From Chitinivibrionales bacterium (GTDB lineage: Bacteria; Fibrobacterota; Chitinivibrionia; Chitinivibrionales; WJKA01), in assembly GCA_038247415.1 (NCBI GenBank), contig JBBRUX010000030.1:1-48149 (forward strand): a stretch of 48,149 bases of DNA. Direction: 5' to 3'. How positions within the stretch are numbered: position 1 is the first letter of the stretch; each line of letters opens with the position of its first letter. Shown here in pieces: positions 1-48,149 of the stretch. The position numbers and the translations under genes are program-made. The notes below the pieces were generated by a model that saw nothing but the letters and a program-made list of their open reading frames with translations, was not told the origin of the DNA and did no database searches.

Positions 1-141
1 GAAATGATTATGCCTGGAGATAATGCAGAAATCGAAGTTGAGCTTCATGTTCCAGTGGCAATGGAAAAAGAACTACGCTTCGCAATCCGCGAAGGTGGTC
101 GTACTGTTGGTGCCGGTGTTGTAACTGAAATTATCGAGTAA
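1..141 (+). CDS. tuf: Elongation factor Tu, C-terminal fragment (5' partial)
   Basis: Frame 1 reads [46 protein letters not shown], the EF-Tu C-terminus; directly upstream of rpsJ. Confidence 0.98.
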
Positions 142-155
142 CGAGGAGACAAATC

Positions 156-464
156 GTGGCTGGAGAAAGAATTAGAATTCGGTTGAAGTCATTCGATCAC
201 AATATTCTCGATAAGTCGGCTTCCGACATCGTTCGTACAGCAAAGGGAACAGGTGCCCGAATTTCTGGACCAGTTCCACTGCCAACCGAAAAGTCGGTTT
301 ATACGGTATTACGTTCGCCGCACGTTAATAAAAAATCGCGTGAACAGTTCGAAACCAGAACACATAAAAGACTTATCGATATTCTCGAGTCTACACCCCA
401 AACGGTTGATTCGCTGATGAAGCTTGATCTTCCCGCTGGTGTTGATGTAGAAATTAAAGTTTAG
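156..464 (+). CDS. rpsJ: 30S ribosomal protein S10
   Basis: [33 protein letters not shown] start after GAGGAG. Confidence 0.99.
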
Positions 465-530
465 TCTGGTGTTGTTTCTGCGGAAGCAGAGAATGCTATC
501 ATGTATCAAAAGAAAATGGAACGCTGATAT

Positions 531-1157
531 ATGCAAGGATTAATAGGTAGAAAAGTTGGAATGTCTCGTTTGTTTGATACAAAGACAGGTGAATCAATTC
601 CTGTAACTATTATTCAAACTGGTACAAATGTTGTCCATCAGATCAAGACAGTAGAAAATGATGGTTATAGTGCAGTTCAGCTTGGTTTTGATGCTTGCAA
701 AGAAACTAAATTAACAAAGCCAGAACTTGGTCATGTTAAAAAACATGGCGGCGTTGCAACACGAATTATCAAAGAATTTGATATTGACGAATCGGATAAA
801 GAGCTCGCTGCTGGTCAAAGAATTGGTGTTGAAATTTTTGAAAACACCAAAGAAGTTGACGTTGTGGGAACATCAAAAGGCCGAGGTTTTGCTGGTGTTA
901 TCAAGCGTTATAATTTCCGTCGTGGACGTGAAACTCATGGTAGCAAAAACCATCGCACTCGTGGTTCTGTTGGTTCTAATACCTTTCCAGCACGTGTGTT
1001 TCCAGGCTTAAAAATGGCTGGACATCATGGTAATAGCCAAGTAACAGTAAAGAGACTTTCAGTAGTTTCATGTGATAAAGAGAATGGTGTTATCATTGTG
1101 CGTGGTGCAATACCTGGCCCAACGAATGGTGTCGTTTTTGTAAAGAAGTTCAAATAA
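531..1157 (+). CDS. rplC: 50S ribosomal protein L3
   Basis: GRKVGM, DGYSAVQLG, SKGRGFAGVIKR, MAGHHG; operon position. Confidence 0.99.
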   Translation: MQGLIGRKVGMSRLFDTKTGESIPVTIIQTGTNVVHQIKTVENDGYSAVQLGFDACKETKLTKPELGHVKKHGGVATRIIKEFDIDESDKELAAGQRIGVEIFENTKEVDVVGTSKGRGFAGVIKRYNFRRGRETHGSKNHRTRGSVGSNTFPARVFPGLKMAGHHGNSQVTVKRLSVVSCDKENGVIIVRGAIPGPTNGVVFVKKFK

Positions 1158-1190
1158 TCGTAACGATTTCTTATAAAGGTTAATCATTTT

Positions 1191-1820
1191 ATGAAGGCAA
1201 AAGTATTTTCTGACGAAGGCAAATCGGTAGGCGAGTTTGATCTACCAGAATCTGTATTTAATGCAGAGGTTAATGAGCACCTTCTTCATCAGGTTATTAC
1301 TTCCTATTTGGCAAATCAACGCCAAGGTACTTCCAAGACAAAAGGTCGGGATGAAGTAAGTGGTGGTGGAAAGAAGCCTTGGAAGCAAAAAGGAACTGGA
1401 CGTGCACGTGCAGGTTCAAACACATCTCCTTTATGGGTGCGTGGTGGAAAAGCTTTCGGTCCAGAACCACGGGATTATTATTCAACCATCCCTCAAAAAA
1501 TGCGCCGATTGGCTTTGAAGAGTGCTTTTTCTACTCGTGCAAAAGATGACAAAATTATAATTTTGTCTAAATTAGCCTATGATGCACCAAAAACTCAAAA
1601 AATTGTATCTCTTCTGAGCGCCATGAATGTTAATGGTAAAAAGAATTTGCTTATTATAGATGCAAAAGAGAATCCAAATGTGTATCTTTCAGGCAGAAAT
1701 GTTAAGTGCTTACAGGTAACCCCTGTTTCCGAACTAACTGCATACGATATTCTCAAGAACGATAATATTGTTTTTGGTTCACAGGAATTAATCAAAAAAG
1801 TTGAAGAGGCGGTAGCATAG
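1191..1820 (+). CDS. rplD: 50S ribosomal protein L4
   Basis: [24 protein letters not shown]. Confidence 0.99.
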
Positions 1821-2110
1821 TGAGTATCCATCATCAAATTATTTACAGTCCATCGATAACAGAAAAAAACACCCAGCTTAGGGCTGAACAAAACAAATAT
1901 GTTTTTGAAGTAGCGCTTAAGTCAACTAAGACACAAATACGGGCAGCAATCGAGAAGCTTTTTAATGTCAAGGTTGTAAAAATCAATACGATCATTACGC
2001 TTGGTAAGCAAAAGCGTATGGGTCGGTTTTCTGGTTATCGGTCAGATCGCAAAAAGGCAATTGTTAAGCTTGCCGAAGGTCAAACGATAAAGCAGTTTGG
2101 TGAAGTTTAA
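1820..2110 (+). CDS. rplW: 50S ribosomal protein L23
   Basis: PSITEK, YVFEV, KKAIVKL; GTG start overlaps the rplD TAG. Confidence 0.98.
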
Positions 2111-2151
2111 TCACGATTATCTGAGAAACGAAGCATAGAGAGCGAAGATAT

Positions 2152-2985
2152 ATGGCAACGAAATCTTTCCGTCCGGTAACTCCAACACTGCGTTACAAAA
2201 CTGTTCTTGTAAGAGATCAGATTACAACCGATACTCCTTATGCACCATTGCTGGTGTCTCAAAAGAAGAGCGGTGGACGAAATAACCATGGCCGTCTTAC
2301 ATCGCGTCATCGTGGTGGTGGGTCAAAACAATCTTATCGAATCATCGATTTTAAAAGAAATAAGTTTGGTATTTCGGGTGTTGTAGAAACTGTTGAATAC
2401 GATCCTAATCGCACTTGTCATATTGCTCTTGTAAAGTATCCCGACGGAGAACGTCGCTATATACTTGCTACTGTTACTATGAAAGTTGGTCAGGTTGTGG
2501 GATCAGGGGATGGAACTCCTATCGCAGATGGTAATTGCCTTCGTTTGCGCGATATTCCGCTTAATACTCTTGTTCATAACGTTGAAATGCGTGAAGGTAA
2601 AGGCGGCCAAATGGCGCGCAGTGCTGGAAACGCAGCCGAAATTATAGCAAAAGAAAATGGTCTTGTTCAATTGAAGTTGCCTTCTACAGAAGTGCGCAAT
2701 GTGAGCGAAAAATGCATGGCAACTATTGGTCAAGTAAGTAATTTAGAACATATGAATGTTGTTATTGGTTCTGCTGGTAGAAATCGCTGGTTGGGGAAGC
2801 GTCCTCACGTTCGCGGTGTTGCCATGAACCCTGTCGATCATCCAATGGGTGGAGGAGAAGGAAAAACATCTGGTGGTGGACATCCAGTTTCTCCTTGGGG
2901 TCAAAAGTCAAAAGGACTTAAAACACGTAATCCACGAAAAACTTCAAGTAAAGATATTGTGAAGCGTAGAACAAAAAAGAACTGA
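2152..2985 (+). CDS. rplB: 50S ribosomal protein L2
   Basis: [31 protein letters not shown]. Confidence 0.99.
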
Positions 2986-3000
2986 AGAGGTAAATGATTT

Positions 3001-3288
3001 ATGGCTCGTTCAGTGAAAAAAGGCCCGTTTATTGATGGCCACCTGCTTAAGAAAGTCGTCGACATGAATAAGTCGGGACAGAAAAAAGTGATCAAAACCT
3101 GGTCCAGGAGATCAACTATTCTGCCTGAATTTGTCGGTCTTACATTTTCATTGCATAACGGGAATAAGTTTATCCCAGTATATGTGACAGAAAATATGGT
3201 TGGTCATAAGATGGGTGAATTCGCGCCATCTCGTCAATTTCGTGGTCATGGCGGCCATGTTAGAACCGATAAAGGTGCATCGGCATAA
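3001..3288 (+). CDS. rpsS: 30S ribosomal protein S19
   Basis: [26 protein letters not shown]. Confidence 0.99.
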
Positions 3289-3314
3289 TGCCAATTTCTG
3301 GTAAGGAGTAATTT

Positions 3315-3656
3315 GTGGAATCTGTGGCTTCAGCAAAACACGTCGGAACAACTGCACGCAAAGCGCGTCTTGTTGCCGATGCAATTAAAGGTAGAAAAGT
3401 TAGCGAGGCACTGAGCCTTCTCGATCTCACCATTAAGAAAAATGTTTCTGGTGATTTTTCGAAGCTTGTTAAAGCTGCTGTTGCAAATATGCAGAGTAAG
3501 CACACCGAAACTAACGTAGACGTTGATGTACTGCAAATAAAGCATGTACGCGTTGATCAAGGTGCAACTTTGAAGCGTTCTCGTGCCATGGCACAAGGTC
3601 GGAGTGGTAGAATTCTAAAGCGTATGTGTCACATTTCTCTCGTTATTTCGGATTAA
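3315..3656 (+). CDS. rplV: 50S ribosomal protein L22
   Basis: [28 protein letters not shown]; position between rpsS and rpsC. Confidence 0.97.
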
Positions 3657-3667
3657 GGGGGAAGAGG

Positions 3668-4345
3668 TTGGGTCAGAAAACTAGTCCTACAGGTTTACGT
3701 CTTGGTATTAATAAAACATGGCTGTCTAATTGGTATGCAAAAGATAAGTTTGCAGACTATTTATACGAAGATTTTGTTATCCGTAGCTATCTTAAGAAGC
3801 GTCTTGAGCATGGCGGAATATCAAGTATAAAAATAGAGCGTACTGCAAAGAAAATTATTGTTACCATCAATACTTCACGACCAGGTATTGTTATTGGTAA
3901 AAAAGGTGAAGAAGTAGAACGTCTCAAAGGCGAACTTCAGCATCTTACTCAAAAAGAAATACAAATTAATATCAAAGAAGTTAAGAAGCCAGAAATGGAT
4001 TCTCAGCTGGTTGGTGATAATATTGCACGCCAGATTGAAAAGCGTGTTGCCTACAAAAAGGCTATTAAGAAAGCTATACAAACAGCAATCCGTATGGGCG
4101 CTGAAGGTATTAAAATTACTATTGGTGGCCGACTTAATGGCGCCGAAATTGCTCGCGTAGAAACATTTAAAGAAGGTCGCACTCCGTTGCATACTCTGCG
4201 TGCAGATATCGACTATGCAACATCAACAGCTCATACAACGTATGGTTGCATTGGTGTGAAAGTCTGGATTTGCAAAGGCGAAGTAATTAATCGTAGCGAA
4301 AAGCATGCTCCTGCAGACTCTCGTGAATCAACCCGTGCTGCATAA
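3668..4345 (+). CDS. rpsC: 30S ribosomal protein S3
   Basis: Start moved to TTG at 3668 ([13 protein letters not shown]); [31 protein letters not shown]. Confidence 0.98.
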
Positions 4346-4368
4346 GGTAAGGAAGGGATAGATACAAC

Positions 4369-4785
4369 ATGTTAGCTCCTAAGAAGGTTAAGTATCGCAA
4401 ACAACAACGTGGTCGCATGAAGCGTATGGCTACTCGTTGCAATAAGCTTGATTTCGGTGAATTCGGAATGCAGGCTTTACAGCCTGCATGGATCGACTCT
4501 CGCCAAATTGAAGCGGCACGTATTGCAATGACACGTTTTGTTAAACGTGGTGGCAAAGTCTGGATTCGTATTTTTCCCGATAAACCGTATACGAAGCATC
4601 CTGCTGAATCTCGTATGGGTAAAGGAAAAGGGGCTCCTGAAGGTTGGGTAGCTGTTGTGCGTCCTGGCACGATGATGTTTGAGATGGCAGGTGTAAAGAG
4701 TGAAGTTGCAAAAGAGGCTATGCGTCTTGCTGCGCAAAAACTTCCGATCCGTACAAAATTCGTCGAACTTGATCAAGTAGGATAA
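4369..4785 (+). CDS. rplP: 50S ribosomal protein L16
   Basis: [24 protein letters not shown]. Confidence 0.99.
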
Positions 4786-4789
4786 ACTT

Positions 4790-4987
4790 ATGAAGGCAAA
4801 AGAGATTCGTGAATTATCACCTGCAGAAATTAGCTCAAAAGTAGCTGGGATGGAAGAAGAACTCTTCAATCTTCGCTTTCAGGGTAAAATGCAGCAATTA
4901 AGTAATCCACTTAGAATTCGCCAAGTACGTCGCGAAATTGCGCGTGCAAAAACGATTCTAAATGAGAAAAAAGTAACCAGCAAATAA
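4790..4987 (+). CDS. rpmC: 50S ribosomal protein L29
   Basis: ELFNLRFQ, IRQVRREIARAKT. Confidence 0.98.
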   Translation: MKAKEIRELSPAEISSKVAGMEEELFNLRFQGKMQQLSNPLRIRQVRREIARAKTILNEKKVTSK

Positions 4988-5011
4988 CTTTCATTCCGGT
5001 AGGGAAAGCCA

Positions 5012-5269
5012 ATGTTGCAGAGAAATGCACGCAAGGAACGAGTCGGAGTTGTTGTCAGCGATAAAATGGACAAGACAGTTATTGTCACTATTCGCCGTCA
5101 AGTTACGCATCCTAAATATGGACGCATTTTGTGGCAGAATAAAAAATATGTCGCTCACGATGAAGAAAATGCCTGTGGTATTGGCGATACAGTTAGTATT
5201 GTCGAAACCCGTCCGCTTTCTAAGACAAAGCGGTGGCGTGTTGGTGCTATAGTAGAAAAAGCTAAATAA
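5012..5269 (+). CDS. rpsQ: 30S ribosomal protein S17
   Basis: [27 protein letters not shown]. Confidence 0.99.
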
Positions 5270-5312
5270 CGTCTTGTCTACAACTACATACTAAAGTCAG
5301 GTCGGGATCACC

Positions 5313-5681
5313 ATGATTCAAGTGTTAACGAATTTAAATGTCGCGGATAACTCTGGTGCGAAAAAAGTCCAGTGTATCCGAGTATTGGGCGGTACTCGTC
5401 GTCGATATGCCTATGTTGGCGATGTAATAATTGTAGCAGTTAAAGATGCTATTCCAAATGCGCCAGTTAAAAAAGGTTCAGTTGCTCGTGCGGTTATCGT
5501 GAGGACTAGAAAAGAGTTTGGTCGTAAAGACGGTACTTTTATTCGGTTCAGTGATAATGCAGCAGTTATTGTAAATGACGCTGGCGAACCTAAAGGCACC
5601 CGCATTTTTGGGCCAGTTGCAAGGGAGTTGCGTGAAAGAAAATTTATGCGAATTGCATCTTTAGCACCAGAAGTACTGTGA
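5313..5681 (+). CDS. rplN: 50S ribosomal protein L14
   Basis: [28 protein letters not shown]. Confidence 0.99.
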
Positions 5682-5694
5682 GACAGGAGAAGAT

Positions 5695-6012
5695 ATGTCT
5701 TTAAGACTTAAAAAGAACGATAATGTGATGATTATTGCTGGCGATAATAAAGGTCAAAGTGGCCGGATTATTCGTGTTATACCAGACAAAAGTGTGGCCA
5801 TGGTAGAGGGTAAAAACCTTGTTAAGCGTCATACAAAGCCTAATCGTAAAAATCAGCAGGGCGGTATTTTAGAGCAAGAAGCTCCAATCCATCTTTCTAA
5901 TCTGATGTATATCGATGGCAAATCAAACAAGCCGTCACGTATTGGGATCAAAACCCTTGAAAATGGCAAACGTGTTCGTTTTTCAATAAAGGCTAAGGAG
6001 TTGGTAGATTGA
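5695..6012 (+). CDS. rplX: 50S ribosomal protein L24
   Basis: KOW-like [24 protein letters not shown]. Confidence 0.98.
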
Positions 6013-6572
6013 GTACTGCAACAAAAAAACCTCTCCCGCGTCTGCGTGAGAAATACATCAAAGAAGTTGTTCCTGCTTTGCAGAAACGCCTTGGCATTAA
6101 AAATGTCATGCAAGTTCCAAAACTCGATAAAATAGTTTTAAATATCGGGATGGGACGAGCTGTTTCTGAACCAAAACTTATTGAGGAAGCCTCAAATATT
6201 CTTCGTGATATCACTGGCCAGAAGCCTGTTATCACTCGGTCTAAGAAGGCAATTTCAAATTTTAAGCTGCGTGAAAATCTTGCAATCGGTTGTAAAGTTA
6301 CGCTTCGAGCTGCAAAAATGTATGAATTTTTCGACAGGCTTGTTGCTGTTGCAATACCTCGTATCCGAGATTTTCGTGGTGTTGGACGCAAGGCATTTGA
6401 TGGTCGTGGAAATTATACCCTCGGCATCAAAGAGCAAATAGTATTTTTAGAAGTTGATCGGGATAAAGTGAGCTCAATTTATGGTATGGATATTTGCATC
6501 TGCACAACCGCAGAAACCGATGCCTATGCATTGGCATTACTCGAAGAAATGGGTATGCCATTTCGGAAATAA
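6009..6572 (+). CDS. rplE: 50S ribosomal protein L5
   Basis: [30 protein letters not shown]. Confidence 0.99.
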
Positions 6573-6587
6573 CCAAGGAGAAATGAA

Positions 6588-6773
6588 GTGGCGCGTAAGG
6601 CCTTGATTGAAAAGTGTAGAAAAAAACCAAAATTTGCAGTTCGTGCGTATAACCGTTGCAGGAAATGCGGCCGTCAACGCGGATATTATAAACATTTCGG
6701 TTTGTGCAGAATTTGCTTTCGTGAAATGGCGCTTGCAGGATTAATTCCTGGAGTTACTAAGTCAAGCTGGTAA
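6588..6773 (+). CDS. rpsN: 30S ribosomal protein S14, short zinc-binding (type Z) form
   Basis: 61 aa with CRKC and CRIC zinc motifs, ends PGVTKSSW. Confidence 0.98.
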
Positions 6774-6808
6774 ATGATTTTAACAGGTTCCCAAAGGAGT
6801 AGATTGCG

Positions 6809-7204
6809 ATGTTGACTGATCAGGTAGCGGATATGTTTACCCGTGTACGCAATGCGATTCAGGCCCAGAAGCGGACTGTTACAATACCAGCTTCGAAGTT
6901 AAAGAAAGAACTTGCACGTATTTTGCATGAAAATCATTTCATTGCCAAGTATGCTTTTGTTGAGGATGCCAAACAAGGTCAAATCAAAGTGCTCCTAAAG
7001 TACGATGATGACATGAATAGTGCTATTCAGGGCATCAAGCGAGTAAGTACACCTGGCCGTAAGGTTTACGCATCTGTTGATGAATTACCCAAGGTTCTTA
7101 ACGGTATGGGTATTGCAATCGTAACAACCTCAAAGGGTGTTATAACAGATCGCGATTGTCGAAAGATGAATATCGGTGGCGAAGTTATCGGTCTTGTCTG
7201 GTAA
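6809..7204 (+). CDS. rpsH: 30S ribosomal protein S8
   Basis: DQVADMFTRVRNA, STPGRKVY, GGEVI. Confidence 0.99.
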   Translation: MLTDQVADMFTRVRNAIQAQKRTVTIPASKLKKELARILHENHFIAKYAFVEDAKQGQIKVLLKYDDDMNSAIQGIKRVSTPGRKVYASVDELPKVLNGMGIAIVTTSKGVITDRDCRKMNIGGEVIGLVW

Positions 7205-7234
7205 CTGAAAACTTAAGCAAACAGGAGTTTCATT

Positions 7235-7774
7235 GTGTCTCGTATTGGAAAAATGCCTATAGCCCTTCCTAAGGGTGTTGAGGTTAAAAAAGACGGAAAG
7301 TTAGTGTCAGTCAAGGGCCCAAAAGGTGTGTTGACACGGGAAATCCCTGATACCTTTACAGTGACAATTGAAAACAATCATGTTTTGTGTATGCCCAAAG
7401 TAGTGTCTGCTGATATTAAGGCATTGTGGGGCCTTTACCGCATGCTCATTCAAAATATGGCTATCGGTGTATCTGATGGATATAAAATTGGGCTTGAAGT
7501 TGTTGGAGTTGGTTATAAGGCCGAACTTAAAGGAAAAGATTTAAAGGTGGCCTGTGGCTATTCAGATCCAGTAAATTTCACATGCCTGCCTGGAATTGTC
7601 TTTACCGTAGAGGGTCAGACAAAAATTTTTATCGAAGGTATCGATAAAGAGCTTGTGGGACGAGTAGCATCGTCAATTCGATCAGTCCGTCCTCCCGAAC
7701 CGTATAAGGGTAAGGGTATTAGATATATTGGTGAAGTTGTTAGATCCAAGGCTGGTAAAGCCGCGGTCAAGTGA
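7235..7774 (+). CDS. rplF: 50S ribosomal protein L6
   Basis: MSRIGKMPI, KGPKG, RPPEPYKGKGIRY. Confidence 0.99.
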   Translation: MSRIGKMPIALPKGVEVKKDGKLVSVKGPKGVLTREIPDTFTVTIENNHVLCMPKVVSADIKALWGLYRMLIQNMAIGVSDGYKIGLEVVGVGYKAELKGKDLKVACGYSDPVNFTCLPGIVFTVEGQTKIFIEGIDKELVGRVASSIRSVRPPEPYKGKGIRYIGEVVRSKAGKAAVK

Positions 7775-7803
7775 TCACAGGAATATAAAGAGAGTATTAA
7801 CAC

Positions 7804-8181
7804 ATGGAAACAGCTAAGAAGAGAATTGTCGAGCGAAAAAAGCGTGCCTTTAGAATTCGCAAAAAAATTGAAGGTACAGCTGATCGTCCTCGTCTTTGTG
7901 TTCGTCGCACACTTAAGCATATGTATGCTCAAATTGTTGATGACATTTCACAAACAACTATCGCTCAGGTTGGTAGCACTAGCAAAGAAGTTGCAGCAAT
8001 TCTTGCTGCAGCCGAGAAAAAGTCTAAGGTTGATGTTTCTGCAGTAATTGGTGGAATTATCGCTGATAAGGCAAAAGATAAAGGTGTAACAACGGTTGTA
8101 TTCGATCGCAAAGGATACGCCTATCACGGACGTGTAAAAGCCCTGGCTGAAGCTGCACGGGCAAAAGGTCTCGTGTTTTGA
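7804..8181 (+). CDS. rplR: 50S ribosomal protein L18
   Basis: GTADRPRL, VVFDRKGYAYHGRVKALAEAAR. Confidence 0.99.
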   Translation: METAKKRIVERKKRAFRIRKKIEGTADRPRLCVRRTLKHMYAQIVDDISQTTIAQVGSTSKEVAAILAAAEKKSKVDVSAVIGGIIADKAKDKGVTTVVFDRKGYAYHGRVKALAEAARAKGLVF

Positions 8182-8209
8182 TCGTAGTACTTGAAAGGAG
8201 CAATGGGCT

Positions 8210-8707
8210 TTGAGCAATTCAGACGCTTTGACAACAAAAACCGATAACGAGGCCAACGAACGACTTATTGCAGTTAATCGCGTTGCAAAAGTTGTAAAAG
8301 GTGGACGTCGGTTTGGATTTAATGCATTAGTCGCTGTCGGTAATGGCAGTGGCAAAGTGTCTATCGCTATGGGAAAAGCAAAGGATGTAACCGAAGCTAT
8401 TCGTAAAGCCATGGATAACGCAAAAAAGAGAATGGTAACAGTAAGTATTGTAGATGGAACAATTCCTCATGAAGTAATTGGTAAATGGGGCGCTGCTCGC
8501 ATCATGCTTAAACCTGCCGCGCCTGGTACTGGTGTTATTGCTGGTGGACCTGCACGTGCAATTCTTGAACTTGCAGGAGTTCGCAACATTCTTACTAAAT
8601 GCCTTGGAACTACTAATGCTCACAATGTGGCTCGTGCCACGCTAAATGGTTTGCAGCAGATCAAGACCATAGAGCAGATTAAAGCTCTTCGGCAGATTGC
8701 TGATTAA
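8210..8707 (+). CDS. rpsE: 30S ribosomal protein S5
   Basis: VNRVAKVVKGGRRF, PAAPGTGVIAGG; TTG start 9 nt after AGGAG. Confidence 0.99.
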   Translation: MSNSDALTTKTDNEANERLIAVNRVAKVVKGGRRFGFNALVAVGNGSGKVSIAMGKAKDVTEAIRKAMDNAKKRMVTVSIVDGTIPHEVIGKWGAARIMLKPAAPGTGVIAGGPARAILELAGVRNILTKCLGTTNAHNVARATLNGLQQIKTIEQIKALRQIAD

Positions 8708-8724
8708 CAAGAGGGACTATTCGT

Positions 8725-8907
8725 ATGGCTAAATCAATCAAGATTACTCAGGTGAAGAGCGTTATTGGACGGTTGGAGAATCAAAAACGGACAATTAAGG
8801 CACTTGGTATAAAGAGAAATGGTACAAGTGTCATTCATGCTGATACCCCGGCAATCCGTGGTATGGTAGGTAGTGTTCGGCATCTGGTTACTGTAGAAGA
8901 ACAATAA
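8725..8907 (+). CDS. rpmD: 50S ribosomal protein L30
   Basis: IKITQVKSVIG, TPAIRGM, VRHLV. Confidence 0.98.
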   Translation: MAKSIKITQVKSVIGRLENQKRTIKALGIKRNGTSVIHADTPAIRGMVGSVRHLVTVEEQ

Positions 8908-8917
8908 GGAGAGAATT

Positions 8918-9373
8918 GTGGTTACTCTTAATTCAATAGCATCAAATCCCGGATCCAGAAAAGTTAAACATCGTGTTGGGCGAGGTACCGGTAGCGGTTC
9001 TGGCTCTACTTCTGGGTATGGTAATAATGGAGATAAGTGCCGAAGTGGACGTAAGCAAAAGGCTTACTTCGAAGGTGGGGAAACTCCAATGTCGCGCCGT
9101 ATTGGAAAATTTGGATTTGTGCATGCTCGTGCAGTGACATATCAGATTGTAAACCTTCGTGATATAAACAAGATTCAATTTTCAGAAAAAGAAATTGATG
9201 TTGCTTGGATGCGCGATAAAGGTTTAGTTCATAATGCATCGCATGCTGTAAAAATCCTTGGTACTGGGGAATTTACAAAAAGTGTTGTAATTAAGGCCCA
9301 CGCATTTTCTGCATCTGCAAAAGAGAAAATTGAAAAAGCAAAAGGAAAAGCAGAGGAAATTTCTCGTGTTTAA
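8918..9373 (+). CDS. rplO: 50S ribosomal protein L15
   Basis: RVGRGTGSG, FEGG, VKILGTGE, FSASAKEKIE. Confidence 0.98.
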   Translation: MVTLNSIASNPGSRKVKHRVGRGTGSGSGSTSGYGNNGDKCRSGRKQKAYFEGGETPMSRRIGKFGFVHARAVTYQIVNLRDINKIQFSEKEIDVAWMRDKGLVHNASHAVKILGTGEFTKSVVIKAHAFSASAKEKIEKAKGKAEEISRV

Positions 9374-10691
9374 AACATTTGCTAATATTTTTAGAGTACC
9401 GGAGCTTCGGAAAAAAGTTCTTTTTACTATTGGAATGATCTTTATATATCGGATAGGTAGTCATATCCCAACACCCGGCATTAATCCCTCGGTGCTTGCG
9501 GATTTTTTTGCTCAATCGCAAAATTCACTCTTTGGCATGATCGACTTGTTTGTTGGTGGTTCTTTGTATAAGGCTACCATTTTCGCCTTAGGTATTATGC
9601 CCTATATTAGTGCCTCGATCATTATTCAGCTCTTAGGCACAGTATTTCCTTATTTTCATAAATTGCAACGCGAAGGTGCTGAGGGAAGAAAAAAGATAAC
9701 TCAGTATACTCGCTATGGCACGGTTCTGCTCTCAATCATTCAAGCCGCCGCAACAAGTGTCTGGATACAAAGCATTACTTCTCCAACTACGGGCTTGCAT
9801 GCTGTTATACCTTCCATGATGGGTATTCAATTTACACTTGTTACAATAATAAGCCTCACTACTGGAACAATTTTCATAATGTGGCTTGGTGAGCAGATTA
9901 CCAATCGTGGTATTGGAAATGGTATTTCTTTTATCATCTTTATTGGTATAGTAGCACGCTTACCAGATGCTATTATAGCTGAAATTCAGCAAATATTTTC
10001 TGGTACAAGACACCCATTTTTAAGCATTCTTATTGCTGCTGTTGTTTTTGTACTCACACTTGTTATTGTGGTAATGTATCAAGCAACGCGTCGAATTCCG
10101 ATACAAACTCCTAAAAAAGTTGTCGGTGCAAAAATGTACGCAGGGCAGAATACAGTGCTTCCATTGCGATTGCTGATGGCTGGTGTTATTCCTATGATTT
10201 TTGCATCTTCGCTCATGTTTTTGCCAAGTATGCTTGGTAATTTTTTCCCAAAATCCGAATTGGTTGAAAGTTTTATGGGTATGTTTCAACCAGGAAAACC
10301 ATTATATTCGATATTTGATGCGCTTTTAATTATATTCTTTACCTATTTTTATACGGCAATCATATTTAACCCTATCGATATTGCAGATAATCTAAAGCGT
10401 TCCGGTGGTTTTATCCCAGGTATTCGACCTGGCAAGAAAACTGCCGAGTTTATTGATCGAGTTCTAACGCTTATCACATTGCCTGCATCGATCTTTCTTG
10501 CGCTGATAGCCGTTGTCCCATTTATGTTTATGGGAGCTTTAAATATTTCTTTCTACTTTGGTGGTACAAGCGTTCTTATCGTAGTGGGTGTGGCACTTGA
10601 TACTCTTCAGCAGTTGGAATCGCATCTTCAGACAAGAAATTATGATGGCTTTTTGAAAAAAGGTCGTCTGCGGGGTCGACGTTCATATTAA
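9366..10691 (+). CDS. secY: Preprotein translocase subunit SecY
   Basis: Start moved to GTG at 9366 after GAGG; FALGIMPYISASII, WLGEQIT, GIGNGIS, FIPGIRPG. Confidence 0.99.
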   Translation: MFKTFANIFRVPELRKKVLFTIGMIFIYRIGSHIPTPGINPSVLADFFAQSQNSLFGMIDLFVGGSLYKATIFALGIMPYISASIIIQLLGTVFPYFHKLQREGAEGRKKITQYTRYGTVLLSIIQAAATSVWIQSITSPTTGLHAVIPSMMGIQFTLVTIISLTTGTIFIMWLGEQITNRGIGNGISFIIFIGIVARLPDAIIAEIQQIFSGTRHPFLSILIAAVVFVLTLVIVVMYQATRRIPIQTPKKVVGAKMYAGQNTVLPLRLLMAGVIPMIFASSLMFLPSMLGNFFPKSELVESFMGMFQPGKPLYSIFDALLIIFFTYFYTAIIFNPIDIADNLKRSGGFIPGIRPGKKTAEFIDRVLTLITLPASIFLALIAVVPFMFMGALNISFYFGGTSVLIVVGVALDTLQQLESHLQTRNYDGFLKKGRLRGRRSY

Positions 10692-10715
10692 GTTTTGGTA
10701 TTAAAGGGGATTATT

Positions 10716-10832
10716 TTGAAAGTTAAAGCATCGGTTAGACCAGTTTGTAATGAATGTAAAGTAATTAAGCGCAGAGGTGTGGTTCGAGTTATCTGTGCAA
10801 AAAATCCCAAGCATAAACAACGTCAGGGATAA
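10716..10832 (+). CDS. rpmJ: 50S ribosomal protein L36 (zinc-binding form); missing from the ORF track
   Basis: TTG start; [38 protein letters not shown]. Confidence 0.98.
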
Positions 10833-10862
10833 ATATTTCCGCTCAGGAGGAGGTTGGTACAT

Positions 10863-11243
10863 TTGGCACGTATTGCTGGTATAGAAATACCGAACAACAA
10901 ACGGAGTGAGATTGGGCTTACCTATATTTACGGTATAGGTCGTACTTCTTCTCGCGAGATTTTAGAAAAAGCAGGAATAGATCTTAATCGCAAGATTAAA
11001 GATCTTACTGAAGAAGAACTCGACAGGATCCGTAAAATAATTGACGGTGAGTTTGAAATAGAGGGTACGCTCCGTTCCAAAACACGCATGAATATTAAGC
11101 GGCTTATGGATATCGGTTGCTATCGTGGCTTACGACATCGCCGGGGTCTTCCTGCTCGTGGTCAACGTACTCGAACAAATGCCCGTACTCGCAAGGGTCC
11201 TCGAAAGACTATTGCCGGTAAGAAAAAAGCACCAAGCAAATGA
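10863..11243 (+). CDS. rpsM: 30S ribosomal protein S13
   Basis: TTG start 9 nt after AGGAGGAGG gives [31 protein letters not shown]. Confidence 0.99.
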
Positions 11244-11265
11244 TAACAATCTATAAGGATCTCCG

Positions 11266-11646
11266 ATGAATAAAACTACAAAAAAAGTAAAGAAAAAAAT
11301 TTCAACTGAAGGTGTTGCGCATATTCGAGCGACTTTTAATAATACGCTCGTTAATGTGACTGATCCTCAAGGTAATGTCATCTGTTGGAATTCTTCTGGA
11401 AAATCTGGCTTCAAGGGCTCACGCAAAAGCACTCCTTTTGCAGCCCAGATAGCTGCTGATGTTGTTGGAAAAGCTGCGTATGATGCTGGTGTTCGGCGTG
11501 TTGAAGTTCATCTTCAGGGCGCAGGAAATGGTCGCGAAAGTGCTATCAGGGCTCTTGCTGCGAGTGGCTTGAAAATATCATCAATAAAAGATTTTACCGC
11601 TATTCCGCACAACGGGTGCCGTCCCCCTAAACGCAGAAGGATATAA
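11266..11646 (+). CDS. rpsK: 30S ribosomal protein S11
   Basis: [31 protein letters not shown]. Confidence 0.99.
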
Positions 11647-11657
11647 GGAAATTACTT

Positions 11658-12281
11658 ATGGCTTTGTATCACGCAGCTAGATGTAGATTGTGCCGAAGAG
11701 AAGGAAAAAAACTTCTTCTTAAAGGCGATCGGTGTCTCACCGAAAAATGCGCATTTGAGCGGAGACCAACTCCTCCTGGAATGCGTTCAACCAAGCGTCG
11801 TAAATCGAATTCAGAGTATGATACTCAGCTTCGAGAAAAGCAGAAGATTCGTCGTATTTACGGGATTCTCGAAAATCAATTTAGGCTTTATTTTGAGCGG
11901 GCTTCTAAAAAAGATGGTGTGACTGGTGAAAATTTGTTGCGCTTGTTAGAAACACGGCTTGATAATGTGGTATACCGTATGGGTTTTGCTCCTTCGCGGT
12001 CAAGTTCACGGCAGCTTGTTTTACATAATCACTTTTTTGTTAATGGAAAGAAAGTTAATATTCCTTCCTATCAACTTAAAGCTAATGATGTTCTCCAGGT
12101 AAAAGATAAAAGCAAAAACCTTGATGTCATTCACTCTGCGCTCAAGGCGACTCATGAGCTTCCCGACTGGTTGATTGTTGATAAAGTTAAATTGTCGGGT
12201 ACAGTGGTTCGTATGCCAGAACGTAAATCGATTCCAATGGATGTTCAAGAACAGCTTGTAGTCGAATTGTATTCCAAATAG
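11658..12281 (+). CDS. rpsD: 30S ribosomal protein S4
   Basis: CRLCRREG (zinc-type N-terminus), QLREKQK, LETRLDNVVYRMG, VVELYSK. Confidence 0.99.
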   Translation: MALYHAARCRLCRREGKKLLLKGDRCLTEKCAFERRPTPPGMRSTKRRKSNSEYDTQLREKQKIRRIYGILENQFRLYFERASKKDGVTGENLLRLLETRLDNVVYRMGFAPSRSSSRQLVLHNHFFVNGKKVNIPSYQLKANDVLQVKDKSKNLDVIHSALKATHELPDWLIVDKVKLSGTVVRMPERKSIPMDVQEQLVVELYSK

Positions 12282-12300
12282 TGAGGAGATTGCTTTTACG

Positions 12301-13302
12301 ATGAAGTGGAAAAGCTTGCTCATGCCCAAAGCCATCCAGATAAGCAATCCGGATGACGTTCCAAATTACGGTAGAATTATTGTTGAGCCATTGGAACGAG
12401 GTTGGGGTTATACTGTAGGAAATGCACTCCGACGCATTCTCCTCTCCTCGTTGCAAGGTGCTGCAGTTGTTTCGGTGAAAATCGATGATGCTGTTCACGA
12501 GTATAGTGGTGTCAATGGTGTTGTTGAAGATATTACCGATATTATTCTTAATATTAAGCAATTACGAGTCCGGCTTCTTTCCGATGAAGATGCAATTATT
12601 CGTCTTGATGTAACTGGCGATGGCGTTGTTAAAGCATCTGATATCGAAAAGAATCCTGATGTTCAAATTTTAAATCCAGATTTGCATATTGCTACTATTA
12701 ATGCAGATGCTCGCCTCAAGATCGAAATGCGGGTTTCTGATGGAAGAGGCTATGTTGCTGCTGAACAGAATAAGCGTGAAGAAGATCCCATAGGGACAAT
12801 TCCAATTGATTCAATGTTCTCGCCTGTCACTAAAGTTAATTACATTGTTGAAAATACTCGTGTTGGTCAACGCACTGATCTTGACAAAGTAATTATGGAT
12901 GTTTGGACTGACGGCAGTTTAAATGTTGAAGATGCAATGGGTTATGCTGCAAAATTGATGCATGATCATCTTGAAGTTTTTATCAACTTTGAGGGTGAGC
13001 TTGAACCAGTAGAAGAAAAAGTAACCGATGAAAAAACCGATAAGCTTCGTCAGTTGCTGAAAATGCGTGTTGATGAATTGGAACTCTCTGTTCGTTCAAA
13101 TAACTGTTTGAAGGCAGCCAATATTCATACGCTAGCTGATCTTGTTTCAAATCATGAATCTGATATGCTAAAATACAAGAATTTTGGTCGTAAGTCTCTT
13201 ATCGAATTGAATCAGGTTCTCTCTAATCTTAGCCTTTCATTTGGAATGGAAGTTGATAAGATTATGGGTCAAGAAAAAGATTCTTCGATGGATTTACGAT
13301 AA
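12301..13302 (+). CDS. rpoA: DNA-directed RNA polymerase subunit alpha
   Basis: EPLERGWGYTVGNALRRILLSS, ELELSVRSNNCL, NFGRKSL. Confidence 0.99.
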   Translation: MKWKSLLMPKAIQISNPDDVPNYGRIIVEPLERGWGYTVGNALRRILLSSLQGAAVVSVKIDDAVHEYSGVNGVVEDITDIILNIKQLRVRLLSDEDAIIRLDVTGDGVVKASDIEKNPDVQILNPDLHIATINADARLKIEMRVSDGRGYVAAEQNKREEDPIGTIPIDSMFSPVTKVNYIVENTRVGQRTDLDKVIMDVWTDGSLNVEDAMGYAAKLMHDHLEVFINFEGELEPVEEKVTDEKTDKLRQLLKMRVDELELSVRSNNCLKAANIHTLADLVSNHESDMLKYKNFGRKSLIELNQVLSNLSLSFGMEVDKIMGQEKDSSMDLR

Positions 13303-13345
13303 CAATAGACTATACACAGGAAATTCAAGCACAAGGGTTTTAATC

Positions 13346-13804
13346 ATGCGTCATTTAGTTTCAGGTAAGAAACTCGGTAGAACTGCAAGTCATCGAAAAG
13401 CAATGCTTTCCAACCTTGCAATGTCTATTCTCGACAAAGAACGTGTAGTAACTACCGTTGCAAAAGCCAAAGCTGTCCGCGGTGTTGTTGAACGGCTCAT
13501 TACTTATGGAAAAAGCAATAATTTGCATTCTATTCGTACTGCTGCAGAAACAATTCGTGATAAAACAATTCTCAAAAAATTGTTTGATGATATAGGACCA
13601 AGTTTTGAAAAGCGTGAGGGTGGGTATACACGAATTCTTAAAATGGGTGAACGCAAAGGCGACAATGCGCCTATGTCACTTATTGAGCTTGTTGGTCGTA
13701 AACGAGAAGAAATTGTTAAGCCTAAAGCAAAAAAAGCAAAAGTTGTAACATCGGTTCAAGATGTTGCCCTAGAGAAGCCAGCTGCAGAAAAGGCAGCTGA
13801 ATAA
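13346..13804 (+). CDS. rplQ: 50S ribosomal protein L17, with a Lys/Ala/Glu-rich C-terminal tail
   Basis: Start moved to ATG at 13346 (MRH..KKLGRTASHRKAM); GGYTRILK, GDNAPM. Confidence 0.98.
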   Translation: MRHLVSGKKLGRTASHRKAMLSNLAMSILDKERVVTTVAKAKAVRGVVERLITYGKSNNLHSIRTAAETIRDKTILKKLFDDIGPSFEKREGGYTRILKMGERKGDNAPMSLIELVGRKREEIVKPKAKKAKVVTSVQDVALEKPAAEKAAE

Positions 13805-13842
13805 TATCAGGTAATGGGTCATTATTTGTAAGGAGAATTTCT

Positions 13843-14862
13843 ATGTCTTTAGTTACTACGAAGCAAATACTTGATGAAGCAAATAAAGCCGGATATGGCG
13901 TTGGTGCTTTCAATGTAAACAATATGGAGCAATTGCAGGCTATTTGCGCTGCTGCTGCAGAAACAAAATCTGCAGTTATTATCCAAGTAAGCCGTAATGC
14001 ACTTAAGTACGCAGATAAAGGTTTGCTGGCTGCAATGGTTAATTATATGGCTAATGTAAAGTATCCTGAGATCCCAATTGCATTGCATTTAGATCACGGT
14101 CCCGATATTGCCACAATAGAAGAGTGCATATCACTTGGATTTACATCTGTGATGATTGATGGATCACTCGACTATAGCACAAAAGACGCTTCGGGTAAAC
14201 ATCCAACGCGATCATTTGAAGACAATGTGAAAATAACCAAAGAAGCTGTGCGTATTGCTCATGCTGCTGGTGTTTCGGTTGAAGGTGAAATTGGAACCCT
14301 TGGTGGGATTGAAGATGAGACTGAATCTGAGGTTCATTTAACTGAGGTTCATGAAGCAGCTGAATTTGTTAAGCAAACAGGCGTTGATTCTTTAGCAATT
14401 GCTATTGGAACAAGCCATGGTGCCTACAAGTTTCCTGTTGGTCATGAAGTTAAATTGGCACTTGAAATTATAGATCAAGTTCATAAGCTATGTCCTACAA
14501 CAAGTTTGGTTATGCATGGAAGTTCTTCGGTTCCTAAGCATATGGTTGACGAAGTCAATTTGTATGGCGGTAATGTTCCGAATGCTGTTGGTGTGCCAAC
14601 AGCAATGATTCAAGACGCTATTAAGCGTGGTATGAGAAAAATTAATATCGATACCGATGGTAGATTGGCAATTACCGCTGCAATTCGCAAGGTATTTGCT
14701 ACTAAGCCAGAAAAATTTGATCCTCGTGACTACCTTGGGCCAGCTCGTGAAGCCGTTAAGGTTTGGATGATGGAAGAAATGAAAGCTTTTGGAACTGCTG
14801 GACATGCTGGTGATTACAAGGGTCTTTCTTTAGCTGAAATCAAAAAAGGTTATGGTTTATAA
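13843..14862 (+). CDS. fba: Fructose-bisphosphate aldolase, class II (type B)
   Basis: GAFNVNNME, LHLDHG, SVMIDGS, AIGTSHGAYKF, VMHGSSSVP, KINIDTD, FDPRDYL. Confidence 0.96.
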   Translation: MSLVTTKQILDEANKAGYGVGAFNVNNMEQLQAICAAAAETKSAVIIQVSRNALKYADKGLLAAMVNYMANVKYPEIPIALHLDHGPDIATIEECISLGFTSVMIDGSLDYSTKDASGKHPTRSFEDNVKITKEAVRIAHAAGVSVEGEIGTLGGIEDETESEVHLTEVHEAAEFVKQTGVDSLAIAIGTSHGAYKFPVGHEVKLALEIIDQVHKLCPTTSLVMHGSSSVPKHMVDEVNLYGGNVPNAVGVPTAMIQDAIKRGMRKINIDTDGRLAITAAIRKVFATKPEKFDPRDYLGPAREAVKVWMMEEMKAFGTAGHAGDYKGLSLAEIKKGYGL

Positions 14863-14898
14863 TTCTTTGATCGATTTTAGGTAACAATGGTTTTTGAT

Positions 14899-14929
14899 AA
14901 GGCATAATGGAATCCGTTATGCCTTTTCT
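14899..14929 (+). terminator. Rho-independent terminator after fba
   Basis: AAGGCATAATGG-aat-CCGTTATGCCTT stem followed by TTCT. Confidence 0.75.
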
Positions 14930-15007
14930 ATTGAATTTTGCAGTGCATAAGCTATTTTATATCCGGATTTTTCAGGGCTGATTCACAATTCTGATTTGGA
15001 GAACCCT

Positions 15008-15925
15008 ATGAAAATGACTCTTGTGTTTGCAGGTTTCCTTTCTTGTGCAGCGGTTGTTGCAGCACAAGATGTTGTCATTAATTCACCTGCAGCGTGGTTA
15101 ACACAACGTGATGGAACTATTCTTGTGAAAGCGCAGTTTGATACTGCTCGTATCGCAAAGAAATCAGTTAAATTTACATCGTATACTGTAGACAATGGGA
15201 AGAAATCCCTTGTTGCATCAAAAACGGTTTTGGCAAAAACTTTTAGTCAAGATATTAAGCTCGGATCTGTTAAAGGCTCGATGCTAGGCGGGACTCAGTA
15301 TGTTACCGTTGAGTGGGCGCTTACGGATACTGCTATAAAAGGATCTGTATTTCCGGTTGGTGTATTGGCAATAGAGAAAGTTGCTTCCAAAGATTCTCTA
15401 AAAATTGGTAAAGTTGCAAATGGTGCAGATTGTGCAGCAGCAGCAGCAGCAATCGGAAAAAAGCCTTTTACCAAAGTCGGAACCTATGAGATAGGTTCTG
15501 TTTGGAATGATCAATCGGTATTCTTTGCATGCAAAAAGGTTGCGGGGTCTAAAGATCTTGTCACACTTGCTATCGATGGAAAGAATGCTAAAAATGCTTT
15601 CCTTGCCTATTCAGATCGTTTGCTTGTTTATGGGGCTGAAAAAGATAGCCTGTCAGCTGTTTGCTACAAGCGAGCTATGGTTGGAGATACTCTGCGGTAT
15701 ACAAAAACATCATGGGAATTAACGGGTAAATCTTCAGTTGTCAATGGTGTTTTTGTTGTGGAAGTTCCTTGGGCTGACCTTGGCATGGTAAAATCTTTTG
15801 TTGGTCGACGCTTTGGTTTTAGTGTTATGGTTTCAGATAATACAGGGAAATCTATTGCTGCATATCCAAGTATTGCAAAACAGGAAATCCCTGGTTCCTG
15901 GACTAATGCATTATTAACTGAATAA
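15008..15925 (+). CDS. Secreted hypothetical protein with a C-terminal CBM9/DOMON-like sugar-binding domain
   Basis: Signal peptide MKMTLVFAGFLSCAAVVAA; SVWNDQSVFF, VEVPWADLG, GRRFGFSVMVSD resemble the CBM9_1/DOMON-like pattern. Confidence 0.6.
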   Translation: MKMTLVFAGFLSCAAVVAAQDVVINSPAAWLTQRDGTILVKAQFDTARIAKKSVKFTSYTVDNGKKSLVASKTVLAKTFSQDIKLGSVKGSMLGGTQYVTVEWALTDTAIKGSVFPVGVLAIEKVASKDSLKIGKVANGADCAAAAAAIGKKPFTKVGTYEIGSVWNDQSVFFACKKVAGSKDLVTLAIDGKNAKNAFLAYSDRLLVYGAEKDSLSAVCYKRAMVGDTLRYTKTSWELTGKSSVVNGVFVVEVPWADLGMVKSFVGRRFGFSVMVSDNTGKSIAAYPSIAKQEIPGSWTNALLTE

Positions 15926-15932
15926 AAGTTAT

Positions 15933-16010
15933 GGTGGCTGTAGTTCAATTGGTTAGAGCACTGGATTGTGGTTCCAGATGTTGCGGGTTCAAGTCCCGTC
16001 AGTCACCCCA
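15933..16010 (+). tRNA. tRNA-His (GTG) with encoded G-1 and CCA
   Basis: Acceptor GTGGCTG/CAGTCAC, G-1:C73, anticodon arm CTGGA-ttGTGgt-TCCAG, T-arm GGTTCAAGTCC, 3' CCA. Confidence 0.98.
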
Positions 16011-16015
16011 TTAAT

Positions 16016-16057
16016 AAGTGCCCTCTTGATGGTATGTCAAGAGGGCACTTTTATTTT
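16016..16057 (+). terminator. Rho-independent terminator after tRNA-His
   Basis: AAGTGCCCTCTTGAT-ggtat-GTCAAGAGGGCACTT stem followed by TTATTTT. Confidence 0.9.
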
Positions 16058-16140
16058 GTGCGCCATTAGCGTTCCCATGCAATATTCTAAATGTCTGCAT
16101 CACGTGTTTTTTTCTACACCCTTTTATCAGAGTAAATAGC

Positions 16141-17340
16141 ATGCAGCATAATAATTCACAATTAAGAACATTTGATCGCTTTCCAAACAACTTTGATAGA
16201 GATCAATCTCGCATACTTGTTACCTGCCCTAAAGGATTGTCTCCTTTTTTGCGCCAGGAAATACTTGATCTTGGGTTTTCGCCCATAGATTGTTTTCCAA
16301 CAGGGGTAACGCTTGACGGCACACTTGCAGATTGTATGCGCTTGAATCTCATGCTCTCTACAGGGCACAGAGTGTTATTTATGCTTTCGGAATTTTCTTG
16401 CACTGATGGCGATGATCTGCATCGCTATGTAAGCCAATGCCCCTGGGAGACTCTCATTGATCCGTCTGAGTATTTAAGTATAACATCTACCGTTGCAAAC
16501 GATACTATTCGTGATTCTCGCTATGCCAATGTTCGCTGCAAAGATGGCATTGTGGATCGGCTTGTAGAGATGTGTGGTACACGCTGCAATAGTGGACCCG
16601 ATCGCACAGGTGTGGTTATACATTTGTTTTGGCAACAAACCTTGTGCCGCTTATTTCTAGACACGAGCGGGGAATCATTGGCTCGTAGAGGATATAGAAC
16701 AATTTCGGTTGCGGCGCCTCTGCAGGAGACGCTTGGGGCAGGTATTGTGCATGCTATGCATTATACCGGTAGTGTGGCATTTGTTAATCCGATGTGTGGA
16801 AGTGGTACCTTGGCTATTGAGGCTGCATATGTTGCGCTTAAGCGCCCGCCGCAAATTTTGCGTACCAATTTTGGTTTTATGCACATCAAGGGCTTTGACC
16901 AGGAATCGTTTGCAACCATAAAAAAAGAGCATGCTCCTGCAAGTCCTTCAAAAAATATTCCCCCTATTATTGCCACCGATCATGATCCTTTAGCAGTCGA
17001 AGCAGCTCAGAAAAATGCTGTAACGGCTGGCGTAGCCCAGTATATTACCTTCCATGTATGCGACTTTGCACAAACACCTCTGCCAGAAAGTCCTGCTCTT
17101 ATTGTTATGAATCCAGAGTATGGGTTTCGTATTGGTGCTGATAAAGATTTGTCGCAGGTTTATAAATCCATTGGCAGTTTTTTTAAGCATGAGTGCGGGG
17201 GGTATAAGGGCTATGTTTTTACCGGCAATACAGATTTAGTAAAGCATGTAGGGCTTAAGGCAAGCCGAAAAACCCCCTTTTCAAATGGATCGCTCGACTG
17301 CAGGTTGTACGAATACGAATTGTATGCTGGAAGCCGGTAA
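16141..17340 (+). CDS. THUMP-domain class I RNA methyltransferase (RlmL/YpsC-like, probable 23S rRNA m2G)
   Basis: LDTSGESLARRGYR, APLQETL, NPMCGSGTLAIEAA, MNPEYG. Confidence 0.88.
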   Translation: MQHNNSQLRTFDRFPNNFDRDQSRILVTCPKGLSPFLRQEILDLGFSPIDCFPTGVTLDGTLADCMRLNLMLSTGHRVLFMLSEFSCTDGDDLHRYVSQCPWETLIDPSEYLSITSTVANDTIRDSRYANVRCKDGIVDRLVEMCGTRCNSGPDRTGVVIHLFWQQTLCRLFLDTSGESLARRGYRTISVAAPLQETLGAGIVHAMHYTGSVAFVNPMCGSGTLAIEAAYVALKRPPQILRTNFGFMHIKGFDQESFATIKKEHAPASPSKNIPPIIATDHDPLAVEAAQKNAVTAGVAQYITFHVCDFAQTPLPESPALIVMNPEYGFRIGADKDLSQVYKSIGSFFKHECGGYKGYVFTGNTDLVKHVGLKASRKTPFSNGSLDCRLYEYELYAGSR

Positions 17341-17402
17341 GGTTTTTCTTTAATGAGATCCGCTTTTCCCACGATAAATGCATTCGCTTTTTGCCTAACT
17401 CA

Positions 17403-17431
17403 TTGAATTAATTCTTTAATAATTATACACT
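17403..17431 (+). promoter_or_regulatory. Putative sigma70-type promoter for the glycosyltransferase
   Basis: TTGAAT-17 nt-TACACT, about 44 nt upstream of the GTG start. Confidence 0.45.
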
Positions 17432-17474
17432 TAGGATAGGAAGCATATATCTATTGAACGATGCATGAGGTATT

Positions 17475-18701
17475 GTGCGCATATTTCTTGTCAGCAGCGA
17501 ATTTCCTTCCTATACGCCACTTGGCGGGATTGCCACCTATACGTTGCATTGCGCAACTGGTTTGCATGCTCTGGGGCATGAAGTACATGTTATAACCCGC
17601 AGCATTGACGATGTGCCTACATCTACTCAGGTTGATGGAATTATGCATCATTTGCTTGGGCATGGTTCTTTTCCCCTTCCACAGCATCGGTTTGCATACC
17701 CGCTTCGCAAAGTATGCTATACGTGCATCCCGCAAACGCTCATTCGGCTGGCTTGGGCAAAAGAAGTGTTTAAGGCAATAGCAAAGCTTATCCAAGATGG
17801 TTGCATACCCGATGTGATTGAAGTGCCAGATTGTGGAGCAGAAGGCTATTATCTTGCTCGGAACGCACTACGGCAAAAACTTGTGGTTAGATTGCATACT
17901 CCCTGGAACCTTGTACGAAAACTAGATTCCATTCGCGAACATCCTCTCGATAGTTATTTGCTTGACTATTGCGAAAAGCTAGCCATTCGCAATGCACGTT
18001 ATGTTTCCTCTCCCACAAAAGCATTGGCAGAGATTGTGTGTGCATCATGGCATATTAAAGGGATTGAACAGTATCCTAATCCTATACCCGTGAAGAACTA
18101 TGTGAAATCGAGTGGAGAAAAATGGATATTTGTTGGCAGGGTCGAGTACCGTAAAGGGGTACATGTGCTGTTGCGTGCGTATGCTCAAGCAGCACAAAAA
18201 TGCACTGTTCCACAGCTTATGCTTGTGGGAAAAGCATACGGAATTATGGCGAATGGAGAGTCCTATGAAAGTTTTATACGTCGTCTTATTAAAGAACTAC
18301 ATCTGGAAAAAATGATCGAATGGATCCACGGAACCAGCGATGTTGCGCACTACCTGGCTATGGCTTGCGTGGCTATTTTCCCCTCGGTGTGGGAAAACTT
18401 TTCATATGCTTGTTTAGAGGCTATGGCTTCGTCTATTGCTGTTATTGCATCTGACTGCGGGGGTTTCAAAGAGATCGTTTCTTCGGGACAAAATGGAATA
18501 TTATTTACACAAGAAGATGCTGCTGCACTGGCTAACGAACTTGTTTGGTGTGCAGAAAATCCGGAAAAAACCCAAAAAATGGGTGTGCTTGGCCAACTAT
18601 GGGTGGCCACACATTGTGATACACCAGTGGTTTGTAAACATATCGAAATGGTTTATAGAAAAGCGAGTGTAACGCAGGATGATAGGGCGGATAGTGTTTA
18701 G
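17475..18701 (+). CDS. Glycosyltransferase family 4 (GT-B)
   Basis: GGIATY, GHEVHVIT, FVGRVEYRKG, PSVWENFSYACLEAMA, GGFKEIV. Confidence 0.93.
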   Translation: MRIFLVSSEFPSYTPLGGIATYTLHCATGLHALGHEVHVITRSIDDVPTSTQVDGIMHHLLGHGSFPLPQHRFAYPLRKVCYTCIPQTLIRLAWAKEVFKAIAKLIQDGCIPDVIEVPDCGAEGYYLARNALRQKLVVRLHTPWNLVRKLDSIREHPLDSYLLDYCEKLAIRNARYVSSPTKALAEIVCASWHIKGIEQYPNPIPVKNYVKSSGEKWIFVGRVEYRKGVHVLLRAYAQAAQKCTVPQLMLVGKAYGIMANGESYESFIRRLIKELHLEKMIEWIHGTSDVAHYLAMACVAIFPSVWENFSYACLEAMASSIAVIASDCGGFKEIVSSGQNGILFTQEDAAALANELVWCAENPEKTQKMGVLGQLWVATHCDTPVVCKHIEMVYRKASVTQDDRADSV

Positions 18702-18766
18702 AAACCTGAATTGACTAGGCAGAAGCCTTTGAATAATGATTTAAAAACCGCTAAGGAAAAATAGCT

Positions 18767-20323
18767 ATGTCTTCTCCGCTCATGGGTGCCCGACTTATTA
18801 AAAACGGAATCCATACCCTCTTTAATACCTTTTTTATGAGGCTTTTGTCGTGGGTTGTATCAATTTGGATTACACGGGCTTTGGGTCCTGCAAATTTCGG
18901 AATATTTTCGCTGGTTCTGTGGTTCACGGGCATTTTTTCATGGGCTCTTGGAATGGGGCTTATACATGCTATTACTAAATTTGTGGCTGAGTTTCATGCA
19001 AAAAAGGATACTGCGACAATACGATCGATAGTCTGGTTTGTTTTAAAAATAGAAGTAGCGTGTGCTGTGGGCGCAACGCTTATCCTAGTCTTTTTTAGAT
19101 CGAGTATTGCCGATTATTTCTTTACTCCTAAAGAATCATTATTCTTTTTGCTCGCTTTTGTGGGATTACTACCAGGTGTTGTAACTGCAATTTTTTCTGC
19201 GGCAATAGAAGGCATTCAGAAATTTGAATATTTTACGTATGTTAGTCTGATTGTATCGCCACTGTCATTTATTGCTAAAATAATTGTTCTTATGCTTGGA
19301 TATGGCATTAATGGTTTGTTGATGGTTATGCTATTCTTTTCTTTTGTAAATTGTATTGTGTATGCCCTTTTTCTTATGAAGGAAAACATCGTGTGGCCGC
19401 CTGCATTGGGAGCAACAGAGGGTACGCTTAAAAATCGCATTGTGAAATATAACGCAAGTGTTATTGCTATTTTGTGCTGTGATAAAATTGTGTGGGACAA
19501 GAGCGAAAACTTTTTCTTGGGAAGATTTTGCAGTGCTGCTGAAATTGGATTTTTTAATTTAGGGTATAACTTTGCTCAAAACTGCATGAGTATTATACCA
19601 ACAACGCTGTGGCGGATCTTATTTCCGGCTATGTCGGCATTTTATGGGGAAGGTAATCAGGATAAAATGAAGCGGCTCTTTTTCATATCTTCCCGGTATG
19701 TTGCGTTCTTTGTATTTCCTGTTGGTGTCGCGGGAATTTTACTTTCGTTTGGAATATTAAAGTATGTCTACGGACACGATTTTTCGGGGGCACAACATGT
19801 AATGCAGATTATGTTTGGTGCGCTTATCGTTTCGAGTATCAGCAATCCCTCATCGGCTGTATTATATAGTTTTGAAAAACAATCCTTTATTTATAAATAT
19901 GGTGCCGTTTTAGCTATTGTCAATATTGGACTGGATATCTGGCTAATTCGAACTCATGGTGCAATGGGAGCAGCAATGTGCTATGGTATAACTACTGTTA
20001 TTGCATCGGTGGGAGGCTTGGCGTATACTATTAAAACCATGAAATTGCGCTATCCTATTGTATCTGTTGTCAAGATAGTTTTTTCAACCATTCTCATGGG
20101 TGTGGTCATGGAAGTAATCCTTCTCCAGCGTCTTAATGGAGCAGGTTATCTGATTGCCCTGGGGGCTGGCTTTTTTATGTACACCATTTGTTCGTTGGTG
20201 CTCGGATCATTTGAGGCAGAAGATTTTGCGCTCTTAGAACATGTCAAAAAGATTTTTCCAGGAAAGAGCAAGCGTATTGTAGATGAAGTTGTCAAATTTA
20301 TGACACATTTTAAACATCGCTAG
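18767..20323 (+). CDS. Wzx/MurJ-like oligosaccharide flippase (polysaccharide biosynthesis protein)
   Basis: Many TM segments; ITRALGPANFGIFS, EIGFFNLGY, LFPAMS, GAMGAA. Confidence 0.88.
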   Translation: MSSPLMGARLIKNGIHTLFNTFFMRLLSWVVSIWITRALGPANFGIFSLVLWFTGIFSWALGMGLIHAITKFVAEFHAKKDTATIRSIVWFVLKIEVACAVGATLILVFFRSSIADYFFTPKESLFFLLAFVGLLPGVVTAIFSAAIEGIQKFEYFTYVSLIVSPLSFIAKIIVLMLGYGINGLLMVMLFFSFVNCIVYALFLMKENIVWPPALGATEGTLKNRIVKYNASVIAILCCDKIVWDKSENFFLGRFCSAAEIGFFNLGYNFAQNCMSIIPTTLWRILFPAMSAFYGEGNQDKMKRLFFISSRYVAFFVFPVGVAGILLSFGILKYVYGHDFSGAQHVMQIMFGALIVSSISNPSSAVLYSFEKQSFIYKYGAVLAIVNIGLDIWLIRTHGAMGAAMCYGITTVIASVGGLAYTIKTMKLRYPIVSVVKIVFSTILMGVVMEVILLQRLNGAGYLIALGAGFFMYTICSLVLGSFEAEDFALLEHVKKIFPGKSKRIVDEVVKFMTHFKHR

Positions 20324-21030
20324 AGTCCAAAGTCAAACCATCGAGAAATAACCCAAAGCGTTGAATCGTTAGGATCCCGGTTGAGGATAAAGGTTTGGAG
20401 TCCCAAGTCGAAATCGAGCGGCCCTGAATAGAGATCAGGAGCAAAAATGGTCATACTGCCACCATCGAGATTAAATTCGGCTTGTATCGTATCGTAAACT
20501 TCCTTGATGTAATAGCCAGAGTTTCCCGGTGCTACACCGAGGGTTTCTACGTTTGCTAGAATAGTATAACGAATAGCGCCTTCCACAACGGGTTTAGCTT
20601 TGAATTGCAAATCGTCGATTCCCCCAAAAAGTCTTTCGTGCCTAAGAATTTCTTCATCACGACCCCAATAATAATAGGTACCCGAAGAAATAGATTGAAA
20701 CGCTCCATTTGGAATTATTTCTGATCGCAGTACTGTTCCAGTCTGGATTTTTTCGCTTGCAAAACTCTGCGCCATATAAAATCGGTATGATAATGGATCG
20801 GGAGCATTTTCTGGAGCGAAGAGGGGTTTTAGAAGATCGATATTGCGCTTTTCGTAGGCTATAAAAAGTTGATTGATAAGTCCTGTGGGCGAGATTCGAG
20901 AATTTCCGGCTTCGGTAAGAGGTTTGCCTGTGGGTGGAAGAAAGGGGAAATTACACGAGACTTCGATGAGCAAACACAGCACACAGAGCGCTTGAAAGGC
21001 ATATTTCTTTAAATAATACGATACGCGCAT
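20320..21030 (-). CDS. Hypothetical lipoprotein, possibly NTF2-like fold
   Basis: Likely start ATG 21030 (MRVSYYLKK...LLIEVSC lipobox); AYEKRNIDLLKPLF, WGRDEEI, WVISRW. Confidence 0.6.
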   Translation of the reverse strand: MRVSYYLKKYAFQALCVLCLLIEVSCNFPFLPPTGKPLTEAGNSRISPTGLINQLFIAYEKRNIDLLKPLFAPENAPDPLSYRFYMAQSFASEKIQTGTVLRSEIIPNGAFQSISSGTYYYWGRDEEILRHERLFGGIDDLQFKAKPVVEGAIRYTILANVETLGVAPGNSGYYIKEVYDTIQAEFNLDGGSMTIFAPDLYSGPLDFDLGLQTFILNRDPNDSTLWVISRWFDFGL

Positions 21031-21038
21031 TAAGGCTA

Positions 21039-21605
21039 TTAATGCACTTTTATCGTGTAAAGTGGATGAAAAAATCCCTGAGGAGCTTCGTCTTGCCATT
21101 TTAGGATTGTCCACGTATTTTTTGATTGAGAAAATGCAATATCGATGCGGCAATCTCCGGTATCAGATTGAATCAAAATAGTTGATTGTACATGAGCGCT
21201 GTCAATGGTTATTATATAATGTCGATAAACCTGAAGTGTGTCGTTGCGTGTGAATACCTGCGGATCTGCGCGTGATGATAGTTTAGCCCAATCTACTGTT
21301 ATTGTGTATCTGCTTGCTGGCAGATCGGAAGAAAGACTTGATAGATGTCCTATCATGTCTGATTTTGTAAACTGCCTCCCAATAGCATCGTAGAAGGTAT
21401 AGGCATCGGAAAAAATAGTTTCGTAATCTGTTTTTTGAAATTGTTCTGACGTTCCACCAAGAATAGCACTGAGGGAAAATCGGTCTGCAACAAGTTGCAG
21501 TGGAGCCTCGATAGGATCTGATGGTGTGAAAATAGAACACCCTAAAGAGAATATGCTCGCGATGCACGTTAGCACAAAGGATGCGAATAGATTTTTTGTA
21601 GTCAC
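21039..21605 (-). CDS. Hypothetical lipoprotein, possibly NTF2/DUF4440-like fold
   Basis: Lipobox FSLGC; YETIFSDAYTFYDAIGRQFTKSD, WTILKWQD. Confidence 0.6.
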   Translation of the reverse strand: MTTKNLFASFVLTCIASIFSLGCSIFTPSDPIEAPLQLVADRFSLSAILGGTSEQFQKTDYETIFSDAYTFYDAIGRQFTKSDMIGHLSSLSSDLPASRYTITVDWAKLSSRADPQVFTRNDTLQVYRHYIITIDSAHVQSTILIQSDTGDCRIDIAFSQSKNTWTILKWQDEAPQGFFHPLYTIKVH

Positions 21606-23603
21606 TTAAAAAAACACCTTTGCAGCAATTGAGATATCCCAGAAACTTTCTGAATTCCGATAGAATGTTTTAGCGATGTGTGCGTTGCCAGCAATTTTTT
21701 GCTCCCGTAGAAATACGATGTCAAGAAATGGTGTAATGCGTCGCTGGCCTTGAAGGGCATTGACAACATAGTTGTTACCGTCAAAGATTATAAATTGCGA
21801 AATACCAAGCATTGCTCCACATTCCAGCGACAGCGATGTGCCAATGGTAAATTTTGAAGAGAGCTTGAATTCGTGAATGAAGGATGTGCGGTCGATGGCA
21901 TAAAACCAAGACTTTTGGGTTATGGTTGAGTCGAGCAGGGTATCCACAAACAGCGGATCAAATCGGTAGCCTTCATCCCAAAACGTTTCGTTATTCTGAA
22001 AAAGAAGTGTTGCCCATGGCAGAATGTCGAATGTGGATCCTAATGTGTTGCTTGCGGTTCTCCCATAGGGAAAGTTCGAACGAAAATTATTAGGATTAAT
22101 CATGGGGAAATCGGCCGCAGACATCTTGACATCGGTTGCAATCTGATCGGTTACCAGGAGGTTTGCATGCGGTTTAACAGAAAGAGAGAGACCTAATCGA
22201 TAGATTGAGTTTTTAGTATTTGATGCGCTGTGTTCTTTTTTAAGATAGATCAGATGCGACTGTTCGTACTCTCCTGTAAATTCCGCAGAAACTGCATCAG
22301 AACTGTAGGGAATAATAGAAATTGAATGAACTTGATCGAGCCAATGATTTTCTGATGTGTTGCGAATAGTATCTAGACCAGATTTAAAAAAATTGGGATA
22401 GCGCCTCGTGGCTCTACTAATGCTGAATGTGTATGCGCCACCGGCCCCTGATTGAAAATATTTGCCGATTTTTTGTTTAAACGCTGCGCTATAGCCGTTA
22501 TAATCGTTGTTGTGTATTTTGAGGGAATCGGTATTGTTTGATGTGAGGATTCCCGAAAACTGAATGCCCGGCAACTTTGTTTCCTGTTCAAAAGAAAATC
22601 CAAGTCCTCCTTCGTAAACTAGGGGGGCGCCATCGTCTGATGAGAGCGCCAGAGCAAAAGAAGATTGTGTGTTACGGCGGTCTAAAAGATCGGTTGGCTG
22701 ATCGGGGTAGCGATTTTGATGCAATGAAAACCCGCCAAAAAGAGCAGGAATCAGATGAAATCGCGAAGCTCCTTTGATCCCCCCAAGCCCAGAAATTATA
22801 TGTCCATTGCGTGATGGGGTGTTTACGAAAAGCGATTTCCCATCGGTTGCATCTTCGAGTACGCCATCGTTACCAAGAATAAGGGAGTCGGTAATGCGGA
22901 GTAAAAGAGAATCGCTTGTCCCAAAATCATAGGCTATTAGTGCCGATGCGATGGTTGACAGCAAGTTTGATGTTGACATTCTGCGGCCATACCCGTGCGC
23001 CTGAAAATAAAGAGGGCTCTTGTAAACGGGACGTGATGAATCGCCCAGCGAGAACCAGCCAAACACTCCCTGGTCGTGGTAAAAATTTTGTAATGATGTT
23101 GTTGCTACTTCTGCGGGAAGGTTAAGTCCCCAGGTTCGGCCAGAAAATCCTGCCCGCAGCTCGGCGGGAACCCCTTGATAGTTAATTGAGATAAGTGGGC
23201 CTATATCAAAAGATCCTTGGCTGGATCCGCTAAAATTGCGCCTGTTGTAAACAACCCAGGGGGAATAGGATAGGCCCAGCCGCACAGAAGTATCTTGGGG
23301 CAGTGTATGATAAACGGCTCCCGATGCATCGAGGTACTGATTTAGCATATTGAGGACGCGATCGTAGAAAAGATCGTACCGAACGTTTTGTTCCCAACGT
23401 GTAAGATTTTCAGACTTGACAAGGCTGTAAACATTGGATGATTTAACGGTTTGGCGGTATACGATCTGTTTTGTACTAAGGCTCGTATGTTGTAGGGAAG
23501 AAGCTGTATCCCGCTCTGGTGGCTGCAATTCCTGTGGCCAGGATATATCGAGTGCATAGCCACTCAGTGCGCAGAGCAGCAAAAGCGCCATCGTGCGAAA
23601 CAC
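21606..23603 (-). CDS. Hypothetical outer-membrane beta-barrel protein
   Basis: GTG start overlaps the rsmA TAG (alternative ATG 23591); signal peptide ending SGYA; amphipathic beta-strand pattern; C-terminal DISIAAKVFF. Confidence 0.6.
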   Translation of the reverse strand: MFRTMALLLLCALSGYALDISWPQELQPPERDTASSLQHTSLSTKQIVYRQTVKSSNVYSLVKSENLTRWEQNVRYDLFYDRVLNMLNQYLDASGAVYHTLPQDTSVRLGLSYSPWVVYNRRNFSGSSQGSFDIGPLISINYQGVPAELRAGFSGRTWGLNLPAEVATTSLQNFYHDQGVFGWFSLGDSSRPVYKSPLYFQAHGYGRRMSTSNLLSTIASALIAYDFGTSDSLLLRITDSLILGNDGVLEDATDGKSLFVNTPSRNGHIISGLGGIKGASRFHLIPALFGGFSLHQNRYPDQPTDLLDRRNTQSSFALALSSDDGAPLVYEGGLGFSFEQETKLPGIQFSGILTSNNTDSLKIHNNDYNGYSAAFKQKIGKYFQSGAGGAYTFSISRATRRYPNFFKSGLDTIRNTSENHWLDQVHSISIIPYSSDAVSAEFTGEYEQSHLIYLKKEHSASNTKNSIYRLGLSLSVKPHANLLVTDQIATDVKMSAADFPMINPNNFRSNFPYGRTASNTLGSTFDILPWATLLFQNNETFWDEGYRFDPLFVDTLLDSTITQKSWFYAIDRTSFIHEFKLSSKFTIGTSLSLECGAMLGISQFIIFDGNNYVVNALQGQRRITPFLDIVFLREQKIAGNAHIAKTFYRNSESFWDISIAAKVFF

Positions 23604-24436
23604 TATGCCTGCTCCGATAATGTTTTGTAAAGGGTGCACCACGTGGTCACCCCTAAATCCTCGGGACGAGCTGTGGGGATAATTCCGGCTTTGGCAATAA
23701 CATCGGCAAGAACAGTTTTTGAAAGATTGGGGTATGTTGCACTTAAGTTGTTAAGCAAGGTTTTTCTTCGCATGCGAAATCCGCAATCGACGAGTTCAAA
23801 GAAATCTTCCCACAAATGTTCCGGAATAGGAAAGCTTTGATGCGCAAAGATATTCATCGTGAAAACGGAAGACTCGATTTTTGGCGGAGGAAAAAAAGAT
23901 GCTGGGGGAACATGAAAGAGAATGCGTGGGGATCCAAAAAATTGACAAAATATAGATAGAAAGCCATTCTCTTTGCTATGAGGGGCGGATACAATTCTTT
24001 CGGCAACTTCACGCTGTACCATGCAGGTAACAGAGAGAACGTTTCGTGCCTGTAAGCAGATGTTTTTTAAGATAAAAGCAGCAGCATTATAGGGGAGATT
24101 GCCTACGATATGCACTTTCGTACCGACTGTGCTTATATCAAAGGTACGTGCATCTGCTCGGTGCAGTGTCCAGGCATGCCCCGTTAACTTGGCGCGAAGT
24201 TCTGGAATAACATCGTCATCGATTTCAATGCAATGAAATGATGGAAACCTTTTTTCGATGTGAACGGAGAGTGCTCCTTTGCCCGGGCCAATTTCGATAA
24301 TCTGTTCGTTTGGTTTGGCAGGTATTGCTGCGGCAATATCATGCGCAATATTTTGGGCAATAAGGAAATGTTGACCGAGTCTTTTTTTTGGAGTAGTAGC
24401 CTGGGCAGAGGCGGTCGTTTTGGTCTTTTTTTGCAT
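23603..24436 (-). CDS. rsmA: 16S rRNA m6,2A1518/1519 dimethyltransferase RsmA/KsgA
   Basis: KKRLGQHFL, IEIGPGKGAL, VGNLPYN, MVQREVAERI, FFPPPKIES, RRKTL. Confidence 0.97.
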   Translation of the reverse strand: MQKKTKTTASAQATTPKKRLGQHFLIAQNIAHDIAAAIPAKPNEQIIEIGPGKGALSVHIEKRFPSFHCIEIDDDVIPELRAKLTGHAWTLHRADARTFDISTVGTKVHIVGNLPYNAAAFILKNICLQARNVLSVTCMVQREVAERIVSAPHSKENGFLSIFCQFFGSPRILFHVPPASFFPPPKIESSVFTMNIFAHQSFPIPEHLWEDFFELVDCGFRMRRKTLLNNLSATYPNLSKTVLADVIAKAGIIPTARPEDLGVTTWCTLYKTLSEQA

Positions 24437-24552
24437 AGTATGAATTGACTTGGGATGGCTTACAAATTAGTTTTATCCAATAGAAATTTAGCCCATTGTA
24501 GGCCTCTCTATTCAATATAGCATGCGACACCCACGCAAAAGAAGGAGCACCC

Positions 24553-24966
24553 ATGATTTCTCTTGGCAGGATTTTAATTCTGAGTTTAGGGGTAGCTTTT
24601 TTATGTACAACGTGTCAAAAATCAAAGCCAAAAACGCAAAAGCTTGGCACCGTAACTAAACAGGTGGTAAAGGCCTTCGAAAAACCTACCTTTACTCCTC
24701 CATCTGATTCACTGATTAGACCGGAAGCTCTTAAAAGCTGGATGCTTGTCAATCCAGCACTCGATTCTTTTGCAATCGCTAATCGCGACTCTTTCACGAC
24801 TAAGGATGCCGTGCGCTATCAGGAACGGTTTATGGTAGCTCAGGATAAAATATGCGTACGATACGGTTTAGCGGGTGGCTATGCAGAATATCTTTGGATT
24901 CTTAAAGCTCGGGCAAATCCCCTCAATAAAAAGCTTGTTGCATCAATGACGATATCAGGTGAGTAG
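24553..24966 (+). CDS. Hypothetical lipoprotein
   Basis: AAGGAG ribosome-binding site; signal ending AFLCTTC; divergent from rsmA. Confidence 0.6.
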   Translation: MISLGRILILSLGVAFLCTTCQKSKPKTQKLGTVTKQVVKAFEKPTFTPPSDSLIRPEALKSWMLVNPALDSFAIANRDSFTTKDAVRYQERFMVAQDKICVRYGLAGGYAEYLWILKARANPLNKKLVASMTISGE

Positions 24967-24969
24967 TCG

Positions 24970-25833
24970 CTACTGTCGCTCCCAATAATAGCCGTTGCTT
25001 CTGAATGTGATTGACCCGTGTATAAATGTTGACAGTGTAGTATATCGAAGTGCCCCCAGGAAGTCGAGAACGGATTGAGCCGGATGCCCATATTCATTTG
25101 GCGGCGGCGCACACGAGATAATTGTCCATTGGGGTTGCGAATATCCATAAAAAGTGGGTTCGAGCGCTGAACTTGAGCCATGATGCGGTACTACCAGAAT
25201 ATTTGCTGTTATTTTGTATCCCTTCCTCTTGCCAATTTCCCTCATTGCAATAGAATCTATATCGCCTGTAATCAGCACAGAACAGTCTTTGTGCCTTAAT
25301 TGTGCGCATAGCGAGTACCGGTTTTTCATTTCACTGGATGTTAAGGGATTCTCTGGAATTTCCTCTTTTGGCGGCCAAAGAAAGTGCACAGATACATCTG
25401 CATCAATGCATAGAGAGTCGTCTTCTCCTTTGACAGAAAAGACAATTCGGTTTTTCCAGACTCCCGCCTCGCTGCGGATGAGCGCGGTATCTGCCCCATA
25501 GCCAACCATCACTTTTCCGCTAAAATTTATTAATTCAGGAAGAAGCGATAATCCCCCGCGATGATCTTCATCGGTATGGGAGAGAACAATCATTTGTAGA
25601 GGAGGGGAGCCAAGGGTTAAATAACCTGCATACCACCGATACCATTCGCTTGCCGACCCCATATCCCAGACTATGGCGCTATCGTTGGTGATGCTAATTT
25701 GTGAAAGGCCCTGGCCTACATTGAGAACGGCAAATGATAGATTTTTAGCTGGAGTTCTTGAAGTGGGGGAGCAAGTTATTACCAGTGTCCCGATCAAGCA
25801 GAAAAATGACAACAAGCGCAGAGTGGGGTGCAT
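24970..25833 (-). CDS. ComEC/Rec2-like metallo-beta-lactamase-fold hydrolase (stand-alone, probable lipoprotein)
   Basis: NVGQG, SHTDEDHRGG, LITGD, VPHHGS, YGHP; lipobox VITC. Confidence 0.85.
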   Translation of the reverse strand: MHPTLRLLSFFCLIGTLVITCSPTSRTPAKNLSFAVLNVGQGLSQISITNDSAIVWDMGSASEWYRWYAGYLTLGSPPLQMIVLSHTDEDHRGGLSLLPELINFSGKVMVGYGADTALIRSEAGVWKNRIVFSVKGEDDSLCIDADVSVHFLWPPKEEIPENPLTSSEMKNRYSLCAQLRHKDCSVLITGDIDSIAMREIGKRKGYKITANILVVPHHGSSSALEPTFYGYSQPQWTIISCAPPPNEYGHPAQSVLDFLGALRYTTLSTFIHGSITFRSNGYYWERQ

Positions 25834-26049
25834 GTGGATACTTTGAGAAAATTGTGTAGAAGAGTGTTATGAGAAAAATATACTTGCGACAAGACTGCTC
25901 GCTTCTCTTTTGAGAAACTTCACTTTTCGTTACAGATATTTCGAATTTATAAGTCAACCGAGAGCACTAAAGATAAATGGTCATTTCGGTGTATGCAAAA
26001 TAATGAGACAATTTCAAATCTTTGGTGATGCCTTTGATGTACTTCCCGC

Positions 26050-26667
26050 CTATTTAATCCCTTCAATTAAATATATGGATGGAATGAAAAAGAATGGCGA
26101 GATCCGGATGACATCGCCAATTGTGAAACCGGCTTCTTGCATCATTGTCCGTAAACGATTTTGCGAGAAGTATTGTGCTTTACTTACCGTGAGTCTGACA
26201 AAAACAAGAAAAAGGGCATCGTAGGGATTTTCCAGTGTCGCATGTGCAAGGAATAATCGTCCGTTAGGTTTCAAGTTCGAATACATTTTTTTTAATGCTT
26301 CGGATTTTTTGGGAACATAGGGAAATGCGTTTGTCGATACGATTGCGTCGTATGGCCCATATTCGCCTATTTCGTTGATAGATGCAACATGGTATGCCGT
26401 GTTGTTGACACAATGGCGCTCTTGTGCCGCAGCAATCATGCCCAAGCTTGTATCTATGCCGGTAATTGCGCAGGCGGGATATTCAATGGCAAGTTCGTTC
26501 ACCAGTTCTCCTACGCCGCAGCCGAGGTCGAGGATATTCGTTGGATGCGGTGTTTTCTGCCGGATTTGGGTTCGCACCTCACGCCGAGTGGGCCCTAAAG
26601 CAAAATATTGAGCCCATAATCTCTCGTATTTGTTGGCCCAGAACTCCCAAATTCGTGATGACATCAT
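26050..26667 (-). CDS. Class I SAM-dependent methyltransferase
   Basis: Motif I ILDLGCGVG; GIDTSLGMI, YDAIVS, LKPNGRL. Confidence 0.9.
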   Translation of the reverse strand: MMSSRIWEFWANKYERLWAQYFALGPTRREVRTQIRQKTPHPTNILDLGCGVGELVNELAIEYPACAITGIDTSLGMIAAAQERHCVNNTAYHVASINEIGEYGPYDAIVSTNAFPYVPKKSEALKKMYSNLKPNGRLFLAHATLENPYDALFLVFVRLTVSKAQYFSQNRLRTMMQEAGFTIGDVIRISPFFFIPSIYLIEGIK

Positions 26668-26671
26668 AGTA

Positions 26672-28054
26672 TTATCTCCACCATAGTAATTTCCAAAAAA
26701 ATTCTATTCCTACAACACAATTAATACTGATAATTTGAACGGTCTTACGAAAACCGCAACGATTGATAAGTTTGGCAAGGCTTGCGAAAGTGAGACTTGG
26801 TAGCATATACAAATAGAACAGCCAAAGATAATACCGTAGTGGTGACATATGCTTAGGGCGTTTGTGAAGCCGTAGCAGATCGAATCGCCATAATTGCGAA
26901 GCATGGGTACGCATTACATCGGAAGAATATGATTGTTGACCATAGGCTACTGTCCCAGGAAATAGTGTTTGAGTCGAAAATGTTGCATATTGAATGTGGT
27001 GCTTTTTGATATATCGAGCCAGTGCTCTAAAATTATCTGGTTCCCAGTCTGGATCCACAATGAACAGCGCAAAAAGTTCGATTCCAAAATATTGACATAG
27101 AGCAATAGTGTCGTTGTTTTCTTGTAGTGTTGCATGTTTTGAGACTGCATCAAGGCAATGCGTATCGATATATTCCAATCCGACAATTAATGCCGATAGC
27201 CCAGCCTTAACAAGCTGCCCAATGCAATCACGGTGGTGCGCGACAAAGTGGGCTGTGGCATAAGCAATAAAAGTCTTTTTTATTCCCTGCAAAGCGGTTA
27301 ATTCGGCAAACCGGATAAGCCTTTGCTCGTTAATGCAGAAATTGTCATCAACAATAAAAATCGTCTGGTTTTGTATCCCCGCTATTTCTGTGACAACATC
27401 TTCAATTGGTCGTGCAGCATAGCGACCCCCATTCATTTCACGACAAAAGCAAAAAGTGCATGCCCCGGTGCATCCCCAGGAAGTCTTGATCGAAGCGCAA
27501 TCGAGATAGTGAACAAAAGAGAATTTGTTACTACGATTATTTAGAAGAATCCGTTTGGGGTGGGGGAGAATTAAAGATTGTGGGTCCGCTTCGGCAGCAA
27601 TGATAAATTGGCCATTTCGGTTAAAATATGCCCCAGCCACCGCATAATATGGCTGATGTTGAGCAATACAGTTGACAATTGCTTGAATAGTCTTAAGGTG
27701 ATTGCCAACAACTACGCCATCGATCGAAGGTGCAAAGAAATGATGTGGAACAACTTCGGCATGCGGGCCGCCGATGAAAATTTTTATTTTTGGATACCAC
27801 TTTTTAATGGCAGTAGCATCTTGTAGTGCACAATTGGTTTGAGTAATATATGCAGTGAATAAAACGATATCTGGCTGCAGCGAACGGCATTTTTTTAGCA
27901 AGGTTCGGGTTGATGTATACTGATCTAAAATTGATACATCATAATCTTCCAATGCAGTATACAAATACTCCAATTCTAGGGGTTCGGTTTTCATGAGTCG
28001 ATCGAGCCGAATTGTACCGGGATGGAGGCGGGTTTTTACAATGAGTATGCGCAT
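26672..28054 (-). CDS. Cobalamin-dependent radical SAM protein (HpnR-like), paralog of 29566..30948
   Basis: EPLELE, B12-domain GGPHA, SWGCTGACTFC (CxxxCxxC), FIVDDNF, LFPGT. Confidence 0.9.
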   Translation of the reverse strand: MRILIVKTRLHPGTIRLDRLMKTEPLELEYLYTALEDYDVSILDQYTSTRTLLKKCRSLQPDIVLFTAYITQTNCALQDATAIKKWYPKIKIFIGGPHAEVVPHHFFAPSIDGVVVGNHLKTIQAIVNCIAQHQPYYAVAGAYFNRNGQFIIAAEADPQSLILPHPKRILLNNRSNKFSFVHYLDCASIKTSWGCTGACTFCFCREMNGGRYAARPIEDVVTEIAGIQNQTIFIVDDNFCINEQRLIRFAELTALQGIKKTFIAYATAHFVAHHRDCIGQLVKAGLSALIVGLEYIDTHCLDAVSKHATLQENNDTIALCQYFGIELFALFIVDPDWEPDNFRALARYIKKHHIQYATFSTQTLFPGTVAYGQQSYSSDVMRTHASQLWRFDLLRLHKRPKHMSPLRYYLWLFYLYMLPSLTFASLAKLINRCGFRKTVQIISINCVVGIEFFWKLLWWR

Positions 28055-28152
28055 CGTTTTGTTGTTTCGTATTCGAAATATTTACAAAGCAATATTATTG
28101 CAGATTGAAAAATTGAATCTTGGCAATAATCTCGAATTGACTTTTGCATAGG

Positions 28153-29475
28153 TTAAAAAATGTTAGGTGGAATATGCCGGCGAATATATCGCCGATAATG
28201 CAAATTGACAAAAAAAGCAAACAGAAGCACTAATGGTCGTCTCAAGAACAATGGATGCAAAAGGGTGCGATACAGTATACTCCCAATACTGAAAATTCTT
28301 TCATTGAGTTGCCAATAGGCCTGTGTGAGTTGTTCGGCACTCATGTGTTTGGGCTTAAAAACACAGGTAGTTCCGGTATAGAGTTCGAAGTCTGTTGTCA
28401 GCAGACGATTCTGCTCTTTAAACTCATCGAATAACCGCGTTCCTGGCATTGGGGTAAGGAGGTAAAACCGGGGAATGGGAATCCGGGTTGAATGGATAAA
28501 ATCACCGGTTGCTTTGATACTTGCAAGCGTATCGCCGTCGGTACCCAGCATCATTTCGGAGCTTACCACAATTCCTGCTTTTGTAATGGTTTTGATAGAT
28601 TGTTGATGATTGTCAACGCGCAGCCATTTTTTATCCAATGCGTCAAGCCCTTCCTGAGAAATGCTTTCGACCCCAAAACTCATCATAGTGGCTCCGGCGG
28701 CCCGGACTTTTTTAAGTAAATGAGGGTAACGCGATAATTCCAGCGAACATTGGGTCGCCCACGACATGTTGAGCGGTTTGATGGAATCACACAATTCTTC
28801 GAGGTATTGGGGGCGGGAGACGATGTTGTCGTCAATTAAATAGAATCGTCTGATTCCAAGACTGCGAATTGCTTTGATATCACGAAGTACTTCAGGTATG
28901 GGTCGGGTCAGATATTTGCCTTTATATAAACAGGCAATCGAGCAAAAACTGCAGGTATGTGGACATCCGCGACCCGCTTGCACGGGAAGCATTCCGTTTA
29001 TCTTTTTATTAGTAAGGATATCGTAGCGAGGTAGGGGCAATCCTTCTAGAGACTGAATCGGATTGTTATATATCTTCTGTAAACGTCCGGTCAGCTCAAA
29101 ATCATTAAGCATCATGGGATATGAGAGTTCGGCGTCCCCAATAATTACCGAATCAACATGTTTGCTTGCCTGCGAAACCATAATCGATGCCATATATCCA
29201 CCCATAACAACGCATTTGCCACGTTTACGGAACTCGTGTGCAATGTCAATTGCCCGAAATGTTGCATGGCCCATTGAACCTATCCCGATGATGTCGGCAT
29301 CGGATTCGAAATCGACCTCTTCAATAACTTCAAGCGTAACCTGGACACGCCAATGCGAGGGCGTCATGGCCGCCAGAAGAGGGAATACAAGACCGGGCAA
29401 ATGAAGTCGTTTCTGTTTGCACAAGGTATGATCGGGGGCGTATTGGGTTGGCTGTATAAAGTAGATTTTTGGCAT
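28153..29475 (-). CDS. Cobalamin-dependent radical SAM protein (BchE/HpnP-like class)
   Basis: LAAMTP, VVMGGYMAS, VIIGDAE, RGCPHTCSFC, LIDDNI, FGVES, LTPMPGT. Confidence 0.92.
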   Translation of the reverse strand: MPKIYFIQPTQYAPDHTLCKQKRLHLPGLVFPLLAAMTPSHWRVQVTLEVIEEVDFESDADIIGIGSMGHATFRAIDIAHEFRKRGKCVVMGGYMASIMVSQASKHVDSVIIGDAELSYPMMLNDFELTGRLQKIYNNPIQSLEGLPLPRYDILTNKKINGMLPVQAGRGCPHTCSFCSIACLYKGKYLTRPIPEVLRDIKAIRSLGIRRFYLIDDNIVSRPQYLEELCDSIKPLNMSWATQCSLELSRYPHLLKKVRAAGATMMSFGVESISQEGLDALDKKWLRVDNHQQSIKTITKAGIVVSSEMMLGTDGDTLASIKATGDFIHSTRIPIPRFYLLTPMPGTRLFDEFKEQNRLLTTDFELYTGTTCVFKPKHMSAEQLTQAYWQLNERIFSIGSILYRTLLHPLFLRRPLVLLFAFFVNLHYRRYIRRHIPPNIF

Positions 29476-29565
29476 AAGAAGATGATTCTATTTGACTGAG
29501 TACACTATAATTGACTGTTACAAAATAACGCTAAAAATCTAATGAATGCTTCCTACAATCCGAGA

Positions 29566-30948
29566 TTAGAGCATTTTAGATTCTTCTGCACGAGCCTCAT
29601 TACGCTTGATCAAATACTGGTTTCGAACGCGAATGCTCCCTGTTGCCATTTTCCACAAGAGCTGTGGCGAGAACCTCAGCATGTAGTGAATGAGAACTAA
29701 CGGCCTGAATAGAACTCGGTCATAGAGTTGAATGATTTCCTGATAAAAGGCTGAAATTGACATGTGCGTTGGTCGTACGGTAACATGCGCCAAATCCCAA
29801 AACGGATATGCAGTTGGGGAAATAACCAGGTCATCGGACGAAATGGTAGAAGCTGTGCCAGGTAATGGAGTGAATGGCTGAACATTGACATAGGTTATAC
29901 CCAGCTGGATTAATGTTTTTGCACATTCCAAAAAGCGATGTTTGTCCCAATTCGGCGAAGCAATAATTGTTGCATAAATATCTATGTTAAGAGATTGCAG
30001 CACTTTAATTGCAGTTCGGTTTGTTTGGCTCGTGCTCCCTTTGTTGTAATCTGCAAGTTCATCATCAAAAAATGATTCGAAACCGACAATGATTGTTTTT
30101 AACCCGGCAGCTCGAAATCTCCCCATCAATTCGGGATTGGCCGCAACAAAATCGGCTCGGCCATACACAAGATAGTGTTTACGAATGCCTAAACGCTCAA
30201 CTTCGCTACAAAAAGCTTCGAGTCGCGATTTTGACGCAAGAAAATCATCGTCAACAATATAGATCTCCTTTTCGTCAATTGTAGCCAATTCATCGAAGAC
30301 TTCCTGCAAAGGGCGTTGGGCATAGGCAGAATCGGTAATAGCCCTGCAAAAACAGAACCGGCACGAGTGCGGGCACCCAAAGGATGTTTTCAGCAAAGCG
30401 ACATGTGAATGAAAAATGTAAAAATAGGAGGATCGATATGTGTGCGTTAGCGTACGATTTGGCAGCGGGAAAAAGAAATCTAAGGGCGGTAAATCCTCCT
30501 TAATGCACTGTTCTGTCTTACGCAGAATCCCAAGCGGAAGTTTTTCCGACGACCCTAAGTGCTCTAATAGTAGGGGAAATACCCTGGTAGCATTGCGGAC
30601 AATGCGATAATCGATGCTGGGATGATCGAAGTGCTCGGGACAAACTTCGCAATGAACACCACCCACTATGGTATGAATCGCTGGATTGTATCGTTTGACA
30701 ACTTCGCAATAGTCAATAATCACGGGAATATGGGTGATATAACCGGTTAAGCATACGATACCGGGATTATGCAGTTTCAAAAAATGGAGCAAAGATTTTC
30801 TTTCGAGAATCATATCAACTATAATAGGCATATTGGGAGACCTAATGAGTGTTGCTAAAACCTCAAGCTCCAGTGGCTCCACGATCATGACATGCTGCAA
30901 TCCGATCGTCTCTGGCGATGGACGGGGACGGACGAGGAGGATGTTCAC
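29566..30948 (-). CDS. Cobalamin-dependent radical SAM protein (HpnR-like)
   Basis: EPLELE, IVGGVH, SFGCPHSCRFC, IVDDDF, VGFES, TPLPGT, WDLAHV. Confidence 0.92.
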   Translation of the reverse strand: MNILLVRPRPSPETIGLQHVMIVEPLELEVLATLIRSPNMPIIVDMILERKSLLHFLKLHNPGIVCLTGYITHIPVIIDYCEVVKRYNPAIHTIVGGVHCEVCPEHFDHPSIDYRIVRNATRVFPLLLEHLGSSEKLPLGILRKTEQCIKEDLPPLDFFFPLPNRTLTHTYRSSYFYIFHSHVALLKTSFGCPHSCRFCFCRAITDSAYAQRPLQEVFDELATIDEKEIYIVDDDFLASKSRLEAFCSEVERLGIRKHYLVYGRADFVAANPELMGRFRAAGLKTIIVGFESFFDDELADYNKGSTSQTNRTAIKVLQSLNIDIYATIIASPNWDKHRFLECAKTLIQLGITYVNVQPFTPLPGTASTISSDDLVISPTAYPFWDLAHVTVRPTHMSISAFYQEIIQLYDRVLFRPLVLIHYMLRFSPQLLWKMATGSIRVRNQYLIKRNEARAEESKML

Positions 30949-31955
30949 TTATTCTCCACTTGAAAAACGCGTGTGCTCGGTGCGTAATCATTGTAAGAGA
31001 GCAATCCTCGTGCCGCACGTAAAGCGATACGGATGAGGGGTATCGAATGCCAGGCAAGCATTTGCTTCTCGCAGAGCTCTCCGCCCATGCGCATTTTAGG
31101 TACTACGGCGCTTTGCCCTAGCTCGATTATTTGCGCATGTGCCGTTATACCCTGTTTGACAAGGGTCAGCAATTTGACATGATAAAGATCTGATGAATCA
31201 GCGTCATACACTTGCCCGCCAAGGAAGAATGCAAATATTCCAGTTCTGCTATCCTGGGTGATTACCCAGCCTTTTATTATTGTGTTGTGTGTAAATGTTG
31301 TTAGTTGGAATGAAAATGGGAGATTCACAAAAAACTCCAAGGACAAATGCTCAAGTTTGCCTTTGCTGCGCTTTAAGACATTTTCGTAGAGAGTGTAGTG
31401 AATATCGCTGAAGGTATTGCATCCGGTTGTTTGAGTTGCGTATCGCTGTGCGAATTTCTCTATGCTATGTATCCGGCGACGATAGGATGATCGGATGCTC
31501 CTGATGTAGTGTTCCCAAGAGTTAAATTGATTTTTAAGAATTACCGTAGGCCAGGTCCGTCCCAAAATGAAAGGTTCAAATCCGGAATTCTGGTCAAGAT
31601 TCAGTGTCAAGATGAAACCTTTTTCATGAGTGCGAATTGCATTGAGTACATCCGGATACAGCGCATGATCGCCGATTATTCCCGGTGCCGAAACAGAGCA
31701 GGGAATGCCGACAATGTGCATCTGCATGGGGCTTTTAATCCCCAGATAGGTGAGAATATCGATTTTGAGGGTATAAACAATTACGCCAACAAAGTTTTGA
31801 GTTGCATCATTGATACTATAATAGCGCTGGTTGCAAGGGTTATATGATTCGCAATGATGCAGGAATGCTCTGCATTGAAAAAAACTGTGCGTATGCGAAT
31901 CCCACATTTCAGGAAGCTCACGTGCAGCGGTGTATCGTTGTAAATTGGGCATCAC
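30945..31955 (-). CDS. FemAB-like / GNAT-fold acyl- or aminoacyl-transferase
   Basis: WEHYIRSIRSSYRRRI, LYENVLKRS, LSLEFF, IELGQSAVVPKMRMG match the FemAB-like/Acetyltransf_6 pattern. Confidence 0.7.
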   Translation of the reverse strand: MMPNLQRYTAARELPEMWDSHTHSFFQCRAFLHHCESYNPCNQRYYSINDATQNFVGVIVYTLKIDILTYLGIKSPMQMHIVGIPCSVSAPGIIGDHALYPDVLNAIRTHEKGFILTLNLDQNSGFEPFILGRTWPTVILKNQFNSWEHYIRSIRSSYRRRIHSIEKFAQRYATQTTGCNTFSDIHYTLYENVLKRSKGKLEHLSLEFFVNLPFSFQLTTFTHNTIIKGWVITQDSRTGIFAFFLGGQVYDADSSDLYHVKLLTLVKQGITAHAQIIELGQSAVVPKMRMGGELCEKQMLAWHSIPLIRIALRAARGLLSYNDYAPSTRVFQVENK

Positions 31956-33049
31956 AATTGACTTTCAAAAATGCCGTATTTCCTATACGGCGCAAGTGAC
32001 GTGCCAATCGCCCGTTCAAGCAACCGTTTTGTCATAACCACGCTATTATGGTTTTCCTCAAAAATGAATCCCCCTTCACAGGTTGTGTATCCTTCTTGCT
32101 TAAGAATAGGAATGAGTTTTTGAATCATGAGGATGACTGCAGGGCTTTTACGGTATTCGGGAAGCACGGCCACTTCGGTTAACCGGAATGTTTTGAGTGG
32201 ATTGAAAAAACGATATCTTAATACGTCAATAATGCCAATGTCTTGGCCAGGCCCCACTAAACCGTTGAAATCGGGATACCAGAGTAAAAAGCCAACAGGT
32301 TTGCCATCTTTTTCGACAAAAATGAGATTCTCATTTTTTAAAAGAAATCGAAAAGGATGAAAGAGTTCGAAATTTTCTTTAGGTTTTCGGTTCGACCAAT
32401 ACCAATAACGCGTATTGGTAAACGAGCTGTTGTCGATCGAGGTGTAGAGATCTATCTCCTGGCGCAATTTATTCTTGTCCATACATCGAATGGTAAAGCC
32501 CTGAGTATCAATTTTCGATAATGTTTTTTCAATATTCCATTGATAAAAAGGAGTAAGCGAAAATCGAAATGAAATAGTTGTGTTGCAAGAAAAACCGGAA
32601 AAATACTGCTGATAATAAGGCAGATTATAGGGAAGGCCAAAAACCGGCGGCTGGTCAAACCTATCGAGAAGAATTCCGGCGCCATAATTCAGGTGCCCGT
32701 TCAGACCTGCGACTAGCTTTTTAATATGAGGTTTCCATTCCCGGGCATACTCGATAAGAGCCGCGGGCAATTCTGGAATGTGGGGGAGAGCTTCAAAAAA
32801 CCCGATCTGTACATATTCGGGAAGGTTGTCATCGTATATAAAAGCGCATCGTCCTACAATCCGGTTATCGTGCAAAAAAAGAGATGGTTGCACCTGGGCG
32901 TGTGTATGGAATGTGCAGGGCCCTGAAACCAGCATTTTAACAATGGATTCTTCGGTTGATCGATGACAAGGAGTATCTTTATAAATCAGACAGGTAATCT
33001 GATAAAATGCACGAAGTTCAACATCATTTTCTACTTTACGGATAATCAT
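31952..33049 (-). CDS. YghO/bacterial ceramide synthase-like GNAT N-acyltransferase
   Basis: Start ATG 33049 overlaps the upstream TGA; VGRCAF, IGFFEA, GILLDRFDQPP..LPYNLPYY, PDFN, VLPEYRK, IFEEN, YRKYGIFE. Confidence 0.75.
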   Translation of the reverse strand: MIIRKVENDVELRAFYQITCLIYKDTPCHRSTEESIVKMLVSGPCTFHTHAQVQPSLFLHDNRIVGRCAFIYDDNLPEYVQIGFFEALPHIPELPAALIEYAREWKPHIKKLVAGLNGHLNYGAGILLDRFDQPPVFGLPYNLPYYQQYFSGFSCNTTISFRFSLTPFYQWNIEKTLSKIDTQGFTIRCMDKNKLRQEIDLYTSIDNSSFTNTRYWYWSNRKPKENFELFHPFRFLLKNENLIFVEKDGKPVGFLLWYPDFNGLVGPGQDIGIIDVLRYRFFNPLKTFRLTEVAVLPEYRKSPAVILMIQKLIPILKQEGYTTCEGGFIFEENHNSVVMTKRLLERAIGTSLAPYRKYGIFESQL

Positions 33050-34302
33050 AGAAATAGTTCTTTGGCAGGCGCAAAACCAAGAAAATGAGTATATGCTGAG
33101 GCGCAATATGCGCCTGCTTCGCCAAACACGATGATATCCCCTGGATGTGCGCACGGGAGAAGTATATCCCGAGCCAGAAAATCGCGTGAATAGGTAGAAC
33201 ACCCATATACAGAAGTCCGACAGAGCGGCCCTGGCAGGGAGCCAGCTTTCGGTATGAGCAGTGCCGGATGAAAGGCAGAGTCCGGATAAAAGAGCGGACG
33301 GGGAAATTGGACAGAAGAAGCATTAACACCACAGAATTGTCCGGTCTCGCCCTGCTTGATGTCTATAACTTGACAAGCAAAGTAGCCTGCCAGAGCGCCA
33401 ATACAACGTCCGGGTTCGAGTATTACCTGTAATGTACGACCTAATTTTGCATTGACAGAAGACATGAAATCGCAGACCATGGTGCCATAGGCTTCAAAAT
33501 CAAATCGATTTCCTAACTCATTAGTTAACCCAAAGCCTCCGCCTAAATCCAGATAGTCGAGGTTAGGGAAAAGATGTGCAAAAGAAGCCAGTGCTTCATA
33601 GCAGGTTTTGAAATAATCTATGGAGCAAATATCGGTTCCAACATACAAATGCAAACCATTGACGTATAGGTTGCCAGACAATGCCTTTATTTCGTCAGGG
33701 AAGAGCCCCAGCCGACTCTCCTTGCCGATAAAATACCCGCCACGGGTCTTCTTTGCATCAACCAGAGAACCAATATTACACCGAATGCCGAATTCAGAAC
33801 AGGGATACAGCGATTGCCACTGTTTGATTTGCATACAAGAATCAAGATTGACCATTGCACCGCTTGCATGCACGGCATGCATTGTTGAGGCACTCATTGC
33901 CGATGCGGTATACATTATGCGCTTTCCGGTAAAACCAAGGGTCTGCACTTTTTTAAGATGCTCGATAGAGTTGACAAAAACATTAGCTCCTTGATCGCGG
34001 ATACAGTTCAGAAAATCTGCGTGGCTATTAGCCATTGTCGCAAAATGGATTGAAAGCGGTTCATACGGCAGGTTAAATGCACTACATGCAGATTGAATCT
34101 GAGATATATCATACACATAGATTGGTTCAGGATCTTTTTGCAGGGTCGTTTCTATGAATTTTTTGATATGCAATGGAATGGAGATTGGTGGAGTGTTGGG
34201 CAGATCATTCTTGGTATCAAATACCTTGTTGTCACTTGTTTGCAGAGAATTCACGGCCATGCTTATTACCTTTGGTTGCTCACGTTTGTTTGTAGGTCGC
34301 AT
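33046..34302 (-). CDS. Diaminopimelate/ornithine decarboxylase-fold (fold type III) protein lacking the PLP-binding lysine
   Basis: PIYVYD, VNLDS, GIRCN, DLGGGFG, LEPGR, GAYC are LysA-family motifs; the YAVKAN motif reads FATMAN; alternative start ATG 34260. Confidence 0.85.
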   Translation of the reverse strand: MRPTNKREQPKVISMAVNSLQTSDNKVFDTKNDLPNTPPISIPLHIKKFIETTLQKDPEPIYVYDISQIQSACSAFNLPYEPLSIHFATMANSHADFLNCIRDQGANVFVNSIEHLKKVQTLGFTGKRIMYTASAMSASTMHAVHASGAMVNLDSCMQIKQWQSLYPCSEFGIRCNIGSLVDAKKTRGGYFIGKESRLGLFPDEIKALSGNLYVNGLHLYVGTDICSIDYFKTCYEALASFAHLFPNLDYLDLGGGFGLTNELGNRFDFEAYGTMVCDFMSSVNAKLGRTLQVILEPGRCIGALAGYFACQVIDIKQGETGQFCGVNASSVQFPRPLFYPDSAFHPALLIPKAGSLPGPLCRTSVYGCSTYSRDFLARDILLPCAHPGDIIVFGEAGAYCASAYTHFLGFAPAKELFL

Positions 34303-34560
34303 ATTTTTAAAAGATCCGTATCACTTTTACAAGTGCAATTGTTAGCATTGTGTAAGTATCAAGTTCTCTCGTTAAAATAGATCCTTCTTAGCCCGTATGG
34401 CAAACTCAATCTTCAGGCGTTAGGGTGCAAAATTTGGGTAGAGGAACAAGTTGTGACGAGGGATGTAATAATGCATATGAGGGGCGTTCTGGACCCGAAA
34501 AATTCAGAATTCCTTTTGAGCGTGAAAAACTATAAATCCAGACGATTCAGTCGAAAAGGT

Positions 34561-34595
34561 TTGTCTTCATTTGAAAAACGTTATACAATACTTAC
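34561..34595 (+). promoter_or_regulatory. Putative sigma70-type promoter giving a leaderless transcript of the acyltransferase
   Basis: TTGTCT(34561)-17 nt-TACAAT(34584)-6 nt-ATG(34596), with no Shine-Dalgarno sequence. Confidence 0.55.
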
Positions 34596-35726
34596 ATGAA
34601 AAGAATTGAAAGTATTCAGGCCTTGCGCGGCATAGCAGCGGTAATGGTTATTCTCTGCCATTGCAGATGGCACTTTTGTTTTGGCGGTTTGAACGTGGGG
34701 GAGATGATCTTTTCGCATGGTGCGATGGGGGTTGATCTTTTTTTTATTATCAGTGGTTTTATCATGACAATTACCACTGCGAAAACGCGTGGTATTTCCT
34801 CGACGCCTGCGGATTTTTTCATAAAGAGGATTGCGCGTATTCTACCGCTCTATTGGGCGGCAACAAGCATGTATGTGTTTTTTGATCGCGGCCCCTCCTG
34901 GTTTGTTCAAGGGGAAAATATAGGAGTGCTCATAAAATCTTTTTTATGGGTACCGGCGAATTTGCATGGGGCTCCTCCAGAATTTGGTCATCCTCCTATG
35001 GGTGTTGGATGGACATTAAATTATGAAATGCTTTTTTATCTCATTTTTGGCATTTCCCTTTTTTTTAAAGAGAAAAGGTGGATTTTTACTTTCGGCACTT
35101 TTGCCATTCTACTGGTTGCTATTCCTCTATTTTATGGTCATTTTACGTTCGATACAAGAGCCCCGCTATGGCAGAATCCCTCGTATCTTTCCTTTGTAAC
35201 AAATCCAATATTATGGGAATTCATTATCGGAGTGGGTATTGGCTTGCTGTACGTCTCAAAAATCAATGTGCCTAACCGATGGATTGCGAAAGGAATTTTA
35301 GGTATCGCAATCTGCCTTTTCGTTGGTCAGTATGTGTCTGGCATTAAGGCGGGTTTTGGAATTCTTGGGTGGGGATTGTCAAGTTCTTTGCTGATGCTAA
35401 GCTTGACATTGTATGTTAAGACTAACCCATTACCTGTTCCCCGGTTTGCCGTTTTTCTGGGAACCATTTCCTATTCGCTCTATCTCACTCACCTTATTGT
35501 GCAAGTGTTTCTTTTAAGAATACTCGAAAAACTCCAATGGTCTTCTGTATGGTATCAACCATGGTATGGGTTTGTCTACCTGGGGTTAGTTTTACTCTGC
35601 GCATATGGGAGTTATGTCATTTTTGAAATGATATGCACTAATTGGTTGAAACGGGTGATGTATGATTTTTTTAAATTTAAAAAATTGAGTGACAAACATC
35701 ATAGATGCAGGACCGAGCCCCGCTAG
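34596..35726 (+). CDS. Acyltransferase family 3 (OafA/YrhL-like) membrane O-acyltransferase
   Basis: IQALRGIAAVMV, GVDLFFIISGFIM, FFIKRIARILPLYW, WTLNYE, LGTISYSLYLTH. Confidence 0.93.
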   Translation: MKRIESIQALRGIAAVMVILCHCRWHFCFGGLNVGEMIFSHGAMGVDLFFIISGFIMTITTAKTRGISSTPADFFIKRIARILPLYWAATSMYVFFDRGPSWFVQGENIGVLIKSFLWVPANLHGAPPEFGHPPMGVGWTLNYEMLFYLIFGISLFFKEKRWIFTFGTFAILLVAIPLFYGHFTFDTRAPLWQNPSYLSFVTNPILWEFIIGVGIGLLYVSKINVPNRWIAKGILGIAICLFVGQYVSGIKAGFGILGWGLSSSLLMLSLTLYVKTNPLPVPRFAVFLGTISYSLYLTHLIVQVFLLRILEKLQWSSVWYQPWYGFVYLGLVLLCAYGSYVIFEMICTNWLKRVMYDFFKFKKLSDKHHRCRTEPR

Positions 35727-35792
35727 AACGCCTACCAGAAAATTCGTTTCTCCAGTACCACTTCAATAACTAACACAACTGCCATCTTTGCT

Positions 35793-37397
35793 TTACAAAT
35801 TAATCTGCGCATTCACATGTATTGCTACATCCTTTCCAAACAGAGGAAAAAGGGCTCCGCTGCACTGAACCTGCATTGAAGACTCTTCGGATAGTTTCAG
35901 TTTCTGAGAAATGCCGAAATTGCCTGTGGTAGGTGTCTGGGTGCCTCCAGAAATAAGAATGCGCGGGGTAATTGACAATGCTGCAAGAGGCGACATTTCC
36001 AGAACTATCGAAAGATCTTCTTGTAGTGGATGTAGTGTGGCTTGTGAGATTTGGGCTTGAGAACCCCAGGAAATCTTTGGCGAAAAATCGTTGTGATATA
36101 CTAATGTTGCGCTTGAGGTGAAGGTTTGTAGGGGCAACAAAGCATTCCCGCGTATCCTGCACGATACAGTCCGGGAAGCACATGAAAACGATGTTCCGAT
36201 TGTTGATCCGATAGATTGTACGGTATCGCCTGCAATGCATTCTGCTTGCCAATCGGTTGCCAATGCTTGAAGCCACGAAGCTTTGATCATAGATGAGATG
36301 CAATAGAGTGGATAGGGTATCAAACTTTTAGTTAAGTCAAGTGCATTCGTACTATGCTTATAGCTTTGGGAGAGGCCTGTGTCAAAATATGCCGGAAAAC
36401 GCTGCACGTCAAGAGAATAGAAGAGCTTTTGATGGCGCACGGATATTCCTGCAAATATGGGAAGGGATGCTTGGTTTTTAAGCGTGGTACCTATTTGAAT
36501 ATAGGGAATAACCGAGTGGAAGATACTTGACAGGCGTAGGGTTGTTAACCCACGATTCTGGTCGGATGGCGCAGGATCATTGCGATGCACATAGACTACA
36601 TTTGCTTCTAGAGCACAGAGGGGAAAAAGACTTGTGAGATTTAAAAGCGCAGCAGATTCATCGAAGCCATAATGAACCAAACTTGTGGATTGGAGAATTG
36701 TTCCCCGATATGATGCCTTAACTCCATTGTAAAGCGAGTTGTCACCGTAGAGCCAATTGTTGGTAAGTGTTTTGTCGCTGCCAACAAGAGAGTGGTGTGT
36801 ACCTAAAAACATGCCATGATCGGGATCTGCCGAAAAGTTTCCAACGCATACAGCAAGTTCTTTTGAGGGTGTAATAATAATCGAGCGACGCGAAAATCGT
36901 GCAATGGTTTCTGATAGAGAGATCACGCTTGACAATCTCAAAAGTGAAGGTGTTCGCACATCAAAACTTACTTTTGTTTCGATGGTGTCTACATTTGAGT
37001 GTTTTGTCAATGAAAGCCTCGTTGCCAAAGCTCCAGTATTATGGGGTGTGAACGTGGTAAGTGGCAAAAAAGATATAAGCGATGGAAAATCTTTGAGAAA
37101 ACGTTTTTGAGCGCTTGTATTCCAAGGGACATACGCGGCTAAGGTGTCGATCGTGGGGAGCTCACAAGCATTCAGAAAGGTGAACACTTGCCTTAATTCG
37201 TCACATTCTCCATCGGGAATAGAAAGCGGTTTTGTGTACCATACTTTAAGCGCAGAGTACGTTGAATAGCTGAGCGCACCTCGGCTAAGTTCTTGATATG
37301 CCTCATGTTCTGATGCTGGAATGATAGTGTTGCGAATGGGCTGCGCAAACAGATTTGTTGCTAGGGCTAAAAGTATTATTATGCTTCCGCAAAACAT
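35793..37397 (-). CDS. Hypothetical outer-membrane protein resembling FCB helix-hairpin-helix/beta-barrel proteins
   Basis: Likely start ATG 37397 with signal peptide ending NLFA; degenerate HhH-like KPLSIPDGECDEL; VGNFSADPDHGMFLG; beta-rich C-terminus HVNAQINL. Confidence 0.5.
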   Translation of the reverse strand: MFCGSIIILLALATNLFAQPIRNTIIPASEHEAYQELSRGALSYSTYSALKVWYTKPLSIPDGECDELRQVFTFLNACELPTIDTLAAYVPWNTSAQKRFLKDFPSLISFLPLTTFTPHNTGALATRLSLTKHSNVDTIETKVSFDVRTPSLLRLSSVISLSETIARFSRRSIIITPSKELAVCVGNFSADPDHGMFLGTHHSLVGSDKTLTNNWLYGDNSLYNGVKASYRGTILQSTSLVHYGFDESAALLNLTSLFPLCALEANVVYVHRNDPAPSDQNRGLTTLRLSSIFHSVIPYIQIGTTLKNQASLPIFAGISVRHQKLFYSLDVQRFPAYFDTGLSQSYKHSTNALDLTKSLIPYPLYCISSMIKASWLQALATDWQAECIAGDTVQSIGSTIGTSFSCASRTVSCRIRGNALLPLQTFTSSATLVYHNDFSPKISWGSQAQISQATLHPLQEDLSIVLEMSPLAALSITPRILISGGTQTPTTGNFGISQKLKLSEESSMQVQCSGALFPLFGKDVAIHVNAQINL

Positions 37398-37660
37398 TTT
37401 ATGGTAATTCAAACTTTTATTCCTTATATTGTCACAAGATGTCATGATGGGAATACTGTATAAAGAGAGTTTATAACCTCGCGACAATCTAAGCGCTTAA
37501 CTAGATACTTTATTATTCTATTAAGTGCACATACGGGCAACTTTGCTGTGCAGTTCTTGCAGGAGTTGGGAAACCGGCAGACGAACATGCAGCACCATGA
37601 TTTTCGGTTACTACACCAGGAAATTACGTTCTTCGGAACCAAGGAAAGCAGGTATACTGT

Positions 37661-38509
37661 ATGGAGAAAATTGCAGGCGGAATTAACGATGATATGGCTC
37701 TGGCTCTTTATATGAATGAAATTTCCCGCTTTAAGCCACTTCCTCCCAAAGAAGAGGCGCAGCTTTCTGCAAAAATTAGGACGGGTGACCGCAAAGCATT
37801 GGTCAAACTCCTGGTTTCTAATTTGCGCTTTGTTGTAAGTGTTGCCCGCAATTATCAGCACCAAGGTCTTCCCCTTATCGATCTTATCAACGAAGGTAAT
37901 ATCGGCCTTATCAGAGCTGCCCGAAAATTCGACGAAACGAAGAATTTCAAGTTTATCTCGTATGCAGTTTGGTGGATACGACAATCTATTTTGCAGGCCC
38001 TGGCAGAACAGTCTCGCATTGTAAACCTTCCCCTCAATCGCGTGGGCACCATTTATAAAATTGGTCAAGCCCTTAAGAAGCTGGAGCAGCGCAAGGGTCG
38101 GCAACCAGAAGCTGAAGAAATTGCCGACGAACTCGGTCTTACGTTGCACGAAGTTCGCGACACACTTAAAATTGGCGATTCGCATGTTTCCTTGGATGCA
38201 CCTTTTGAAACTGGCGAAGATTCTTGCCTGATGGACATGATGGTTGACAAAGCTAATGATGTTCCTGACGTGGTATGTTTTGAGCATGCTCTGCAAGATG
38301 AGCTTCGCCGCACGTTGAGCTATCTGCCCGATCGTGAACAACGTATTGTGAGTCTTTATTATGGCATTGGTGAAGAAAATCCTCATACCCTCGAAGAAAT
38401 CGGTGAGAGGTTTAACCTTACGCGCGAACGTGCCCGGCAGATTAAAGAAAATGCCTTGCGACGTTTGCGCAACGAAGCGTCTATCGAGAAATTGCGTACT
38501 TACGCGTAA
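37661..38509 (+). CDS. Short RpoD/SigA-family sigma-70 factor lacking region 1.1
   Basis: LYMNEI, SNLRFVVSVA, DLINEGNIGLIRAA, FISYAVWWIRQSI, SLDAP, TLEEIG, TRERARQI. Confidence 0.95.
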   Translation: MEKIAGGINDDMALALYMNEISRFKPLPPKEEAQLSAKIRTGDRKALVKLLVSNLRFVVSVARNYQHQGLPLIDLINEGNIGLIRAARKFDETKNFKFISYAVWWIRQSILQALAEQSRIVNLPLNRVGTIYKIGQALKKLEQRKGRQPEAEEIADELGLTLHEVRDTLKIGDSHVSLDAPFETGEDSCLMDMMVDKANDVPDVVCFEHALQDELRRTLSYLPDREQRIVSLYYGIGEENPHTLEEIGERFNLTRERARQIKENALRRLRNEASIEKLRTYA

Positions 38510-38513
38510 ATAG

Positions 38514-39353
38514 TTACTTGACATAGGCAAATGACACTCCCTTAGACCATCCAAGATCTGTTTGCTTTATGGTGTTTACAGAAAAACCATACTGCGACGT
38601 TCCCACAAGTAAGCCAATACTCACCGAAAATGGGGATGATCCAATCCCGCCAAGTATCGCGCAATTCTGGGACAGTTGCAAAGCTTCTGCTAGTGCAAAG
38701 CGAATAATCTGATGACGCCCTGGCGTAAGTTCAAACAATAAACCGCTTCGTGCTCCTTTGTAGGGAGCGGTTTCGAGTGCGCATCCAAGCAAAAGCGGAT
38801 CCCCATAAGCAATAGCGCTCTTGTAAATGATCGGAATATTGCGTACCGAGCCACTTAAAAATCCTGCCTGAGAAGCTAATCGCACAGTCGCAGAAAGTGC
38901 TGCGTAAGTACGAATTTTTTGTGGTGCCACATTCAAATATGCAAAGCAGGTTCGTGCATCAATTCCTAGGGCAACATGTTTGGTAATTGTATACCCGATA
39001 CTTGTACGCACTTCATTTTCGAAATACATCCCAAGGGCCGAGAATTGAGAAAAAAAGAGACTGCAACTCGTTTTTTTAAAGCGGAATGCCCCATAGATTT
39101 CTGCGCTGATAAGATCGGTTGCAGTGCCACCCATGGGATCAAAATAAAGAGACGCAGACGTTGCGAATCCATACCGAAAACTATCGGGCAACCAGAGTGC
39201 ATTTGATGCAAACGATAATGAAGATTTCATAAGAGGGCTTTGAATTGTCCCCAATGAACCCATAGAAAAGCCGCTTGTAAAGGGCTCTTGCGTAAATGCG
39301 TGAAGCAGGCTCCCGCCCAGCAGAACTATAAGTATGGTACGCTTTATCGCCAT
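38514..39353 (-). CDS. Hypothetical outer-membrane beta-barrel protein (PorV/PorP-like size and pattern)
   Basis: Likely start ATG 39353 overlapping the upstream stop; signal peptide ending LLHA; FSMGSLG...SNA; ends LGWSKGVSFAYVK. Confidence 0.5.
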   Translation of the reverse strand: MAIKRTILIVLLGGSLLHAFTQEPFTSGFSMGSLGTIQSPLMKSSLSFASNALWLPDSFRYGFATSASLYFDPMGGTATDLISAEIYGAFRFKKTSCSLFFSQFSALGMYFENEVRTSIGYTITKHVALGIDARTCFAYLNVAPQKIRTYAALSATVRLASQAGFLSGSVRNIPIIYKSAIAYGDPLLLGCALETAPYKGARSGLLFELTPGRHQIIRFALAEALQLSQNCAILGGIGSSPFSVSIGLLVGTSQYGFSVNTIKQTDLGWSKGVSFAYVK

Positions 39354-41071
39354 AGCAAGCCTTTTGCTCGCAAAGGCGAGGCGGTCGGTTGATCGTCCCT
39401 TTGTGCAAGGACAAAAAAGGGACCAAGGGGTGCCAAAGACCCTGAGGATGATCTGCCATCCCAGAAAAGGGTCCCTGATGCGCATTGAGTAAATTGCTTG
39501 ATGTTATCTCCACGCATCGACCGTATGGTAATGGTTGCAGTTTTTAGAGGAGGAAGCAGAAGTTTTATCGCAAGAAGATCATCGATGCGATCTTTGTTTG
39601 GTGTAAAGGGAGTTGGGCCAACACTCATTGAAAATGTTACCGAAGCATACGGAAGTCGAGCTTCTGGAACCCCTGGAGTACGGTGCTCTGCAAGCATGAA
39701 TGCTACTGAATCGGATAACGTGCACGCAACGCAGGTTCGTGTGAGGGATTGGAAATTCCAATTCGAATACCAAAGATATGTGTAGTGAGCAGTTGTGATG
39801 GTTTGATGACGTGTGTTTGCAATAATTATAGTATCGTGATAATTGTCAAGAGTTGGCCAGTTGGCAACTTCAATACATTGAAAGGGAATTCCGGGAAAGG
39901 CAGCGCGCAAAAGAGATGTGTTGGGGGTGAGAATGCAGTACGATTTAGCTTCGAGGATGTAATCTGTTTGCGTGATGGGAACATTAACCGATTGGGATCC
40001 AATAGTCCAATTCTTGAGATTGCTTGAAAAGGTTCCGCTATTAAAGCATTCGACCCATTCAGGCGAAGTAGCAGTTGCTCGGGGACTCAGTGTAGTGATG
40101 CAGATCTTGGGCAATGATTGTGCGAATTCTGCTATACTAATAAAGAGTGAGGCACTATCACGAATCGAGTGTGTTGTTAGGATGTAGGTGTTTATACCCA
40201 GCGGGAGACGCATACAAAAAAAGAGCGTGCCATAGGCCGGAGATTCTAAAGTTGTGTCAACAAGAAATACTGTTGAGTTTTCCGAAGTGCCGGTAACACG
40301 AACCGTATTGAGTGGTCCACCGTTAAAACGTCGCACGCCAAGAGAACAAAGAACGGTGTTTTGTATGGTATCCAGGCATTGATACTCGAAGCGAAGAATG
40401 CCTTTGGTATTGTCAATATATCCCGCTGAAGTTTTCGTTTTTTCTGGGAAGTAATTCTTTGTTGGGAGAATGAAAAAATCCGGCACCAGGGAGGTTCCTT
40501 CCCGTGAAGCCACACGCGCATGGAGTGGGAGCTTTGTGTTTTGAAATGTGGGTGCTATTCCCGAATCAAGGGCTGTGCAGATAACGGAATCGATACTGCT
40601 TCGTGTGCCCCGATAGATAAAAAGTCCATCGTTTGCGGTAATTCCCCCTAAGAGGTCAATATGATTGACTGTGAGAATAGTAGCGTTTGTATCAAGAGAA
40701 TATCGGTAGGCGTTTTGATCCGAAAGGTATTCCTTGTCAAAAATGAGGGCTGCGTGGCCTGGAGCAAGGATCGTTGCCGTGCACTTGCATGATGTGCATT
40801 CGGTAGTAAATGCAGCGAAAGGAATAATTGAATCGACGGTTATCCCATTGCTAATGAAGAGGTTGCCAAGCGCAAGTGTTTCTGGTCCAAAGTTTGTGAA
40901 TTCTACAAATTCGTTGCTCTTTCCGCCTCCGATAACGCTTTCGTTTCCAAGGGGATCGCGCATAATTTCTGATATGCGAACATCCGCTGTGCTTGTGTGC
41001 AAAGCTCCGGCAAGAAGTTGCAATCCTAAGAAATAAAGCAGAAAGAAAGAGTACCCGAATTTGATATTCAT
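39344..41071 (-). CDS. Secreted lamin-tail-domain protein with FlgD-Ig / T9SS type-B-like C-terminal domain
   Basis: Likely start ATG 41071; LTD motifs ISEIMRDP..EFVEFTN and EWVECFN..NLKNWTI; C-terminal PFTPNKDRIDD and FWDGR..G. Confidence 0.75.
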   Translation of the reverse strand: MNIKFGYSFFLLYFLGLQLLAGALHTSTADVRISEIMRDPLGNESVIGGGKSNEFVEFTNFGPETLALGNLFISNGITVDSIIPFAAFTTECTSCKCTATILAPGHAALIFDKEYLSDQNAYRYSLDTNATILTVNHIDLLGGITANDGLFIYRGTRSSIDSVICTALDSGIAPTFQNTKLPLHARVASREGTSLVPDFFILPTKNYFPEKTKTSAGYIDNTKGILRFEYQCLDTIQNTVLCSLGVRRFNGGPLNTVRVTGTSENSTVFLVDTTLESPAYGTLFFCMRLPLGINTYILTTHSIRDSASLFISIAEFAQSLPKICITTLSPRATATSPEWVECFNSGTFSSNLKNWTIGSQSVNVPITQTDYILEAKSYCILTPNTSLLRAAFPGIPFQCIEVANWPTLDNYHDTIIIANTRHQTITTAHYTYLWYSNWNFQSLTRTCVACTLSDSVAFMLAEHRTPGVPEARLPYASVTFSMSVGPTPFTPNKDRIDDLLAIKLLLPPLKTATITIRSMRGDNIKQFTQCASGTLFWDGRSSSGSLAPLGPFFVLAQRDDQPTASPLRAKGLLWR

Positions 41072-41135
41072 GCCGTCAATATACAACAATGAACATTGAA
41101 GGTGGGGAGTTTTTTTTAAGGAGTTGCAGTTTAAA

Positions 41136-41165
41136 TTGCAGAGCATGCTGCGGCATGCTCTGCAA
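41136..41165 (-). terminator. Perfect 13-bp hairpin just after the aspS stop; probable terminator or REP-like element
   Basis: TTGCAGAGCATGC-tgcg-GCATGCTCTGCAA; only a short T tract follows on the minus strand. Confidence 0.6.
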
Positions 41166-41171
41166 ATAATC

Positions 41172-42941
41172 TTACGCTATGGGTGTTACGCGGATAGAAA
41201 GCTCCTTGAGCTGTTTATCGGTAACAGGCGATGGGGCATTCATGAGCAGATCCTGCGCTTTTTGGTTCATGGGGAACGCAATAACTTCACGAATGTTTTG
41301 TTCGCCAGCCAAGAGCATGACAATGCGGTCGACTCCGGGAGCAATGCCACCATGAGGTGGTGCGCCGTAGCGAAATGCCTGAATAAGAGCAGGAAACTTT
41401 GCGTCAACAACCGATTTGTCGTATCCCGCAATTTCGAAAGCTTTATACATGACATCTGGGCGGTGGTTTCTGATAGCCCCACTGGACAATTCAATACCAT
41501 TACAGACAATGTCGTATTGATATGCAAGAATAGTGAGAGGGTCCTGTGAAAGGAGCGCTTCAAGTCCGCCCTGAGGCATGGAAAAGGGATTGTGGCTAAA
41601 TACCGGCTTTTGTGTTTCGGGATCGAGTTCAAACATCGGAAAATCAACAATCCAGCAAAATTTAAAGATGCTCTTGTCGATAATATTGAGGTCGTTGCCA
41701 AGTTTGGTGCGAAGATCTCCCGAGATCTTGTTGGCTTCGTGTTCTTGTGCAGCAACAAAAAAGACAACATCGCCAAGGCCAACATCGCAGCGGGAGGCAA
41801 TGTTTTTCATGTTGTCATCGGAGAGAAACTTTGCCAATGGTCCTTTAACTTTCTCCTCCGACCAGACAAGATAGGCCAATCCTTTAGACCCGATGCTTTG
41901 AGCATATTCGACAAGTTTATCAAAAAAGCTGCGTGGTTGGGATGCGATATTCTTGACAGGAATTGCTCGCACAACACCCTTGGATTCGACAGTTTCTTTA
42001 AAAGCTTTAAAATCGGCGGTAGCAAATATGTCGGAAACATCGCGGATTTCTATAGGAATTCTAAGGTCTGGTTTATCGCAACCATATTTGAGCATAGATT
42101 GACGATAAGGAATTCGTGGAAATGGCGGAGGTGTTGCTTGCATCGTAGAAAACTCGGAAAAAATGCCATGAAGCAATTCTTCGAGCGTTTTAAAAATATC
42201 CTCTTGGGTGACAAACGACATTTCGATATCGAGTTGATAAAACTCACCTGGAGATCGGTCTGCACGAGCATCTTCGTCACGGAAACAGGGAGCTATCTGG
42301 AAGTAGCGATCGAATCCCGAGCACATTAATAATTGCTTGAATTGTTGTGGCGCCTGGGGAAGTGCATAAAAGCTTCCGGGATGAACCCGTGATGGTACCA
42401 GGTAATCGCGCGCTCCTTCGGGAGAGGAACTCGTGAGAATGGGTGTTTGGAATTCTGTAAATCCAAAATCGATCATGCGTTTGCGCATCGATGAGATTAC
42501 TTTGGAACGTAAAATGATATTCTGGTGAAGTTTACTACGACGCAAATCGAGATACCGGTGTTTGAGGCGCATATCTTCGGGAGCTATTTCTTCTGGAAAT
42601 ACCGGAAAGGGAACCGGTTCGGCTGGTCCAAGAATCGTAAAGCTTGATGCTTTGATTTCGATCTCGCCTGTTTCCATTTTAGGATTACTGTTTTCGGCCG
42701 AGCGAAGCATCACAACGCCTACGAAGCTGACAACGGTCTCTTTGGGTAGATGCCCAATTTCGTATTGAAAGGGTGCCTCGGGGTAGACAACTACCTGCGT
42801 TATTCCATAATGATCGCGCACATCGATAAAGAGGACTCCTCCATGATCACGACGGTTATGAATCCATCCAGAGATTTTAATGGTAGATCCGTTGTCTGCT
42901 TTGCGCAACTGATTGCAGGTATGCGTACGATATTCATGCAT
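41172..42941 (-). CDS. aspS: Aspartate--tRNA ligase (probably non-discriminating Asp/Asn type)
   Basis: [50 protein letters not shown]. Confidence 0.98.
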
Positions 42942-43127
42942 AAAAAAGAGGCTCCGTTAAATGAAATACACGATATACACCTGTGCATGTGCTAAGGTAG
43001 TGGCAAAAAATAGTTTCTGGGAAGGATTAAACGGTGGGAAAATGAGGATTTTGGCACCTTCGATGATGTATACTTTATTTAAGTAATAAAGTTATTCTGG
43101 CTCTGCAATTGTTTTAAGGAAATAGAA

Positions 43128-43820
43128 ATGTCGCAAGCAATACCCAAAAAAGGCGTTTTTATTAGTGGTACTTCCACTAATGTGGGAAAAACGTATGTAA
43201 GTGCGCTTATTGCTTCTGCAGTTACCGAATATCGGCCAGTTACCTATTGCAAACCTGTTCAAACCGGATGCGAAAAACTGGTAAATGGTACCCTGGTTGC
43301 GCCCGATTTTGATTATGTTCGTCATGCAGTCAATCTGATCCGCGTGCATAATGATGTTCACGTGCCGTATAAATTTGAGCTGGCTTGTTCTCCGCATCTG
43401 GCTGCTCAAAGTGCACAAGTTAGTCTTTCTATTACCCCAATTGTGGAAGCCGTAGAGGCCTTGTCACAACAAGCATTTGTTGTAGTGGAGGGTGCGGGTG
43501 GCGTGTGTACACCGCTTTCAGAAACGTCAACGATGCTCGATTGCATGTGTGCATTAGGGCTTCCGGTACTTCTTGTTACTACCCCAGAACTAGGCACGCT
43601 TAATCATACAATATTGTCTTATGATCGCTTGGTTCTTGCAGGTTTAACCTGTGGAGGGATTATTTTTAATAATTGTGATCATCTCGAAGAAGATTTTGTT
43701 CGGGTAAGCAATAAAGAGTTTTTAAAAAATCGCTATTCACATATCCCATTTCTTGAAATAGGTTATAAAGCAACCGTAGATACTGCGCTTAAGGAATTTG
43801 TCCATGGACTTTGTCAATAA
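43128..43820 (+). CDS. bioD: Dethiobiotin synthase
   Basis: GTSTNVGKT P-loop, KPVQTG, SPHLAA, VEGAGG, LGTLNHT. Confidence 0.96.
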   Translation: MSQAIPKKGVFISGTSTNVGKTYVSALIASAVTEYRPVTYCKPVQTGCEKLVNGTLVAPDFDYVRHAVNLIRVHNDVHVPYKFELACSPHLAAQSAQVSLSITPIVEAVEALSQQAFVVVEGAGGVCTPLSETSTMLDCMCALGLPVLLVTTPELGTLNHTILSYDRLVLAGLTCGGIIFNNCDHLEEDFVRVSNKEFLKNRYSHIPFLEIGYKATVDTALKEFVHGLCQ

Positions 43821-45141
43821 TATCCCCGAATCGATATGGTTCCCCTTTTCGTACCATTCCGATATGCTAGAGCATCCTCCAGTCACGATTGCACGGGGGC
43901 AAGGTGTGTATGTGTACAGTGCAACGGGAAAAGAATACCTCGATGCTATAGGCTCGTGGTGGGTAAGCCTTTTAGGGCATAATAATCCTGCAATCATGAA
44001 TGCAATTAGAGATCAGCTTGATAAAATCGATCATATTCTCATGGCGGGATTTGTTTCGGATACAACCGTTACACTCGCTCGTTTACTTTCTAACGTATTG
44101 CCTCCCGATTTACCAAAATTCTTTTTTTCGGATAACGGGTCTACTGCAGTTGAAGTAGCGCTTAAAATTGCTATGCAGTATCATGCATTGCGCGGCACTC
44201 AAAAGATGCGATTTGTTTCGCTTGAGGCCGGATATCATGGCGATACGCTTGGGGCAATGTCGGTAGGGGCTATCCCAATGTATCACAATCTTTTTCAGGT
44301 TAACCCCCACGATCGTCTCATTGCACATTCTCCCTATTGTTATAGGTGTCCGGTTGGTAAAGATGTCGCGTCGTGTAAGGCAGAGTGCATGGATTCTTTA
44401 GAGATGATATTTAAGCGCCACCACGATTCGATTGCGGCGTGTATTTACGAGCCGATGGTTCAAGGCGCTGCTGGAATGAGGGTGTATCCGCCCAAGGTTT
44501 TGAGCCGGATTGTAGGGCTGTGCAAGCAGTATCATGTTCTTGCAATTGCCGATGAAGTTGCCATGGGATTTTGCAGAACTGGTAAATTCTGGGCCAGTCA
44601 ACACATTTCCGAAATGCCCGATATGTTATGCTGCGCTAAAGGATTAACAGGAGGTGTCGTGCCCATGGCCCTCACTGCAGTTTCCCAAGGTATTTACGAA
44701 GAGTTTAAGGGAACATTTCCAGACGACCGTATTTTTCAGCATGGTCATTCATTTACCGGAAATCCTATTGCTTCTGCTGCCGCTGTGGCTACCTTGACAA
44801 TTCTTACAGAAGAACACTACCCAACCTGTAAAGACGTGCTCTGTGCCTATTTCGCACAAGCGCTTCAAAAATGCGCAGACTTAGCCTGTGTTGGTGATAT
44901 TCGTTGCGTTGGTATGGTTGGGGCGCTTGAACTGGTTGCTGATCGAATCACGTTGCAACCATTTCCTCGTCAAGATCGCATTCCTATGCGCATTATGTAT
45001 AAGGCGCATGAGCTCGGCGTGCTGATTCGTCCTATTGGTAATGTACTGTATTTTATTCCCGCACTTACCATTACCCCGGCACACATAGACATCATGATTG
45101 CACTCACGATGGAAGCAATTTCCTCGGTTGTCTATGCGTGA
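43804..45141 (+). CDS. bioA: Adenosylmethionine--8-amino-7-oxononanoate transaminase
   Basis: IWFPF, DAIGSWW, DNGSTAVEVALK, YHGDT, ADEVA, AKGLTGG, HGHSFTGNP. Confidence 0.96.
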   Translation: MDFVNNIPESIWFPFSYHSDMLEHPPVTIARGQGVYVYSATGKEYLDAIGSWWVSLLGHNNPAIMNAIRDQLDKIDHILMAGFVSDTTVTLARLLSNVLPPDLPKFFFSDNGSTAVEVALKIAMQYHALRGTQKMRFVSLEAGYHGDTLGAMSVGAIPMYHNLFQVNPHDRLIAHSPYCYRCPVGKDVASCKAECMDSLEMIFKRHHDSIAACIYEPMVQGAAGMRVYPPKVLSRIVGLCKQYHVLAIADEVAMGFCRTGKFWASQHISEMPDMLCCAKGLTGGVVPMALTAVSQGIYEEFKGTFPDDRIFQHGHSFTGNPIASAAAVATLTILTEEHYPTCKDVLCAYFAQALQKCADLACVGDIRCVGMVGALELVADRITLQPFPRQDRIPMRIMYKAHELGVLIRPIGNVLYFIPALTITPAHIDIMIALTMEAISSVVYA

Positions 45142-46294
45142 TCTTCCGCTGTTTACACGAATTGCCAAAGAATTGGCACATAAGCGCGAGCATTCTTTGT
45201 TGCGTGTAACCCCTCATTCGCTTGCTAAGGGGGTAATTGATTTTTCTTCGAATAGCTATTGTTCCTTGCATACCTGTGGCGAAATTCATGCAGAGGCTCT
45301 CATGCTTTGTGATGGAGATGTTGCAGGAAACGGATCATCGCGGCTTATTGGCGTACAATCGAGTATGTTTACATCTTTAGAAAACGAACTTGCAGATTGG
45401 AAGCATACCGAGGCGGCTCTTGTATTTACAGGAGGGTATCAGACAAACTGTGGGATTATCAGCGCCTTGTGTACGCGCGACACCGTTGTGTTTTCCGATC
45501 GTTTAAATCATGCTTCAATTGTTGATGGCATAAAACTAGGTGGTGCTCATGTGCAGCGATACCATCATGTGGATATGTCCGATCTAAAAAATCGGCTTGC
45601 ATCGTGCACTGCACAAGAAAAAATCATCATTACGGATACCATTTTTAGCATGGACGGCGATGCTGCCCCGCTTGCCGATTTGTGTTCTTTGAGTCACGAA
45701 TTTGGCGCGCTCCTCATGGTAGATGAAGCTCATGCTACGGGCGTTTTTGGCGCCACCCTTTCTGGATTTGTTGAAGCGTGCAACTGTGAAGATGGCGTTG
45801 ACATTCGCATGGGAACGCTCTCCAAGGCTCTAGGCGGGTTAGGCGGCTTTTTTTGTGGCACAGTGCTCATGCGGGAGTTTCTTGTCAATAATGCCAGAAG
45901 TCTTATCTATGCTACTGCCTTGCCCTCAGTGGTATTGGCGTGGAATCTTGCCGCAATTCGGTATCTTCGCAATCACACAGCTCTAGGTCGTTTACTATTA
46001 GAAAAATCAAATGCTTTTAAAGTGTCTCTTGAAGAAGCTGGTTTTTCTACGCTCAACACGATTTCTCCCATAATTCCCGCTCGTATGATCTCCGACGAAA
46101 ATGCTATGAAGGCATCAGCTTTTTTACTCTCGCACAATATCCGCGTTCCAGCAATCCGCCCGCCTACAGTTCCTGCTGGCACAGCACGACTTAGATTTTC
46201 GCTTCAAGCAAATACCACGCAATCCGACTGCGATCGGGCTCTTGCTGCGCTAAAGGCTTTTGTGGCACAATCTCGCGACAGATGCGACGAATAA
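45134..46294 (+). CDS. bioF: 8-amino-7-oxononanoate synthase
   Basis: Start ATG 45134 overlaps the bioA stop; FSSNSY, SDRLNHASIVDG, FSMDGD, VDEAHA, GTLSKA, AIRPPTVP. Confidence 0.93.
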   Translation: MRDLPLFTRIAKELAHKREHSLLRVTPHSLAKGVIDFSSNSYCSLHTCGEIHAEALMLCDGDVAGNGSSRLIGVQSSMFTSLENELADWKHTEAALVFTGGYQTNCGIISALCTRDTVVFSDRLNHASIVDGIKLGGAHVQRYHHVDMSDLKNRLASCTAQEKIIITDTIFSMDGDAAPLADLCSLSHEFGALLMVDEAHATGVFGATLSGFVEACNCEDGVDIRMGTLSKALGGLGGFFCGTVLMREFLVNNARSLIYATALPSVVLAWNLAAIRYLRNHTALGRLLLEKSNAFKVSLEEAGFSTLNTISPIIPARMISDENAMKASAFLLSHNIRVPAIRPPTVPAGTARLRFSLQANTTQSDCDRALAALKAFVAQSRDRCDE

Positions 46295-46296
46295 TA

Positions 46297-46660
46297 ATGT
46301 CTACGGGTATTAAACATAACCGACAATCAATACGCCTGCAAGGATTCGATTATGCGCAACTTGGTTATTATTTCATTGCGATATGTATTCATGATCGAAA
46401 GCACAATAATGTTGGTGTGATATACCAAGCCATTTCCCACATGAGAAAATTGATGAATTCATCCTGATGCCGGATCATGTTCATGGGAAAATCAGAATCG
46501 TTGACACAAGAGTCGGGGTTCAAATTATTGAACCCCGACGGACATCGATGTTACAACCCCCAATCAAAAATCAATATCAACAGATAATTCCCTGATTAAT
46601 TGGTGCCATCATTCGTAAAAACATTAGGGAAAACCCTGTTAAATGGAGTTTTGACTGCGA
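46297..46660 (+). pseudogene. Decayed REP-associated tyrosine transposase (RAYT, IS200/Y1_Tnp family)
   Basis: HNRQSIRLQGFDYAQLGYYFIAIC, then frameshift to CWCDIPSHFP..DEFILMPDHVHG (HUH), in-frame TGA, then IGAIIRK-NIRENPVKWSFD with internal deletions. Confidence 0.85.
46512..46539. repeat. REP-like perfect 12-bp inverted repeat inside the RAYT remnant
   Basis: GTCGGGGTTCAA-atta-TTGAACCCCGAC. Confidence 0.7.
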
Positions 46661-46829
46661 TGAAACCTCACAGCACACAAAGTCTTTTTGCAACTACTAT
46701 GTTACAATTTGACTGTAAAAATGCAATATAGGCATTGCATTGTTACCTAATTTATTTTGACTTTTAGCCCATAATAAGCACACCGAGAAATAGACTGTCT
46801 CATTTTACTCACAGTACTTCGATAAATAA

Positions 46830-46859
46830 TTGCCTTTTGCCTCTTCGATATGTTATTTT
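46830..46859 (+). promoter_or_regulatory. Putative promoter for rpsU
   Basis: TTGCCT-18 nt-TATTTT with a TGn extended -10. Confidence 0.35.
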
Positions 46860-46918
46860 AATAAATTGTAACACATTTAAGTTGATGAACACCCTTTTTA
46901 CGATGAGGAACCGGTCTC

Positions 46919-47119
46919 ATGAACGGAATTGAAGTACGCGATGGTGAAGTGATTGAACGAGCCCTGCGCCGTTTTTCTAAAACATGCGAACGTGCTGGTG
47001 TATTGTCTGACATCAAGAAATATCGTCACTTCGAAAAGCCCAGTGAAGAACGCAAACGCCGCATTAACGCCGCTAAACGAAAACGCATGCGTGATGGCCG
47101 CCGTTTCGAAACTCGCTAA
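46919..47119 (+). CDS. rpsU: 30S ribosomal protein S21
   Basis: IERALRRF, HFEKPSEERKR; GAGGA ribosome-binding site. Confidence 0.96.
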   Translation: MNGIEVRDGEVIERALRRFSKTCERAGVLSDIKKYRHFEKPSEERKRRINAAKRKRMRDGRRFETR

Positions 47120-47133
47120 TTTTTATTCTTCTC

Positions 47134-47706
47134 TTATAATGCTTCGCGTACAAGACCGTTGATCATCTCAACGGCCTTGTAACCTACTACAGCACACGCT
47201 GCTGCTACATTCATAGAATTCTTATATCCAAACGTTGGAATCTCGATAATATCGTCGCATGCTGCTATTACTTCGGCGTTAACGCCTAATGCCTCGTTGC
47301 CAAAAACGAGCGCTATTCGTGGCGGGTATGCGACTGTGTGAAAGGGTTTTGAGGCAGAGGTTGTTTCTACTGCCCATATGGCCGTGTTCTGTTTCTTGAT
47401 ATGATCTACTGCAACGAGTGTCGTTGGGAAATGCGTCCACTTTACATAATTCACTGTACCCATGGAGGTTTTTTCGAGTTTTGCATGGGGTGGGTAGGGC
47501 GTATATCCACACAAAACTACTTCTTCGACCCGTAAAATATCTGCCATTCTAAAAATTGATCCAACATTAAAGGCACTCCGCAAATTATCCAGCACAAATA
47601 TGATGGGATTTCGTTTGAGAGCCTGATATTCACTTCGCGAGAGAGCTGTATCAAGAGACCTGATTTCGAAATTAGTCTCGATTGAGTTGTCGAAGGTACT
47701 CTTCAT
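47134..47706 (-). CDS. SpoU/TrmH family RNA methyltransferase
   Basis: LDNLRSAFNVGSIFR, VFGNEALG, IEIPTFGYKNSMNVA. Confidence 0.92.
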   Translation of the reverse strand: MKSTFDNSIETNFEIRSLDTALSRSEYQALKRNPIIFVLDNLRSAFNVGSIFRMADILRVEEVVLCGYTPYPPHAKLEKTSMGTVNYVKWTHFPTTLVAVDHIKKQNTAIWAVETTSASKPFHTVAYPPRIALVFGNEALGVNAEVIAACDDIIEIPTFGYKNSMNVAAACAVVGYKAVEMINGLVREAL

Positions 47707-48149
47707 ACTTTGGTCAATTTCTTATGTAACTGTTTACTCGTAAGAAAAAGTGCAAGTCCGGCAATAAAGAATATCGTAATTGAGGACATTCCAAGTCGCG
47801 ATGCATTGGTGTCGCTTAGGCCAACATACTGCCCAAACATGGCAACGCCACCTACCGATAAAGGCCCTAGCACAACCGAACATTTGCCTATCATGTTGTA
47901 AATTCCAAAATATCCAGAGCTTTCCTCTTTGGGAATCATGGTACAGAAATAGGATCGCGAGAGTGCCTGCACAACGCCCTGGATCATTCCTACGGCAGCT
48001 GCGAAAATATAGAAAAGCGTGGTGGAGTGTAAAAGCCATGGGCCAAAACCCGCAAGTAAACAATAGATGAGAAGCGCACCTACAATAATACGGCTGCAAC
48101 CACGCCTTTTTGAGAGTTTTCCACCGAGGATAGCTGCAGGAAATGCTAC
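47703..48149 (-). CDS. MFS transporter, ATG22/UMF1-like (5' partial)
   Basis: Frame is open to the window end: VAFPAAILGGKL..GMIQGVVQALSRSYF..IP..YFGIYNMIGK..VLGP. Confidence 0.85.
   Translation of the reverse strand, partial: VAFPAAILGGKLSKRRGCSRIIVGALLIYCLLAGFGPWLLHSTTLFYIFAAAVGMIQGVVQALSRSYFCTMIPKEESSGYFGIYNMIGKCSVVLGPLSVGGVAMFGQYVGLSDTNASRLGMSSITIFFIAGLALFLTSKQLHKKLTKV

Follow-up and report, generated by a model that had tools for sequence, protein, structure and literature searches.

The internal lysine aldimine is treated as a defining feature of PLP enzymes, and to our knowledge it is present in every characterised decarboxylase of fold type III. For LysA, the DAP decarboxylase, the roles of the active-site residues have been set out in the T. 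maritima enzyme (available part of PMC8277567). BtrK, an L-glutamyl-[BtrI carrier protein] decarboxylase (PDB 2j66, 7ru7), is a fold-III enzyme of secondary metabolism that works on a tethered amino acid. The accessible text of PMC7857480 presents it as a canonical PLP-dependent decarboxylase, and describes the DAPDC-clade relatives BtrK, MccE, SbnH and FigC as acting on tethered or derivatised amino acids. In the microcin C system, MccE combines an N-terminal DAPDC-clade decarboxylase domain with a C-terminal GNAT domain and stands alongside the SAM-dependent transferase MccD; it is described as acting on a transferred 3-amino-3-carboxypropyl group, or possibly on SAM itself (PMC10491745 and PMC7857480, each as far as its available text goes). 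A further point of reference is the K36A variant of E. coli YggS, which retains PLP in the same pocket by non-covalent binding (KD 124 nM; wild type, 1.3 nM) and exemplifies a fold-III barrel that can hold PLP in the usual place after removal of the lysine. However, this variant is an engineered, single-domain, non-enzymatic protein, and its affinity is down about 100-fold (available part of PMC9601805).

The window, meaning the whole stretch of 48,149 nucleotides from a Chitinivibrionales bacterium that was analysed here, carries on its minus strand (33046..34302) an intact open reading frame for a 418-aa protein of the LysA/ODC fold (PLP fold type III) that has no Schiff-base lysine. The gene opens a conserved cassette, of which seven genes lie in the window. 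An alternative start, the ATG at 34260, would give 404 aa, and the database copy of the protein begins at this internal ATG. The protein has the same two-domain fold as LysA (2yxx, 1knw/1ko0), which is also its top PDB sequence match (147 bits), and it shares with LysA the GGG of the phosphate loop, EPGR, GxY, R174 and the distal-carboxylate (DAP) arginines R299 and R335. It differs from LysA in the active site: the Schiff-base lysine of A-x-K-A-N is replaced by Met and its Asp partner by Phe, the ring-stacking His of HxHxGS by Tyr, the lysine of KFG by Arg, the Cys-Glu of the CESGD loop by Thr-Tyr, and Tyr351' by Phe. BtrK, at 122 bits, is among the best PDB matches, but the cassette in the window has no carrier-protein gene. 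As in MccE, a decarboxylase-fold protein and a GNAT are joined, here by a 4-nt ATGA overlap of their genes that recurs in 58 of 75 related loci and, in one database protein (P0141), by fusion of the two into a single chain. In contrast to MccE, compared here through its published descriptions, the GNAT here is a 365-aa tandem and not a single RimL-like domain, and the partners are radical-SAM enzymes. MccE was not among the 60 matches listed in a tblastn search of a plasmid collection, and no acp transferase was identified among the cassette neighbours, which use SAM.

The Lys-Less Protein and Its Active Site

The motifs of the protein read FATMAN (containing Met90), HLYVGTD (Tyr220), GCSTYSRD (367-374) and SRLG (196-199), and DLGGGFG, EPGR and GAY are present. 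The codon of Met90 lies at 34033..34035 on the minus strand, which reads ATC CAT TTT GCG ACA ATG GCT AAT around it (ATG = 34035-34033). An earlier note on this DNA had reported these motifs and the intact reading frame, and both hold at every coordinate. In a profile alignment to the T. maritima DAP decarboxylase (2yxx), a single alignment from which the residue mapping was counted by hand, Met90 falls on the Schiff-base Lys46, Tyr220 on the ring-stacking His179, and Thr370-Tyr371 on Cys314-Glu315. Both Pfam domains of the family are matched above their gathering cut-offs (PF02784, 72.5 bits against 23.4; PF00278, 45 bits against 23). The AF2 model (pLDDT 90.3) has the barrel and beta-domain fold, and the best Foldseek match of this model is E. 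coli LysA (1ko0, TMq 0.80), with structures of LysA, ODC and SbnH spanning TMq 0.70-0.80.

ATG and AAG differ by one base, and one explanation would be an ordinary DAP decarboxylase in which AAG was read as ATG through an error of sequencing or assembly. This was examined in an alignment of 120 sequences, made up of the query and 119 homologues at 48-60% identity. The Met90 column holds Met in 116 sequences, Gln in four and Lys in none, while Y220, T223 and the G-C-S-T-Y-S stretch are invariant. At least eight further active-site positions change together with Met90. The contigs of three public runs agree at the Met90 site and show zero differing letters over 33000-34400; these runs, compared as assemblies and not as raw reads, belong to one study, two of them possibly to the source sample, which makes their support only weakly independent. 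A canonical lysA is, moreover, found on another contig of the same genome. It had been argued in the earlier note that the parallel changes speak against a sequencing error, and this argument stands, as Met is family-wide and the changes co-vary across the whole clade. The reading of an error is refuted because of the conservation data, and there is next to no chance that it is correct.

The earlier claim that this is not an ordinary DAP decarboxylase is likewise sustained. Against TIGR01048 (lysA equivalog), the Lys-less protein scores 149.5 bits, half of the cut-off of 297.9, whereas the product of the canonical lysA on contig C18 reaches 469.4 bits and has YSVKSN, HLGS and GPICESSD at the corresponding motifs. 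An ODC-like paralogue is also encoded in the genome. With a canonical lysA and an ODC-like gene elsewhere in the genome, the Lys-less gene is therefore not the housekeeping enzyme.

A Conserved Lys-Less Clade

The changes seen in the window protein are coordinated and as a set define a clade: K is exchanged for M, D for F, the stacking H for Y, KFG for RLG, C-E for T-Y, and Y for F. The clade signature, M-F-H-R-Y-T-T-Y at positions 90, 109, 115, 197, 220, 223, 370 and 371, is present in the window protein. The clade is near-monophyletic on a tree of 128 rows that was built without the trait columns: the label of Lys or non-Lys needs only two changes on this tree, compared with about 40 on average when the labels are shuffled, and none of 500 shuffles came as low as two. 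The window protein lies within a starred set of 43 rows, all of them non-Lys. Every column that sets the two groups apart lies in the active site: 90 (M/K), 197 (R/K), 220 (Y/H), 223 (T/S) and 407 (F/Y). Column 220 is occupied in 84 of the Lys-less rows; of these, 81 have Y220, all 84 have a non-acidic residue at 109, and 67 have R197. The 52 Lys rows have H220 in every case, with an acidic residue at 109 in 51 and K197 in 51.

Among the best 50%-identity cluster representatives, 138 carry a residue in the Met90 column, and in 86 of these it is not lysine. Two further scans have to be read with the way in which they were made. The scan with sub-type A5, one search pattern of which was the shared GGG loop, gave 60 ORFs with Lys among 75 that matched the profile, mostly canonical LysA; the scan with sub-type A7 gave 37 of 37 with Met by construction, since its search pattern contains the Met. 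The possibility, raised earlier, that a lysine elsewhere makes up for the missing one was followed through the alignment columns. No compensating lysine was found, as the sole Lys-rich column of the clade (316) is equally Lys-rich in the canonical enzymes (0.82 versus 0.88). The findings that the earlier note had named as refuting were not seen, as far as they could be addressed by computation. It is almost certain that the Lys-less clade is real, conserved and distinct from the housekeeping enzymes. Neither the clade nor its cassette is described in the literature searched, which lay outside the subscription journals.

Pocket Conservation

The 11 positions that correspond to residues named as functional in the literature on the T. 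maritima DAPDC have a mean identity of 99.6% in the family, compared with 65% for residues 58-417, and in 50,000 random draws of 11 positions this value was never attained. As judged by this conservation, the pocket is under strong selection. R174, G254-256, E296-P-G, D374, G397 and Y399 are each conserved to at least 90% in both the Lys-less and the Lys-bearing group, and G254-256, T223, Y399, E296, R299 and Y220, all kept throughout the clade, are invariant in the 120 sequences. By alignment, the residues of the PLP pocket that bind the phosphate, the ring nitrogen and the face of the ring are retained.

This pattern bears on the reading that the protein is a non-catalytic pseudoenzyme, which would bind PLP, a PLP-amine adduct or an amino acid, and would regulate or scaffold the GNAT and the radical-SAM enzymes. 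The canonical nucleophile and general acid are indeed absent (the equivalents of K46, C314 and E315). A fold-mate, the antizyme inhibitor (3btn, 4zgz), is also found among the PDB matches, albeit weakly, at 53 and 48 bits. Antizyme inhibitor is an ODC-fold protein without decarboxylase activity, a dead paralogue. However, the relaxed conservation expected of a decayed pseudoenzyme of this kind is not seen in the clade, where the pocket is nearly invariant and the cofactor contacts show the same level of conservation as in active enzymes; the clade is, in addition, bacterial and operon-linked. From the sequence data, a functional ligand pocket seems more likely than a pseudoenzyme in decay.

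Gene Neighbourhood

All genes of the cassette lie on the minus strand. The Lys-less gene is followed by that of the tandem-GNAT acyltransferase (365 aa, 31952..33049), whose start ATG at 33049 overlaps the upstream TGA. Of 25 members, 20 match Acetyltransf_1, and the AF2 model (pLDDT 90.9) has as its best Foldseek matches the tandem GNATs 5kf1, 2wpw and MshD. A complex prediction for residues 40-418 of the Lys-less protein and the tandem GNAT with PLP gave no support (score 0.01, mark 0.32), a result that speaks neither for nor against binding. The next gene encodes a FemAB-like/Acetyltransf_6 transferase (336 aa, 30945..31955), with a GTG start that overlaps the upstream stop. Of its orthologues, 18 of 23 match Acetyltransf_6 and five of 23 FemAB_like, while the window copy reaches neither; its Atlas clusters score 0.98, and it is fused to the tandem GNAT in six loci.

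Three radical-SAM enzymes follow. Enzyme A (460 aa, 29566..30948) is an HpnR-like B12-binding radical SAM enzyme with the Pfam domains B12-binding and Radical_SAM; it matches TIGR04367 at 5.7e-45, far under the cut-off, and is syntenic in related loci. Enzyme B (440 aa, 28153..29475) is BchE/ApyD/HpnJ-like by its profile matches and is the best-conserved protein of the cassette, with 55-67% identity in related loci; its closest solved sequence is AprD4 (6fd2, E 6.6e-10). In the PDB sequence searches, enzyme A found nothing, and the FemAB-like protein and the GNAT profile found nothing better than E 0.26. Enzyme C (460 aa, 26672..28054), an accessory B12-binding radical SAM enzyme assigned by profile matches, has an orthologue in 28 of 80 loci, counting as such any match of at least 36% identity. 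It is adjoined by an accessory class I SAM methyltransferase (205 aa, 26050..26667; Pfam Methyltransf_23/31/25), which is found in 14 of the 80. The window-type cassette is complete in 45 of the 55 loci that have enough downstream DNA. A metallo-beta-lactamase-fold ORF at 24970-25833 was considered as a member of the cassette and rejected, as it occurs in none of the 80 loci. No further conserved flanking genes were seen in these loci except an ABC ATPase (up to 10) and a 296-aa protein (seven), and no conserved small ORF that could be a precursor peptide lies beside the operon of the window.

Elsewhere in the clade, the partners are different. In a three-gene form of the locus, a SPASM radical-SAM enzyme takes the place of the window-type partners. 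Other members are fused to a spermidine-synthase domain or to a class I methyltransferase, or are clustered with PqqD, an MftC-like SPASM enzyme and an ApyD-like B12 radical-SAM enzyme, in some cases with a QueA paralogue. Clusters with an aminotransferase, a transketolase, DUF3050 and TldD were also found. In the family of the window, translational coupling to one fixed neighbour could be taken to support a pseudoenzyme that serves this neighbour. Across the clade, however, the MFHRYTTY signature recurs with quite different partners and in fusions to catalytic domains, which would be unexpected for a scaffold of a single partner; the variation of the partner sets argues for a generic catalytic role. 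Taken with the state of the pocket, the pseudoenzyme reading appears unlikely.

The most constant feature of the clade's context is the presence of SAM-consuming enzymes. This would suit a pocket that binds a ligand other than B6 with a phosphate or a ring, such as a nucleotide or a SAM-derived by-product. However, what has been retained is precisely the set of residues by which PLP is gripped at its phosphate, ring nitrogen and ring face (roles from the available part of PMC8277567), and no pointer to a different ligand was found in the sequence. A non-B6 ligand is considered very improbable.

Proposed Mechanism

The best overall explanation, to which we would give an even chance, is that the protein acts as a tailoring enzyme, with PLP bound non-covalently, and is probably a decarboxylase. 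Taken jointly, binding of a B6 cofactor and catalysis seem slightly favoured, where cofactor binding is suggested by residue conservation and an unliganded AF2 model. That the protein is specifically a decarboxylase is a more tentative proposition, and we regard it as somewhat doubtful.

In this proposal, PLP would be held as a free carbonyl by the phosphate cup, the glutamate at the ring nitrogen and the aromatic stack, and the alpha-amine of the substrate would form an aldimine with it directly. A pathway intermediate would then undergo chemistry at the C-alpha of its amino-acid end, most likely decarboxylation. Residues other than lysine, for which the invariant His115, His218 and Tyr371 are candidates, would have to take over protonation and hydrolytic release. 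Such a mechanism would be akin to that of the pyruvoyl decarboxylases. The amine product may be passed to the coupled tandem-GNAT acyltransferase and from there to the FemAB-like transferase and the radical-SAM enzymes, which together would build a specialised metabolite. Lys-to-Ala variants of fold-III decarboxylases are very poor catalysts, and efficient turnover in a lysine-free enzyme therefore needs a mechanism that is so far hypothetical. Of the usual proton donors, neither the Lys nor the Cys of CESGD is left, a loss that would fit chemistry other than decarboxylation, or a role in binding, equally well.

A B6 enzyme with other chemistry would either depend on PMP and act on a keto substrate, or would leave the C-alpha carbanion formed by decarboxylation unprotonated and let it be captured by an electrophile from the neighbours; the GNAT could provide acyl-CoA for this, and SAM or methylcobalamin enzymes could provide a methyl or alkyl group. 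Lys-less PMP-dependent dehydratases, ColD and E1, are found in fold type I, but no precedent in fold type III was found in the literature searched. Both proton donors have given way to non-acidic residues and the lysine side of the pocket is hydrophobic (M90, F109 and F407). Most of the neighbours or fusion partners are donors of an electrophile (GNAT, class I methyltransferase, spermidine-synthase-like and B12 radical-SAM enzymes). SPASM and QueA-like partners, however, are not simple electrophile donors, and methylation by B12 radical-SAM enzymes normally proceeds by way of radicals and on substrates of their own. The new invariant His115, at the position of T. maritima Glu71, next to the free lysine, may also be read in favour of other chemistry (residue position from the available part of PMC8277567). 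On balance, such chemistry is distinctly unlikely.

A more specific form of the non-covalent PLP proposal carries further the comparison with the pyruvoyl-dependent decarboxylases (e.g., S-adenosylmethionine decarboxylase), to which the likeness is mechanistic only, their fold and cofactor being unrelated. In these enzymes, the carbonyl is never masked by a lysine aldimine; the substrate amine adds to it directly, and the product leaves by hydrolysis. The clade might use PLP in the same manner, with its carbonyl free and at no stage linked to lysine, and would then be a PLP-dependent counterpart of AdoMet decarboxylase. The loss of both active-site lysines and of the cysteine (to Met, Phe, Tyr and Arg) would represent a purge of nucleophiles and bases, groups that would otherwise be alkylated by a sulfonium or would trigger alpha-deprotonation and elimination. 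The reading would also explain why SAM-using companions are so constant in the clade, be they radical-SAM or B12 radical-SAM enzymes, class I methyltransferases, QueA paralogues or fused spermidine-synthase domains. It is nevertheless put forward as an improbable one.

Significance and Distribution

The Lys-less clade is large, old and strongly constrained, and it extends across many phyla. Public annotation names its members "diaminopimelate decarboxylase" or "alanine racemase", by which lysine biosynthesis would be miscounted in metagenome-assembled genomes. If the members are active, they would represent a second way to run B6 chemistry in fold type III, and the clade would mark unexplored biosynthetic gene clusters, most of which centre on radical-SAM enzymes or on others that use SAM. 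As culturable bacteria are among the carriers, the question of activity is directly testable. These carriers include Sinorhizobium meliloti GR4 (plasmid pRmeGR4a), Mesorhizobium huakuii (on a plasmid) and Hymenobacter perfusus LMG 26000, and further ones are found in Streptosporangium, Saccharothrix and Cystobacter.

Active-Site Changes in the Lys-Less Protein

The Lys-less protein is encoded by an intact ORF of 418 aa on the minus strand (33046-34302), and a database copy, of 404 aa, begins at an internal ATG (34260). Both Pfam domains of the fold-type-III decarboxylases were found in it. The AlphaFold model is confident (pLDDT 90.3, with 120 sequences as input), and its top structural match is E. 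coli LysA (1ko0, TMq 0.80). All the motifs cited in the earlier note (FATMAN, HLYVGTD, GCSTYSRD, SRLG, DLGGGFG, EPGR and GAY) were found where it had placed them, and the codon of Met90 (ATG, 34035-34033, minus strand) lies within FATMAN.

The active-site residues were mapped by profile alignment to the T. maritima DAP decarboxylase 2yxx, with positions counted by hand and roles taken from PMC8277567. Lys46, the Schiff-base lysine and probable general acid, corresponds to Met90. Asp65, which forms a salt bridge to the freed lysine, is Phe109; Glu71, which adjoins it, is an invariant His115; and Tyr351', which contacts the lysine ammonium, is Phe407. On this alignment, the Schiff-base lysine and all the residues interacting with it have turned hydrophobic or aromatic. 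The lysine of the KFG motif, a second pocket lysine, is Arg197. The residues that grip the cofactor are kept, on the correspondences of His179 (ring stack) to Tyr220, Ser182 (phosphate) to Thr223, Glu246 (ring nitrogen) to Glu296 and Tyr343 (phosphate) to Tyr399. Arg249 and Arg285, which bind the distal carboxylate of DAP, correspond to Arg299 and Arg335, and Cys314'-Glu315' of the partner-subunit loop, where Glu315 serves the distal amine, to Thr370-Tyr371. The 11 functional positions named in the literature have a mean identity of 99.6% in the family, versus 65% over residues 58-417; when 11 positions were drawn at random 50,000 times, no draw was as high as 99.6%.

Conservation of the Substitution

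A sequencing error at the Met90 codon had been considered in the earlier note, which held that the parallel changes argued against it. At E ≤ 1e-3, 600 homologous proteins were found, and a family alignment of 120 sequences was made from the query and 119 of the best 120, excluding the identical copy P0002. Among these, the Schiff-base column contains Met in 116, Gln in four and Lys in none, and Y220, T223, G-C-S-T-Y-S, the GGG loop, EPGR and Y399 are invariant, so the Met is indeed conserved together with the Tyr and GCSTY changes. Positions 33000-34400 are identical to contigs from three public runs, although this support is weakly independent, as these are assemblies from one study and two of the runs are possibly the source sample.

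The view that this is not an ordinary DAP decarboxylase was borne out as well. The protein scores 149.5 bits on the lysA model, against a cut-off of 297.9, and the genome of the window (99 contigs, 96% complete) has a canonical lysA elsewhere (469.4 bits; YSVKSN, HLGS and GPICESSD). The same genome contains a third, ODC-like fold-III paralogue (L082, G000:C16:18766-19878; 193 bits on the lysA model) with the canonical motifs YALKSN, FHVGSQ and GPTCDSID, which is probably an ornithine/lysine decarboxylase. By these comparisons, the Met90 substitution is not an error, nor is the Lys-less gene the housekeeping enzyme.

When 1.84 billion cluster representatives were searched with a profile, 12,024 matched at E ≤ 1e-3 and 701 of these at E ≤ 1e-30. 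The Schiff-base column is filled in 138 of the best 150 matches (M 69, K 52, V 7, F 7, I 1, S 1, P 1), and among these best 150 the active-site swaps co-vary almost perfectly with the Lys-less state. Where column 220 is filled, the Lys-less rows (84) have Tyr220 in 81, a non-acidic residue at 109 in all 84 and Arg197 in 67, versus His220 in 52, an acidic residue at 109 in 51 and Lys197 in 51 of the 52 Lys rows. Only columns 90, 197, 220, 223 and 407 are at least 80% conserved within each group yet different between them; R174, the GGG loop, E296-P-G, D374, G397 and Y399 are at least 90% conserved in both. The column comparison revealed no compensating lysine, since the sole Lys-rich column of the Lys-less group, 316, is equally Lys-rich in the canonical group (0.82 versus 0.88).

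A tree was built from 128 near-full-length rows, with the nine trait columns taken out and 25 rows excluded, either as fragments or for a gap at column 90. The K/non-K label needs two changes on it, of which well-supported branches force only one, while shuffled labels need about 40 on average and none of 500 shuffles was as low as two. On this tree, the Lys-less state marks a clade rather than a one-off; loss and gain of the lysine are not told apart by this quick build with midpoint rooting. No account of a Lys-less fold-III clade or of the cassette was found in the full-text literature searched, a coverage outside which most subscription journals fall.

The Cassette and Its Relatives

Six genes follow the Lys-less gene on the minus strand. 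The first encodes a tandem GNAT of 365 aa, whose start (ATG 33049) forms an ATGA overlap with the TGA stop of the Lys-less gene. The product is modelled confidently as a tandem GNAT (pLDDT 90.9), and structurally it comes closest to glucosamine N-acetyltransferase 5kf1, the clavulanate tandem GNAT 2wpw and mycothiol synthase. A 416-aa ORF with a GTG start at 33202, taken from a mechanical ORF list and overlapping the Lys-less gene by 157 nt (33046-33202), is an artefact. In many related loci this longer alternative frame is likewise free of stops, which is probably due to its position over the invariant stretch coding for GCSTYSRD. The second gene encodes a FemAB-like transferase of 336 aa, whose orthologues match Acetyltransf_6 (18/23) or FemAB_like (5/23); the window copy reaches neither model. 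Then follow an HpnR-like B12 radical-SAM enzyme (A), a BchE/ApyD/HpnJ-like radical-SAM enzyme (B) in which no B12 domain was detected, a second HpnR-like B12 radical-SAM enzyme (C) and a class I methyltransferase.

By scanning one genome per species, 85 relatives were found and 80 kept, all of them metagenome-assembled genomes, from Bacteroidota, Spirochaetota, Ignavibacteriota, Cloacimonadota, Myxococcota, Nitrospirota, Armatimonadota, Bacillota and other phyla. Using tblastn, the GNAT gene was found after the Lys-less gene in 75 of the 80 loci, with the 4-nt start/stop overlap in 58 of these 75, and the five-gene core was complete in 45 of the 55 loci with at least 6.2 kb downstream. The third radical-SAM enzyme (a match at ≥ 36% identity) is present in 28/80 and the methyltransferase in 14/80. 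Six loci (L024, L055, L057, L062, L065 and L067) have a single ORF of about 713-721 aa after the Lys-less gene, in which tandem GNAT and FemAB-like protein are joined; this links the two acyltransferase-fold proteins functionally. One database protein, P0141, is a fusion of the Lys-less protein to a GNAT.

Other Genomic Contexts

A three-gene form, in which a SPASM radical-SAM enzyme (NirJ/PqqE/MoaA-like) takes the place of the FemAB-like and B12 enzymes, was found in five loci. The same eight-residue signature (M-F-H-R-Y-T-T-Y at positions 90, 109, 115, 197, 220, 223, 370 and 371) also occurs in cultured bacteria, as found by a pattern scan that contained the Met, which is thus present in 37/37 ORFs by construction. 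The neighbours of the Lys-less protein in Pseudomonas syringae pv. cilantro, Bradyrhizobium, Stappia, Streptosporangium and others are a CMAS-like methyltransferase, a spermidine-synthase-like protein and a transporter; these loci have no radical-SAM enzyme, and in some a spermidine-synthase domain is fused to the Lys-less protein. Fusion to a class I methyltransferase domain also occurs in the clade. In Mesorhizobium, Bradyrhizobium and Streptomyces, the Lys-less protein has SPASM and B12 radical-SAM enzymes on one side and a DUF3050 protein on the other, and next to this group come a DegT aminotransferase, a split transketolase and TldD-like proteins. The M-C-H sub-type is preceded by a PqqD-like protein, an MftC-like SPASM enzyme and an ApyD-like B12 radical-SAM enzyme (287 bits), and in several of its loci, including those of a Sinorhizobium meliloti GR4 plasmid and Hymenobacter perfusus, by a QueA paralogue. 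Most partners of the clade use SAM or modify a primary amine.

The QueA (S-adenosylmethionine:tRNA ribosyltransferase-isomerase) paralogue heads the M-C-H clusters of L212 (3314-4339; S. meliloti GR4 pRmeGR4a), L090 (2213-3241) and L088 (709-1737). With a PqqD-like protein and two radical-SAM enzymes as its neighbours, the paralogue is oddly placed for a tRNA-modification enzyme, and it may transfer ribosyl from SAM to a small molecule or peptide. Longer fusions with the Lys-less domain were also observed, of 1085 aa in a Candidatus Eremiobacteraeota MAG (L201) and 954 aa in a Longimicrobium MAG (L208). In a Planctomycetes MAG (L164, 6429-10692), the genes directly after the Lys-less and radical-SAM cluster encode a prismane/CO-dehydrogenase protein and an acetyl-CoA-synthase beta subunit.

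Possible Function

The pocket is invariant, its cofactor contacts are retained and the partner sets vary, all of which points to a working enzyme whose tailoring role is generic. These features speak against decay to a pseudoenzyme and against a scaffold dedicated to a single partner. The fold-III barrel can hold PLP without its lysine, since YggS K36A holds it non-covalently in the same pocket (KD 124 nM versus 1.3 nM for the wild type; PMC9601805). Relatives from the DAPDC clade, namely BtrK, MccE, SbnH and FigC, decarboxylate tethered or derivatised amino acids (PMC7857480). MccE has a decarboxylase-type domain joined to a GNAT and a SAM-dependent transferase as partner, and its route may run via decarboxylated SAM (PMC10491745).

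Drawing on the invariant pocket, YggS K36A and these relatives, we infer that the Lys-less protein would bind PLP non-covalently. The substrate would form an aldimine directly with PLP, decarboxylation or related C-alpha chemistry might come next, and the product would be released by hydrolysis, after which the amine may be handed to the coupled tandem GNAT. In the boldest reading, the protein may act on SAM, at its amino-acid end, or on the same end of a transferred 3-amino-3-carboxypropyl group. Both lysines and the cysteine would then have been lost to clear the surroundings of a sulfonium of nucleophiles.

Other Genes in the Window

Directly downstream of the cassette is a 287-aa ORF (24970-25833, minus strand) with a weak metallo-beta-lactamase match and a signal-like N-terminus. 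It was considered as a cassette member and is probably outside, because none of the 80 related loci has it. Four ORFs in a row (564, 370, 323 and 600 aa) occupy 35793-41146 on the minus strand. None of the first three matches Pfam or NCBIfam, whereas Lamin Tail Domains and, weakly, a T9SS type-B sorting domain were recognised in the fourth, a hint that the cluster encodes secreted proteins of the Bacteroidota type. On the plus strand (43128-46294), three consecutive genes match AAA_26 (dethiobiotin-synthase-like), Aminotran_3 and Aminotran_1_2, an arrangement resembling a bioD-bioA-bioF biotin operon whose PLP enzymes would be of the ordinary, lysine-bearing sort.
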